DNA of 64,000 nt from contig JALOKP010000013.1 in NCBI GenBank assembly GCA_025456425.1, positions 480 to 64,479 of the forward strand, written 5' to 3'. This stretch comes from Acidobacteriota bacterium (GTDB lineage: Bacteria; Acidobacteriota; Polarisedimenticolia; J045). The notes below the pieces were generated by a model, which saw only the letters and a list, made by a program, of their open reading frames with translations, was not told where the DNA came from and ran no database searches. Within the stretch, counting starts at the first letter, position 1. Every line of letters starts with the position of its first letter. Positions 1 through 64,000 of this stretch are shown piece after piece. A program made the translations under genes and the position numbers.

Positions 1-233
1 ACAGGTGGATGTAGTCATCCGCCTCGTCGAGCGACTCGATGACGGCCTCGACGGTGTTCCCGACGAAGAGCTTGGCGGCCTCGTCGGCCGCGACGAACTC
101 GCTCTTCGCGATCGCGCCTTCCTTCTTGTAGCCGATGTCGATCAGGACGATCTCGGCCAGGACCTTGACGATCCGGCCGTGAACGGGGCAGATCGCCCGT
201 CTTGTGCTGCTCTGAACCGGTCTGGGTCTCCAT
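1..233 (-). CDS. rpsA: 30S ribosomal protein S1, N-terminal fragment (gene continues beyond window start); start region shows a frame discontinuity
   Basis: A minus-strand frame reads ...VHGRIVKVLAEIVLIDIGYKKEGAIAKSEFVAADEAAKLFVGNTVEAVIESLDEADDYIHL up to position 1. This is a typical first S1/OB motif (DIG-K-EG-I..EF). The only ATG (231-233) lies one base out of frame with it. Confidence 0.55.
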
Positions 234-387
234 GACGAAACGCTACCTCCCGTGCTGCCGCGGGTCTTGGATTGGCCCGGTCACCCGTCCGGGGAGACGC
301 ACCCCCCCGTGGCCCCGTCGAGGCGGCGGCGAGCGATCCCTGGGCACACCCGCAAACCGCGGATGTTAGGAGCGCTCCGGGGAGCGG

Positions 388-1236
388 TCAAGTGATTCTT
401 TTTCCGGCGGTTCGGGGGCCGCGGGTGGGCCCCGGGCGGCGGCGCTCCCCGGCCGCCGGGGGGCCTCCCCTGCCCCGCGGGCGGTCGGCGCGTCGTTCGG
501 CGCCGTCGAGGGCGCGCCGCAGAGCGTCCAGTTCCGGGGGGGCCATCGGCCGGAGCTCTCCCACCCGCATGCGCCCCAGCCGCAGCGGTCCGATCGCGGT
601 CCGCCGGAGCCGCTGCACCGGATGGCCGACCCGGGCGAACATCAGCTTGATCTGGTTCTGGCGCCCCTCGGTCAGCACGATGGTCAGCCAGGTCGTGTTG
701 TCCCCCGGCTCGTCGACCCGAACCTCGGCCGGCAGGGTCCGGATCCCGCGCTCGATCACGACTCCGCGCCGGACCCGGTCCAGCGCCCGCTCGTCCGGCG
801 TTCCCCGGACCTTGACCCGATAGGTCTTGGGAAGGTGGCTGGTCGGGTGCATCACCCGGTGGGCCAGGTCGCCGTCGTCGGTCAGGATCAGCAGGCCGTC
901 GGCGTCCCAGTCGAGCCGGCCGACCGGGAAGACCCGGGCCCGCACCCGGTGGGCGGCCAGCAGGTCGGCGATGGTGGTCCGCCCCTCCGGGTCGGCCAGC
1001 GAGGTGATCATCTCGCGCGGCTTGAAGGCGAGCAGGTAGGTCCGCTGCGGGGCCGCCGGCCGCAGGCGCCGCCCGTCGATCTTGATGTGGTCGCGGTCGG
1101 GGTCGGCATGCATCCCGAGCCGGTCGGCGACGGCGCCGTTGACGGTCACCCGCCCTTCCCGCATCAGTTGCTCGGCGGCGCGCCGCGAGGCGACCCCTGC
1201 GCGGGCCAGGATCTTCTGGAGCCGCTCTTCGGCCAT
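388..1236 (-). CDS. rluB: RluB/RsuA-family 23S/16S rRNA pseudouridine synthase
   Basis: S4 domain LQKILARAGVASRRAAEQLMREGRVTVNG and catalytic motif VGRLDWDADGLLILTDDG. Start chosen at the internal ATG (MAEERLQKIL), 1 nt after the scpB stop. Confidence 0.8.
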   Translation of the reverse strand: MAEERLQKILARAGVASRRAAEQLMREGRVTVNGAVADRLGMHADPDRDHIKIDGRRLRPAAPQRTYLLAFKPREMITSLADPEGRTTIADLLAAHRVRARVFPVGRLDWDADGLLILTDDGDLAHRVMHPTSHLPKTYRVKVRGTPDERALDRVRRGVVIERGIRTLPAEVRVDEPGDNTTWLTIVLTEGRQNQIKLMFARVGHPVQRLRRTAIGPLRLGRMRVGELRPMAPPELDALRRALDGAERRADRPRGRGGPPAAGERRRPGPTRGPRTAGKRIT

Positions 1237-1237
1237 C

Positions 1238-1948
1238 TCAGGCGTCCCCTGGGGGAGCGGTCTCGGGCGCGGCCCCGGCCCCCCCAACCTCGAAGAGGTC
1301 CTCCGCCGGCTCCCCCTCGAACTCGAACTCCTCGGTCGGGAAGGCGGTCACGGGGAACAGCCGCCCCTGCGCCGGCACGACCCGCGTTCCGTACCCCTCG
1401 ACCGGCGGCAGATCCTCCAGGCTGTCCAGCCCGAAGTGAATCAGGAACTCGCGCGTCGTGCCGTAGAGGATCGGGCGCCCGACGACCCGCTTGCGGCCGA
1501 CGATCCGGATCAGCTTGCGGTCAAGCAGGACGCGGACCGAGTGGGCCGGGTCGGTGCCGCGGATCTCCTGGATCTCGGGGGCGGTGATCGGCTGGGCGTA
1601 GGCGATGATCGCCAGGACGTCGAGCGAGGCCGGCGTCAGGCGCCGCTGGTTGCGGAAGCGGAACAGCGCGCGCAGCGGCTCGGCCAGGTCGGGCCGGGTG
1701 ACGAGGCGGAAGCCGCCCGCCACCCGCTCCAGCCGGAACCCGCGGTCGGGGCGCCCCAGGGCACGCGCCAGGGCGTCGAGGCCGGACTCGATCGCCTCGC
1801 GCGTCATCTCGGGCAGGCCGGCCTGGATCTCCTCGACGGTCAGCGGCTCGGGCGAGGCGAAGAGCATCGCCTCGAGCACGGCCAGGACCCGCAGCCCCTG
1901 CTCCTCCGGCCCGGGCTCCGTTCCGGGTGCGGTGTCTTCAGCGCTCAC
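1238..1948 (-). CDS. scpB: Segregation and condensation protein B
   Basis: LEAMLFASPEPLTVEEI...LERVAGGFRLVTRPD...LSPASLDVLAIIAYAQPITAPEIQEIRG is the ScpB winged-helix pattern. A GTG start at 1948 is inferred (11-nt overlap with scpA); the start is uncertain. Confidence 0.75.
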   Translation of the reverse strand: MSAEDTAPGTEPGPEEQGLRVLAVLEAMLFASPEPLTVEEIQAGLPEMTREAIESGLDALARALGRPDRGFRLERVAGGFRLVTRPDLAEPLRALFRFRNQRRLTPASLDVLAIIAYAQPITAPEIQEIRGTDPAHSVRVLLDRKLIRIVGRKRVVGRPILYGTTREFLIHFGLDSLEDLPPVEGYGTRVVPAQGRLFPVTAFPTEEFEFEGEPAEDLFEVGGAGAAPETAPPGDA

Positions 1949-2762
1949 TTTCCGACTCCTCCGCGGCCAGCTCGACGGCGACTCCCGCCCGCCCCTCGAT
2001 CGTGATGTCCTCGCGCGCCGCGCTCTGCCAGGCGTCGATCGCACCGAGGCGGACCAGCTCGAGCAGCGCGAGGAACAGCACGACCCGCTCGAGGCGAGTC
2101 CGGCAGGCGATCAGCAGCTCGCGGAACGACAGCGACCGGCCCGCCTCCACCGCGTCGAGCAGGCGCTGCATCATGTCCTGGATCTTGACGTCCTCGCGCC
2201 GGATGACCTCGACCCGCTCCTCGATCTCGAGGTGACGCAGGACGCGCTCGAAGGCCCGGACCAGGTCCCCCAGGTCCGCCTTGATCGTCTCGTAGCCGGC
2301 CAGTTCGGCCGGCGCCGGACCCGGCCGGGAGAAGACCAGATCGCGCCCGCTCTCCAGCGCCGCCAGCCCCTCGGCCGCCTTGCGGAAGCGCTCGTAGTCG
2401 AGCAGTTGGCGCACCAGCTCGGCCCGCGGGTCCTCGGCCTCCTCGCCGGGATCCGGCGGCAGCATCATCCGCGACTTGATGTGGGCCAGCGTCGCCGCCA
2501 TCAGCAGGTACTCGGAGGCGATCTCGAGGTCCAGCTTGCGCATCTGGTCGAGGTAGAAGTTGTACTGGCGCGCGACCTCGAAGATCGGGATGTCGAGGAT
2601 CTCCATGTCGTTGGAGCGGACCAGGTGCAGGAGCAGGTCGAGCGGCCCCTCGAACTGCGGCAGCGTCAGGGTGAGCGCGGCCTGTCCCGGCGCCGCAGCG
2701 GGCGTCAGGTCGCCGGAAGCGAGGAACTCGTCGCCGAACCCCGACTCGGACATCGCGCACAC
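1938..2762 (-). CDS. scpA: Segregation and condensation protein A (kleisin)
   Basis: LPQFEGPLDLLLHLVRSNDMEILDIPIFEVARQYNFYL...SEYLLMAATLAHIKSRMMLP is the canonical ScpA N-terminus. It lies directly upstream of scpB. Confidence 0.85.
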   Translation of the reverse strand: MCAMSESGFGDEFLASGDLTPAAAPGQAALTLTLPQFEGPLDLLLHLVRSNDMEILDIPIFEVARQYNFYLDQMRKLDLEIASEYLLMAATLAHIKSRMMLPPDPGEEAEDPRAELVRQLLDYERFRKAAEGLAALESGRDLVFSRPGPAPAELAGYETIKADLGDLVRAFERVLRHLEIEERVEVIRREDVKIQDMMQRLLDAVEAGRSLSFRELLIACRTRLERVVLFLALLELVRLGAIDAWQSAAREDITIEGRAGVAVELAAEESESER

Positions 2763-2817
2763 CCTCCGGGGCGAAAGGTCTGCGAGCCTAGCACCCGCCG
2801 CCCGCGCACGGCAAGGT

Positions 2818-3360
2818 TCAGTCGCGGACCGCGCGGCAGACCACGCGGCGGATCTCTTCGGCGAGCTGCTCGCGGAGCATCCGTGAGGCTTGCTCGCGCG
2901 GCTCGTAGATCGCGTTGGGCTTGCTCTCGGCGTGGACCCGCAGCGTGTGCTGCTTCAGCCGCTCGTCCGGCGGCGGGGGTGTCGCTTCACGGAACACGCG
3001 CAGCGTATAGACCGCCTCGATGTCGCGCCGCCGGCCGGGCAGGTAACCCCCGGTCTTCGGGTCGAACACGGGCTCGCCGCCCGGGCTGTCGGCCTCGCGC
3101 CAGTAGAGCAGCGCGACCTCGATCCGCCAGACCGGCGTCTCGGCGGGCCGGGGCAGGCGCAGGCCGCAGTTGCGGGCCTCGAACCGCCGCAGCGTCTCGC
3201 GCTCGATCATCAGGCGCTCGAGGTCGGGGACGCCGCGGACGGCTGTGACGGTGAGCTGGGTGGGGAGCCGATCCTCCGCGGCGGGACACGGGAAACCGCA
3301 CCCCGCGGGAGAGAGCAGCGCGGCGGCGAGGAGGACACGGGCGAGGCGAGGCCGCTTCAC
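2818..3360 (-). CDS. Hypothetical lipoprotein
   Basis: N-terminus MKRPRLARVLLAAALLSPAGC has a signal peptide plus lipobox (L-S-P-A-G-C). No family was recognised. Confidence 0.55.
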   Translation of the reverse strand: MKRPRLARVLLAAALLSPAGCGFPCPAAEDRLPTQLTVTAVRGVPDLERLMIERETLRRFEARNCGLRLPRPAETPVWRIEVALLYWREADSPGGEPVFDPKTGGYLPGRRRDIEAVYTLRVFREATPPPPDERLKQHTLRVHAESKPNAIYEPREQASRMLREQLAEEIRRVVCRAVRD

Positions 3361-3369
3361 CCCCCTACT

Positions 3370-4140
3370 CTATTCCACGCGGTAGATCAGGCGCACCATG
3401 CCGGCCGAAATGACGTCGCCCTGCGAGAGCGGTGCGCCGCGGCCGGGCAGCAGCCGGGTGCCGTTGACGAAGGTCCCGTTCAGCGCGCCGACCTCCTCGG
3501 CCACGTACCACGCGCCGTCGCGCAGCGTCATCCGCGCGTGCCGCCGCGAGACCGAGCGCTTCGTGTCGATCTCGGTCAGGTCGATCTCGGGCTGGATTTC
3601 GGTCACCGGGTCGTAACGCCCGACCAGGATCTCCTCGCCGACGAGCGGGAAGACCGGGCCGCCCCCCTCGACCACCAGCGACGCCCGCGACCCGCGGGCG
3701 ACCGCGGCGTGCGATCGCGCCGGGGGGGCCGGTGCGGGGCGGACCGTGAGCTGCGTCTCGTCGCCCCCCACGCTCGAGAGCCGACGCTCCAGCCGCTCGA
3801 CCCGCGCTGCGAGCTTGCGCAGCAGCCGCACCGAGATCTCGGGGTGGGCGCGCAGCAGCCGGTGGAAGGTGGACGGGCCGATCTCGATGACCTCGCAGGC
3901 GTCCAGCGCCTCCGCGTCGATACCGTAGGTCCCGCCCTCCAGCAGCGCGCGCTCGCCGAAGAAGTCGCCCTTCTCGAGCTGCGCGATCTCCACCGGCGCC
4001 CCGCCGCCGTTCGCCGGACGCGTGAGCCGCACGCTGCCCGACTGAACGAGGAACATGCAGGCCCCGCTCTCGGCCGCGGCGACGATCCGTTCGCCGGCCT
4101 GGTAGTTGACCGCAAGAGCTTTCAGGGGATCGATCGCCAT
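3370..4140 (-). CDS. Cyclic-nucleotide-binding domain / FHA domain fusion protein
   Basis: N-terminal cNMP-binding pattern (GDFFGERALLEGGTYGIDAEA). C-terminal FHA pattern (ILVGRYD...DTKRSVSRRHARMTLRDGAWYVAEEVGALNGTFVNGTRL). Confidence 0.8.
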   Translation of the reverse strand: MAIDPLKALAVNYQAGERIVAAAESGACMFLVQSGSVRLTRPANGGGAPVEIAQLEKGDFFGERALLEGGTYGIDAEALDACEVIEIGPSTFHRLLRAHPEISVRLLRKLAARVERLERRLSSVGGDETQLTVRPAPAPPARSHAAVARGSRASLVVEGGGPVFPLVGEEILVGRYDPVTEIQPEIDLTEIDTKRSVSRRHARMTLRDGAWYVAEEVGALNGTFVNGTRLLPGRGAPLSQGDVISAGMVRLIYRVE

Positions 4141-4254
4141 GCTCGATTCGTCACGCGTCGCGTGCGCGCACCGCGGGTCCCGCGCCGGGCCATCCGCCCG
4201 CCGCGAGGCAAACCGCGAACTCGCGAGGAATATAGGTTTTCCGCCGTCGAAGGG

Positions 4255-5178
4255 TCAACGCGCCGGGTCGCCCCGGACCCCCCTGACCAGGGCCGCGGCG
4301 GCCTCGTAGCGGACGTTCTGGTTCGGGTCGTCCTTGGCGATCACCCCCAGGACCTCGCGGGCCCCGGGGATTCCGGCCTGCGCGACGATCCTGACCGCCG
4401 CGGCCCGGACCTCGAACTCGGGGTCGGTCCGGGCCAACCGGACGACGGCCTCCTGGCAGGCCTCGACCCGCTCGTCGATCTCGAGGCCGCCCCCTGCGTC
4501 GCCGATCCGGCCCCGAGCCATCGCCCCACCCGCCGCGGCGAGGGCCCGCAGTCGCCGCTCGGGGTTGGCGTCCCTCATTCGTTCGAGCAGGGTCGGGACC
4601 CAGTCCTCGTCGGCCATCACGAGCTGCCCGGCGATCACGAGACCCGCATCGATCAGCCAGGGGTTCCGGCCCGAGATCCAACCCAGCACGCGAGCCTCCT
4701 GCCCGGCCGCGACGTCGTCCTGGTGCAGCACGATCTCGCGCACGGCGGTGAGCAGCGCCTCCCCTCCTTCGGGCGGCAGCGGGATCCGCGCACCCGCGAA
4801 GCCGGCCGGCATGTAGAGGTCTGGCTTGGGCTGTCGGCCGCGGGAATCGACCCAGGGGGTGAGGACGTAGATCGCGGTCTCCCCGTCGCGGGCCTCGAAG
4901 CGCGCCGTGTCGGGCTGCCGCATGAGGTTGTTGCCGCGGAAGGCGACGCGCAGCGTCTCCGGCAGCCCGCCGCCGCGCAGGACCTCTTTCAGCGCCAGGG
5001 TCAGCTTGCCGTCGACGCGGAGCGCGGTCGCGAGGACGACGACCGGTCCGGCCGACAGGCGCTCGAGCAACTCCGCACCATCGCGCGGGGCGGAAGGCTC
5101 CTCGTCGGTCGCGGTCGCGCCGGCCGCCGGAAGGAGCGCGAGCGGAAGCGCAAGCAGCGCGGCCGCGGCCGCCCGCAC
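4255..5178 (-). CDS. Secreted HEAT-repeat protein
   Basis: C-terminal HEAT-like repeats (DPEFEVRAAAVRIVAQAG...AKDDPNQNVRYEAAAALV). The inferred GTG start gives a signal peptide, RAAAAALLALPLALLPAAGA/TATDE. The start is uncertain; the ORF extends to 5307. Confidence 0.6.
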   Translation of the reverse strand: MRAAAAALLALPLALLPAAGATATDEEPSAPRDGAELLERLSAGPVVVLATALRVDGKLTLALKEVLRGGGLPETLRVAFRGNNLMRQPDTARFEARDGETAIYVLTPWVDSRGRQPKPDLYMPAGFAGARIPLPPEGGEALLTAVREIVLHQDDVAAGQEARVLGWISGRNPWLIDAGLVIAGQLVMADEDWVPTLLERMRDANPERRLRALAAAGGAMARGRIGDAGGGLEIDERVEACQEAVVRLARTDPEFEVRAAAVRIVAQAGIPGAREVLGVIAKDDPNQNVRYEAAAALVRGVRGDPAR

Positions 5179-5195
5179 CAGGCGGCGGAGGGCGG

Positions 5196-5777
5196 TCAGG
5201 CGCGCGGCGCGCGGCCCTGGGACCCCTGCCCCGCACCGAGCACGGCGAAGCCGATCGCGATCAGCAGCGCGCCGGCCAGCACCTTCCAGTCCTCGATCTG
5301 GGTCCACAGCCCCACCGGGTCCAGGATCGCCTGGGCGAAGTCGCTCGGCGCGTAGAGGGCGAGCATCGCCGTGCTGAGCACGAGCCCGATCGCCGCTCCG
5401 ACGGCCGCGCCGGCAAGGATACCGACCGTTGCGCGGGCTGTCGGCCCCGCCCCCCCGCGCCGCCGCCGCGCCGGTGCCGCATCCGGCCCGGGCTCGGAGG
5501 TCGAGAAGGCGCTGGAGTCGAACGGCTCGAACGGCGCTTCCGCGGCCGACGGTGCCGCTGCCCAGGCCGGCTCGGGCCGGGGGACCTCGGCCGAGAACGA
5601 GATGCCGCCGTCCTCGAACAGGGAGTTTTCGAACGGATCCGGCTCCGGCACGCGGGCGAACGGCGTGCCGTCCCGGCGATCCGGCGGCGCGGCCGCCGGG
5701 GGGACGGGCGCAGGGTAGGTCCCGGCCCGGGCGGAGACGAAGCGCCGGCGCGTACCGCGCGCGAAGGCTGCGCTCAC
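5196..5777 (-). CDS. Hypothetical membrane protein (disordered acidic N-terminal half, two C-terminal TM helices)
   Basis: These are the last 193 codons of the 5196..7214 ORF. The GTG at 5775-5777 overlaps the TGA of the upstream mglA-like gene (GTGA). TM segments are ILAGAAVGAAIGLVLSTAMLALY and VLAGALLIAIGFAVLGAG. Confidence 0.55.
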   Translation of the reverse strand: MSAAFARGTRRRFVSARAGTYPAPVPPAAAPPDRRDGTPFARVPEPDPFENSLFEDGGISFSAEVPRPEPAWAAAPSAAEAPFEPFDSSAFSTSEPGPDAAPARRRRGGAGPTARATVGILAGAAVGAAIGLVLSTAMLALYAPSDFAQAILDPVGLWTQIEDWKVLAGALLIAIGFAVLGAGQGSQGRAPRA

Positions 5778-7141
5778 GGCGCGAGTTCCAGCCGGATCAC
5801 GAGGCGGAAGCGGCGCGTCCCGGCCGCCGTCGCGAACTCGAGCGGCACCAGGATCTCCTGCGGGTCGCCGACCTCGAGCCGCGTCGGCTCGACCGCGTCG
5901 TCGGCGAACAGCGCGTCGGCTGCGCCGACCTCGATCATCCGGGCGGAAGCGTGCGCGACCGCCGTCGGCACGACCGCGTCGAGCGTCGCCCGGTCGATCT
6001 TCACGGTCGACGTCGGCGGCGGCGCGGGCGGGGCGAGGCCAAGCACGTCCTCCTCCTCGATCACGGCGGCCACGGCCGGGCGCTCGGACCGCGAGGGCAG
6101 GTGGACCGGCTCGGAGTCGAAGGTGGGTGCGGCCGGACGCGCCGGGGCCTCGGCCGCGGCGCGAAGCACCGCATGCGGCGTGGCCAGCGTCGGCATCTCG
6201 GCCCGCGCCGGGTCGCCGGGAACGACGAAGTCGAAGCTCCCCGGGGGATCCGCGAGCGGGGCGGCCGAGGCCGCGGCGGCGAAGGTCTCGGCCGGCGGGA
6301 CGGCGGCCGGCGCGGAGGCCGCGGCAGCGGCGGGATCGACGTAGATCTTGCCGCTCGGCATCGCGAAGACCGCGGCCGGGTCGGCCGCGGCCGGCGTCTC
6401 GAAGCTGGAAGAGGCCTCGTCGAAGAGCGGTACGCCGGCCGCCGCGGCCACCGGGGTCTCGATCGTCGGCGCCAGCGGGTCGGGCGCGGCGATCGCGGCC
6501 GGCTCGGCGGCGGGCTTCGCCGGCTCGCGGCGCGGGCCCCCCGGGCGCTCGGCGCCGTAGCGCTCGTTGAGCTTGAGCAGCACCAGCTTCGTGATGTGGC
6601 GAAGCGTCTCCTGGACGCCGACGCCGGTCGTGGCAATCGCCTCGTAGAACGGCGCGTTGTACTTGTTGAGCCGCTCGTTGATCGGTTCGATCGGCATCGA
6701 GTTGGGCAGGTCGCGCTTGTTGTACTGGATCACGTGCGGGGTGTCTTCGAGCGACATCCCGTGCGCCGCGAGGTTCTCCTCGAGGTTGCGGAACGAGTCG
6801 AGGTTGGCGTCGACCATGTTTTCCTGGCTGTCGGCGACGAAGACCACGCCGTCCGCACCCTTGAGCACGAGCCGCCGCGTCTCGTTGTAGAAGACCTGGC
6901 CCGGCACCGTGTAGAGCTGGACCTTGGTCTTCATCCCCTGGATCTGCCCCAGGTCGATCGGCAGGAAGTCGAAGAACAGGGTGCGGTCGCTCTTCGTGGC
7001 CAGCGACAGCATCTTGCCGCGCACCCCCTGCGGCATGTGGTCGTAGATGAACTGCAGGTTGGTCGTCTTCCCGCAGAGGCCGGGACCGTAGAACACGACC
7101 TTCGTCGTCAGTTCGCGTGTCGAGTAGTTGAAGACAACCAT
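5774..7141 (-). CDS. mglA: MglA-family Ras-like GTPase with a ~260-aa Pro/Ala-rich C-terminal extension
   Basis: N-terminal ~195 aa is near-collinear with Myxococcus MglA as recalled: FYGPGLCGKTTN, DRTLFFDFLP, LYTVPGQVFY, QYNKRDLP. Start at ATG 7141 (MVVFNYSTRE). The remainder is low-complexity plus a ~70-aa terminal domain. Confidence 0.85.
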   Translation of the reverse strand: MVVFNYSTRELTTKVVFYGPGLCGKTTNLQFIYDHMPQGVRGKMLSLATKSDRTLFFDFLPIDLGQIQGMKTKVQLYTVPGQVFYNETRRLVLKGADGVVFVADSQENMVDANLDSFRNLEENLAAHGMSLEDTPHVIQYNKRDLPNSMPIEPINERLNKYNAPFYEAIATTGVGVQETLRHITKLVLLKLNERYGAERPGGPRREPAKPAAEPAAIAAPDPLAPTIETPVAAAAGVPLFDEASSSFETPAAADPAAVFAMPSGKIYVDPAAAAASAPAAVPPAETFAAAASAAPLADPPGSFDFVVPGDPARAEMPTLATPHAVLRAAAEAPARPAAPTFDSEPVHLPSRSERPAVAAVIEEEDVLGLAPPAPPPTSTVKIDRATLDAVVPTAVAHASARMIEVGAADALFADDAVEPTRLEVGDPQEILVPLEFATAAGTRRFRLVIRLELAP

Positions 7142-7316
7142 GTCCGGCGCTCCACGGGAGTGGCACGCGCGGGCCGGCCCCGTCGAGGGGTCCTCCCGCG
7201 GGCGGGGCAAACATAGGGCTCCCGGTGCGGCGGTGTCAAAACGGGGGCGACCAGCTTCGAAAGGCCGGGGGACCGTGGCGGCCCTCCCGGCCCCCCGCCG
7301 GCCGGCCGGCCCGCGC

Positions 7317-8699
7317 TCAGCGGCGCCTCGGGGAGAGCTTCAGGTCGACCACGACCGGGATCGGGCCCAGGTCGAACTCCTCGCGGATCCGGCTCTCGAG
7401 GTAGCGCCGGATCGACGGGTCCACCTGCTCCGGCTCGCGGCAGAAGATCGCGAACCGGGGCGGGAGGGTCCCGGTCTGGGTGATGTAGAGCATCCGCGTC
7501 GTCGAGCCCCCCCCGGCCAGCAGCTCGGCGAGCGAGCGCTCGAGGAAGCGGTTGAGCTCCGACGTGGGGATCCGGCGGGTGGCGGCCAACGCCTGCTCCC
7601 GGGCCAGGTCGAGCAGTCGGAAGGCGCGCTGGCCGGAGAGCGCGGAGACCGTGACCCGCGGCACCCTCGGCGCGAAGGCCAGCCGCCGCTCCAGGTCCGC
7701 GTCGAGCTCGCCCACCCGCCGCTCCGGATCCTCGACGAGGTCCCACTTGTTGAGCGCGAGGACCATCGGGCGGCCGGTCTCCAGGATCTCGCCCGCGATC
7801 GCGACATCGCCGCTGGTGATCCCCTGGACCGCGTCGAGGACGAAGATCGCGACGTGGCTGCGGGCCAGGCGGCGGCGCGTCATGAGGATCCCGACCGACT
7901 CGTCCCGCGCCTCGACCTTGGCGCGGCGCCGGATCCCCGCGGTGTCGACCAGCCGGATCCGGTTGCCGTCGCGGCGCAGCAGCACATCGACGGCGTCCCG
8001 GGTCGTGCCGGGGACGGGGCTGACCGTCACCCGCTCCTCCCCGGCCAGCCGGTTCACCAGCGACGACTTGCCGACGTTGGGACGGCCGACCACCGCGACA
8101 CACAGCTCCTCGCGCGGGTCGGGGAGCCCCTCGTCGTCGGCGATCGACCCGGCCGCCTCCCCTTCCGGCAGCGGGGCCAGCAGCGATTCGGCCAGTTCGG
8201 CGAATTCCTCGATCCCGCGGCCGGTCTCGGCGGAGACCGGGACCGGCTCGCCCAGCCCGAGGCGCCAGGCGTCGTGGACCAGCACCTCCTGCGCCTCGCC
8301 GTCCACCTTGTTGGCGACCAGCACGACCGGCACCGCGGCCCGGCGCAGAACCTCCGCGACCTGCTCGTCGAGCGACGTGACCCCGGCCCGCGCGTCGATC
8401 ACCAGCGCGATCACGTCGGCGGTGTCGAGCGCCACCAGCGCCTGGCGGGAAACCTGGCGGTAGAGGTCGTCGTCGGAGCCCGGAACGATCCCCCCGGTGT
8501 CGACCAGCAGGACCGGACGCGTGGCCAGGCGCCCCTCGCGCTCCAGCCGGTCGCGGGTCACGCCCGGCCGGTCGAGCACGATCGCCTCCCGCCGCCGGAG
8601 CAGCCGGTTGAACAGGCTCGACTTCCCGACGTTCGGGCGCCCGACGATCGCCACGCGCGGAAGCGCGCGGGCACGGCCGGGGGTCACGGGAGCGGACAT
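7317..8699 (-). CDS. der: Ribosome-associated GTPase Der/EngA (tandem GTPase domains + KH-like)
   Basis: Two G domains (VAIVGRPNVGKSSLFNRL; VAVVGRPNVGKSSLVNRL), DTGG/DTAG and NKVD/NKWD motifs. Confidence 0.92.
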   Translation of the reverse strand: MSAPVTPGRARALPRVAIVGRPNVGKSSLFNRLLRRREAIVLDRPGVTRDRLEREGRLATRPVLLVDTGGIVPGSDDDLYRQVSRQALVALDTADVIALVIDARAGVTSLDEQVAEVLRRAAVPVVLVANKVDGEAQEVLVHDAWRLGLGEPVPVSAETGRGIEEFAELAESLLAPLPEGEAAGSIADDEGLPDPREELCVAVVGRPNVGKSSLVNRLAGEERVTVSPVPGTTRDAVDVLLRRDGNRIRLVDTAGIRRRAKVEARDESVGILMTRRRLARSHVAIFVLDAVQGITSGDVAIAGEILETGRPMVLALNKWDLVEDPERRVGELDADLERRLAFAPRVPRVTVSALSGQRAFRLLDLAREQALAATRRIPTSELNRFLERSLAELLAGGGSTTRMLYITQTGTLPPRFAIFCREPEQVDPSIRRYLESRIREEFDLGPIPVVVDLKLSPRRR

Positions 8700-8797
8700 C
8701 GGGGGTCTCCGGAGGGGGGCCGGGGGAGACTACCCCTGCGCGGGTCCGGGCGCCACGCCGGCGATTCCCGCAAGCCTCTCTGTTTGCAGACTTTACC

Positions 8798-8826
8798 TTG
8801 ACCGCGGGGAGCGATCCTCCTAGACT
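8798..8826 (+). promoter_or_regulatory. Candidate sigma70-type promoter for the IHF/HU-like gene
   Basis: TTGACC (8798-8803), a 17-nt spacer, then TAGACT (8821-8826), about 40 nt upstream of ATG 8869. A GGAGGAG Shine-Dalgarno sequence follows. Confidence 0.4.
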
Positions 8827-8868
8827 TCCCCGGCCCCGGCGACCGATCCGGCGGAGGAGAGTCCCTCG

Positions 8869-9207
8869 ATGGTCAAGGCCGACCTGATCCAGCGCGTTCA
8901 ACAGGCCCTGCTGGAACACCAGCGTGAGGGACGGCACGAGCTCCCGCCGGGGGACGACCCGGCGGAGGGCGCGCGCCGCGTATCGCACGGACTCGTGGTC
9001 GAGGCGGTCGAATCGTTGTTCGAGTCGCTCAAGGACGCGATGGCGCGCGGCGAGCGGATCGAGTTCCGCGGCTTCGGCGTGTTCCAGGTCAAGCCCAGAA
9101 AGCGCGGCGTCGGGCGCAACCCCCGGACCGGCCGCGAGGTCAAGATCCCGCCCGGGCGCACCGTCCGCTTCAAGCCGGGGAAAGAGCTGCGCGACATCGG
9201 CCCGTGA
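8869..9207 (+). CDS. IHF/HU-family DNA-binding protein (with an insertion in the N-terminal helical part)
   Basis: ERIEFRGFGVFQVKPRKRGVGRNPRTGREVKIPPGRTVRFKPGKELR is the canonical HU/IHF beta-arm. Confidence 0.8.
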   Translation: MVKADLIQRVQQALLEHQREGRHELPPGDDPAEGARRVSHGLVVEAVESLFESLKDAMARGERIEFRGFGVFQVKPRKRGVGRNPRTGREVKIPPGRTVRFKPGKELRDIGP

Positions 9208-9214
9208 GGAGGCC

Positions 9215-10225
9215 GTGAGCGGACCCTTCCTTCCCCCGACCGAACCCGCCGCCGCCCCCGAGCCGCCCGGGATCCCGGCCCCGGTTTCGCCCGCACCCGA
9301 GCCCCCGCTGCGACGACGGCCCCGCGTGCCGCGGCTGGCACTCGCGATGTTCCTGCTGACGGTGCTGACGACGCTCGACGTCGGCGTCTCGCTCTCGACC
9401 GGCGCCTCGATCCCCTTCGCCCTCGCCCGCGGCGAGATCGGGCTGGGCGATGCGCTGGCCCTGCTGCCGTCCGGGATCCCCTACGTCCTCGCGCTGCTCG
9501 GGTTCTTCGTCGCGCACGAGATGGGCCACTACCTCGCCTGCCGGCGCTACGGGGTCGACTGCACCGTCCCGTACTTCCTTCCGGTCCCGTCGGTCGTCTC
9601 GCTGATCGGGACCCTCGGGGCCCTGATCCGGATCCGGGGCCGGATCCCGACCCGCCGCGCGCTGTTCGACATCGGGATCGCCGGTCCCCTGGCCGGCTTC
9701 GCGGTGGCGATCCCGCTGCTGGTCGCCGGCACCCTGGCCGCGCCGCTCGGGCCGCCGGGCGCGGCACCCCGGGGCACGATCGTCTTCGGCGATTCGCTGC
9801 TCACCTGGGTGCTGGGCTGGCTGCTGCGGCCCGACGCACGCGAAGCCTCGCTGTTCCTGGACCCGATCTACCTGGCGGGCTGGGTCGGGGTCTTCGCCAC
9901 GGCGCTGAACCTGCTGCCGGCCGGACAGCTCGACGGCGGGCACATTCTCTACGCCCTCTCGCCCCGCGCCCACGCGCGGATGGCGTGGCTCGTTCCCGCC
10001 TTTCTGATCGCACTCGCGGCGACCCGCGTGCTGCGCTACGGCGAATGGGAGGCGGTGCTGCTGTGGGTGATCTGGTCGGCGCTGATCCTGCTCTTCGGTC
10101 GCCGGCACCCGCCCCCCGAGGCCTGGGAGCAGCGGCTGGGGCCAGGGCGCCTCGCGCTGGCGCTGGGCGCGCTGGCGATCCTGGTGCTGTGCTTCATGCC
10201 GGTCCCGCTCTCTTTCGTACCCTGA
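9215..10225 (+). CDS. M50-family site-2 metalloprotease (membrane)
   Basis: HEMGHY zinc motif (FFVAHEMGHYLACRRYG), multiple TM segments, and NLLPAGQLDGGHI (the second M50 motif). A GTG start after GAGGAGG is inferred; an alternative ATG (MFLLTV) lies downstream. Confidence 0.75.
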   Translation: MSGPFLPPTEPAAAPEPPGIPAPVSPAPEPPLRRRPRVPRLALAMFLLTVLTTLDVGVSLSTGASIPFALARGEIGLGDALALLPSGIPYVLALLGFFVAHEMGHYLACRRYGVDCTVPYFLPVPSVVSLIGTLGALIRIRGRIPTRRALFDIGIAGPLAGFAVAIPLLVAGTLAAPLGPPGAAPRGTIVFGDSLLTWVLGWLLRPDAREASLFLDPIYLAGWVGVFATALNLLPAGQLDGGHILYALSPRAHARMAWLVPAFLIALAATRVLRYGEWEAVLLWVIWSALILLFGRRHPPPEAWEQRLGPGRLALALGALAILVLCFMPVPLSFVP

Positions 10226-12491
10226 GCGCCGCCCCCTCCGCCTCGCCCTCTCCCCGCACCTCGATCGCGCCGTTCCGCGCGCGCGCGGCGAGGCCGCCGT
10301 CCCGCGCGGTGATCAGCCACGGCACGCGGCGCGCCGCGAGCCGCGCCAGCGTCTCCGGGTGCGGGTGGCCGAAGCGGTTTCCCCGCCCCGCCGAGATCAA
10401 GGCGGCACCGGGGGCCCCCGAACGCAGCAGCGCGTCGCCGGTCGAGCCCTTCGAGCCGTGGTGTCCCACCACCAGGATCGCCGTGCGCGGCAGGAGGCCC
10501 CGCGCCAGCAGTTCGCGCTCCGCCGCCAGCCCGGCGTCGCCCGTGACCAGGGCGTCGAGCCCGCGCCCCAGGAGGTGCACCACGAGCGACCGCTCGTTGT
10601 CCCGCACCAGGACCCCCGGCCTGGGGTGCAGCACGAGGGCCCGGACGCGTCCCAGTTCCAGCCCCTCGCCAGCCGCTACCGGGACGAGCGGCACCCCCCG
10701 CCGCGCCGCCGCCGCGTAGAGCGGCCGCAGTTCGGGATCGTCGAGCAGGTTTGCGCCGACCACGAGCCGGCGCGGCGGTGCAGCAGCAAGGAGGTCCATC
10801 GCTCCGCCGGCGTGATCGCGGTCGTTCTGCGTCAGGACCAGCGCGTCGAGCCGCGCGACGCGGCGCGCGCGCAGTGCATGGATCAGCGCCCGCGTCCCGT
10901 CTCGGGCGCGGTCGTCCGCGGCGTCGATCAGCAGCGCGCGGTCTCCGTCGCGCACCAGCACCGCCTGCCCCTGCCCCACGTCGAGCACCTCGAGCGACGC
11001 GCCCGGCGGCGCGGCCGGTGCGGGGCGCAGCGGCCAGGCGAACGACACCGCTGCGGCGAGTCCCAGCGCGAGCGCACGGCGCCCGCGCGCGGCCAGCCAG
11101 GCGAAGCAGAGCGCCTCGTGCAGGACCAGCCAGGCCAGGCCGGCCGGAGCCGCGATCCGCCCCGATCCCGGCCAGGCCGCGACGCCGCGCGCGATCGCCA
11201 GGAACCACTCCGCGCCAAGCCGTGCCACCGCCTCCGAGACCGTCGCCACGGGCGAGCCGGCGGGCAGCAGGACCGCGAGCCAGCCGCCGAGCAGCGCGGG
11301 GGCGGCCGCGGGCGCTGCGAGCAGATTCGCGACCGGCGACCAGACGCCGGCGCAGCCGGTCATCTCGACCAGGATCGGCCAGGTTGCGAGGATCGGGCCG
11401 AAGAACAGCCGCAGCCGGGGCCCCCATCCGGTGCCGCGCGCTCCGATCACGAGCGCCAGCGTCGCTGCGACCGTCAGCGCGAAAGAGAGCGAGCGCGCCA
11501 GCGCCGGGTCGAGCGCCAGCAGCAGCGCCGCCGCCCCGGCCAGCGCGGCGGCCGGCGAGGCCCCACGTCCGACCAGCCGGCCGGCCCGCGCGAAGAGCAC
11601 GGCGATCCCCGCGCGCCGGACCGGCGGCTCGGCGGGCAGCAGCACCATCGCGGCGCAGGCCGCAGCCAGCGCCACCGCGCGCCGCCCGCGACCGTGCGGG
11701 CCGCCGAGCGGGGCCAGCGCCCAGGCCGCAGCGAGCACGATGACCCCGACCTGTACCCCCGACACGACCGCCTGGTGAGCGAGCCCCGAGGCCCGCAGCG
11801 CCCCCCAGTCCTCCGGGGCCAGCGCGTCCCGTTCCCCTGCGACCATCGCCAGCAGCAGCGCCCCGGCGTCGTCGCGCGCAGGGGCAGGCGCGGGGGAGGG
11901 CGCGAGCGGTTCCGCGGGCGGATCGGCGGCGTGCACGAGCCGTGCGGTGGCCCGCGCGAGAAAGGCCGCGCGCGCGGCCGCGGCGAGCGCCTCGAGCCGG
12001 GCCAGCCCGCGCGGCGGGGCGAGCACGACGATCGACGAGGCCGAAAGGGCTCGCGGCAGTCCGCTCCCCTCGGCGCGACGCAGCGGGATCTCGAGCGTGG
12101 CCCCGGGGCGCGCCCCGTCGGGGAACCGGTCGAGCCAGTCCTGCCCCGTGCGCGGCACGAACACGCGCTCCGGCCCGGCCCCACTCAGCACCAGCAGCGT
12201 GCCGCCGCCCAGCGGGCGCGCGTCGACCCAGCGGCCCCGCGCGGGACCCGCGTCGGTGGCGGCATCCAGGCGCGGGGCGGCTAGCGCGCCGAGCGCGCCG
12301 CCGGCCAGCGCGAAACCGGCCAGGGCCCAGCCCACCGCGGACGTCCCGGCGCGCCGAACCGCACACCAGGCCGCGAGCCCGGCCGCGAGCGCGAGCGGCC
12401 CCGCGGCGGAGGCCGGGACGGCGGGGCCGCAGGCCGCGCCGGCCCAGAGCGCGGCGGCGAGCAGCAGCAGGAGTCGGGCGGCCTGTCCCAC
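10194..12491 (-). CDS. comEC: DNA internalization-related competence protein ComEC/Rec2 (with C-terminal metallo-beta-lactamase domain)
   Basis: Polytopic N-terminal/central region, then an MBL pattern: VLDVGQGQAVLV...LVLTQNDRDHAGG...VGHHGSKGS...GNRFGHPHPETL. Confidence 0.85.
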   Translation of the reverse strand: MGQAARLLLLLAAALWAGAACGPAVPASAAGPLALAAGLAAWCAVRRAGTSAVGWALAGFALAGGALGALAAPRLDAATDAGPARGRWVDARPLGGGTLLVLSGAGPERVFVPRTGQDWLDRFPDGARPGATLEIPLRRAEGSGLPRALSASSIVVLAPPRGLARLEALAAAARAAFLARATARLVHAADPPAEPLAPSPAPAPARDDAGALLLAMVAGERDALAPEDWGALRASGLAHQAVVSGVQVGVIVLAAAWALAPLGGPHGRGRRAVALAAACAAMVLLPAEPPVRRAGIAVLFARAGRLVGRGASPAAALAGAAALLLALDPALARSLSFALTVAATLALVIGARGTGWGPRLRLFFGPILATWPILVEMTGCAGVWSPVANLLAAPAAAPALLGGWLAVLLPAGSPVATVSEAVARLGAEWFLAIARGVAAWPGSGRIAAPAGLAWLVLHEALCFAWLAARGRRALALGLAAAVSFAWPLRPAPAAPPGASLEVLDVGQGQAVLVRDGDRALLIDAADDRARDGTRALIHALRARRVARLDALVLTQNDRDHAGGAMDLLAAAPPRRLVVGANLLDDPELRPLYAAAARRGVPLVPVAAGEGLELGRVRALVLHPRPGVLVRDNERSLVVHLLGRGLDALVTGDAGLAAERELLARGLLPRTAILVVGHHGSKGSTGDALLRSGAPGAALISAGRGNRFGHPHPETLARLAARRVPWLITARDGGLAARARNGAIEVRGEGEAEGAALRVRKRAGPA

Positions 12492-12524
12492 GCCGACAGC
12501 GTGCGGCCCGGCGCGCGCCGGCGC

Positions 12525-13205
12525 TCAGGATTCCGGCGGTGTCCGTCCCGGGGCCGGGAGCGGCCCCTCGGCCAGCGCCAGCAACGTCAGGTCCGGCAGC
12601 CGGAAGCGCCGGCGCAGCAGGCGGTCGCGCAGCGCGACCCGCGTGCGCTCGCGCACCTCCGCCGGCATCCCGCCCGCGTAGGGTGCCACCAGCCGCTCGA
12701 CGTCCTGTTCCAGCGCCAGTCGCTCGTCCAGCGAGAGCGTCGCGGCGCAGCCGTCGACCAGTTCGCGCTGGAGCGCCGCGACGCGCTCGGCCGGCAGCCC
12801 ACCGCCGGCGTCGCGCACCAAGCGCTCGAGCACGCCCGCCGCCAACCCGCGCGGCGCGGCCGAGGCCGCGAGCTGGGGCTCGGCGCGCCGTGCCAGCGTC
12901 GCGGCATCGATCGCCGGCGGGCTCCCCTCCCGCCGGCCGACCAGCGCCTCGCGCCAGGAGCGCTCGGCCTCCTCGATCGCCGGCTCGCAGTAGGCCAGCG
13001 AGCGCGGCCGCCGCGGCGGGCGCCGCTCGGCCGCCTCGCGGAAGACCTCTTCCAGCGTGTCGAGCACGAGGAAGAGCGGGAGCCCGCGCCGGTGCCAGGC
13101 CACCACCCGGGCCAGGTCCTCGGGCGAGAGGATCAGCGGCCGCTCGCGCAGCGCGCGGAACCGCTCCTCCACGGCGCGGACGAAGTGGACCTCCTCGTCG
13201 ATCAC
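12525..13205 (-). CDS. Hypothetical protein
   Basis: Coding-like composition. Its ATG overlaps the stop of the upstream phosphatase gene (4-nt overlap). No motif recognised. Confidence 0.45.
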   Translation of the reverse strand: MIDEEVHFVRAVEERFRALRERPLILSPEDLARVVAWHRRGLPLFLVLDTLEEVFREAAERRPPRRPRSLAYCEPAIEEAERSWREALVGRREGSPPAIDAATLARRAEPQLAASAAPRGLAAGVLERLVRDAGGGLPAERVAALQRELVDGCAATLSLDERLALEQDVERLVAPYAGGMPAEVRERTRVALRDRLLRRRFRLPDLTLLALAEGPLPAPGRTPPES

Positions 13206-13660
13206 TGCGGGAACCGGAACGAGAGCGCGATCCGCTCGATCGCGTCGAACAACTGGTCGAAGCAGCGGCGGTAGTCGGACAGCGTGCCGCCGGTCGGGTC
13301 GACGAGGTCCCGGCCCCCCGAGCCGTCGGGCGCCGCCAGCAGCATCTGGACCTTGGGCATCGCCTCGGGGAAGTGCTCGGCGAAGAACGCGCGGTGCCGC
13401 CGCTCCATCACCACGATCCGGTCCGCGGCCGCGACGTCCTGCGGAAGCATCGGCTTGCTGCGGTGCCCGGTCAGGTCGCAGCCGCGCTCGGCCGCCAACC
13501 GCGCCGCGATCCCGTCCGACGGCAGACCGCTCACCGCGTGCGTCCCGGTCGAGGCGATCTCCAGCGCGTTCGGGCCGATCCGCTCGACCAGCCGCCGCAG
13601 GTAGAACTCGGCGGCCGGCGAGCGGCAGATGTTGGCGGTGCAGACGAAGAGGACCCTCAT
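13202..13660 (-). CDS. Low-molecular-weight protein-tyrosine phosphatase
   Basis: MRVLFVCTANICRSPAAE carries the C-X5-R-S P-loop, and a DP motif lies near the C-terminus. These are the last 152 codons of ORF 13202..14344. ATGA overlap with the coaX stop. Confidence 0.8.
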   Translation of the reverse strand: MRVLFVCTANICRSPAAEFYLRRLVERIGPNALEIASTGTHAVSGLPSDGIAARLAAERGCDLTGHRSKPMLPQDVAAADRIVVMERRHRAFFAEHFPEAMPKVQMLLAAPDGSGGRDLVDPTGGTLSDYRRCFDQLFDAIERIALSFRFPQ

Positions 13661-14418
13661 CGCGGTGCGTTGCGCTCCCAGAGCAGGCGCAGGCCGTCGA
13701 GCGTGAGGTGCGGGTCGAAGGCGTCGATCCGCGGCAGGACCGAGTGCAGCGCGTGCCCCAGCCCGCCGGTCGCGACCAGCTTGACGGAGGTCTCGAGTTC
13801 CTCCTCGATCCGCCTGACCAGCCCCTCGATCATCGCCGCGTGGCCGAGGACCAGGCCGGACCGGATCGAGTCGACGGTGTTCCGGCCGATCACCCGCGGC
13901 GGGAGCGAGAGGTCGACCCGCGGCAGGCGCGCGGTGCGGGCGGCGAGGGCCTCCGCACCCAGCAGCGGGCCGGGGCAGATCACCCCGCCGATGTACTCGC
14001 CGTCCGCGGTGACGACGTCCAGCGTGGTGGCAGTGCCGAGGTCGACGATCACCGTCGGCCCGCCGTAGCGGGCGTGGGCGGCGACGGCGTTGACGATCCG
14101 GTCGGCCCCGACCTCCTGCGGGTTGTCGAAGCGGATCCGGATCCCGGTCCGGATCCCGGGCGCGACCTCGAGCGGGTCCGCGACACCCAGGCGGCGCAGC
14201 GCCTCGAGCAGCGCGTTCGTCAGCGGCGGGACGACCGAGGCCACGATCCCGGAGCGGACGCGCACGGGGGCCGCGCCGATCAGGCCCCGCAGCGTCAGGG
14301 TGGCCTCGTCGGAGGTCAGGTCGCGGCGCGAGGAGAGGCGCCACGAGTGGGCCAGGTGCTCCCCCTCGAAGCAGCCGATCGCGATGTTGGTGTTCCCGAT
14401 GTCGACCGCGAGCAGCAC
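13657..14418 (-). CDS. coaX: Type III pantothenate kinase
   Basis: LLAVDIGNTNIAIG..., GADRIVNAVAA, IVDLGTATTLDV and ATGG motifs. GTG start at 14418 is inferred; the alternative ATG at 14463 would overlap birA. Confidence 0.8.
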   Translation of the reverse strand: MLLAVDIGNTNIAIGCFEGEHLAHSWRLSSRRDLTSDEATLTLRGLIGAAPVRVRSGIVASVVPPLTNALLEALRRLGVADPLEVAPGIRTGIRIRFDNPQEVGADRIVNAVAAHARYGGPTVIVDLGTATTLDVVTADGEYIGGVICPGPLLGAEALAARTARLPRVDLSLPPRVIGRNTVDSIRSGLVLGHAAMIEGLVRRIEEELETSVKLVATGGLGHALHSVLPRIDAFDPHLTLDGLRLLWERNAPR

Positions 14419-14422
14419 GCCT

Positions 14423-15235
14423 TTACCCCCAGAGGCGCTCCCCGAACCGGACCGCCACGACACCCCCGCCCACGCCTTCGGCGACGCGGATCAGCAGCGC
14501 CCCGTCGTCCCGGATCCCCGCCCCGACCCCTTCGATCACGCGGCCGTCCGGCTCCTGGACGCGGACCGGGGCGCCTCGCGACGCCGCCGACGCGGCGCGA
14601 ATCGATTCTAGCGCACCCGTCCACCCGGCCTCGTCTCCCACCGCGCGGGCCCGGCGCGGGAGGGCGGCCAGCAGGGCCGCAGCGACCGCCGGAAGGGCCT
14701 TCCCCGGTTCCCGGAACGGGATCGGGCCGGCCGGGCCGGCCCGCTCGGGGTCCGCGTCCCGCGGGTCGGGCCCCAGGTTCAGCCCGATCCCGACCAGCGC
14801 GACCGGCTCGCCCGACGGTCCGCCCCGGCCGAGGTACTCGGCCAGGATCCCGCCCACCTTGCGGCTCCCAAGCACCAGGTCGTTCGGCCAGTCGAAACCC
14901 AGGTCGGGTCCGCCGGCCGCGGCGACCGCGTCGCGCGCGGCCAAGGCGGCGGCGAAGCTCAGCCGCCAGGCCACCGCCGGATCGGCGGGCGGGCGCAGCG
15001 CGGCGGTCAGGTAGAGCCCGCCGCGCGGCGACACGAAGGTCCGGCCATGACGGCCGCGCCCGGCGGACTGCTCGAGCGCGAAGACGGCGAGACCCGGACC
15101 AGCTCCTTGCCCCAGGCGCGCCCGGGCCTCGTCCATCGTGCTCGCACAGCGTTCGAGGACGACCAGCGGCCGGCCGAGCCCGTCCGGAGCGATCGAACCG
15201 GAGAGCGCGCGTTCGAGTTCGCGGGCGCCGCTCAC
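14423..15235 (-). CDS. birA: Biotin--[acetyl-CoA-carboxylase] ligase
   Basis: QSAGRGRHGRTFVSPRGGLYLT is the GRGRxGR biotin-protein-ligase signature. No obvious N-terminal HTH. Confidence 0.8.
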   Translation of the reverse strand: MSGARELERALSGSIAPDGLGRPLVVLERCASTMDEARARLGQGAGPGLAVFALEQSAGRGRHGRTFVSPRGGLYLTAALRPPADPAVAWRLSFAAALAARDAVAAAGGPDLGFDWPNDLVLGSRKVGGILAEYLGRGGPSGEPVALVGIGLNLGPDPRDADPERAGPAGPIPFREPGKALPAVAAALLAALPRRARAVGDEAGWTGALESIRAASAASRGAPVRVQEPDGRVIEGVGAGIRDDGALLIRVAEGVGGGVVAVRFGERLWG

Positions 15236-16091
15236 GACCGGACGTCGAGCGCGACGTCCATCGCGCGCGCGCCGTGGGTCAGCGTGCCCAGCGAGAGCCG
15301 GTCGACACCCGCCTCGGCGAACGCGCGGAGCCGGCCTGGGCGCAGCCCCCCGGAGACCTCGAGCCGGGCCCGGCCGGCGCCGCGCCGCGCCGCCTCGCGG
15401 ATCGCCTCGAGCGGCATGTTGTCGAGCAGGATCCAGCCCGCGCCGGCGGCCAGCGCTTCGTCCAGCTCCTCGAGCGTGTCGACCTCGACCTCGATCCCGT
15501 GCGCCGGGTAGCCTGCGGCCTCGGCCCGCCGGATCGCCTCCCCTACCCCTCCCGCGATCAGCTTGTGGTTGTCCTTGAGCAGGACCATCGCGTCGAGGGT
15601 GGAGCGGTGGTTCTCGCCGCCGCCGGCAGCGACCGCGTACTTCTCGAGCGCGCGCAGGCCGGGCGTCGTCTTGCGGGTGTCGGACACGCGGGCCCGGGTC
15701 CCCGCGACCTCGCGCACCGCCTCGGCGGTGAGCGACGCGATCCCGGTCAGCCGGCCGAGGAAGTTGAGCGCGACGCGCTCCCCGCCCAGCACGACCGCGG
15801 GCGGGCCCTCGACCGTGGCGAGCACCGTTCCGGCAGCGACCGTCGCCCCGTCGTCGCAGAGCAGCACGACCCGCGCCGCGAGCCCGGTGCGCCGCGCCAT
15901 CTCCTCGAACACCAGCGCCACCAGCGGAAGCCCTGCGACCACCAGCGGCTCGCGCGCGACGATTTCGCCGACGGCGCGGCCGCCGGTCCCGGCGATGGCC
16001 CGGGTCGTCACGTCGCCGCCGGGGCCGAGGTCCTCGTCCAGTGCGCGGATCACCGCCTCCCGCGCCGCGTCCAGCGGGAAGACGGGAGGGC

Positions 16092-16095
<4 letters not shown>
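15232..16095 (-). CDS. nadC: Nicotinate-nucleotide pyrophosphorylase (carboxylating)
   Basis: ERVALNFLGRLTGIAS...DTRKTTPGLRALEKYAVAAGGGENHR...MVLLKDNH. These are the last 287 codons of ORF 15232..18243. ATGA overlap with the valS stop. Confidence 0.87.
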
Positions 16096-18769
<2,674 letters not shown>

Positions 18770-18773
<4 letters not shown>

Positions 18774-19492
18774 CGCGTCGCATCTCCGGTGGGCTCGGCC
18801 GGCCGGCGAGGCGCCGCCGCGCTCTCGCGCAGCAGACGCTCGAGCAGGTCGGGGACCACCTCCCAGGCCACCTCGCGGACGATCTCGGGTGCCAGTTCCT
18901 CCAGCCGCCGGCGGACCTCGTCGCGGATCGCGGCCTCGAGATCCGGCACGGAGGCTGCGTCCACCGGCGCGGGGACGAGGTCGAACTCGTCGTCCCCCGG
19001 CAGCGGGACCCGCGCGTCCCAGGGCGGGGGCAGGTCGAGCGGAGCGTCGAACAGCGGCTCCGGCGGCGGGGCCAGCTCGGCCGCGGGCGGAGCGTCCGGG
19101 GTCGGCTCGGGAGGGGGCGCGGGCGGGCTGGCGAGCAGCAGCTCCTCCACCCGTCGCAGCAGCTGCCGCGGCTCGAAGGGCTTGGCCAGGTGGCCGACCG
19201 CGCCGCAGCGCGCCGCGCGGTCCTCGTCGAACGGCTCGAAAGCCCCGAACAGCAGCACGATCGGTACGCCGCGCAGCGTGGGGTCGCGGCGCAGCGCCTC
19301 CGCCACCTCGTAGCCGGTCAACTCGGGCATGAGCACGTCGCAGAGCACCAGGTCGGGCCGCCGGCCGCGGGCCAGTTCGAGCGCCTCGCGCCCCTGGGTC
19401 GCGCCCACCACGGTGTGCCCGGCCGCGCCGAGCACGCTCTGCACGACCTTCCGGATCGTCGTGCTGTCGTCGGCGATCAGAATCGTGGCCAT
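18770..19492 (-). CDS. Response regulator (receiver domain + Pro-rich linker + conserved C-terminal helical tail)
   Basis: ILIADDSTTIRKVV...DLVLCDVLMPELTGYEV...LAKPF is a CheY-like REC domain. Start at MATILIADD. The stop overlaps the valS ATG (ATGA). Confidence 0.8.
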
Positions 19493-19510
19493 CGAGCGGA
19501 CCCCCGGGGC

Positions 19511-19551
19511 GAAAAAAGAACGGAACCGTAACACCCCCCTCGGAGGGGTGT
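19511..19551 (-). terminator. Possible intrinsic terminator after the B12-binding mutase subunit
   Basis: 7-bp GC stem ACACCCC/GGGGTGT (19531-19551). On the minus strand it is followed by ...UUCUUUUUUC (19511-19520). The U-tract is 10 nt from the stem, so the call is weak. Confidence 0.4.
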
Positions 19552-19573
19552 CAAAGGCGAAGGGAGAAGCGGC

Positions 19574-19984
19574 TCAGCCCCGGGCCGGGATCTTCTCGGC
19601 AACCCACATGACCAGCGACTCGGTGCTGGTGCCCGGGCGGAAGATCTCCGCCAGGCCGGCCTCGCGCAGCGGCCCGAGGTCCTCCTCCGGGATGATTCCC
19701 CCGCCGAACACGACCACGTCCACCGCGCCGCGCTCGCGCAGCAGCCGGATCACCTTCGGGAAGAGCGTCATGTGCGCCCCGGAGAGGATCGACAGCCCGA
19801 TCGCGTCGACGTCCTCCTGGATCGCGGTATCGACGACCTGCTCCGGGGTCTTGTGCAGCCCGGTGTAGATCACCTCGTGCCCGGCGTCGCGCAGCGCGCG
19901 GGCGATGATCTTGGCCCCGCGGTCGTGACCGTCCAGCCCGACCTTGCCGATCAGGAGGCGCCGCCTTCCAGAATCCCTGTTCAT
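19574..19984 (-). CDS. Acyl-CoA mutase small subunit (cobalamin-binding domain)
   Basis: [25 protein letters not shown] carries the DxHxxG B12-binding motif, followed by a Rossmann-like remainder. Confidence 0.87.
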
Positions 19985-20021
19985 GTCCGCTCGATCTCCC
20001 GCATGCCGCGCCCCGGGGAAC

Positions 20022-21635
<1,614 letters not shown>

Positions 21636-21787
21636 GGAATCCTCGCGTCGCAGACCACGCCCCCGGGGGCGTTACCGCCGCAGCGGAGCGATAAGCATAC
21701 CGCGAGACCCCCGCGGCTCCAGCGGGACTGGGGGCCGGGACCGGGGAGCCGCCGCGCCGCGCCCGGGGGGCCGGGAGCGGCCTCCGG

Positions 21788-22120
21788 TCAGGCGCCGGCC
21801 TTGCGCGGCCGGCGGATCGTCTCCGCCCCTTCCCGGCGGCCGGCCAGCCGGCTCGTCTTGTCCTTGCGCAATTGCCGCGCCAGGATGTCGACCGCCTCGT
21901 TGATCGCGGCCTTGAGGTCGTCGTCCGTGACCTCGACCGAGTAGGAAGCGCCCTTGCCCCACGCCGAGATCGCGCAGGTCTGGCGGTGCTTCTCGGCTTC
22001 GATCGTGACGTGCATGTCGAGACTGTCCACGAGCCTCCCGAGCTTGCGAAGCTTGTCCTCCGCGTACGCACGGTCTTCCGGCGAGAGGTCGATGTGTCGC
22101 GCCGTGAGCTCGATGGTCAT
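21788..22120 (-). CDS. hpf: Ribosome hibernation promoting factor (short HPF/RaiA)
   Basis: [27 protein letters not shown]...; it lies immediately downstream of rpoN, the conserved position. Confidence 0.85.
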
Positions 22121-22162
22121 CCTGTCCCTCCCAAGGTGAGGGACGCGCGCCGGCGGGGTCGC

Positions 22163-23641
<1,479 letters not shown>

Positions 23642-23668
23642 CGGCTGGTCCGCGTCGCGAGGTCTTGC

Positions 23669-24424
23669 TCAGTCGAGCTTGAAGTCCTGGCCCAAGTAGA
23701 TTGCCCGCACCTCCGGATCCGCCGCAAGGAGCTCCGGCGATCCGCTGCGGAAAATCCTCCCTGAGCGAATGATATAGGCCCGGTCGGTGATCTGCAATGT
23801 CTCCCGGACGTTGTGGTCGGTGATCAGGACGCCGATCCCGCTGCCCGCCAACGACTTGACGAGGCGCTGCATCTCGGCCACGGCGATCGGGTCGATTCCC
23901 GCGAACGGCTCGTCCAGAAGCAGGTACTTCGGTTCGATCGCCATCGCGCGCGCGATCTCGCAGCGGCGGCGCTCGCCGCCGGAGAGCAGATAGGCGGGGC
24001 GCTCGGCGATCGCGGTCAGCCCGAACTCCTCGAGCAGCCGGGTCGATCGTGCGTCGATCTCGGGGTCGGAGCAGCCCAGCGCCTCGAGCACCAGCTGGAG
24101 GTTGCCGCGCACCGACAGCCGGCGGAAGACGCTCGGCTCCTGCGGCAGGTAGGCGATCCCGGCCCGCGCGCGGCGGTGCAGCGGCTCTTCCGTCAGGGTG
24201 CGCGGGCCGAGCCGGATCGTCCCGGCGTCCGGCTCGAGCAGGCCGACGATCATCGCGAAAGTGGTCGTCTTCCCGGCGCCGTTCGGTCCGAGCAGCCCGA
24301 CGATCTCGCCGGGCTGGACGCGCACGCTGACATCGTCCACGATCCGGTGATCGCGGATGACCTTCAGCAGGTGGCTGGCCTCCAGCGCCTCGGCCGGAAC
24401 GCCGCTCGGAACGGGGGCGGTCAT
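23669..24424 (-). CDS. lptB: LPS export ABC transporter ATP-binding protein
   Basis: [12 protein letters not shown] Walker [15 protein letters not shown] signature, [12 protein letters not shown] Walker B. Sits between lptC/A-like and rpoN. Confidence 0.9.
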
Positions 24425-26397
24425 TTCTTCTCGTCGCGTGGCGGCTGCGGGCGCGCGGCCGGCTTGCCTTCGATCAGGGCCCGTCCCGACTCGCTCTCGG
24501 TCTGGAACCTCCCGTCGGCCAGATAGTAACGCACGCGTTCGCTCCGGGTGAGCGCGCCCTCGGGTGATTTCAACGTCACGAGTTCCTTTTCCCCGATGAG
24601 CAGGATCGTACCCTTCTCACCCCCCTCCCAGACCAGCCGGTCGGCGGTCGCGGTCCCCTTGTCCGACGAGAGGACGACGCTCCCCTCCCCATCCAGCTCC
24701 TCGATGCCGCCCCCCGCCACCCCGCGCATTCGCAGCTCGCTCGCCTCGACGGTCATGCCCCCTTCGACGAAGCGGGCCCCGCCGGTGACGTGGGCGGTGC
24801 GCTCGCGAGACAGGTACACGAGCCGCTCACCCGAGAGCCGCATCGTGCGGCGCGCCTGCCCGGGCCGCTCGTTCTCGATCCGCAGCACGAACTCGCCGTC
24901 GGCAACCAGGCGGCCGTCGGCGCGCTGCAGCGAGAGGCGCGCGGCGCGGAGGATCGTCCCGCCCTGCCAGGCCTGGACCGGTCCGGCGAACTCGATCGGC
25001 TGCTTCTCGTCGCGCGGCACGGTGGCGCGCGTGCCCTTGACGTGGACCGGCTCCTTTCCGCTGAAGAGCGAGTCGGACGAGCCGGCGACGGAGGCGATTT
25101 CCGCCACGACCTCGCGCTCGGCGATCAGCGTTGCCTGGTCGCGCAGCAGGCGCAGCAGCGGCGCCTCCATCACGTCGCCGCGCTGGCGAGTGCGCGCCGG
25201 GCTTCCTTCGAGGCGCAGCACGTTGGCGTCGTTCGCCTCCCAGCTGACCGAATCCCCCTCCGCCACCATCTCGTCCGGGCCGCGTGCGACGACGCCGCCG
25301 TGCCCGAAAAGCCGCTCGGGCCGGTCGCCGCTGCCGCCCGCGATCTCGATCGTCCCGCCCGTCACCGTCCACGCCGCCGGCTGCCGCGGCACCGTGAACT
25401 CGGCGTCGAACGGCGCGCCGCCGACGGCGGTCCAACCGGTGCCCCGCGGCTTCATCGACCAGCGCGGGGCGTGGACGACCCCGCGTTCCTCACCGCCGGG
25501 CGCTGCCCGCCGCATCACGAAGGAGGTCGGCCCGAAGGCCTCGATCCCAGCCAGGCGCGCCCCGTCGCCGGCGGTCGCGACCGCCTCGAGCCGCCACGCC
25601 GCCAACTGCCAGGTCCCGCCCTGGCCCGGCCCGGTGACCAGTACCGGCGCCTGCCCGGTGAAGGAGGCCGGCCGGGTGTCGTCCGCGAGCCGGAGCAGGC
25701 CCGGGCCGGAGAAGACGGTCTGGCCCGGCATCCGAGCGACGAACGGGGTCGTGATCTCGATCTCGCGGGCGTCGAGGCGGTAGATCCCGCCGGCCGCGTC
25801 GATCTGCCACGGCGCACCGCGCTGCAGGTCGACCTCGAGCCGCCCCGCGGCCTCGATCTCCCGCCGGTCGGGCGAGTAACGGACGCGCTCGGCGCGGCCC
25901 GAGATCCCCTGCCCCTCCAGCCGGACGCCGCTGTCGGAACTCACCAGCCGCGTGACGGTGTCGTAGGCCAGGCTCTCCGTGCGCAGCGTGACGCCGTCGG
26001 GGTCCTGGACCACCACCTCGCCCGACAGCCCGATCTCCGCCTCGCGCTTGCCACCCCCGTCGCGCTCCTGGAGCCGGCCCGCCCGGGCCTTCACCGTCAC
26101 CTCCCGTCCGTCCTCGAGGTGCAGCGTCAGCGGCGAAACCTGCTGCAGGAAGTGCGCCCCGCCCTCGGTCCCGACCAGGCTCTCGGCGAACAGCTTGAAG
26201 AGCGTGCGCTGGCCGTCGGAGGAGGCCCACGAGAAGCCCCCCTCCAGCCGTGTGACCTCGTCGGGCCGCTCGGGCGGCTGGCTGTTGATCGAGGCCGAGG
26301 CGGGCGGGCGCGGGCGCAGGCTCTCGGCGACCACGGCCGCCAGCAGCGCGGCCAGGACCAGCAGCGAGAAGACCGTCGACTTGCGCAGCCGCGCCAT
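24421..26397 (-). CDS. Membrane-anchored LptC/LptA (OstA-like) multi-domain periplasmic protein
   Basis: N-terminal anchor [18 protein letters not shown] followed by ~630 aa of repetitive beta-strand sequence. It occupies the lptC-lptA slot upstream of lptB (4-nt overlap). The family call rests on context and composition, not on a strict motif. Confidence 0.6.
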
Positions 26398-26412
26398 CCC
26401 GGCCGCCGCGGC

Positions 26413-27198
26413 TCAGCGCCCGCGGAAGGCGGGCTTCCGCTTCTCGAGGAAGGCCGCGGTCCCCTCGCGCATGTCCTCGGTGCCGAACACGATCCCGAAG
26501 AGCGCCGCCTCGTGGGCCAGCGCCTCGCCCAGCGGCATCGAGAGGCCGTCGCGCACCGCGGCCAGCGCCAGCCGGACCGCAACCGGCCCCTGGGCCGCGA
26601 TCTCGCGGGCGAGCAGCGTCGCCTCCTCGGCCGCGTCGCGCTCGCGCGCGACCCGGTTGACGAGGCCCCAGGCCAGCGCCGTCTCGGCGTCCACGGGCTT
26701 GCCGACGAGGATCAACTCGAGTGCGCGGCCCGCCCCGACCAGCCGGGCCAACCTCTGGGTCCCGCCGAAGCCCGGGATCAGCCCCAGCCCGACCTCCGGC
26801 TGGCCGAACCGCGCGGTCGGTGCGGCGACCCGCAGGTGGCACATGAGCGCCAGCTCGCACCCGCCGCCGAGGGCCCAGCCGTTGACCGCGGCGATCACCG
26901 GCTTGCCGGCGGCGTCGATCGCGTCGGCCACGGCCTGCCCGGCGAGGGCGAAGGCGCGGGCGGCCTCCGGCGCCAGCGCCGCCATCTCGGCGATGTCGGC
27001 CCCGGCGACGAAGGCCTTCGCCCCCGCGCCGGTCAGGACGATCGCGCGGACTTCCGGGTCGGCGCCGGCCTCGGCGAAGCGGGCCCGCAGCGCGGCGAGC
27101 ACCTCGGCGTTGAGGGCGTTGAGCTTGTCGGGCCGGTTGACGGTCAGCCGGGCCACCCCATCGGAGGTTTCCCGGAGGACGAGCGTGCCATCGGACAT
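26413..27198 (-). CDS. Enoyl-CoA hydratase/isomerase (crotonase family)
   Basis: LNRPDKLNALN, VLTGAGAKAFVAGADI, NGWALGGGCELALMCH and EGTAAFLEKRKP are classic crotonase motifs. Confidence 0.87.
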   Translation of the reverse strand: MSDGTLVLRETSDGVARLTVNRPDKLNALNAEVLAALRARFAEAGADPEVRAIVLTGAGAKAFVAGADIAEMAALAPEAARAFALAGQAVADAIDAAGKPVIAAVNGWALGGGCELALMCHLRVAAPTARFGQPEVGLGLIPGFGGTQRLARLVGAGRALELILVGKPVDAETALAWGLVNRVARERDAAEEATLLAREIAAQGPVAVRLALAAVRDGLSMPLGEALAHEAALFGIVFGTEDMREGTAAFLEKRKPAFRGR

Positions 27199-27280
27199 CG
27201 CGGATTCTCCTCGGCGCGAGGTTATCGAAGGCCGGGACGGGCAGCCACCCCTGCCGCGCGGGACCGTCGGGGCGGCCGCC

Positions 27281-28033
27281 TCAGAGGCGGAACATCGCGG
27301 AGCCGTAGTGCTTGCGGAAGTCGGCGCCGTCGAAGCGGACGGTCCAGCACATCTCGGCCAGGCGCGAGGAGAGCCGTTCCCCGATCCGGTCGGCGAGCGA
27401 CTCCTCGGGGCGCGGCGGGGCGTCCAGCCGGTTGGTCGTGACGATCGTCAGTCGCTTGTTGTTGTAGCGCTCATTGAGGATCAGACCGAGCGTCTCGAGG
27501 ACCCAGGGGGTGGTGCGGGTCGCGCCGAGGTCGTCCAGCACCAGGACCTCGGCCTCGAGCGCGGGCTGCAGGACGGCCCAGCTCGGGGTCTCCGAGCGGC
27601 GGTCGTAGGTGTCCTGGATCCGGCGCAGCAGGAAAGAGAACTCGCTGAACAGCCCCCAGGCCCCCTTGTGGTCGACCAGCTCGCGCAGTACCGCGACCGC
27701 CAGGTGCGTCTTCCCCAGCCCGCAGGGGCCGGTCAGCAGCAGGCCGTGGTCGGCATAGGGGTAGAGGTCGACGACCTTGCGCGCCATCTCGAGCGCGCGC
27801 TGCAGCGAGGCGTTGTTGAGGTGCTGGAAGCTGTCGAGCGTGCAGTGCGCGTAGCGCTCGGGGACCTGGGCCGAGCTGCGGCGAAGCTCGCCGCGGCGCG
27901 CCGCGCGGCAATCGCAGGGGCGCGCCCCGGAGAGCCCCTCGCGGCTCTCGAGCACGAACCCCGTGCCGGCGCAGCGGGGGCAGGCCGTCTCGAGCCCCGG
28001 GGGCCGGCCCTCCGCGCTCCCCTGCGCGGCCAT
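27281..28033 (-). CDS. DnaC/IstB-like AAA+ ATPase with N-terminal zinc-ribbon
   Basis: CPRCAGTGFV...CDC, Walker A GPCGLGKTHLA, Walker B VLVLDDLG, sensor TTN. The ATG shares one base with the sigma-factor stop (TGATG). Confidence 0.7.
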   Translation of the reverse strand: MAAQGSAEGRPPGLETACPRCAGTGFVLESREGLSGARPCDCRAARRGELRRSSAQVPERYAHCTLDSFQHLNNASLQRALEMARKVVDLYPYADHGLLLTGPCGLGKTHLAVAVLRELVDHKGAWGLFSEFSFLLRRIQDTYDRRSETPSWAVLQPALEAEVLVLDDLGATRTTPWVLETLGLILNERYNNKRLTIVTTNRLDAPPRPEESLADRIGERLSSRLAEMCWTVRFDGADFRKHYGSAMFRL

Positions 28034-28911
28034 CAGTTCAGGTAGCTCCGGAGCTGCTGGCACTTCGAGGAGCGGTGCAGCTTGCGCAGCGCCTGGGCCT
28101 CGATCTGCCGGATCCGCTCGCGCGAGAGGTTCATCACCTCGCCGATCTCCTTGAGCGTCTTCGGCTCCTCGCCGGTCAGGCCGTAGCGCAGCAGGATCAC
28201 CCGGCGCTCCTTGTCGTCCAGATCGGCCAGCGCGGCCCGCATGTGGGTCTTGAGCGCGCCGCGCAGCATCACCGCGTCGGCCGACGGGATGACCTCCTGC
28301 TCCAGCTTGTCCGAGAGGTGGAACTCGTGCTCCTCGTCGATCACCTCGGAGAGCGAGATGTTCTCGTCCGAGACCTGGAGCAGCGTCGTCACGTCCTCGG
28401 GATCGACCTCCATCGCCTCGGCGATCTCCTCGACCGAGGGGCGACGCTGCAGCTCGGACATCAGCGCGGACTGGGTCTTGCCGATCCGGTAGAGCAGGTT
28501 CGCCTGCTTCTGTGGCAGGCGGAACGGCCCGCTCTGGTCCGACAGGGCGTGGATGATCGACTGGCGGATCCACCACACGGCATAGGTGATGAACTTGACG
28601 TTCTTGGTCGGGTCGAAGCGCTTGGCGGCCTCGATCAGGCCGACGTTCCCCTCGTTGATCAGATCGAGGAACGACAGACCGCAGCCGCGGTAGCGCTTGG
28701 CGAACGAGACGACGAAGCGCAGGTTGGCCTCGACCAGCTTCTGCATCGCCGCGCGGTCGCCCTTCTGGATCTTGCGACCGAGATCGCGCTCCTCCTCCAC
28801 GGTGATCCGCGGAAGCCGGGCGATCTCCTTGAGGTACTTGCGCAGCGACTCGGGGGACGACGGCCCCCGACCCTGCTGTTCCGACCGCCCCTCGCCGAAC
28901 TCCGCCGGCAT
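28033..28911 (-). CDS. Sigma-70 family RNA polymerase sigma factor (RpoD/RpoS-like regions 1.2-4)
   Basis: YLKEIARLPRITVEEE, NLRFVVSFAKRYRGCGLSFLDLINEGNVGLIEAAKRFDP, FITYAVWWIRQSI, TLKEIGEVMNLSRERIRQIEAQALRKL. Start inferred at MPAEFG (28911). Confidence 0.9.
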   Translation of the reverse strand: MPAEFGEGRSEQQGRGPSSPESLRKYLKEIARLPRITVEEERDLGRKIQKGDRAAMQKLVEANLRFVVSFAKRYRGCGLSFLDLINEGNVGLIEAAKRFDPTKNVKFITYAVWWIRQSIIHALSDQSGPFRLPQKQANLLYRIGKTQSALMSELQRRPSVEEIAEAMEVDPEDVTTLLQVSDENISLSEVIDEEHEFHLSDKLEQEVIPSADAVMLRGALKTHMRAALADLDDKERRVILLRYGLTGEEPKTLKEIGEVMNLSRERIRQIEAQALRKLHRSSKCQQLRSYLN

Positions 28912-29013
28912 CCGACCCTCCGCGGCTCGCTCCCCGCCCCCGCAGCCGGACTCATCGGCCGGCGGGGACGCGACATGATAGGGGCAGCCCCGGGTGCCGC
29001 CCACCCCGCCGGT

Positions 29014-29475
29014 TCAGTTGTCGCGTCCCGGGGGTCTCGCCACCGGGACCGCGCGGGTGCGGGCCTCCGGCCGCTTGGGGAGCACCACACGCAGCACGCC
29101 CCCTTCCAACTGGGCCGAGACCCGGTCGAGATCGAGCCCCAGCGGCAACTCGAACTTCCGCACGAACTTGCCCCGCGGGCGCTCGAGGCGGTGGAAGGCC
29201 CACTCGTCCTGGTCCTCGGGCCGCGCGCGCTCTCCCTGAACCGTCAGCAGCTGTTCGTCGACGCGGATTTCGATCCGGTCGCGCTCGAGTCCGGCCAGCT
29301 CGCACTCAACGACCAGCGCGTCCGGGGTCTCGACGACCTCGGACACCGGGCGCCAGAAGTGGACCCCTTCGCCGTCCTGCCCCGTCGGGACCGGCCCGGT
29401 CAGGACCGTCTCGAAGAGCTTGTTCATCCGGTCCTGGATCGTCAGCAGGTCGCGGAACGGGTCCCAGCTCTTCAT
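29014..29475 (-). CDS. Hsp20/alpha-crystallin small heat-shock protein
   Basis: WRPVSEVVETPDALVVECELAGLERDRIEIRVDEQLLTVQGER...FHRLERPRGKFVRKFELP...GVLRVVLPK. Confidence 0.9.
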   Translation of the reverse strand: MKSWDPFRDLLTIQDRMNKLFETVLTGPVPTGQDGEGVHFWRPVSEVVETPDALVVECELAGLERDRIEIRVDEQLLTVQGERARPEDQDEWAFHRLERPRGKFVRKFELPLGLDLDRVSAQLEGGVLRVVLPKRPEARTRAVPVARPPGRDN

Positions 29476-29489
29476 CGGCGCTCCCTCGC

Positions 29490-29528
29490 TCCCGCAGAAA
29501 GAAGACGGCGGCGCCGGGAGGCGCCGCC
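29490..29528 (-). terminator. Intrinsic-terminator-like hairpin after dnaK, inside the hsp20 leader
   Basis: Perfect 9-bp stem GGCGGCGCC/GGCGCCGCC (29507-29528) with a 4-nt loop. On the minus strand it is followed by GUCUUCUUUCUG. Confidence 0.5.
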
Positions 29529-29571
29529 TCGTCGCACGCGGTCGCGTGCCCCGCCGCCCCCGGCGCGCGGA

Positions 29572-31488
<1,917 letters not shown>

Positions 31489-31581
31489 CCGGCTCTCCTC
31501 GAGGGGCCTGCCGGGAGACGGCGCGATGCGCCGGACCGGCCTCCGGCCCGCCGGGTCCTGCCCCCTCCCGGCTGCGGCGGG

Positions 31582-31610
31582 TTTGTAAGACCGGGGAGGA
31601 GGGCTGTCAA
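31582..31610 (-). promoter_or_regulatory. Candidate sigma70-type promoter for dnaK
   Basis: On the minus strand: TTGACA (31610-31605), a 17-nt spacer, then TACAAA (31587-31582), ~90 nt upstream of the dnaK ATG. Confidence 0.45.
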
Positions 31611-31641
31611 TGCGGGCCGCAGGATCCGGCGGCCCTCGGGG

Positions 31642-32952
31642 TCAGGGTGCGGCGGCGGCCGACTTCTCGAGGGACGTCAGGGCCCGCTCGATCGACTGCG
31701 GGGGCAGGCCGCCGGTCGGGCCGGCCTCGGCGATCCGGTAGCGATCGGGCAGGACCTCGTAGCGGTAGGGGCGGCCCCACGGGTCGCGGGCCAGGGAGCG
31801 CGGCAGGAACCCGCGCTCGACCACCTCGTCCAGCGTCTCCGGCCAATCGGCGGTGTCGAGGTAGTACACGTGGAGTCCGCGTTCGACCCGGACCATGCGG
31901 GCCGAGCTGGTCGCGCGGCGGACGTCCTCGAGCCCCGCGGTGCGGCTGAGCCAGGCCGAGGAGGCTGCCGTCGCCGGGAGCGGCAGCGCGGGTGCCCCCG
32001 GGAAGAACGACCGGAGCAGCGTCTGCCCGGCGGCGAGCGCCCCCAGGAGCGCAAGGGCGCCGATCACGAAGCCGGCGACCCGCGCGGCGAGCGGGGAGCG
32101 CAGGAGCGCCGGGGCGGCGGAGGCGGGCACGGCCGCGCTGCTCGCCACCGGCTCAACCATCTTGGCCTCGACCAGGTGGGCGAGCGTCTTGAACGCCACG
32201 AAGCGCCCGAACCCCGCGAGTTCGGCGACCTCGCCGACGGTGCGCTGCCCGTCGATCCAGCGCAGCAAGGTCCGCTCACGCTCCCCCAGCCGCGGGCCCC
32301 CGTCTCCCTCGTGGAGCGGGTCGGCCGGGATGAAGCCGAAGTCCAGGTCCTGCTCGTAGACGGTCCCCTTCCCCTCCTTGGCCTCGCTCCCGGTCGCGAG
32401 AATCCCCGCCGCCCGCGCGGTCGGCTGCAGCACGACCTCGGCCGAGGGGATGACGCGCTCGATCAGCGGCCACTCGTCGACCATCTGCGCGCCCTGCATG
32501 AGCAGCGTCTCGCAGGCGATCGGGTCGACGAACTCGCGGTCCCACGGGCTCGTCACACCGGGCTGGAAGTCGTATTCGCCGTCCCGCCAGCGGAACAGCT
32601 CGTAGACCGTTTCGCTGACCTGCAGCGTCAGCAGCTGCCGGATCGTCTCGCGGTCGATCCAGCGCTTCTCGACCAGCAGGTGGCCCAGCCGCTGGAGCGT
32701 GGCCTCCTGCTCGCGCAGGGCGGCCTCGAGCCGCTGCTCGGTCAGCTTGCCGGAGCGCAGCAGGTACTGACCGATCCGCCCCTCCGGCGCCCGCAGCGAG
32801 GTCTCCGCGGAGACGACCCGGCCGTTCTCGAACCCGACCTTGACCTGCTCCTCGCCGCGCTGCAGGACGAGCAGCCCCGTCTTCCGCTGCAGCCCGATCA
32901 GCTGGAGGATGTCCGCCAGCGAGAAGTCGCCGAGCGTTCCGGAGAGGGCCAC
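31642..32952 (-). CDS. DUF4388 (PATAN-type) / tandem MshEN-like motif / TM / GspG-like periplasmic domain protein
   Basis: N-terminus LSGTLGDFSLADILQLIGLQRKTGLLVL (DUF4388). RIGQYLLRSGKLTEQRLEAALREQ-EATLQ-RLGHLLVEKRWIDRETIRQLLTLQ. TM segment VAGFVIGALALLGALAAG. C-terminus DPWGRPYRYEVLPDRYRIAEAGPTG. Confidence 0.8.
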   Translation of the reverse strand: MALSGTLGDFSLADILQLIGLQRKTGLLVLQRGEEQVKVGFENGRVVSAETSLRAPEGRIGQYLLRSGKLTEQRLEAALREQEATLQRLGHLLVEKRWIDRETIRQLLTLQVSETVYELFRWRDGEYDFQPGVTSPWDREFVDPIACETLLMQGAQMVDEWPLIERVIPSAEVVLQPTARAAGILATGSEAKEGKGTVYEQDLDFGFIPADPLHEGDGGPRLGERERTLLRWIDGQRTVGEVAELAGFGRFVAFKTLAHLVEAKMVEPVASSAAVPASAAPALLRSPLAARVAGFVIGALALLGALAAGQTLLRSFFPGAPALPLPATAASSAWLSRTAGLEDVRRATSSARMVRVERGLHVYYLDTADWPETLDEVVERGFLPRSLARDPWGRPYRYEVLPDRYRIAEAGPTGGLPPQSIERALTSLEKSAAAAP

Positions 32953-32953
32953 G

Positions 32954-34873
32954 CTACCTCCCCGCCGTGCGGCGCGGTCGCAGCCCGGGCAGCTGCACCA
33001 CCAGCCAGAAGAGCAGCGCGGCGATCGCCATCGGCAGGCCGGGCCGCCACAGGGGAGCGGCCGAGGTCATCGGCAGCAGGCGCTCGGGGAAGAGCGCCCC
33101 GAGCAGCAGGAAGGCCCAGGTCACGGCCAGCGCCAGCCCGCTCCAGACCCGCCCCTCGTAGACCCAGGAGAGGCCCGGCCAGACCGCATGCAGCGCCGTC
33201 AGCAGCCGGCTGCGCCGGGTCAGGTGGCGCTCGATCCGCTGGGCCTGCTCGCGTCGCGCGTCGGGATCGAGCCCCTCCCGCCGGCCGAGCAGCTGCCCGC
33301 AGCGGAAGCAGGTCCCGTCCTCGCCGATCCGCGCGGCGCAGCGCGGGCATGTCGGATGGCCGCAGCGGGGGCAGGCGATCGAGCGCGCGCCGCCGCTGCG
33401 GATCCGGAGCGCGACGGCCAGCAGCAGGGCGGCGATCGCGCCGAGAGTGATCGGGTTGCCGAGGCGCAGGGCGGTCCACTTCCCCGGGACCGCGCCGCCG
33501 GTCACGACCTGGCGCGCCACCTCGACCGCGCCGAATTCGGGGTCGGCCACCTCGGCCTGCGGCAGCTCGCGCTCGAGCCGGGCCACGGTGTGCTTGGAGA
33601 GCGCCCGGGCCTGGCGCATTGCGTCCTCTGCGCCCGGGAACTGGAAAGTCGCCAGCCGCACCCGCGCCAGGTTGAACCAGGCCAGCGGGTCCTCCGGGTC
33701 GAGTTCGGCGGCGGCGCGGTACTCGACCCCCGCCGTCTCGTAGCGCGCGGCGCGGTAGAAGACGTTGCCCAGCAGGACCCGGGTGCGCGCGTCGCGCGGG
33801 GCCGCGGCCGCGGCCTCGCGCAGCAGCTGGATCGCGCGGTCGGGGTAGTGCGGGGCCAGGTGCCGCGCCGCGAGCACCTTCCAGGTGGCCTGGCGCGGCT
33901 GCTTGCCGATCATCGTGGTCAGCTCGATGAGCAGGTCGGGCTGCAGCGAGCGCTCGGCGGAGGCGACCGCGACCCGGGCCGCCGGCGACGCCGCGACCCC
34001 CGCCAGGTTGCCGACGAGGTTCGCGGCCGGGACCGCGAGCGCGAGGACGGCGAGCCACGCCATGAGCGCGTAGCGGGCCGGGCGCTCGGCGACGACCGCC
34101 AGCGCGACCGCCCAGGCGATCAGCGCCCAGGGGCCGGGCGCGATCAGCGCGACCGGCGAGAGAACCACCGCCCAGGCCAGCACGCGGCGCCAGGCCGGGA
34201 GCCACGAGCGCGGCAGCCGCTCGTCGACCTCGTGCGCCAGCTCCCCGCCGTGCCGGATCAGCAGCACGACGACGAGCCCGGCCCCGGTCGCGAGCAGGGC
34301 AAGGAAGCCCCAGCTGCCGGCCTGGAGCAGACCGCGGTAGACGGTCCAGAAGTTGCCCGAGCCGGTGCGCAGCGCGATCCAGGCGCCCGACAGCAGGGTC
34401 CCGAACCCGCCGTCGATCTTCCAGCGCGTCTTCGCCACGCCCCAGGCCGCCGCGGGGTGCTGGGGGTCGAGTCGCGTCGCCAGCGCGAAGGTCTCGCGCG
34501 CCGCGGCGAGGTCGTTGACGTGTCGTTCCCGCCGGGCCTCGAGCACGGCGGCATCGGCCAGCGGCTCGATCCGGCCGATCCCCTCCTCGCGCAGGAAGTC
34601 GAGCAGCTCCTGCGACGCCTGCGCGACCTCCGACGGGTTCCCCTGCGCGACCAGACCGCGGCGCCGCAACCAGCGAGCTTCGAGTCGATTGGTCAGCGCC
34701 GTGGCGAAGGCGGCGTCCTGCTCCGGTGTCGCCGAGCCGGCCTGGGCGGGCGCGGGCCGGGGAAGCGGCGCGGCCTGGTCCTGAGCCCGGGAGATCCCCC
34801 CGGTCCAGAACGCGAACAGCGCCGCCGCGGACGCGGCGAGCGCCAGACCCCGCGCCCGCGGCGCGCGGCTCAC
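32954..34873 (-). CDS. TPR-repeat polytopic membrane protein with internal zinc-ribbon
   Basis: N-terminal signal/TM, TPR-like helices, about six TM segments, and CPRCGHPTCPRCAARIGEDGTCFRCG. ATGA overlap with the upstream DUF1844 gene. Confidence 0.65.
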   Translation of the reverse strand: MSRAPRARGLALAASAAALFAFWTGGISRAQDQAAPLPRPAPAQAGSATPEQDAAFATALTNRLEARWLRRRGLVAQGNPSEVAQASQELLDFLREEGIGRIEPLADAAVLEARRERHVNDLAAARETFALATRLDPQHPAAAWGVAKTRWKIDGGFGTLLSGAWIALRTGSGNFWTVYRGLLQAGSWGFLALLATGAGLVVVLLIRHGGELAHEVDERLPRSWLPAWRRVLAWAVVLSPVALIAPGPWALIAWAVALAVVAERPARYALMAWLAVLALAVPAANLVGNLAGVAASPAARVAVASAERSLQPDLLIELTTMIGKQPRQATWKVLAARHLAPHYPDRAIQLLREAAAAAPRDARTRVLLGNVFYRAARYETAGVEYRAAAELDPEDPLAWFNLARVRLATFQFPGAEDAMRQARALSKHTVARLERELPQAEVADPEFGAVEVARQVVTGGAVPGKWTALRLGNPITLGAIAALLLAVALRIRSGGARSIACPRCGHPTCPRCAARIGEDGTCFRCGQLLGRREGLDPDARREQAQRIERHLTRRSRLLTALHAVWPGLSWVYEGRVWSGLALAVTWAFLLLGALFPERLLPMTSAAPLWRPGLPMAIAALLFWLVVQLPGLRPRRTAGR

Positions 34874-35235
34874 GCGCGACTCCGGGCCTCGACGTACTGC
34901 ATCTTCAGGTCGATCAGCGCCTGGTCGATCAGGCGCCGCTCCTCGTCGGTCAGGTTCCCCGCCGTCTTCTCGCGCAGCAGCTCGAGCGCCGCGATCGCCA
35001 GCCGCGCCGCAGGAAGGTCGACGTGCGGTCGGTCGTGCTCCGGGTGCGGCAGCACCCCGAGCGCGGCCAGGCCCATCAGAAAGAAGGGCTTGACGACGGT
35101 CTCGAGGCTGAGCGGAAGCTCAGTCTCGGCTCCCGCGGTCGCGGGCTCGCGGTGCAGCACGCCTCCACCCGGGAGCGGCACGTCGTCCCCCCCGCCGGCT
35201 CCGGGGGTCTTCCCGTCGTCGTCGGCACCGGTCAT
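34870..35235 (-). CDS. DUF1844-family small protein
   Basis: ...FFLMGLAALGVLPHP...DLPAARLAIAALELLREKTAGNLTDEERRLIDQALIDLKMQYVE matches the remembered DUF1844 pattern. Start at MTGADDDG is inferred. Confidence 0.6.
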   Translation of the reverse strand: MTGADDDGKTPGAGGGDDVPLPGGGVLHREPATAGAETELPLSLETVVKPFFLMGLAALGVLPHPEHDRPHVDLPAARLAIAALELLREKTAGNLTDEERRLIDQALIDLKMQYVEARSRA

Positions 35236-35368
35236 CGGCTTCGGATCTCCGCTCTGGAGAAGGTTGTTCCTCGGCGAGAATAGTACCCGGCCTTTCCGCG
35301 GTTCCAAACCGCCGCGGACCGCCCCGAACGTCTGGGGACGGCTCACCGCCGCCCCCCGCGAGGACCGG

Positions 35369-36157
35369 ATGGACTCCACCGATCGGCTGATCGCGATCAT
35401 GGCCCGCCTGCGAGGCGAAGGCGGGTGCCCGTGGGACCGCGAGCAGACCCCCCGCACGCTCCGCCCCTACGTCCTCGAGGAGGCCCACGAGGTCGCCGAG
35501 GCGATCGACGGCGGGGACTGGGACGAACTCCGCGACGAGCTCGGGGACCTCCTGCTGCAGGTCGCGTTCCTGTCGCGGATCGCCGAGGAGGAGGGGCGCT
35601 TCCGCTTCGACGACGTCGCCGCCGCGATCTCGGACAAGCTCGAGCGGCGGCACCCCCACGTCTTCGGCGACGCCCAGGCGAAGCGCGTCGAGGACGTCTG
35701 GCGGCGCTGGGACGAGATCAAGCGCGCCGAGAAGGCCGGCACCGCGGAAGACGGCGGGCCCGACGCGTCGCGGCTCGCCGGGATCCCGCGCGGACTGCCG
35801 GCGCTGGGGCGGGCCGCCGCGGTGGCCGACAAGGCCTCGCGGGCCGGCTTCGACTGGCCGGAACCGGCCGGGATCGTCGACAAGCTGGCCGAGGAGACGG
35901 CCGAGCTGCGGGCGGCGCTCGCGGCGGGCGACCGGGACCACGCCGAGGAGGAACTGGGCGACCTGCTCTTCGCCGCCGCCAGCCTGGCGCGGCGGCTGAA
36001 GATCGACCCCGAGGGGGCGCTGGCGCGCGCGACGGCCAAGTTCGTCGCGCGCTTCCGGAGTGTCGAAGAGGGCGCGGCAGCCGATGGGGTGCGGCTGGAG
36101 GATCTCGGTCCGGCGGAACTCGACCGGCGCTGGAACGCGGCCAAGCGCGCGGAGTGA
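35369..36157 (+). CDS. mazG: Nucleoside triphosphate pyrophosphohydrolase MazG
   Basis: GCPWDREQTPRTLRPYVLEEAHEVAEAI...ELGDLLLQVAF...RHPHVF, with a second MazG half ELGDLLFAAASLAR. Only the last 263 codons of ORF 32840..36157 are used. Confidence 0.9.
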   Translation: MDSTDRLIAIMARLRGEGGCPWDREQTPRTLRPYVLEEAHEVAEAIDGGDWDELRDELGDLLLQVAFLSRIAEEEGRFRFDDVAAAISDKLERRHPHVFGDAQAKRVEDVWRRWDEIKRAEKAGTAEDGGPDASRLAGIPRGLPALGRAAAVADKASRAGFDWPEPAGIVDKLAEETAELRAALAAGDRDHAEEELGDLLFAAASLARRLKIDPEGALARATAKFVARFRSVEEGAAADGVRLEDLGPAELDRRWNAAKRAE

Positions 36158-36166
36158 GCCGGGCTC

Positions 36167-37147
36167 CTAGGCGTGCAGTTCGGTGAACTTGCCGATCCGG
36201 CGGAAGCGCTGGTAGCGGTCCTCCAGCAGCTCGTCCGCCGAGAGCGTCGCCAGCTCGCCGAGCTGCCGCTCGAGCACCTGTCCGACGGCGTCGATCGTCC
36301 CCTGTGGGTCGGAGTGCGCCGCTCCCGCCGGCTCCGGGATGATCTCGTCGATGACGTCGAGGTCCTTGAGGTCGGGCGCGGTCAGCCGCAGGGCCTGGGC
36401 CATTTCGGGGGCCTTGGCCGCGTCGCGCCAGAGGATCGAGGCGCAACCTTCCGGGCTGATCACGGAGTAGACCGAGTACTCGAGCATGTTGACCCGGTTG
36501 CCGACGCCGATCGCGAGCGCGCCGCCGGACCCTCCCTCGCCGGTCACGGTGCAGATCACGGGGACCCGCAGCCGCGCCATCTCGCGCAGGTTGAAGGCGA
36601 TCGCTTCGGCCTGCCCGCGCTCCTCGGCGTCGATCCCCGGGTAGGCGCCCGGGGTGTCGATGAAGGTCAGGATCGGCCGGCCGAACTTCTCGGCCATCTG
36701 CATCACCCGGAGCGCCTTGCGGTAGCCCTCGGGGCGCGGCATCCCGAAGTTGCGCTGGATCTTCTCGCGGGTGGCGCGCCCCTTCTGGTGGCCGACGACC
36801 GCGACCGGCCGGCCGCGGAAGCGTCCCATCCCGGCGACGATCGCGTGGTCGTCCGAGAAGCGCCGGTCGCCGTGGAGTTCGATCCAGTCCTCGAGCAGGC
36901 CGCCGACGAAGTCGAGCGTGTACGGCCGCCGGGGATGGCGCGCGACCTGCGTCTTCTGCCAGGGATCGAGCTGCGAGTAGACCTCGCGCCGGACGGCGTC
37001 GAGTTTCTCGCGCAGGCTCGCGATCTCGGACTCGAGCGCCGGGTTTCCGAGCCCCGCCAGCTCCTCGATCTTCTGCTCGAGCTCGAGGATCGGCTTTTCG
37101 AAACTCTCGTCGGTCACGGGGGGGTCTCCGGGGGCGGGCGAGAGCAT
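36167..37147 (-). CDS. accA: Acetyl-CoA carboxylase carboxyltransferase subunit alpha
   Basis: [10 protein letters not shown]...[14 protein letters not shown]...[38 protein letters not shown]. Confidence 0.92.
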
Positions 37148-37168
37148 ACCCGTCCCTCGGGCGGGGTG

Positions 37169-38062
37169 TCACGCCCGAGGGTGGTGCTCGTCGTAGAGCT
37201 GGCGCAACCGCTCGCGCGCGACGTGGGTGTAGATCTCGGTCGTCGAGATGTCGCGGTGGCCCAGGAGCTGCTGCACGGTTCGCAGGTCGGCGCCGTGCTC
37301 GACCAGGTGGGTCGCGAACGAGTGGCGCACGACGTGCGGCGAGAGCCGATCGGCGTCGATCCCGGCCTCCCGGCCCAGGCGCCGCAGCTGGACCCAGAAG
37401 TTCTGGCGCGTCATCGGGCGGCCGCCGCGGCCCGGGAAGAGCGTGTCGCCGCGCGGCCGCAGCGCCGGGCGGCCGCGCTCGAGGTACTCGCGCAGCGCGG
37501 CGAGCGCCTTGGAGCCGGCGGGGACGAGCCGCTCGCGGCTCCCCTTCCCGATCACCCGGACCAGCCCGCGCCGCAGATCGAGTTGCCCGGTGCGCAGCGC
37601 ACACAGCTCCGAGACGCGCAGCCCGCTGGCGTAGAGCAGCTCGAGCATCGCCCGGTCGCGCAGTCCGCGCGGGGTCGCCGGGTCGGGTCCGGCGAGCAGC
37701 CGCTCGACCTCCGCCTGCCCCAGCACGCGGGGCAGCGGACGTCGCCGGCGCGGGGCCGGGATGCGCAGCCCCGGGTCGTCCTCGCGCAGGCGCTCCTCGC
37801 GCAGCCAGCGCAGCCAGGCGCGCACCGCGGCCAGGCGGCGGGCCCGCGTGGCGGCCGAGAGCCCGCTCGATTTCTGGGCCCGCAGCCAGGCGGTCAGCGA
37901 CTCCTCGCCGACCTCCGCGGCGGACTCGCCGCCGTGCGCGGCGAGGAAGGCGGCGAGCGCCGCCAGGTCGCGCCCGTAGGCGTCGACGGTCCGCGCCGAC
38001 AGCCCGCGCACCGCGACGAGGTACTCCAGGAAGGCCCCGATCGACGGCTCGGGTTCGCTCAC
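37169..38062 (-). CDS. xerD: Site-specific tyrosine recombinase XerD
   Basis: RDRAMLELLYASGLRVSEL, GKGSRERLVP, HVVRHSFATHL, LLGHRDISTTEIYTHV, C-terminus HHPRA. The GTG start overlaps the dtd stop (GTGA). Only the last 297 codons of ORF 37169..39292 are used. Confidence 0.85.
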   Translation of the reverse strand: MSEPEPSIGAFLEYLVAVRGLSARTVDAYGRDLAALAAFLAAHGGESAAEVGEESLTAWLRAQKSSGLSAATRARRLAAVRAWLRWLREERLREDDPGLRIPAPRRRRPLPRVLGQAEVERLLAGPDPATPRGLRDRAMLELLYASGLRVSELCALRTGQLDLRRGLVRVIGKGSRERLVPAGSKALAALREYLERGRPALRPRGDTLFPGRGGRPMTRQNFWVQLRRLGREAGIDADRLSPHVVRHSFATHLVEHGADLRTVQQLLGHRDISTTEIYTHVARERLRQLYDEHHPRA

Positions 38063-38538
38063 GGCGGGTCCTCGCGCCCGCCGGGGCCGTCGAGCAGGAA
38101 GGTCACCGGCCCGTCGTTCACCAGCTCGACCTGCATCATCGCGCCGAACCGGCCCTCCTCGACGCGCAGTCCCTCGCCCCGCAGCGCCTCGACGAACGCG
38201 GCGCAGAGCGGGACCGCGACTTCGGGCGGCGCGGCCGGATCGAACGACGGCCGGCGCCCCTTGCGCGTGCGCGCCGCGAGCGTGAACTGCGAGACGACCA
38301 GGACCGCGCCACCGACCTCGGCCAGCGTGCGGGCCCAGAGGACCCCGTCGGCGGGAAAGAGCTTCATCGCGGCCAGGCGGCGGGCGTACCACCCGGCCAG
38401 CTCGGCGCTGTCGCCGCGCTCGACGCCGAGCAGCACCAGCGCGCCGGGGCCGATCGCGGAGACGGTCTCCCCGCCGATCGCCACCGCGGCGCGCCCGACG
38501 CGCTGCACGAGCACCTTCACGCCGCGCATTATGCGCAC
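38059..38538 (-). CDS. dtd: D-aminoacyl-tRNA deacylase
   Basis: VLVQRV...GPGALVLLGV...LVVSQFTL...GRRPSF...FGAMMQVELVNDGPVT. The exact start among the first 7 codons is uncertain. Confidence 0.85.
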   Translation of the reverse strand: MRIMRGVKVLVQRVGRAAVAIGGETVSAIGPGALVLLGVERGDSAELAGWYARRLAAMKLFPADGVLWARTLAEVGGAVLVVSQFTLAARTRKGRRPSFDPAAPPEVAVPLCAAFVEALRGEGLRVEEGRFGAMMQVELVNDGPVTFLLDGPGGREDPP

Positions 38539-38647
38539 TTCCCGGGCGCGGGACAGGACGGTCGTCCCGCGGGTTGACCCCCTCCGCCGCGCGTGACAAT
38601 CTCACCCGCTGCCGCGAAGCAAGGGGCGCGCGGAGGAGGGTGCACGG

Positions 38648-39064
38648 ATGGCGTCGCTCGCAAAGATCATCCTCGTCGGGAACCTCGGCCGCGATGCCGA
38701 GCTGAAGTACACGCCTTCGGGCGCCGCTGTGCTCGAGTTCACGGTCGCCGTCAACGACCGGCAGGGCGATCGCAACGCCGGGGGCCAGGAGACGACGACC
38801 TGGTTCCGCATCAACGTCTGGGGCAAGCAGGCCGAGTCCCTCAAGCAGTACCTGGTCAAGGGGAAGCAGGTGTACGTCGACGGCCGGCTCAAGGTGCGCG
38901 AGTACAGCGACCGCGAGGGGAAGAACCGGACCAGCCTCGAGGTCCGCGCCGACCAGATCCAGCTGCTCGGCGGGCGCGGCGAGGGGATGGACCGGGGACC
39001 CGGCGGGCCGCCGCCCGAGCTGCAGGGCCAGGACCCGATCCAGGACGACGACATCCCCTTCTGA
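38648..39064 (+). CDS. ssb: Single-stranded DNA-binding protein
   Basis: MASLAKIILVGNLGRDAELKYTPSGAAVLEFTVAVN...WFRINVWGKQAE, a Gly/Pro-rich tail, and the acidic tip DDDIPF. Confidence 0.94.
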   Translation: MASLAKIILVGNLGRDAELKYTPSGAAVLEFTVAVNDRQGDRNAGGQETTTWFRINVWGKQAESLKQYLVKGKQVYVDGRLKVREYSDREGKNRTSLEVRADQIQLLGGRGEGMDRGPGGPPPELQGQDPIQDDDIPF

Positions 39065-39189
39065 GCGCCCTTCCCCGGCAGGGGCCGACAAGCCGCGGCA
39101 GGCGCGGACTTTCCCGGGAAGCACCGCCCGCTTCGATTTGCCCGGAGGGGGGCAGGGCGGTATAAGAACGGGATCGTCCCGGAGCGCCG

Positions 39190-40053
39190 ATGTCCTTGCG
39201 TGCCCCTGCCGTACGGCTGTTCGTCTTCGCGCTCGCCGCTGCGCTCGGGGCCTCCGCGTGCCTCGCTTTCGAGGGCGAGCGCCCCGCCGCACCGGCGCGG
39301 GGCGAGGTCGTCTCGTCCAACTTCAGCTTCTACATCGAGGCGTCGGGCCGGCCCCTCCCGGAAGAGATCTACCGGATCGAGGTCGCGCTGGACTCCGACT
39401 TCGACCGGGTCGTGGCCAGCTTCGACGGGAAGAAAGAGAAGGTCGGCTGGCTGCTCGGCGACTCGTACAACGTCTCGGACGTCCCCGAGAAGTACCGCCC
39501 CAAGAACTACCAGGGGATCCACTTCCGCGTGAACGGCAAGCTGCAGGACGGCACCTACTTCTGGCGCGCCTCCAAGGCCCAGGGAAACGGCGCCTGGACC
39601 CCGCTCGAGGGAGTCCAGCAGTTCACGGTCGATACGCGGCCGCCGGCGCCGGTCGACACGCTGCGCCTGCGGCGGCTTCCCGACGGTACGCTCCAGCTCT
39701 GGTGGTCTCCCGTGATGCGGGACATGGGAGACGACATGGAGCAGGTGGCGGGCTACCGGGTCTACCGCTACGACAAGGCCCTCAAGCGCTTCCCGCTGAT
39801 GACCCGCTACCTGGCCCAGGAGACGGCCGACACCACCGCCGCCTTCGCGCCGCCGCCGAATCCCGACGACGCGACGCTCGAGCGGATCGTCTACTACCTG
39901 GTCAACGCCGTCGACCAGGTGGGGAACGAAGAGGGCCGGCGTCGCCCGCTGCCGATCGGCGACCTGGAAGCGCCGGCCGAGATCCCCAACCTCGACGAGC
40001 TGACCGACCCGAACTACCTGCGGCAGCTCAACCAGGCCGAGCGACCGCGCTGA
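39190..40053 (+). CDS. Secreted hypothetical protein with fibronectin-III-like C-terminal domain
   Basis: Signal peptide VRLFVFALAAALGASA. FN3-like segment PPAPVDTLRLRRLPDGTLQLWWSP...VAGYRVYRY...YYLVNAVDQVGNEG. Confidence 0.6.
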   Translation: MSLRAPAVRLFVFALAAALGASACLAFEGERPAAPARGEVVSSNFSFYIEASGRPLPEEIYRIEVALDSDFDRVVASFDGKKEKVGWLLGDSYNVSDVPEKYRPKNYQGIHFRVNGKLQDGTYFWRASKAQGNGAWTPLEGVQQFTVDTRPPAPVDTLRLRRLPDGTLQLWWSPVMRDMGDDMEQVAGYRVYRYDKALKRFPLMTRYLAQETADTTAAFAPPPNPDDATLERIVYYLVNAVDQVGNEEGRRRPLPIGDLEAPAEIPNLDELTDPNYLRQLNQAERPR

Positions 40054-40057
40054 CCGG

Positions 40058-40774
40058 TCAGGCCCCCAGCCGCCCCAGCGCCGCGGTCGCCTGCTCGCGC
40101 GCGGGCGACTCGGGGTACGAGTCGACGATCTCGCGCCAGGTCCGGGCCGCCTCGTCCTGCTGCCCCGCCCCCTCGAGCGTCCGGGCCAGGCCCAGCAGGG
40201 CCATGTCGCGGGGGTAGCCCGAGTCCTTCTCGGCCAGCTTCCGCCAAGCCGCCAGCGCCTTCTCGCGCTGCCCCGCGCGGTCGTAGGCGGCGGCCAGCAC
40301 TGCGCCGGCGAGCGGGCCGACCGTGGCGTCCCCCTTCAGTTCGGCCGAGGCCTTCTCGAGCGTCGCGATCGCCGCCGTCGGGTCCCCGTTTTCGAGCAAC
40401 GCGATCCCCTCGAGATAGGCGGCGAGGGCCGCCGGCTTGCCGCCCACGGCGGTAGCCCGCGCCAGGCGCTCGGTCGCGGCGCGCGATCTCTCGGTCGCGC
40501 TGGCGAAGCTGGGAGCGTACGGGTCGTCCGGCTTGGCGCCGGTCTTGACGACCGGGGCGTCGAGCGCGGCCTGGCCCCGCGACAGCAGGTCGGCGGCTCG
40601 CTGGTCGCGCGAACGCATCCAGGCCGAGCCGCCCCAGGCTGCCAGCACCAGGGCGACGAAGAGTCCGGCCCCGACGAGGAGCTGGGTCGGGTGGTCTTCG
40701 ATCCACTGGAAGACCCGCATCCCCTCGGAAATGAACTCGTCCTGCTTGATCTTCTTGCGCTCGCTCCGGTCCAT
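40058..40774 (-). CDS. YfgM-like membrane-anchored TPR protein
   Basis: N-terminus KKIKQDEFISEGMRVFQWIEDHP plus a single TM (LLVGAGLFVALVLAAWGG), then TPR-like helices. The architecture resembles the YfgM/UPF0070 family. Confidence 0.55.
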   Translation of the reverse strand: MDRSERKKIKQDEFISEGMRVFQWIEDHPTQLLVGAGLFVALVLAAWGGSAWMRSRDQRAADLLSRGQAALDAPVVKTGAKPDDPYAPSFASATERSRAATERLARATAVGGKPAALAAYLEGIALLENGDPTAAIATLEKASAELKGDATVGPLAGAVLAAAYDRAGQREKALAAWRKLAEKDSGYPRDMALLGLARTLEGAGQQDEAARTWREIVDSYPESPAREQATAALGRLGA

Positions 40775-40845
40775 CGCGTCCTCTCCAGGATCCCGCCGCG
40801 CCCGCAGGCGCCGTCCGCTCGTTTCGCCAGTCCCTCGGCCGGGCG

Positions 40846-40922
<77 letters not shown>

Positions 40923-41150
40923 GCCCGAAAAGCGCAGCATAGTAAACCCGCGGGCCCTTCCGCGGCACGCCGGCCGCTCGGCGGAGGCCCTGCCCGCCCC
41001 TTTCCGTCCGGGACGACCGCCCCGGTTCACGCGAATCCGCCGCGGGCCGAAGCCGTTCCCTCTTGATTCCGGTCCGCAGGTTTGCGACGCTCGGCCGGTG
41101 CAGGACTTCCCGCCCCGCACAGCGGGAGCGGCCCGGCTCGGAGGCAAACC

Positions 41151-41501
41151 ATGGCGGTCCGGAAGAAGGCCACGAAGAAGGCGACGCGGAAGAAGGCCAC
41201 CAAGAAGGCCACCCGGAAGAAGGCCTTGAAGAAGGCTACCCGCAGAAAGGCCACGAAGAAGGCCACCCGGAAGGTGGCGCGCAAGAAGGTCAAGAAGGCG
41301 GTCCGCAAGGTCAAGAAGGCCGTGCGCAAGTTGAAGGCGGCCCGGAAGACCGCCCGCAAGAAGGTCCGCCGCACCGTGATGCGCAGCAGCGCCGGCAAGA
41401 AGCTCTACGCCGTGCGAAACGCAGACGGGTCGTTCAAGGACATCCAGACCTACGCTCGCGCCCACGCCGCCGACATCCGCAAGGTCGCCAAGGACGAGTA
41501 G
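41151..41501 (+). CDS. Histone H1-like lysine-rich nucleoid protein (KKATR repeats + globular C-terminal tail)
   Basis: MAVRKKATKKATRKKATKKATRKKALKKATRRKATKKATRK... with a GGAGG SD 6 nt upstream of the ATG. The C-terminal ~40 aa are non-repetitive (GKKLYAVRNADGSFKDIQTYARAHAADIRK). Confidence 0.7.
   Translation: MAVRKKATKKATRKKATKKATRKKALKKATRRKATKKATRKVARKKVKKAVRKVKKAVRKLKAARKTARKKVRRTVMRSSAGKKLYAVRNADGSFKDIQTYARAHAADIRKVAKDE
41160..41375 (+). repeat. Coding tandem repeat (15-nt / pentapeptide KKAT[R/K] units degenerating to KKAVRKV)
   Basis: Direct reading: aagaaggccac[c/g]c/a-ggaag... units iterate about 8 times, then diverge. Confidence 0.75.
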
Positions 41502-41537
41502 GCGCGCGACATCACCGGTCCGGCCTGGAACGGACGT

Positions 41538-41561
41538 GGGGCGGGCCTGCGGGCCCGCCCC
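41538..41561. terminator. Perfect 10-bp GC hairpin between convergent genes (bidirectional terminator candidate)
   Basis: GGGGCGGGCC-TGCG-GGCCCGCCCC lies between the histone-like stop (41501) and the apt stop (41608). No clear U-tract on either side. Confidence 0.45.
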
Positions 41562-41607
41562 GGCATCGTCCCCCGGCGAGAACGAGCCGTTCTCGCGGCC
41601 GGCCCCG

Positions 41608-42129
41608 TCAGTAGGCCATCAGCGCGTGCGTCTCGATGCCGCCGAGCAAGGCCCTTCCGTTCAGCGCGGTCAGTTCGACCAGGAAGAGCGCGCCGGCGAC
41701 CTCGCCCCCGGCGCGTCGCACCAGCCGCGTAGTCGCCGCGGCGGTCCCCCCGGTCGCCAGCAGGTCGTCGACGACGAGGACCCGCGCCCCGGAGGGGATC
41801 GCGTCGGCGTGCATCTGGAGCTCTCCCTGCCCGTACTCCAGCGTGTACTTCTCGGCGAGCGTCCTCCACGGCAGCTTGCCCGGCTTGCGCACCGGGACGA
41901 TCCCGACGCCGAGCCGCAGGGCCAGCGGCGCGCCGAAGAGAAACCCGCGCGACTCGACGCCGACGACGACGTCGGGCCGTCGCGGGCGAGCCCACGCCTC
42001 GAGCAGGTCGACCGCGGCGTGCAGGGCCTCCGGCGCGGCCAGCAGCGGCGTCAGGTCGCGGAACAGGATCCCCGGGCTCGGGAAGTCGGGGACGTCGCGG
42101 ATGTAGGACTTGAGATCGTCGGCGGTCAT
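41608..42129 (-). CDS. apt: Adenine phosphoribosyltransferase
   Basis: IRDVPDFPSPGILFRDLTPLL...VVGVESRGFLFGAPLA...VLVVDDLLATGGTA. These are the last 173 codons of ORF 41608..42750. Confidence 0.9.
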   Translation of the reverse strand: MTADDLKSYIRDVPDFPSPGILFRDLTPLLAAPEALHAAVDLLEAWARPRRPDVVVGVESRGFLFGAPLALRLGVGIVPVRKPGKLPWRTLAEKYTLEYGQGELQMHADAIPSGARVLVVDDLLATGGTAAATTRLVRRAGGEVAGALFLVELTALNGRALLGGIETHALMAY

Positions 42130-42410
42130 GGGGTCGGCTCCGTCCGGAGGATCGAGAAGCCAGGGTGGTCTTCCGGGGCTGCGTCGGCCGGCTCGACGGC
42201 CCGGACGCGCGCGTAGCGAGGCCCTCGCGACAGGTCGAAGGCCAGTTCCGCCAGCTGCTCTTCCGTCCCCTCGGCGTGGACGGCGACGGTGCCGTCCGGC
42301 CGGTTGCAGACCCAGCCGGAGACCCCCAGCGCCTCCGCGCAGGTCTTGGCGAACGAGCGGAAACCGACCCCCTGGACGGTCCCGCGGACCGTGAACCGCC
42401 TCGCCGGCAT
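42126..42410 (-). CDS. acyP: Acylphosphatase
   Basis: VRGTVQGVGFRSFAKTCAEALGVSGWVCNRPDGTVAVHAEG. ATGA overlap with the apt start. Confidence 0.87.
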   Translation of the reverse strand: MPARRFTVRGTVQGVGFRSFAKTCAEALGVSGWVCNRPDGTVAVHAEGTEEQLAELAFDLSRGPRYARVRAVEPADAAPEDHPGFSILRTEPTP

Positions 42411-42486
42411 CGACTGCCTCCTGCTCCCGGACGCGCGGACTTGCGGCCCGGGACGCGCATTCTAGCGAACCTCGAGAAACCTCGTT

Positions 42487-42505
42487 GCGCCAAGGGGTTT
42501 TGGCG
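42487..42505 (+). promoter_or_regulatory. Inverted repeat just upstream of the Cys-rich ORF / cus operon
   Basis: GCGCCAA-ggggt-TTGGCGC, ending 14 nt before ATG 42520. It could be an operator or an RNA hairpin. Confidence 0.3.
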
Positions 42506-42519
42506 CGAAGATATCTGCG

Positions 42520-42894
42520 ATGCGCTCCGCCCGGGCCGTGCTCCTCGCCGTCCTGCTGGCCGCCCTGGCCTGGCCGGTCCCGCTCGCCCCCGCCTGCGCG
42601 AGCGCTGCGCCGCCCCCCTCGTCCTGCTGCTGCCCACCCGCCGAGGACGGTCGGGACGGGTGCGGCCCCCGCGGCTGCTGCTGTGTCCGCGACGGTGGGC
42701 CCGCGGAGCCGCAGCGGCCCGAGCCCGCGACCGCTGCCGTTTCGTCGCACTCCGAGGTCGTCCCCTGCCCGCCCCCGGTGGCGGTGGCGATTCCGCCGGC
42801 GGCAGACGGACCCGGAGCCGCGGACGAGCCGCCGGGTCTCGAAGCGGGCCCGGCCCCGGCGCGGTACCTCGTCCTCTGCACCTTTCGCTGTTGA
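42520..42894 (+). CDS. Small secreted Cys-cluster protein (putative metal-binding), first gene of the cus-like operon
   Basis: Signal-like N-terminus MRSARAVLLAVLLAALAW. Cys clusters SCCCPPAEDGRDGCGPRGCCC, VPCPPP and LCTFRC at the C-terminus. Located 50-100 nt upstream of the OMF gene. Coding status is unproven in this GC context. Confidence 0.4.
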   Translation: MRSARAVLLAVLLAALAWPVPLAPACASAAPPPSSCCCPPAEDGRDGCGPRGCCCVRDGGPAEPQRPEPATAAVSSHSEVVPCPPPVAVAIPPAADGPGAADEPPGLEAGPAPARYLVLCTFRC

Positions 42895-42947
42895 CCCCGT
42901 CCCCGTGACCGGTTGACCCCTCCCGCGCCGCGGCGCGGGGAGACTCC

Positions 42948-44282
42948 GTGTCGAACGGACGCGGCGGCGCCGTGCGCGCCTGCCGCAGGCGAGGTACGAC
43001 AGTGGATACCTTGACGCGCTCCGGCGCGCTGCTCGTCGCCCTGCTGGCCGCTCCTGCGCTGGCGGAGCCGGCCGCGCCGCCCCTCGAGCCGCGCAGCCCG
43101 GACGAACTGGCCCGCGCGGCGCTCGCTGCGAACCCGGCGCTTTCCGCGCTCGACCAGCGGCTGGAGGCCGCCCGCGCCGCCGCCGAACCGGCCGGCGCGC
43201 TGCCCGGCCCGATGCTCGAGACGATGCTGCAGAACGTCGGGCTCGACCAGCTCACGGTGGGCGACGAGGACATGTCGATGCTCGCTGTCGAGCTGCGGCA
43301 GAGCCTGCCGAGCCCGCGCAAGCGCGCGGCGCGACGGGTCGCGGCCGACGCCGACGGCGCCCTGGTCGCGGCCGAGGCGCGTGCGCTCCGGCGCGAGATC
43401 GTGGCCGAGATCCGCGAGGCCTGGGCCGCGCTGTACGCGATCGACGCCGAATCCGCGATGCTGGCCTCGGCCGCCGAGTCGTACGAGTTGCTGTCGCAGG
43501 CGGCGGCGACCCGCTACGCCACCGGCACGACCGAGCTCGAGTCGGCGGTGCGCGCGCGGCTCGAGGCGGCGCGGCTGTCCGAGCGAGCGATCGACCTCCA
43601 GGCGGCGCGGGCGCTGGTCGCAGCGCGGCTGGAACGGCTGGTCGACGCCCCTGGCGGTCTCTCGATCCCCCCCGTCGAAGCGCTGCCCCCCGTCGACTTC
43701 CCGGCCGACGGCTGGCCGGACGAGGCGCTGCGCGAGGCCGCCCCTGTGGCCGCCGCGCGGGTCGCGATCGAGGCCGCGGAGCGGCGCGCGGCGGCGGCCC
43801 GCGAGGAACTGAGGCCGGACCTCTCCGTCGGTGGCGGGGCCGGGTACCGCGGATCGCTCGACCCGGTCCTGATCGTGCGATTCGGCATCGAGTGGCCCGC
43901 GTGGAGCCGCGACACGCTGCGCCCCCGCGTCGCCGCGGCCGAGGCCGAGGTGCGGGCCGCGCGGGACGATCTCCGGGCCGCCGAGGCCGGGACCCGGGCC
44001 GCGGCCGCGCGGGCCGCCGCGCTGCGCACGCAGGCCGAGCGCCAGCTGGTGCGGGTCCGCGAGGGGAGCCTGCCGCTCGCCAGCGCCGCGCTGGACGCCG
44101 CCCGCTCGGCCTACACCGCCGGCCGCGGCGAGCTCTCCGCCGTGGTGGAAGACCTCAATGCCTGGCTCGAGGCGCGCGTCCTGGTCGCGCGCCGCGAGGC
44201 GGACCTGTACGCCGCCTGGGCCGCGACCCGGGCCCTGGTGCCCAGCGCCGAGGACCGCGCGCTGCTCGGAGAAACGCCATGA
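42948..44282 (+). CDS. cusC: TolC-family outer-membrane efflux protein (CusC/CzcC-like)
   Basis: Signal peptide ALLVALLAAPALA and paired coiled-coil repeats typical of OMFs (NPALSALDQRLEAARAA...; LPDLSVGGGAGY...). First structural gene of the CBA operon. Start could be GTG 43002. Confidence 0.75.
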   Translation: MSNGRGGAVRACRRRGTTVDTLTRSGALLVALLAAPALAEPAAPPLEPRSPDELARAALAANPALSALDQRLEAARAAAEPAGALPGPMLETMLQNVGLDQLTVGDEDMSMLAVELRQSLPSPRKRAARRVAADADGALVAAEARALRREIVAEIREAWAALYAIDAESAMLASAAESYELLSQAAATRYATGTTELESAVRARLEAARLSERAIDLQAARALVAARLERLVDAPGGLSIPPVEALPPVDFPADGWPDEALREAAPVAAARVAIEAAERRAAAAREELRPDLSVGGGAGYRGSLDPVLIVRFGIEWPAWSRDTLRPRVAAAEAEVRAARDDLRAAEAGTRAAAARAAALRTQAERQLVRVREGSLPLASAALDAARSAYTAGRGELSAVVEDLNAWLEARVLVARREADLYAAWAATRALVPSAEDRALLGETP

Positions 44283-45585
44283 CCCGCCGCCTGCGCTCGC
44301 TCGTCCTGCTGGGCCTCGTGCTGGCCGCCGTCGCCTCCGTTCCGGGCTGCTCGCCCGGCGGCTCGGAGGCGCCTGCCGCCGCGACGCTCTACACCTGCCC
44401 GATGCACCCCCAGATCGTCCAGGACCACCCCGGCGACTGCCCGATCTGCGGCATGCGCCTGGTTCCCGCCGAGCGCGCCGGCGCGGAGCGGCGCGACGAC
44501 GGCCCGCCCGAGACGCGCGCGATCGTCGAGCCCGGCGAGGAAGGCGTCCGGCTGGCCGGCGTCCGGACGGTCGAGGTCCGGCGCGACACGATCGCGACCG
44601 CGCTCCACACCGCCGGGACCGTGGTCCCCGACGAAACGCGGATCCGCCACCTGCACACGAAGGTCGAGGGCTGGGTCGAGCGGCTGTTCGTCAACTTCAC
44701 GGGCCAGGAGGTCCGGGCCGGCGCCCCGGTCCTCACGATCTACTCGCCCGAGTTGCTGGCCAGCCAGGAGGAGTACCTGCGGACGCGGGAGACCGTGGCC
44801 CGGCTCTCGCCCTCCACGCTGCCCGAGGTCCGGCGCGCCGCCGACGAACTTCTCGCCGCGGCCCGCCGGCGGCTCGAGCTGCTCGACGTGCCGGCCGCGA
44901 CGATCGCCGCGCTCGAGGCCGGGGGCCCGCCCCAGCGAACGGTCACGCTGAGCGCGCCGGTCTCCGGCTTCGTGACCGTCAAGAACGTCGTCGAGGGACA
45001 CCGCGTCGAGCCCGGCGAGGAGCTGCTCCAGGTCACCGACCTCTCGCGGGTCTGGATCGAAGCCAGCCTGTTCGAGGCCGACATCCCGCGCGTACGGCTC
45101 GGCCAGCGCGCGGCGGTCACGCTCCCATTCGATCCGGCCCGGACGCTCGAGGGGCGGGTCGTCTTTCTCTCCCCGACGCTCGACCCGGCGACGCGGACCC
45201 TCCCGGTGCGGATTGAGTTTCCCAACCCGGGGCTGGCGCTGCGCCCCGGGATGTTCGCCGAGGTCTCGCTCGACGTGGCCGCGACCGAGGGGCTCGTGAT
45301 CCCCGATTCCGCGGTGATCGACACCGGGCGCGAGCAGGTCGTCTTCGTCGAGTCGATCGATTCGTCCTTCGTGCCGCGCAGCGTGACGCTGGGCGCGCGC
45401 GGAAACGGCGTGGTGCAGGTCCTGAAGGGGCTCGGCCGCGGCGAGAAGGTCGCCGTCCAGGCGAACTTCCTGCTCGACTCGGAGTCGCGGCTGCGGGCCG
45501 CGTTCGCCGGGGCCCAGTCCGCGCCGGCCGCCGCTCCCCCTCCCGCCCCCGCCGCGGCGGGTGGCGGGCACCCGGGCCACGCGCC

Positions 45586-45589
<4 letters not shown>
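44279..45589 (+). CDS. cusB: RND efflux periplasmic adaptor (CusB-like) with N-terminal heavy-metal-binding zinc-ribbon-like domain
   Basis: Lipobox LAAVASVPGC. YTCPMHPQIVQDHPGDCPICGMRLVP. A membrane-fusion-protein (MFP) beta-barrel/lipoyl pattern follows. ATGA overlap with the OMF stop. Confidence 0.85.
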
Positions 45590-48828
<3,239 letters not shown>

Positions 48829-48964
48829 CGGCGTGCTCCCGGGCTCGTTCGATTGCGTCGGCAGCGGCGTACTTAAAGGGCGGAGTTCCCTCGCCGAGAG
48901 CCTCCTCTCGGCTCCCGTCATCCCGACGCGCCGCGGAGGCCGGCGGGGGCCGAAGGAGACCGCC

Positions 48965-49606
48965 ATGCGATATCGATTCTCCTCAGCGGTCCTCGGTGGG
49001 ATCGTCCTTGCGGCGCTGCTCTCTGCCGCGCCCGCCACCGCGGGCGAACCCGGGCGGGTTTCGCCTCCCGGGCAGCGCGATCTCGCCGGGATCTGGTACC
49101 GCGTCGTCTATGACGGCGCCGCCAGCGAAGCGGGCGCGATCATCGTCGTGACGAAGGTCGACGCCGACACCTGGATTGCCGCGCCCGTCGTGCACATTCC
49201 GCCGCTCGTCCCACCTCCCCAGTATCCCGGCTTCCCGCCGACCGACGCCGCAGTCCCGTGGATCGTCCAGTTCCAACGGACGGGACAGAACACCTATCTC
49301 GTCACCTCGCTGTCGTACTACTCGGCGACCCAGGCTCCAGCCGGGCAACCGAAGACCGCCTGGGCCGGTGTGTGCAACGGACCGGGCATCCAGCAGGACG
49401 AGGACACGCTGACGATCGACTGGTACTGCTTCGCGTCGTGCAACCCGTGCTTCCCGGGCTGCTGGAACTTCGGCAGCCCCTACATCGCCTGCGATCCGGG
49501 GCGCCTCTGGGATCCGTTCCAGGATCCCACCGCGTTCTGTTCTGCAGTCGTCACCCCGGTCGAGTTCCGGAAGGTGCCGATGAGCGACGGGTGCGTCCCC
49601 GACTAG
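48965..49606 (+). CDS. Secreted hypothetical protein with Cys-rich C-terminus
   Basis: AAGGAG SD, ATG 48965, signal peptide LGGIVLAALLSAAPATA. The C-terminal half has 8 Cys (WYCFASCNPCFPGCWNF...IACDP...FCSAV...GCVPD). Confidence 0.55.
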   Translation: MRYRFSSAVLGGIVLAALLSAAPATAGEPGRVSPPGQRDLAGIWYRVVYDGAASEAGAIIVVTKVDADTWIAAPVVHIPPLVPPPQYPGFPPTDAAVPWIVQFQRTGQNTYLVTSLSYYSATQAPAGQPKTAWAGVCNGPGIQQDEDTLTIDWYCFASCNPCFPGCWNFGSPYIACDPGRLWDPFQDPTAFCSAVVTPVEFRKVPMSDGCVPD

Positions 49607-49657
49607 GTCGCGGCGCTCCAGGAGGGGGGCGCGACCGAGGGACTGCGTGAGATCGAG

Positions 49658-49705
49658 ATTGGTCGGGGTGCCGAGATTTGAACTCGGGACCCCCTGCTCC
49701 CGAAG
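49658..49705. repeat. attL-type direct repeat: displaced 3' fragment of tRNA-Pro
   Basis: 48/48 nt identical to 58518-58565 (attggtcggggtgccgagatttgaactcgggaccccctgctcccgaag). Confidence 0.9.
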
Positions 49706-49922
49706 AACGGCGAAACTACTTAACCTGTTGACTTTACAGGTCGCATCCCGCTCCATCCCGCTCGAGTGCGCTCGGTCCTGCAAAGAGCATTGCAAAGAGC
49801 GCGGCGCGGGGGAGGTATTCTGATCGTGCTTTCCGGGGGCGCACCTCGAGCTCGAGGGGCGGGTTTCCCGACCCGCCAGCGCCCCCGGGTTTCTCTCCTC
49901 GGGACCGCCACGGGAGGCGGAC

Positions 49923-50621
49923 ATGAAGCACACGACCATCGAGGTGCGCCCGCTGAGTATCGTGCTGCGCAGGCGGTGTCTCGCTGACCTGCGGAAGCAG
50001 CTCGAGGTGCACGTCCGCGCGTTCGTCTACCGGCCGACGCCGCCGACGGGGCTCGCCGGGACGCTGCCGATAGTGCTGCCGGATGACGCGCCGGCCGACG
50101 TGCGTCGCGCCCTGGACGCGCTCGCCGACGCAGTCTCCGGCGTCATCCTGGGCGCTGACCGGAAGGTCAAGCTCCACCACCGATACGCGGTGGCGGTGCG
50201 GCGCGAGGCCCACGAACTTGCCGGCACGGCGTTTGCGATCGAGTCCGATGCCCGCGAAGTCGAGCCGATGGGGGAGTTCCTTCGACAGAACCGAGAGGCC
50301 GCGCGTCGGCTCGGGCGGCTCCGTACCAGCACGACCGGCCGGCGGTCTACCCTGCCGACCGATGACACGTTGCGCGCGCTGGTCGCGGCGCTCGAGGCGT
50401 GGGTCCCCACGGCGCCCAGCGGGGCGCAGGCGGCGGTCGCGGCGCTCGAGCGGGGCATCCTCGCGGACTACCCGCGCACGCGGGCAGAGCACCGCGTGAC
50501 GCTCACGGGGAAGCTCGGAACGGCGCTCGCGTCGCGCGCGACGCCAGCCGGGAAGGCGCGCAGGATCATCGGCGCGTGGTTCGGCGTTGATCTCCGGAGA
50601 GTCCCGAACCCGGCGAAATAG
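49923..50621 (+). CDS. Hypothetical protein (first island ORF)
   Basis: GGGAGG SD 5 nt before the ATG. Protein-like composition, no recognised motif. An antisense ORF (49734..50492) is judged spurious. Confidence 0.5.
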   Translation: MKHTTIEVRPLSIVLRRRCLADLRKQLEVHVRAFVYRPTPPTGLAGTLPIVLPDDAPADVRRALDALADAVSGVILGADRKVKLHHRYAVAVRREAHELAGTAFAIESDAREVEPMGEFLRQNREAARRLGRLRTSTTGRRSTLPTDDTLRALVAALEAWVPTAPSGAQAAVAALERGILADYPRTRAEHRVTLTGKLGTALASRATPAGKARRIIGAWFGVDLRRVPNPAK

Positions 50622-50702
50622 ACCCCCGGCGCGGCGTTCGGTTTCGCCTACATTCGCGTCGCATCGTGCTCACGACCGGACGAAGCCGGTCTGGAGAACA
50701 CG

Positions 50703-50906
50703 ATGCAGAAGCACGACGCGGGTCCGCCTCATGACGCGCTGATCTACTCCGAGCCGCACGCGGCCCGGATGCTCGGGCTGGCGCCGGAGACCCTTCGGAA
50801 GCTGCGGTCCCGGGGGCTGATCGCGGCCGTCCGGATCGGACGACGTGTGCTCTACGAGCGGCGCGCGCTCGAGCAGTTCGTCGCCGAGATGCGGCGGGCA
50901 TCGTGA
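50703..50906 (+). CDS. Excisionase/AlpA-like helix-turn-helix DNA-binding protein
   Basis: YSEPHAARMLGLAPETLRKLRSRGLIAAVRIGRRVLYERRALEQFV is the HTH_17/excisionase-family pattern. Confidence 0.7.
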   Translation: MQKHDAGPPHDALIYSEPHAARMLGLAPETLRKLRSRGLIAAVRIGRRVLYERRALEQFVAEMRRAS

Positions 50907-51091
50907 TCCGCCCCGAGCGGTTCCGGCTCCTCGCGGCGGTCAACCGAACCATGGCCGATGCCGCGCTCGAGGTCGCGTGGTGCCACGAGCGGGACGGCGC
51001 CGCTCCCCCGGCCGCCGTCGAGACCGTCGCGAAGGCCGGCGCGGAACTGTTCAACATCCTGGCCGAGCTGCGGGAGGCCGGGGATCTGTGA
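50903..51091 (+). CDS. Small hypothetical protein
   Basis: ATGA overlap with the preceding gene and GTGA overlap with the following HNH gene suggest it is translated. No motif. Confidence 0.35.
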   Translation: MIRPERFRLLAAVNRTMADAALEVAWCHERDGAAPPAAVETVAKAGAELFNILAELREAGDL

Positions 51092-51639
51092 GCCCGACCT
51101 GGCGCCAAGTGCTCTACCGGGCCTACGCGCTCGGACACTCGGCGAAGGTGGGCGACCACGCGCCGGAGCTGTTCGCGCGGGAACGCTGGCAAGTCTGTAT
51201 CGCCCGCCCCTCGCGAGACCTGACGCTCCGGCTCGCCCGACGGATGGAGTGTATCGCCTGCGGTGAGCCGATCGCTCCGAACGGGACCGGCGATCACATC
51301 GTCGCCCGATCGCTCTGGGCCGCCCCGGAGGGGGCCGAGAATTACCTCCCGCTCTGCCAGCCGCACAACTCGAGCAAGGGGAGAAAGAACCTCCTCGCCT
51401 GGTGGCACGGCAAAGGCCTGCCACCCGCGGGGCTCGTGCCTGACCCGCTGCTGCAATTCGCGCGAGTCACCTATGCCTACGTCGCGCGGAACACTCTCGC
51501 CGACATGGACGCCCCGGCCGACGTGGTCGAGGCGCTCGAGGCGCTCGAGCTCGCGCTGCTGCCTAGCGTCGAGCACGTCACCGTGCTGCGGCAGGCGGCT
51601 ATCGACCAGGCGGCCGCCGCCCGCAAGGGGGGGGCATGA
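51088..51639 (+). CDS. HNH endonuclease domain protein
   Basis: CIACGEPIAPNGTGDHIVARSLW...ENYLPLCQPHNSSKGRKN (C-x2-C ... DH ... N ... C-x2-HN). The GTG start is inferred from the overlap. Confidence 0.7.
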   Translation: MSPTWRQVLYRAYALGHSAKVGDHAPELFARERWQVCIARPSRDLTLRLARRMECIACGEPIAPNGTGDHIVARSLWAAPEGAENYLPLCQPHNSSKGRKNLLAWWHGKGLPPAGLVPDPLLQFARVTYAYVARNTLADMDAPADVVEALEALELALLPSVEHVTVLRQAAIDQAAAARKGGA

Positions 51640-52457
51640 CACCGCGCGAGATGCGGCTCCTCTGGGTCGGCCTCGGGTATGACCGCGGCTGGTCGTTCAC
51701 CCCGCTGGACGGGAAGAAACCGCGGCTGTTCGGCTGGACGAAAGCGCCGCGCGAGACGCGCGAGCAGGCGCTCGCCTGGGCCGCCGCCGGCAACGTGGGC
51801 GTGCGGTGCGGCATCGTCTCTTACGCGCTGCTCGTGGTCGACGTCGACGTCCCGAAGGGCGCGACCTGGGAATGCCCCGTCCAAACGATCACGGTTCGCA
51901 CGGGCGGCGGCGGCCGGCACCACTACTTCGCGATCCCCGGCGGCGTGCACGTCCCGAACAGCTCGGGGAAGATCGGCCCGCACGTCGACGTCCGCGCCGA
52001 CGGCGGACAAGTCGTCTACCCGGGAAGCGTCCACCCGGCGACGGGCAAGGTTTACGACTGGCTCCCCGGCTGCGCTCCCGGTGAGGCGCCGCTCCGGGCC
52101 CTGCCGCACGACATCTTCCGGCTGCTGACCGATCCCGTGCCCGAGACGCGGGCGGTGCCGCCGGCGGGGCGCGTGGCAGCCTCCTCACGCTATGCGGCCG
52201 TGGCGCTCGAGCGCGAGCGGGACCGCGTTGCCGGCGCCCCCCGCGGCAGTCGCGGGACCACCCTCTACAGCGCTGCGGCCCGCATGGGCGAGCTGGTCGG
52301 CGCCAGCCTGATCGACGCGGCGACGGTCCGCTCCGCCCTGCTCTGGGCCGCCGAAGTCAACGGGCTGGCCGAGAGCGACGGGGAGGCGTCCGTCCTGCGC
52401 GAGCTCGAGCGCGGCCTATCTCTCGGGATCGCGCACCCCCGGGCGGTGACCGCATGA
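51636..52457 (+). CDS. Bifunctional DNA primase/polymerase (Prim-Pol, AEP superfamily) with PriCT-like C-terminal domain
   Basis: LLVVDVDVP (DxD), TGGGGRHHYF, VDVRADGGQVVYPGSVH. C-terminus YAAVALERERDRVAGAPRGSRGTTLYSAAARMGELV. Confidence 0.85.
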   Translation: MTPREMRLLWVGLGYDRGWSFTPLDGKKPRLFGWTKAPRETREQALAWAAAGNVGVRCGIVSYALLVVDVDVPKGATWECPVQTITVRTGGGGRHHYFAIPGGVHVPNSSGKIGPHVDVRADGGQVVYPGSVHPATGKVYDWLPGCAPGEAPLRALPHDIFRLLTDPVPETRAVPPAGRVAASSRYAAVALERERDRVAGAPRGSRGTTLYSAAARMGELVGASLIDAATVRSALLWAAEVNGLAESDGEASVLRELERGLSLGIAHPRAVTA

Positions 52458-53704
52458 CAACCGTCGATGACGTGCTCGCCGTCTACCGCCGGCACCTCTA
52501 CCTCGACGACCCCGGAGCAGTCTGGGTCACGCTCGCAACCTACGTCGCGAACCGCCGCCCCGGGACCCCGCTCTGGCTCCTGGTCGTGGCGCCCCCGTCG
52601 TCGGGCAAGACGGAGTACCTCCTGCCCCTGGTCGGCGCCCCGGACGTGACGTTCGTCTCCACGATCTCCTCCGAGGGCGCCCTGCTCTCCGCGACCGCTC
52701 GCAAGGAGCGCGGCAAGAACGCGACCGGCGGGCTCCTCCGGCAGATCGGGACGTTTGGCGTGCTCGTCCTGAAAGACTTCGGGTCGATCCTCTCCATGAA
52801 CCGCGACGCCCGCGCCGCCGTCATGGCCGCGCTGCGCGAGGTGTTCGACGGCGAGTGGACGCGCACAGTCGGAAGCGACGGCGGGCAGTCTCTCGCCTGG
52901 GCCGGCAAGGTCGGCGCGATCGGCGCCTGCACCCCCGTGATCGACCGCGCCCATGCAGTCATGACCGCCCTCGGGGACCGCTTCCTGCTCTACCGCCCGG
53001 ACGCGACCGCGACCGACCCCATGTGCAGCCGGGCCCTGAACCGCGACGGGCTCGAGCGGTCCATGCGGGCCGACCTCTCCGCCGCCGTGACCGATCTCCT
53101 CGCGCCGCTCGACCTGTCCGCGAACCCCGCCCACCTCTCCCCCGCGGACGTGGTCCGCCTGACCGCCTGGGCGAAGCTGGTCGCCCGCGGCCGGGCCGCC
53201 GTCGAGCGCGACAGCTACACGCGAGAGATCGAGCTCGTCCTGGGCGCCGAGGGCCCCGCCCGGGTGGCGATCCAGCTCCGCCAGCTCCTCGACGGGCTCC
53301 GCACCCTCGGGGCGGACGAGACGAGCGCCTGGGGCCTGGTCGGCAAGGTCGCGCTGGATACCATCCCGATCCGCCGGCGGCGGCTGCTCGAGCACCTCCG
53401 CTCCGCGGCCGACCCGCTGGACACAACCGACCTCGCCGTGCTGATCGACCACCCGGCGAACACGACCCGCCGCGACCTCGAGGACCTCACCGCTTACAAG
53501 CTGGTACAGCGCATCCCGAACGGGCCGGGCAGAGCGGACCTCTGGCGTATTACCTCGTGGGCGCTCGAGGTCTGGGCCACCGCCGAGCGGGCAACCTTCT
53601 CCGAAATGTCGGAAGACGTACACACCCCCTTTAATGAATTCCGAAAATCACAGACAGACATTTCGGAGAAGGTTCCCCCAGCCGTCGCGAGGCCGGGCGC
53701 ATGA
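52454..53704 (+). CDS. P-loop NTPase, putative replicative helicase partner of Prim-Pol (DUF3987-like), with C-terminal winged-helix-like region
   Basis: Walker A VVAPPSSGKTE and Walker-B-like GVLVLKDFG. ATGA overlap with the Prim-Pol gene. Confidence 0.65.
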   Translation: MTTVDDVLAVYRRHLYLDDPGAVWVTLATYVANRRPGTPLWLLVVAPPSSGKTEYLLPLVGAPDVTFVSTISSEGALLSATARKERGKNATGGLLRQIGTFGVLVLKDFGSILSMNRDARAAVMAALREVFDGEWTRTVGSDGGQSLAWAGKVGAIGACTPVIDRAHAVMTALGDRFLLYRPDATATDPMCSRALNRDGLERSMRADLSAAVTDLLAPLDLSANPAHLSPADVVRLTAWAKLVARGRAAVERDSYTREIELVLGAEGPARVAIQLRQLLDGLRTLGADETSAWGLVGKVALDTIPIRRRRLLEHLRSAADPLDTTDLAVLIDHPANTTRRDLEDLTAYKLVQRIPNGPGRADLWRITSWALEVWATAERATFSEMSEDVHTPFNEFRKSQTDISEKVPPAVARPGA

Positions 53705-53825
53705 CCCTTTCAATCTTCGCGACCCCCGACCCATTTAACGCCCGGGTGCGAATTTGGGTGGGCGCGGGCTTCTCGCTCGGTCGCTGCGAAAAAACGGCGC
53801 CGGCGGCCGGCGGATCGGAGGCCCT

Positions 53826-54239
53826 GTGAGTCACGTCCAGCGTCCATGCTCGCAGCCCGGCTGCCCGGCCCTGGTCAGCCCGGGCACGGGCTCACGCTGC
53901 CCGGCCCATCGTCGGCGGGACACCCGATACCGGGACCGCGGCACCCGGCAGCAGCAGGGATACGGGGGCGCGTGGTTGGCGATCCGGGCCCGGGTGCTGC
54001 GCGAGGAGCCGATCTGTCCGTGCGGCCGGCCGGCGACCCAGGTCGACCACGTCCAACCTCTGACGCGAGGCGGGACCCACGAGCGCGGCAACCTGCAAGC
54101 GCTCTGCGCGTCGTGCCACAACGTGAAGACGAAGCGTCAAGCCGCGGCTGTTTTTTCGGGCGGAAGCCGTGAGAAGCCGCGCCCCAACCACACGCACGCG
54201 AATCCAAGAATCCGAACGGGGGCAAATCATGGGCGCTAG
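53826..54239 (+). CDS. HNH endonuclease (phage packaging-associated type)
   Basis: CSQPGCPALV...RCPAH...CPCGRPATQVDHVQPLTRGGTHERGNLQALCASCHNVKT. GGAGG SD 5 nt before the GTG. Lies directly upstream of terS. Confidence 0.8.
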   Translation: MSHVQRPCSQPGCPALVSPGTGSRCPAHRRRDTRYRDRGTRQQQGYGGAWLAIRARVLREEPICPCGRPATQVDHVQPLTRGGTHERGNLQALCASCHNVKTKRQAAAVFSGGSREKPRPNHTHANPRIRTGANHGR

Positions 54240-54675
54240 GGGTCCGATCAGGGGCACGCCGGCGGCGCGGTACTGCGGCCCGTCCGGTCTGACGGCGCAG
54301 GGCGGGACGCGTGCGAAGGCGATCGAGGCCGACCCGTTGCCGACCGAGCCGCCGAGCTGGTTGCCGGCGCGGGCGAAGGCCCTGTGGCGGGCCACGCTGC
54401 CGCAGATCACGGCCCGGGCGACGCGGGCGGACCGGGAGGTCTTCGCGCAATGGTGCCTGGCCTGCGCGGCCGTGCGCGACCTGGCGCCGATCGTGGAGAA
54501 GGACCCGGCCCGGGGAGACGAGCTGCGGGCCCAGCTCCGGGCGGCGGCGATGTTGGCTCGGGAGCTGGGGCTGACGCCGGCGAGCCGGTCGCGCATCCCC
54601 GAGGTCGAGGTGGTGGAGAAGCAGCAGGACGAGAAGGCCCGGCGCGAGGCGACGATCGCCGCGCTGATTCGGTGA
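54229..54675 (+). CDS. Phage terminase small subunit, P27 family
   Basis: PSWLPARAKALWRATLPQI...REVFAQWCLACAAVRDL...AMLARELGLTPASRSRI matches the remembered P27-family TerS pattern. Start at MGARGP overlaps the HNH end. Confidence 0.72.
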   Translation: MGARGPIRGTPAARYCGPSGLTAQGGTRAKAIEADPLPTEPPSWLPARAKALWRATLPQITARATRADREVFAQWCLACAAVRDLAPIVEKDPARGDELRAQLRAAAMLARELGLTPASRSRIPEVEVVEKQQDEKARREATIAALIR

Positions 54676-54822
54676 TGACAGCGGGTTGATCACGGCCAAG
54701 GTCCTTTTCGGCGCGTGAAGTTCTCGTCAACCGCGATCTACTTGACTCTCTTCGCAATTTCGCCCAATCTCCCCGCGCGAGCACGGAGCGACACGAGGGG
54801 GAGCTCTTTCGCGGAGGCGGCG

Positions 54823-55377
54823 ATGAAGAGAGTGGAATCGCATGCCCTAGTTGCCGCGTTAGCTCTGGGCGGATTTCTCATGGTTGCCGGCTGCAACCGT
54901 CCGGGGATAGACGGCAATGAACCTCTCGCCCCGAGAAGGACTGGGAGCGCGAAGGAATCCATCGAGAAGTGTAGTTCGGCGCTCCGGGCGAATCTGGGGA
55001 GACCATTCGTGGAATTCGGCCTGCGCGATCGCGCGGGAAATATTCACAGTACCCGGGGCTTCAACGACAAGACCACCGCCTTTTTTGTGGCTGGTGCCAA
55101 TTGCCCCGGAACCAGAATCTGGGTTCCGGAACTTGCTGAGAACGGCTGGAGAATTGGCGGGCTGCAGTACGACCGCCTTGTATTCCTGGCGGTGAGCGAT
55201 CGCGCTCTTCCGGTGCCTACCGGACTACCGCAGTACAAGGTCGAATGGCCAATGCCGGGCTACCTCTCCTCCTGCACGATGTACCCGGCGGTATACGTCG
55301 TGTCGGAAGACGGAGTGTTCACGGGATTCAAACTGGGCCGAGTGGGCGCCCCCATAGTGGCAGACGAAAGCAAGTGA
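54823..55377 (+). CDS. Lipoprotein with thioredoxin-like (TlpA/redoxin) fold, single-Cys active-site remnant
   Basis: Lipobox LMVAGC. FGLRDRAGNIHSTRGFNDKTTAFFVAGANCPGTRIWVPEL parallels the redoxin F-x-L-x-D-x-G...WCxxC...P-x-L layout, but with CPGT. Lies in the lower-GC segment. Confidence 0.55.
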   Translation: MKRVESHALVAALALGGFLMVAGCNRPGIDGNEPLAPRRTGSAKESIEKCSSALRANLGRPFVEFGLRDRAGNIHSTRGFNDKTTAFFVAGANCPGTRIWVPELAENGWRIGGLQYDRLVFLAVSDRALPVPTGLPQYKVEWPMPGYLSSCTMYPAVYVVSEDGVFTGFKLGRVGAPIVADESK

Positions 55378-55393
55378 GAATGGGAGGTGGTGT

Positions 55394-56092
55394 ATGAGGT
55401 ACAAGCGTATGTTCCTATGCGGGCTGCTCGTCCTTCTCTCTCTCTCAGGAGTATTCGTAGCCGCAGCCTCTCAGTGCGATTGGGATCCGGTCACCGAAGT
55501 TTGCAATGGCGCGTGTGAACCGGGCGAGCCTGACTGTGACCGCTGGTACGGCTGTGGCTGCTCGATCTGCGAGCCGTGGCAAGAGGGCTACTCGCTCGAG
55601 TTGGTCATGACTCGGGACGGCGGCTCGGGTCCTCCGCACAGCGTCGGGTCGGCATACTCCGGTTCCTTGGCGCAGTCGACCGGCGGAACTATTCAAAACC
55701 GCCGCGAATGGGGAACCGCCATCGATGCAGTTCCGGCGGTCTCGGATCTCCAGCTAACGGCGGAAGTTAGGCAGGGGGGGAACTCCGTTACGCGCAGACT
55801 TGTTATCACCTCACTCTACGCGAGGATCCCCACCTTCGTTCACTCTCGGACCAGTCCAGATAGCACCGGGGATAACGTGTTCGCGCTTTTTGGCGGCCTG
55901 CCAAGCGTGCTGACCCTGAACACTCAAACCGGAGCGGTCACGGGTACGCTCTACACCACCATGACGAATGCGTTCTACGGCGCTAATGACCGCATCGGGA
56001 TCGAGATGGACGTGACCGGGACGTTTGACTTCAACGCCATGCGACTCACCTTGGATCTCGGCGGCACCGGCATGCTGAAGACCGCAACCTAG
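55394..56092 (+). CDS. Secreted protein with N-terminal 7-Cys cluster and beta-rich C-terminal domain
   Basis: Signal peptide FLCGLLVLLSLSGVFVAAA. CDWDPVTEVCNGACEPGEPDCDRWYGCGCSIC. No family recognised. Confidence 0.55.
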   Translation: MRYKRMFLCGLLVLLSLSGVFVAAASQCDWDPVTEVCNGACEPGEPDCDRWYGCGCSICEPWQEGYSLELVMTRDGGSGPPHSVGSAYSGSLAQSTGGTIQNRREWGTAIDAVPAVSDLQLTAEVRQGGNSVTRRLVITSLYARIPTFVHSRTSPDSTGDNVFALFGGLPSVLTLNTQTGAVTGTLYTTMTNAFYGANDRIGIEMDVTGTFDFNAMRLTLDLGGTGMLKTAT

Positions 56093-56829
56093 CCGGGCTG
56101 CCTCGGCGCCGGCGGACTTGAACCGCCGGCGCCGTAGCGGCTTGAGAATGCAATGGCCGCCGCGCCGCCCGGCACGAATACCGTCAGCGTCAGGACCTGA
56201 GAACTCGACAGCGGTCCGAGCCAGAGCGGGGTGTCGGCTCTGAGGAAGTCCGTTGAGAACCGGATGACACCATACCCGAACAGTAGCGTGCCGATCGATC
56301 GCCAAGTAGGAGCGGGGCGGAGTAGATAGACTCCCAGCAGAGCAATCAGGAAGGCCTCATAGAGCGGAACAGGGTGCAGGGGCAGAGGGCCCAAGGATCT
56401 GCCCGCGGTGGTACCGAGGTTGTACCTGACTCCCCATGGCAGCCTTGTGGGCATGCCGAAGCAACAGCCCGCCATGAAGCACTGGATCCGACCGAGCACG
56501 GCCGATATGGCAACGGCGGGCGCCAAGCAGTCGAGGACTGGACCCACCGGCACGCGAAGAAGTAGAGCCCCAATCGCCGCGCCAGCGCAACCACCGATGA
56601 GTCCTCCCAGAAGAGACCGCGGAGGAGCGAGAGGAGCAGATACGGTCGCCTGCATTCCGGCGAGCCACGTCATCTGACCGAAAAAAACAAACCAGATGAA
56701 TCGGCTACCGACAAGCCCGCCTAGTACGGCCGGGCAGACCAATATCTTCGATCTAAGATCGAGACACCGCCAACTCACGCCCAGGAATACCGATACTCCG
56801 AGAGCGAGGGGCAGGAGTTCGTTTGGCAT
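56089..56829 (-). CDS. lgt: Prolipoprotein diacylglyceryl transferase (Lgt)-family protein, island-borne paralog
   Basis: LGRIQCFMAGCCFGMPTRLPWGV, HPVPLYEAFL and LLFGYGVIRFSTDFLRAD match Lgt signature blocks. Start at MPNELLP is inferred. Confidence 0.7.
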   Translation of the reverse strand: MPNELLPLALGVSVFLGVSWRCLDLRSKILVCPAVLGGLVGSRFIWFVFFGQMTWLAGMQATVSAPLAPPRSLLGGLIGGCAGAAIGALLLRVPVGPVLDCLAPAVAISAVLGRIQCFMAGCCFGMPTRLPWGVRYNLGTTAGRSLGPLPLHPVPLYEAFLIALLGVYLLRPAPTWRSIGTLLFGYGVIRFSTDFLRADTPLWLGPLSSSQVLTLTVFVPGGAAAIAFSSRYGAGGSSPPAPRQPG

Positions 56830-57215
56830 GCACGATCTCCGGCGCCAAACCGACGCGCAAGCGCTATATCCCGCTTTCCAGCAGCTGCTCAGGGTAGCAC
56901 AGGCGGAGGGGACTGAAGGCGACACCGCGGCCGGGTTGGTTCCGGCGCCGGTCGCGACGGCCGGCCAGGGAGCCAGAGAGGTTCAACCGCACGTCCGGGA
57001 GGGACGTTGACTTCGACGGCCGGCAAGGTGCAGTCTTGTTGCGTAGGCGGGACCGCCGAGTGCGTCAACACCCGACGGCCCCTAACCCGCGACGTGGAGA
57101 TAGCCACGATGCGAGCTGTCCGAAGCGTACCGCATCCTGCGATCGTTCGGGGCGTTCTGCCGCCGGCAAGTGCCGGTCAGCCGTCGTGCGTCTCCACCGC
57201 GAGGAGGAGGAGACG

Positions 57216-57407
57216 ATGACCACGCGCACGCTCGACCTGATCCCCCACGCACGTCTGGCGGACCTGCCGCCCGAGACACTCGACGCGATCCTGGCCGAGG
57301 TCGACGCGATGCTCGAGCACGCCGACGATACCGACCCGGCCCAGTACGAGGCGGCCGCGGACCGGTTCTTCGCCGCGATCCGGGCGGCGGCCGAGGGGGA
57401 GGAGTAG
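57216..57407 (+). CDS. Small acidic hypothetical protein upstream of int
   Basis: Strong SD GAGGAGGAGGAG 4 nt before the ATG. Its TAG stop abuts the integrase ATG (TAGATG). Confidence 0.4.
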   Translation: MTTRTLDLIPHARLADLPPETLDAILAEVDAMLEHADDTDPAQYEAAADRFFAAIRAAAEGEE

Positions 57408-58541
57408 ATGGCCGTTCACAAGTACGAACGGAGCGACGGGAGTACGGTCTACTTCGCCAGCTACCGCGGGCCGGACGGGAAGCGGATCACGGACGAGCCG
57501 AAGGGCCGGCGCACCGTGAAGCCGGACGCGTCCGCGAAGGAGCACGCCCGCGCCCGGCTGGCGGTCAGCAACTACGCGAGCACGCGCCGGACCGAAGTCG
57601 AAAACGGGACGTGGCAGCCGCTCGAGAGCGACCGGCCGAAGGAAAAGGGGCTCACGGTCCGGGCGCTCGCGAAGCGGTTCACGGCGCAATACCGGAGCCG
57701 GAACGGGAGCGTCACCTTCTACGAGCAGCGCCTCGCGGCGATCGACGACGAGCTCGGCGCCCTGCTCGCCTCGCGCGTGACGGTCGACGACGTGGAGCGG
57801 TTCAAGAATCGGCGGTCCGACAAGGCCGGGCCCGCGACGGTCAAGAAAGACCTCGTGGCGCTCTCCAAGGTCTTTCGGTGGGCGCAGCACCGCGGGCTCG
57901 TGAAGGACAACCCGGCCGAGGCCCGGCGCGTCCCCCGCCCTGCTGAGCCGCGGCGCAAGGTGGTGTTCCTCGACGATGACCAGGAGGCGGCGCTGCTCGC
58001 GGCCGCGGACCTGTGGCTCTCGCGCATCGTCCGGTGGATGCTCGGGACGGGCATGGACCGGGGTGAGGTCGTCGCGCTCCGGTGGGAGAACGTCGACCTC
58101 ACCCGCGGGACGGTCTACGCGCCGCGGGCGAAAACCGGGGTGGCCCGGAGCATCGCCCTGACCGACACCCTCCGGGCGCTGCTCGAGGAGTGCCGGAAGT
58201 CGGACCCCTCGCACGGGGGCGAGGTCGTCTCGCTCGAGGCCCGGCGGGAGGGGCTGGTCTTCCTGAACGCGCACGGCGGCCCGGTGACGGTGGCCGGGCT
58301 GAAGACTGCTTTCGTGAAGCTGTACCGGCGGGCGGGGGTGACGACCGGCTCGCCGGCGAAGGTGCTCCGGCACACGTTCGCGACGCGGGCCCTCGAGGCG
58401 GGCGTGCACCCCTCGGTGCTGGCCGATCTGCTCGGGCACACGAGCATTGCAAAAAGCCGAGACGGCGCACGCGCCCCGCAAGGGAGCCTGACGCATCATG
58501 CTGACTTTTCGGGGGTTATTGGTCGGGGTGCCGAGATTTGA
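57408..58541 (+). CDS. int: Tyrosine-recombinase-family integrase; the C-terminal catalytic Tyr motif could not be found (possibly defective)
   Basis: N-terminal SAM-like/arm region, GMDRGEVVALRWENVDL, AKTGVARSIAL, LRHTFATRALEAG, LLGHTSIA. The ORF then reads KSRDGARAPQG... into the att repeat without Y-x-H. Confidence 0.75.
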   Translation: MAVHKYERSDGSTVYFASYRGPDGKRITDEPKGRRTVKPDASAKEHARARLAVSNYASTRRTEVENGTWQPLESDRPKEKGLTVRALAKRFTAQYRSRNGSVTFYEQRLAAIDDELGALLASRVTVDDVERFKNRRSDKAGPATVKKDLVALSKVFRWAQHRGLVKDNPAEARRVPRPAEPRRKVVFLDDDQEAALLAAADLWLSRIVRWMLGTGMDRGEVVALRWENVDLTRGTVYAPRAKTGVARSIALTDTLRALLEECRKSDPSHGGEVVSLEARREGLVFLNAHGGPVTVAGLKTAFVKLYRRAGVTTGSPAKVLRHTFATRALEAGVHPSVLADLLGHTSIAKSRDGARAPQGSLTHHADFSGVIGRGAEI

Positions 58542-58565
58542 ACTCGGGACCCCCTGCTCCCGAAG
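58518..58565. repeat. attR-type direct repeat (3' 46 nt of the intact tRNA-Pro plus 2 nt)
   Basis: Identical to 49658-49705. It ends one base past the anticodon loop, on its 5' side. Confidence 0.9.
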
Positions 58566-58596
58566 CAGGTGCGCTACCAGGCTGCGCTACACCCCG
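58520..58596 (-). tRNA. tRNA-Pro (anticodon CGG)
   Basis: Hand-folded 77-nt cloverleaf: CGGGGTG acceptor, GCGC/GCGC D stem, CCTGC-TTCGGGA-GCAGG anticodon arm, CCGAG-TTCAAAT-CTCGG T arm, encoded CCA. Confidence 0.9.
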
Positions 58597-58638
58597 ACCG
58601 GTTCAGAGCCGGAGGAAACCGGTTCAGAGCCGGAGGAA
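58597..58638. repeat. Perfect 21-bp tandem duplication immediately upstream of tRNA-Pro
   Basis: accggttcagagccggaggaa occurs twice (58597-58617 and 58618-58638). Each unit contains CCGG-N7-CCGG. Confidence 0.85.
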
Positions 58639-58661
58639 ACTAGCCGATCGGGGGCGGTCTG

Positions 58662-59336
58662 TCAAAGCCCGCTGCGGCGCGGGTAGCCGAAGCGGCCGAT
58701 CAGCGGGACGAAGGAGGCCTCGCCGTGGTCCTGCTCGACCAGCTGGCCGGCGTCGAGCGTGACCACCACCAGCCGTTGCTCCTTCCCCTCCGCGTCGCGC
58801 GCGAGGGGGAGGACGAGCCGGCCGCCCGGCGCGAGCTGCCCGACCAGCGCGGACGGGATCTCCGGGGCGGCCGCCGTGACGAGGATGCCGGCGTAGGGCG
58901 CCTGGGCGGCCCAGCCGTAGCTGCCGTCGAAGTGCTTCACCGTCGCCGACAGGTAGCCCAGGTCCCGCAGCCGCGCCGCGGCCTCGCGGGCCAGCGCGGC
59001 GTGGCGCTCCACCGAGAAGACGATCAGCCCCATCGCCGCCAGGACCGCGGCGTGGTAGCCGCTGCCCGAGCCGATCTCGAGCACCTTCGACCCGCGCGCC
59101 GCGCCGATCAGTTCACACATCCGGGCCACGGTCCAGGGGAGGCTCATCGTCTGCCCCTCGCCGATCGGCAGGCGCTCGTCCTCGTAGGCCCGGCCGCGCA
59201 GCGCCTCGGGGACGAAGGCCTCGCGCGGCACCGCCGCCATCGCCTCCAGCACGCGCGTGTCGGCGATCCCCTGGGACCGCAGGCGGTCGACCATCCGCGC
59301 GCGGCGCACCGCGGCCGTCGAGGGGCGGGCGGTCAC
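58662..59336 (-). CDS. pcm: Protein-L-isoaspartate O-methyltransferase
   Basis: VLEAMAAVPREAFVPE...PIGEGQTMSLPWTVARM...VLEIGSGSGYHAAVLA...LVTAAAPEIP. The GTG start overlaps the surE stop (GTGA). Confidence 0.9.
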   Translation of the reverse strand: MTARPSTAAVRRARMVDRLRSQGIADTRVLEAMAAVPREAFVPEALRGRAYEDERLPIGEGQTMSLPWTVARMCELIGAARGSKVLEIGSGSGYHAAVLAAMGLIVFSVERHAALAREAAARLRDLGYLSATVKHFDGSYGWAAQAPYAGILVTAAAPEIPSALVGQLAPGGRLVLPLARDAEGKEQRLVVVTLDAGQLVEQDHGEASFVPLIGRFGYPRRSGL

Positions 59337-60100
59337 GGGCCCAGCGCCGCCGCGAAGTCCCAGCGCTCGAAGCCCGGGATCGCGCGGTGATAGGTCAGGT
59401 CCGAGTGCAGCGGCGTGATCGACACCAGGCCCTCCGCGATCGCCTGGTGGTCGGCCAGCGGTTCGGGCACCCACTCGGTCGGCGGCAGCCCGACCCAGCG
59501 GAATCCCTCGGCGCCGTCGGCCGGGCGCACCAGCAGCCCCTCGCGCAGCGAGCGCCGGCCCTGGCGCGTGATCCGCACTCCCGTCGGGGCCTGCGGCACG
59601 TTCACATTGAGTACCGCGTCGGCCGGCAGGCCGCGCTCGAGCACGGCTTTGGCGACCCGCGCCGCGATCTCCGCGGCCCGCGCCTGGACCGGTCCGGGGG
59701 CGTCGAAACCGACCGACACCGCGAGGCTCGGCGCGCCCAGCGTGCGGCCTTCGAGCGCGGCGGCGACCGTGCCGGAGTAGAGGATGTCGTCGGCCAGGTT
59801 GTAGCCGTTGTTGATCCCGGACACGACCAGGTCGGGCGGCGCGCCGAGCAGGTGCAGGAAAGCCAGGTTCACGCAGTCGGTGGGAGTTCCCTCGACCGCG
59901 TACCAGCCCGCCCGCTCCTCCCGGACCCGCAGCGGCCGGCGCAGCGACAGGGAGTGCGCCACCCCCGACTGCTCGCTGGCGGGGGCGACCACGGCGACCT
60001 CGCCCACCCGGGCCAGGGCGGCCGCCAGGACAGCCAGTCCGGCGGCGGCGACGCCGTCGTCGTTGGTCACGAGGATCCGCGGCCGCTCCGCAGCGGGCAC
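59333..60100 (-). CDS. surE: 5'/3'-nucleotidase SurE
   Basis: RILVTNDDGVAAAGL...SGINNGYNLADDILYSGTVAAALEG. Classic surE-pcm pairing. Confidence 0.9.
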   Translation of the reverse strand: MPAAERPRILVTNDDGVAAAGLAVLAAALARVGEVAVVAPASEQSGVAHSLSLRRPLRVREERAGWYAVEGTPTDCVNLAFLHLLGAPPDLVVSGINNGYNLADDILYSGTVAAALEGRTLGAPSLAVSVGFDAPGPVQARAAEIAARVAKAVLERGLPADAVLNVNVPQAPTGVRITRQGRRSLREGLLVRPADGAEGFRWVGLPPTEWVPEPLADHQAIAEGLVSITPLHSDLTYHRAIPGFERWDFAAALGP

Positions 60101-60303
60101 CGGTCGTCTCCGTCCGGCGGCGTCCGGCGCCGCCCGAAGTGGGCGAGGTTAGGAGGACCGCGGGCCCCCGGTCAATCCGCCCCTTGCTCCCCCCCCGATT
60201 GACGGTAGCTTCAGGCCAGGCCAGGGGCGCGGACTGGGGACCCGAACGGCTCGGGCGCCCGCCGACGGCGCACCGGGCGCCTGCGGCCGAGGACGTGAGC
60301 GAG

Positions 60304-63300
60304 ATGACGGCATTCCCGGAGCAGCTCCGGGCCGGAGCGCGGCGCGCCATCGCGGCGCGTGCGCTCGGCGTGGCGCTGACCCTGGGGGCCCTCGGGCTCG
60401 CCCTCGCGGCGCCTCCCCTTCCGGCGCCCGGCCCCGCCGCTGCCGACCCGCGCGCCGACTGGCTGCAACGCGTCGAACTGCTCCGGTCGGCCTGGCGCGA
60501 CCCCTCCGCCCCGGTACCGCCCCCCGAGGAGATCGCCCGGCGCGTCGCGGACGAGCGGCGGATGGAGCAGGCGCTCGTCGCGCTCACCGGCGCGCCGCTC
60601 GAGCCCTCCGCGATCGGCCGCGAGTGGAGCCGGATGGTCGAGCGCTCGCGCGACCCGGCGCGGCTCCTGGCGCTGGCGGAGGCCCTCGACTTCGACCGCC
60701 TCGCGCTGGTCGAGACGCTGGCGCGCCCGGCGCTGGTCGAGCGCCGACTGCGCGCCTGGTGGGAGGCGCGGGAGGCCGCGGCGGGGCCGGCCCGCGACGA
60801 GGCTGCTGCGCTGCGCGCCGCCGTCGAGGCGGGCGAGATCGACCCGCGCTCCCCTCACGCCCGGCGCGAGTCCGTCCTGTACCTGCCGTCCGGGTGCCCG
60901 GCGGAACTGCTGCAGCGCGACGACGCGCAGCCGACCGACGATCCCGCGCGCTGGCAGGAACTGCGCGGACGCTGGGCCGGCCTGGGCGAGCCGGGCCCGG
61001 TGGTCGCGGGCGGCGGCGGCGCGTTGTTCGAGGTGCGGCTGGCGGACCTCGACTGCGGCGCGGTCGAGGTCGCACGCTTCGCGGTGCCGGCCGTCTCCTT
61101 CGCCGCGTGGTGGGCCGGCGCGGCGGCCTCCTTCGAGCCCGCACCGGCCCCTCCGACGCTGACGCGCGAAGTCCTGGCCGGGCTGCCGCTCCCACTCGCG
61201 CCCGGGGCCCCGCTCGGCGGAGACGGACCCTCCGGCTGCGACGAGGCCTGGAACGGGGCGAGTCTCGACGACGTGCCCGACCCGCGCGAGGGACCCACCG
61301 CGGTCTGGACCGGCGCGGAGATGATCGTCTGGGGCGGTCGGGCCGGCGAGCCGCTCGCGACCGGCGGGCGCTACGACCCGGCGACCGACTCGTGGCGGTC
61401 GCTCCGGCAGCTCGGTGCGCCGGCCGCCCGCTCCTGGCACACCGCCGTCTGGACCGGGAGCCAGATGCTCGTCTGGGGCGGCATCGACGGCGACCCGCTC
61501 GGCAACGGGGCCGCGTACGATCCCGCGTCCGATGCCTGGAGCGCGATCCCCGCGCTGGGCGCCCCGGCGGCCCGCTCGCGTCACCTCGCGGCGTGGACCG
61601 GCAGCGAGATGCTGATCTGGGGCGGCGAGGGGCCGGGGTTCACCAACCTCGCCGACGGCGCGCGCTACGACCCCGCGTCCGGGGCCTGGAGCCCGCTCCC
61701 CGCGAGCGGCGCGCCCTCGCCGCGCAAGGACTTCGCCGGGGCCTGGACCGGGACCGAGCTGGTCGTCTGGGGCGGGTTCGACCTGGGCGTCTACCTGGGC
61801 GACGGCGCGGCCTTGAACCTGGCGGCGGGTACCTGGCGCCCGCTCTCCGGGCTCAACGCGCCGGCCGCGCGGCGCCAGCACACCGCGGTCTGGACCGGGA
61901 CCGAACTGGTCGTCTGGGGCGGCGCCAACGCGACGAGCTACTTCTTCAGCGGCGGCCGCTACGACCCCGCGACCGACTCGTGGCGCCCGACCAGCGAGGC
62001 GAACCCGCCCGCCGGTCGGCGCTACCACACGGCGGTCTGGTCCGGGTCGCGGATGCTGGTCTGGGGTGGCGAGTCGTCCGGTGCCGGCGAACTGCTCGCG
62101 ACCGGCGGCGCCTACGACCCGTCCGCCGACACCTGGAACGAGGTCCCGGCGACCGGCGCCCCGAGCGCGCGGCGGTTCCACGCCGCGGTCTTCACCGGCA
62201 CCGAGATGCTGGTCTGGGGCGGCCGGAGCGCGACGCGCAGCGAGGACACCGGGGGGCGCTGGGCACCCCTGGCGTCGTCCTGGCAGGCGATCTCGCGCGG
62301 AGCGGGACCGGCCCGGCGGGCGCGACACAGCGGGACGTGGACCGGTGCCGAGTTCATCGTGTGGGGCGGGGCCGACGAGGTCGACCTGGGCGACGGCGCG
62401 CGCTACGAGCCCGCGACCGACGCCTGGCGCGCGACGACCGCGCAGGGCGCCCCGGTCCCGCGCAAGGACCACACGGCCGTCTGGACCGGCACCCGGCTGA
62501 TCGTGTGGGGCGGTCGCCAGGCCGAGGACACGCGGCTCAACACGGGCGGCCGTTACGACCCCGCGGGGGATCGCTGGTTTCCAACCTCGGCGGCCGGCGT
62601 GCCGACGCCGCGCTGGGGCCACAGCGCGGTCTGGACCGGGAGCCGGATGATCGTCTGGGGTGGCAAGGAGACCGGGATCCCGACCGACACCGGGGGGCGC
62701 TACGACCCGGTCGGCGATGCCTGGCTGCCGACCGACACCAGCACGGCCCCGTCGTTCCGGCGCTGGCACACCGCCGTCTGGACCGGCAGCGAAATGATCG
62801 TCTGGGGCGGCGAGGCGGCCGAGATCCTCGGTGACGGGCGGCGCTACGACCCGGTGACCGACCGCTGGTCCTCGATGCGGACCGGCGGTGCGCCGCCGCC
62901 GCGCTACCACCACACCGCGGTCTGGACCGGGACCGAGATGATCGTCTGGGGCGGATACGGCGCGGGCCAGCTCGGTGACGGCGCCCGCTACCGGCCCGCC
63001 GATGACAGCTGGGCGGCGTTGCCCTCGCTCGGCGCCCCCGCGCCGCGCTACTACCACACCGCGGTCCTGACCGGGACCGAGATGATCGTCTGGGGCGGCC
63101 TCGGGAACGGCAGCCTGCAGAGCGGCGGGCGCTTCTCGCTGGCCAGCGGCACCTGGTCGCCGACCACGCTGGTCGAGGCTCCCGCGGCGCGCCACCTGCA
63201 TGCCGCCCGCTGGACCGGGGGCGAGATGATCGTCTGGGGCGGGCTGGGCGGCAGTACGCTGGGCAGCGGCAACCGCTACGCCCCGGGCGCCCAGGCCGAC

Positions 63301-64000
63301 GGCGACGGCGACACCTTCCCCGGCTGCGCCGACTGCGACGACGCCGACGCCGGCACCTTCCCGGGGGCGCCGCAGCTCTGCGACGGGAAGAACAACGACT
63401 GCAGCGATCCCGCGTGGCCGGCCGTCCCCGGGACGGAGCGCGACGACGACGGCGACGGCACCTCCGAGTGCCAGGGCGACTGCCGCGACACCGACGCCTC
63501 GACCTACCCCGGCGCCCCGCAGCTCTGCGACGGGAAGAACAACGACTGCAGCGACCCGGGATGGCCCGCGGTGCCGGCGACGGAACTGGACGACGACGCA
63601 GACGGGACCTCCGAGTGCCAGGGCGACTGCAACGACGCCGACGGCTCGGTCTACCCCGGCGCGCCGCAGCTGTGCGACGGCAAGAACAACGACTGCAGCG
63701 ACGCCGCCTGGCCGGGCGTCCCGCCGGACGAGGTCGACGACGACGGCGACGGCACCTCCGAGTGCCGAGGCGACTGCAACGACGCCAACCCGAACGTTCG
63801 CCCCGGAGCGCCGGAGGTCTGCAACAACGGGATCGATGACGACTGCGACGACCTGGTCGACGCGGCCGACCCGCAGTGCTGCCCCGACGCCGACGGCGAC
63901 GGGGTGAAGAGCGCCGCGTGCCAGCCCGGCGGCGACTGCAACGACGCCGACAACGCGGTCTACCCCGGCGCCCCGCAGCTCTGCGACGGCAGGAACAACG
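60304..64000 (+). CDS. Giant secreted repeat protein: N-terminal domain + 14 Kelch-like beta-propeller blades + MopE-type Cys-rich metal-binding-motif repeats (3' end outside window)
   Basis: This frame (positions = 1 mod 3) is open from ATG 60304 to the window end and is absent from the ORF track because it has no stop. Signal/TM ALGVALTLGALGLALAAP. 14x [A-V-W-T-G-x-E-M-I-V-W-G-G...G-x-R-Y-D-P...D-x-W]. Then DGDG..C.GDC.D.D....PGAPQLCDGKNNDCS units. Confidence 0.78.
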   Translation, partial: MTAFPEQLRAGARRAIAARALGVALTLGALGLALAAPPLPAPGPAAADPRADWLQRVELLRSAWRDPSAPVPPPEEIARRVADERRMEQALVALTGAPLEPSAIGREWSRMVERSRDPARLLALAEALDFDRLALVETLARPALVERRLRAWWEAREAAAGPARDEAAALRAAVEAGEIDPRSPHARRESVLYLPSGCPAELLQRDDAQPTDDPARWQELRGRWAGLGEPGPVVAGGGGALFEVRLADLDCGAVEVARFAVPAVSFAAWWAGAAASFEPAPAPPTLTREVLAGLPLPLAPGAPLGGDGPSGCDEAWNGASLDDVPDPREGPTAVWTGAEMIVWGGRAGEPLATGGRYDPATDSWRSLRQLGAPAARSWHTAVWTGSQMLVWGGIDGDPLGNGAAYDPASDAWSAIPALGAPAARSRHLAAWTGSEMLIWGGEGPGFTNLADGARYDPASGAWSPLPASGAPSPRKDFAGAWTGTELVVWGGFDLGVYLGDGAALNLAAGTWRPLSGLNAPAARRQHTAVWTGTELVVWGGANATSYFFSGGRYDPATDSWRPTSEANPPAGRRYHTAVWSGSRMLVWGGESSGAGELLATGGAYDPSADTWNEVPATGAPSARRFHAAVFTGTEMLVWGGRSATRSEDTGGRWAPLASSWQAISRGAGPARRARHSGTWTGAEFIVWGGADEVDLGDGARYEPATDAWRATTAQGAPVPRKDHTAVWTGTRLIVWGGRQAEDTRLNTGGRYDPAGDRWFPTSAAGVPTPRWGHSAVWTGSRMIVWGGKETGIPTDTGGRYDPVGDAWLPTDTSTAPSFRRWHTAVWTGSEMIVWGGEAAEILGDGRRYDPVTDRWSSMRTGGAPPPRYHHTAVWTGTEMIVWGGYGAGQLGDGARYRPADDSWAALPSLGAPAPRYYHTAVLTGTEMIVWGGLGNGSLQSGGRFSLASGTWSPTTLVEAPAARHLHAARWTGGEMIVWGGLGGSTLGSGNRYAPGAQADGDGDTFPGCADCDDADAGTFPGAPQLCDGKNNDCSDPAWPAVPGTERDDDGDGTSECQGDCRDTDASTYPGAPQLCDGKNNDCSDPGWPAVPATELDDDADGTSECQGDCNDADGSVYPGAPQLCDGKNNDCSDAAWPGVPPDEVDDDGDGTSECRGDCNDANPNVRPGAPEVCNNGIDDDCDDLVDAADPQCCPDADGDGVKSAACQPGGDCNDADNAVYPGAPQLCDGRNN
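61270..63270 (+). repeat. Coding tandem array of 14 Kelch-like units, period 144-153 nt
   Basis: The W/F of the W-T-G motif falls at 61306, 61450, 61594, 61744, 61891, 62038, 62191, 62338, 62482 and so on. Counted by eye. Confidence 0.75.
63298..64000 (+). repeat. Coding tandem array of MopE-type Cys-rich units, core period 147 nt
   Basis: ccgcagct[c/g]tgcgacgg[g/c]aagaacaacgactgcagcga recurs at 63370, 63517 and 63664, and in diverged form at 63973. Confidence 0.8.

Follow-up and report, generated by a model that had tools for sequence, protein, structure and literature searches.

A divergent Lgt-family gene and a family of Cys-rich secreted proteins form a recurrent module, carried in a low-GC segment of a satellite-like island in Acidobacteriota

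Lgt is usually regarded as one housekeeping enzyme that recognises its substrates by a single rule, the lipobox. Why, then, would a small mobile island carry an Lgt-family gene next to two exported proteins? The question is raised by a stretch of 64,000 nucleotides from an Acidobacteriota bacterium (contig JALOKP010000013.1), hereafter called the window. An earlier sequence-only reading of this stretch had described a segment of lower GC content between terS and int that encodes a lipoprotein, a Cys-rich secreted protein and an Lgt-family protein, and had suggested that the element brings its own Lgt together with a lipoprotein substrate.

The drop in GC content was estimated originally from a few lines of sequence, and sliding-window analysis confirmed it. 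In windows of 300 nt, GC was 0.59-0.65 over approximately 54700-56950, compared with 0.70-0.79 in the flanks on either side. At a scale of 2250 nt, the minimum of the entire 64 kb was found in the sliding window starting at 54651 (0.612), while the mean was 0.729 (sd 0.032) and the next lowest value elsewhere was 0.677. Lines of 60 nt gave 0.52-0.72 (mean 0.61) in the segment versus 0.72-0.78 near 53.0 kb. Third codon positions followed the same pattern, with a GC3 of 0.66-0.73 in the three genes of the segment, 0.80-0.94 in the other island genes and 0.93-0.98 in host genes. The content of the segment was as first described:

54700..56950, no strand: low-GC cargo segment, GC 0.616, GC3 0.66-0.73
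54823..55377, plus strand: P1, a lipoprotein of 184 aa with a peroxiredoxin/TlpA-like layout in which CPGT replaces CxxC
55394..56092, plus strand: P2, a protein of 232 aa from a new secreted family, composed of signal peptide, Cys cluster (7 Cys, residues 28-59) and Ig-like C-domain
56089..56829, minus strand: Lgt-family membrane protein (Lgt-like) of 246 aa, Pfam LGT, GRxxCFxxGCCFG class
56094..56144: hairpin, GC-rich, where the convergent genes meet, within the final ~17 codons of the Lgt-like ORF

The genes for P2 and the Lgt-like protein are convergent and, as noted before, their stop codons share the CTAG at 56089-56092. The hairpin is very stable (-44.1 kcal/mol, z = -5.8) and closely follows the stop codon of P2 on its 3' side. 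Promoter and terminator scans gave no signal beyond the shuffled background, and a search for repeats delimiting the cassette within the island found none. The sequence of the cassette was 100% identical across all assemblies found, and hence offers no variation from which dN/dS could be computed.

The segment is part of an island of 8.9 kb, which is inserted in tRNA-Pro between perfect direct repeats of 48 bp (100% identical, spacing 8860). Besides the cassette, the island comprises the following features:

49658..49705: attL, left-hand member of the perfect 48-bp direct-repeat pair, island boundary
50703..50906, plus strand: HTH_17 (AlpA/excisionase-like) regulator (PF12728, E 4.8e-11)
51636..52457, plus strand: Prim-Pol replication protein (PF09250, E 1.2e-29)
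52454..53704, plus strand: replication-associated protein of 416 aa, with a homologue on an IMG/VR phage contig
53826..54239, plus strand: HNH endonuclease (PF01844)
54229..54675, plus strand: small terminase subunit (TerS), P27 family
57216..57407, plus strand: ORF of 63 aa directly upstream of int
57408..58541, plus strand: tyrosine integrase
58518..58565: attR, right-hand member of the 48-bp pair, identical to the 3' portion of tRNA-Pro
58520..58596, minus strand: tRNA-Pro(CGG), the integration target

From its gene content, the island looks like a phage satellite of the PICI type. It shares with such satellites a size of ~9 kb, att repeats, an integrase at a tRNA site, an AlpA-like HTH protein, a primase-type replication module, a small terminase, and an accessory slot beside int; genes for TerL, portal, capsid and tail proteins were not found within the island. 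It differs from them in its Acidobacteriota host and its combination of HNH with a P27-type TerS. To our knowledge, phage satellites have hardly been described in this phylum. In the window, a deletion of 89 bp at 58442/58443 truncates the integrase and takes out the RYAH region with the catalytic Tyr, whereas the protein is intact (390 aa) in other assemblies. The sole hint of helper-dependent excision and packaging is a Logan contig of 8979 bp, which corresponds to the island joined end to end at its att repeat. Searches of IMG/VR and the GTDB representative genomes with the 416-aa protein, the Prim-Pol protein and the integrase revealed no related islands; the only real match was a true phage contig, which also encodes TerL and has the 416-aa protein in common with the island (42% identity). 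An empty tRNA-Pro site was not found among contigs bearing the left-flank gene. The proposed location of the cargo was correct, in that a compositionally foreign segment occupies the slot between terS and int of an att-bounded mobile island. The low-GC segment is best explained as an envelope cassette gained by horizontal transfer and carried as accessory cargo of the satellite-like island. With it, the range of accessory genes on phage satellites comes to include such a cassette, in Acidobacteriota.

Other P2 loci were found by means of a hand-made degenerate DNA pattern. An Lgt-family gene adjoins the P2 homologue in the loci L027, L028, L031 and L029 (frameshifted in the latter), and a probable N-terminal Lgt fragment lies beside the P2 homologue of L030. 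Hence, the two genes are adjacent in six of the seven loci with visible downstream DNA, if the window and the fragment of L030 are counted, even though the P2 proteins of the syntenic loci are just 23-36% identical. P1-like, P2-like and Lgt-like genes lie in a row in L028, and the same three genes are found in L031. The concern that the three genes might never be found together elsewhere is thereby removed by L028 and L031, while L027 and L029 have the P2-like and Lgt-like genes. Because the core pair recurs in at least five other genomes, P2 and the Lgt-like protein constitute a real and previously undescribed module, the function of which we infer below. P1-like genes are found beside the P2 homologues of L028, L031 and L033; P1 is a frequent third member of the cassette, of which the P2/Lgt-like pair is the conserved core.

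The genes are co-directional in L027, L028 and L031, whereas the Lgt-like gene of the window is inverted relative to these. An IS256-like element cuts the Lgt-like gene of L027, and the copy in L029 is split over two frames; intact versions of the pair are found in L028 and L031. GC content of the module was below that of its flanks in seven of the eight other loci examined, the exception being L033, for which very little flank was available. The visible DNA of the other module loci contained no integrase or phage genes, and the module is also present outside recognisable mobile elements. In a neighbour-joining tree the four module Lgt-like proteins grouped together, with bootstrap support that was weak at best, and for this reason their monophyly is not relied on here. 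The module of L027 adjoins a CRISPR-Cas locus.

P1 has a GGAGG 6 nt upstream of its start. Its signal peptide is followed by LMVAG-C24, which agrees with the lipobox pattern [LVI][ASTVI][GAS]C, and its relatives have LAA-C and LVA-C. The suggestion that P1 is redoxin-like is plausible but weak. It scored 14.9 bits (E = 0.027) against AhpC-TSA (PF00578), below the Pfam cut-off of 26; a profile of five P1-like sequences had the M. tuberculosis peroxiredoxin Rv2238c/MT2298 as its top match in the PDB, at a sub-threshold E of 0.088; and PGAP names the product 'peroxiredoxin family protein'. The further idea that CPGT, within the motif NCPGT, is the remnant of a CxxC did not stand. The corresponding position reads CVAT in L028 and has no Cys in L031, such that neither a CxxC nor a peroxidatic Cys is conserved in P1 and its relatives. 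P1 is probably a peroxiredoxin/TlpA-like protein without conserved redox Cys. For P1 as well as P2, a word-indexed homology search returned only the protein's own cluster, and the single-sequence AlphaFold model had a mean pLDDT of 40 and was unusable.

The canonical lipobox of P1 bears on the original proposal, according to which the element brings an extra Lgt with P1 as its lipoprotein substrate, and the cassette would serve to exclude superinfecting phages or to defend against phages. Lipoproteins that exclude phages are well known, such as Ltp of TP-J34 (PMC3952083) and Llp of T5 (bioRxiv 10.64898/2026.03.26.714494). Like these, and like Cor and TraT-like proteins, the cassette offers a small envelope lipoprotein or surface protein in an accessory position of a mobile element, here the int-proximal slot of a satellite-like island, and the CRISPR-Cas neighbour in L027 would also fit a role in defence. 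However, the cassette proteins have no sequence similarity to these exclusion proteins, which use the Lgt of the host and bring no transferase of their own, whereas the cassette has an Lgt-like gene. Moreover, a protein with a canonical lipobox needs no private Lgt. P1-like genes occur in only three other loci, and the constant partner of the Lgt-like gene is P2 rather than P1, which contradicts the claimed pairing of an Lgt with a lipobox protein. P1, P2 and the Lgt-like protein all lack a PADLOC or PHROG match, P2-family genes were not found in IMG/VR, and the other loci are devoid of integrase and phage genes in their visible DNA. An exclusion or defence module of this composition hence seems rather improbable.

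Judged by its sequence, P2 represents a rare, unannotated new family of Cys-rich secreted proteins. An exhaustive HMMER search recovered 30 proteins at E <= 1e-3, in ~30 clusters, most of them 155-260 aa long and none with a Pfam annotation. Full-length members have a signal peptide and a Cys-rich segment. The N-terminal Cys-rich stretch is hypervariable, while the Ig-like C-domain is conserved. The C-domain scored 19.1 bits against He_PIG, under the Pfam gathering score of 24, and matched repeats of giant DUF11- or He_PIG-rich proteins at a phmmer E of 1e-19. Sequence and profile comparison with the PDB yielded a lamin tail only, which was sub-threshold. In P2 itself, the seven Cys are at positions 28, 37, 41, 48, 54, 56 and 59, i.e., within 32 residues, in agreement with the earlier count. 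The junction with the signal peptide reads AASQ-C28 and departs from the lipobox pattern. Only three of the 15 full-length family members have a canonical lipobox (e.g., VIAG-C in P0103), but the first Cys is located no more than a few residues past the signal peptide in all 15. The number of Cys in the Cys-rich segment is odd (7 or 9) in 12 of these 15 proteins, and the total is odd in 10 of 15 once the Cys of the C-domain are counted; this is a post hoc observation.

A hypervariable Cys-rich segment, tightly linked to a multi-pass membrane protein, might also be expected if P2 were a secreted toxin or bacteriocin and the Lgt-like protein a polytopic membrane protein conferring immunity. We regard this as barely credible, since the conserved part of P2 resembles Ig-like repeats of giant He_PIG/DUF11-rich surface proteins, the Lgt-like protein keeps enzyme residues, and the export and processing genes typical of bacteriocin loci were not seen.

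The gene at 56089-56829 had been assigned to the Lgt family, and Pfam LGT (PF01790) supports this with 95.4 bits against a cut-off of 24.9, covering only positions 48-236 of the 240 of the profile. Scores remained far below the NCBIfam equivalog cut-offs (44.8 versus 118.9 for TIGR00544; 72.1 versus 334 for NF000778). The protein is approximately 36% identical to its nearest database relatives, and its match to E. coli Lgt (PDB 5AZB/5AZC; PMC4728403) reaches an E of 1.3e-5 only. R114, R190, G125 and R197 are in invariant columns aligned to R143, R239, G154 and R246 of the E. coli enzyme, and a Tyr is found at the position of Y235; the equivalents of R143, R239, R246 and G154 are kept in all module Lgt-like proteins, together with the motif HP..Y. 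In contrast to E. coli Lgt, the signature motif (G142-RLGNFINGELW-G154 region) reads GRIQCFMAGCCFG, with Cys at N146 and E151, and the H103 region (H103-GGL in E. coli) reads SLLGGLIG, with Leu for His. The head domain is shorter, and beta1, arm-1 and an equivalent of Y26 are missing: the ORF begins inside TM1 without a Tyr at the aligned position, and the in-frame sequence upstream of the start is not Lgt-like. Variants with N146C/E151C and without His are known from distant Lgt homologues, including M. smegmatis MSMEG_5408 (Y26H, N146C), which is presumed to have low activity (PMC13251419). The Lgt-like protein is not a canonical Lgt but a member of this N146C/E151C class, with which it shares the Cys at both positions, an unconserved H103, an altered Y26 and retained R143 and R239. 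It is distinguished from these homologues by the loss of the entire beta1/arm-1 segment and by its synteny with the P2 family. The class includes apparently housekeeping genes, such as P0004 in an mreBCD-pbp2-rodA operon, and neither P1 nor P2 neighbours were found at the nearest database homologues (P0003, P0004, P0015). A second lgt copy is present in about 10% of genomes (PMC13251419); the 64-kb window contains no other Lgt-family ORF. A tblastn search against phage genomes gave seven weak partial matches, all unannotated, of which the H2 and H7 records are flagged UNVERIFIED.

In E. coli Lgt the N-terminal elements are essential, and Delta-N9 and Y26 mutants are inactive (PMC4728403, PMC13251419). 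The lack of beta1, arm-1 and Y26 could therefore mean that the Lgt-like protein of the window is the inactive remnant of a decaying passenger, in which P1 and/or P2 (or nothing) is functional and the synteny reflects common descent of the cassette rather than an enzyme and its substrate still at work in this island. The inverted orientation of the window's copy, the passage of its ORF through a terminator-like hairpin before the stop, the disrupted copies in L027 and L029 and the truncated integrase would all be consistent with decay, as would annotation of the locus in GCA_025490975.1, where JGI calls a protein but PGAP does not. However, the ORF is intact over 246 aa, with an ATG start and GGAG upstream, and retains the catalytic arginines and most family-invariant residues. 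Its GC3 exceeds GC1 and GC2, as a coding frame predicts, and the identical sequence was recovered from many samples. Decay is thus unlikely, in our view.

The three Cys in the signature motif of the Lgt-like protein bring to mind a thiol-redox relay, in which the membrane GCxxxGCC motif and a thioredoxin-fold P1 would introduce or rearrange the disulfides of P2, much as DsbB/VKOR and DsbA do. The seven Cys of P2 within 32 residues and the redoxin-like layout of P1 would suit such a relay. Yet, only one Cys is present in P1 where a CxxC would be expected (CPGT), and its relatives show CVAT or lack Cys altogether. The C...CC motif occurs throughout a broad Lgt subclass that includes genes in a housekeeping context, and the PG-binding arginines are kept. 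A relay of this kind appears very unlikely.

In the best mechanism, to which we assign a probability of roughly 0.4, the Cys at the signal-peptide junction of P2 is lipidated by a private Lgt paralog. P2 would be exported by Sec, and its first Cys lies where the signal peptide ends, ahead of a disulfide-rich stretch and the Ig-like domain. As the junction Cys of most P2 members lacks a canonical lipobox, the housekeeping Lgt would be expected to modify it inefficiently. The Lgt paralog would act as a private transferase of diacylglyceryl or a related lipid onto this Cys, thereby anchoring the Ig-like, disulfide-knotted P2 on the envelope. P1 might bind or chaperone the Cys-rich segment without any catalytic role. 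On a satellite, the cassette would be lysogenic-conversion or surface-remodelling cargo. The more encompassing version, namely a private lipoprotein pathway in which the Lgt paralog co-evolved with Cys-rich Ig-like surface proteins, lipidates their lipobox-less Cys and was mobilised by a satellite as surface-remodelling, possibly exclusion, cargo, is doubtful. Several observations argue against lipidation of P2 by the paralog. After cleavage by signal peptidase I, the junction Cys could simply serve as the leading Cys of a disulfide domain. The window's Lgt-like protein is without the N-terminal elements whose E. coli mutants are inactive, and the copies in L027 and L029 look damaged. Furthermore, the N146C/E151C class extends to apparently housekeeping genes, and the clade of module Lgt-like proteins is weakly supported.

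Protein-substrate specificity of Lgt is set by arm-2, H103 and the head domain (PMC13251419), and this recent work has raised the question of substrate specificity. With the recurrent pairing of a divergent Lgt and P2, it can be tested concretely whether paralogs of Lgt serve substrates of their own or differ in specificity. If true, a private pathway would extend protein lipidation past the canonical lipobox rule. Since the pair is small (~1.5 kb) and intact versions are available in L028 and L031, it can be synthesised and tested directly.

A mobile element with its own lgt and lipoproteins is less unusual than initially supposed, because a plasmid-borne second lgt that co-occurs with conjugation lipoproteins was already known from the Bacillus cereus group (PMC13251419). 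Both cases concern an Lgt-family gene on a mobile element with exported or lipidated proteins. They differ in that the carrier here is a satellite-like island, and in that the constant neighbour is the P2 family, with its mostly non-canonical junction Cys, rather than T4SS lipoproteins. Plasmid-borne Lgt-family genes were also seen in our searches, with at most 38% identity.

By sequence comparison, the gene cassette between terS and int of the att-bounded island is a genuine module, one that recurs elsewhere and has not been described so far. The sequence-only reading had noted a drop in G+C content at this position, which held under sliding windows and is the strongest drop within the 64-kb window. 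In 300-nt windows, the G+C content was 0.59-0.65 over ~54.7-56.95 kb and 0.70-0.79 on both flanks. Among 2250-nt windows across the 64 kb, the minimum (0.612; mean 0.729, sd 0.032) begins at 54651, and the runner-up elsewhere had a G+C content of 0.677. Third-position GC was 0.66, 0.73 and 0.68 in the three cassette genes, versus 0.80-0.94 in the other island genes and 0.93-0.98 in flanking host genes. The three open reading frames were as first described, i.e., a lipoprotein (P1), a secreted protein with a Cys cluster (P2) and a convergent Lgt-family gene, and the CTAG common to the last two stops was confirmed:

54823-55377, + strand, P1: GGAGG upstream, lipobox LMVAG/C, NCPGT at the redoxin CxxC position
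55394-56092, + strand, P2: signal peptide, Cys at 28, 37, 41, 48, 54, 56 and 59
56089-56829, - strand, Lgt-family ORF: ATG start with GGAG before it, above the Pfam LGT threshold
56089-56092, stop-codon overlap of P2 and the Lgt-like ORF: CTAG
56094-56144, GC-rich, very stable hairpin: -44.1 kcal/mol, z = -5.8

The hairpin, which lacks a clear U-tract, lies directly 3' of the P2 stop and is contained in the final ~17 codons of the Lgt-like ORF. Because the Lgt-like frame reads through this inter-gene hairpin, the common CTAG looks like a by-product. The cassette sequence was identical across all assemblies found. The NCBI annotation of GCA_025490975.1 (L001/L035) has no protein at the equivalent of window 56089-56829, another MAG's annotation shortened P1 and P2 to 122 and 71 aa, and the JGI annotation (L036) called a 246-aa LGT protein. 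Owing to such gaps and shortened calls, the cassette is poorly represented in protein databases.

The 8.9-kb island is bounded by perfect 48-bp direct repeats:

49658-49705, left att copy
58518-58565, right att copy, the 3' part of tRNA-Pro(CGG)

It encodes an HTH_17 regulator, a Prim-Pol, a 416-aa replication-associated protein, an HNH protein and a P27-type small terminase, with the cassette, a 63-aa ORF and a tyrosine integrase as the remainder; large terminase, portal, capsid and tail genes were not found in the island. With this anatomy, the island looks like a PICI-type phage satellite. It was also present in Acidobacteriota MAG GCA_025490975.1, a 336-kb JGI contig and many Logan assemblies, while searches of IMG/VR and GTDB representative genomes with island proteins found no sister islands. 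The integrase (57408-58541) lacks 89 bp at 58442/58443 relative to four copies of the same island (L001, L002, L003, L006). The resulting frameshift costs the integrase its C-terminal ...AAIVDRYAHATDRL... stretch, which contains the catalytic Tyr, and leaves 377 aa vs 390 aa; the window copy may have lost the ability to excise, or the missing bases may be an artefact of assembly. Logan contig L002 (SRR12684590, 8979 bp, equal to window 49658-58547) opens exactly with the att repeat, covers the island in full and breaks off after 30 nt (k-1) of the repeat at the other end. Contig L039 of the same run, from the chromosomal flank, likewise breaks off after 30 nt of the repeat. These ends fit a circular or concatemeric excised form with coverage above the chromosome. 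The viral contig L010 (IMGVR_UViG_3300045932_000098; 3381-4604 and 8072-9577) has genes for a homologue (42% identity) of the 416-aa replication protein and for a large terminase, and may represent a helper-phage lineage for this satellite type.

When 1.84 billion representatives were searched exhaustively with HMMER, 30 P2 relatives emerged at E <= 1e-3, most of 155-260 aa. In full-length relatives, the signal peptide is followed by a hypervariable stretch with 6-9 Cys and then by a conserved C-domain (motifs WG..D, R.I.V..F.A.IPSFVHS...P..TG.N and L.N.YY). Matches to this domain also include repeats, labelled He_PIG or DUF11 (Ig-like) by Pfam, in giant surface proteins. Each of the 15 full-length members has its first Cys no more than a few residues past the signal peptide, and only three of them have a canonical lipobox. 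The Cys count of the Cys-rich segment was odd in 12/15, which is a hint rather than a test.

Further loci were located with a degenerate DNA pattern for IPSFxHS...P..TGxN and by look-ups of P2 family members, and were scored with local HMMs and BLAST:

L028: P1-like (lipobox LAA/C), P2-like (lipobox VIAG/C) and Lgt-like genes, all co-directional
L031: partial P1-like, P2-like and Lgt-like genes
L027: P2-like gene; Lgt-like gene with its 3' end cut by an IS256-like transposase; HExxH/TPR-like lipoprotein; adjoins Cas3/Cas4-Cas1
L029: P2-like gene, then an Lgt-like gene split across two frames
L030: P2-like gene; at the contig end, a probable N-terminal part of an Lgt-like gene
L033: P2-like gene between two P1-like fragments
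L016 and L034: HExxH/TPR protein adjoining a P2-like gene

Hence, all three genes co-occur elsewhere (L028, L031), as the sequence-only reading had proposed to check. Of the seven loci with visible downstream DNA, six have an Lgt-family gene next to the P2 homologue, the window and the weak L030 fragment included, even at a P2 identity of only 23-36%. Since genomes hold one or two Lgt genes, this adjacency is far beyond chance. Module GC was below flank GC in 7/8 other loci examined, the exception being L033, with very little flank. Judged from gene order, what is conserved is the pairing of P2 with the Lgt-like gene, which P1 and the HExxH/TPR protein often accompany. The latter, a third recurrent neighbour of P2-family genes (615-627 aa; L016 860-2707, -; L027 8458-10341, -, with a lipobox; L034 3-260), has a zinc-protease-like motif HE(W/M)GH..GL...HC....CVM and TPR-like repeats, and gave no Pfam peptidase match. 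In metagenome contig L027 (86-8038 and 10537-11856), the P2/Lgt-like pair neighbours a Kelch-repeat protein and a CRISPR-Cas locus with Cas3 HD and a Cas4-Cas1 fusion, and the IS256-like transposase (Mutator family) abuts the shortened 3' end of the Lgt-like gene.

A word-indexed homology search with P1 retrieved only its own cluster, named 'peroxiredoxin family protein' by PGAP. The proposed redoxin layout is plausible, with two weak matches, to Pfam AhpC-TSA (sub-threshold, E 0.027) and, with a profile of five P1-like sequences, to M. tuberculosis peroxiredoxin Rv2238c/MT2298 as top PDB match (E 0.09). In contrast, the supposed CxxC remnant is not conserved: P1 has CPGT there, and relatives have CVAT or no Cys. 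P1 is thus probably a thioredoxin-fold lipoprotein and not a thiol-redox enzyme, and a thiol-redox relay, contradicted by the lack of conservation of this Cys, is very unlikely. AlphaFold models of P1 and P2 had a mean pLDDT of 40.

By its profile scores, the Lgt-like ORF does belong to PF01790 without being a canonical Lgt: NCBIfam equivalog scores were 44.8 (cut-off 118.9) and 72.1 (cut-off 334), E. coli Lgt (5AZB) matched at only E = 1.3e-5, and the closest non-self relatives are ~36% identical. Alignments indicate that the equivalents of R143, G154, Y235, R239 and R246 are kept, while H103 is Leu and N146 and E151 are Cys (GRIQCFMAGCCFG). Because the ORF begins inside TM1, beta1, arm-1 and the Y26 equivalent are absent. 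In E. coli, essentiality has been shown for Y26, H103, R143, N146, G154 and R239, and the Delta-N9 truncation abolishes activity (PMC4728403; PMC13251419). N146C/E151C and non-His103 variants are known from distant homologues, and M. smegmatis MSMEG_5408 (Y26H, N146C) is presumed weakly active (PMC13251419). Members of this C...CC class can occupy housekeeping contexts, e.g. database homologue P0004 in an mreBCD-pbp2-rodA operon; no canonical lgt was found within the 64-kb window. Two lgt copies are present in about 10% of genomes, and some of the copies are plasmid-borne, together with conjugation lipoproteins (PMC13251419). Accessory Lgt paralogs on mobile elements are a known theme, of which the cassette is a variant not described before.

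The simplest functional link is that of enzyme and substrate (probability about 0.4). A housekeeping Lgt would not recognise P2, and the private paralog would lipidate its junction Cys, giving a lipid-anchored, disulfide-knotted Ig-like surface protein; we infer this mechanism from synteny only. Against it stand the elements essential in E. coli that the window copy lacks, two other Lgt-like copies that appear disrupted, and a neighbour-joining tree that groups the module Lgt-likes together but with no bootstrap support. That the gene is instead a decaying passenger seems fairly unlikely. The sequence-only reading, whose observations were confirmed and whose interpretation is supported in part, had P1 as the Lgt substrate and an exclusion role for the cassette. 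We consider this quite unlikely, as P1, P2 and the Lgt-like protein had no PADLOC or PHROGs match and IMG/VR yielded no P2-family gene. A P2 toxin paired with an immunity protein is hardly credible.

In the flanking host DNA, the gene directly left of attL (48965-49606, +) encodes a 213-aa secreted Cys-rich protein, which matched no Pfam family and, by HMM, has no relation to P2. Between tRNA-Pro and pcm, directly upstream of the tRNA, a 21-nt unit (ACCGGTTCAGAGCCGGAGGAA) is present in two perfect tandem copies (58597-58638). At ~63300-64000 (L001 18000-19170), BLAST of L001 against the window revealed internally repeated DNA with copies 75-83% identical, inside a 1679-aa ORF with no Pfam match; the assemblies also differ here by 21 nt in length.
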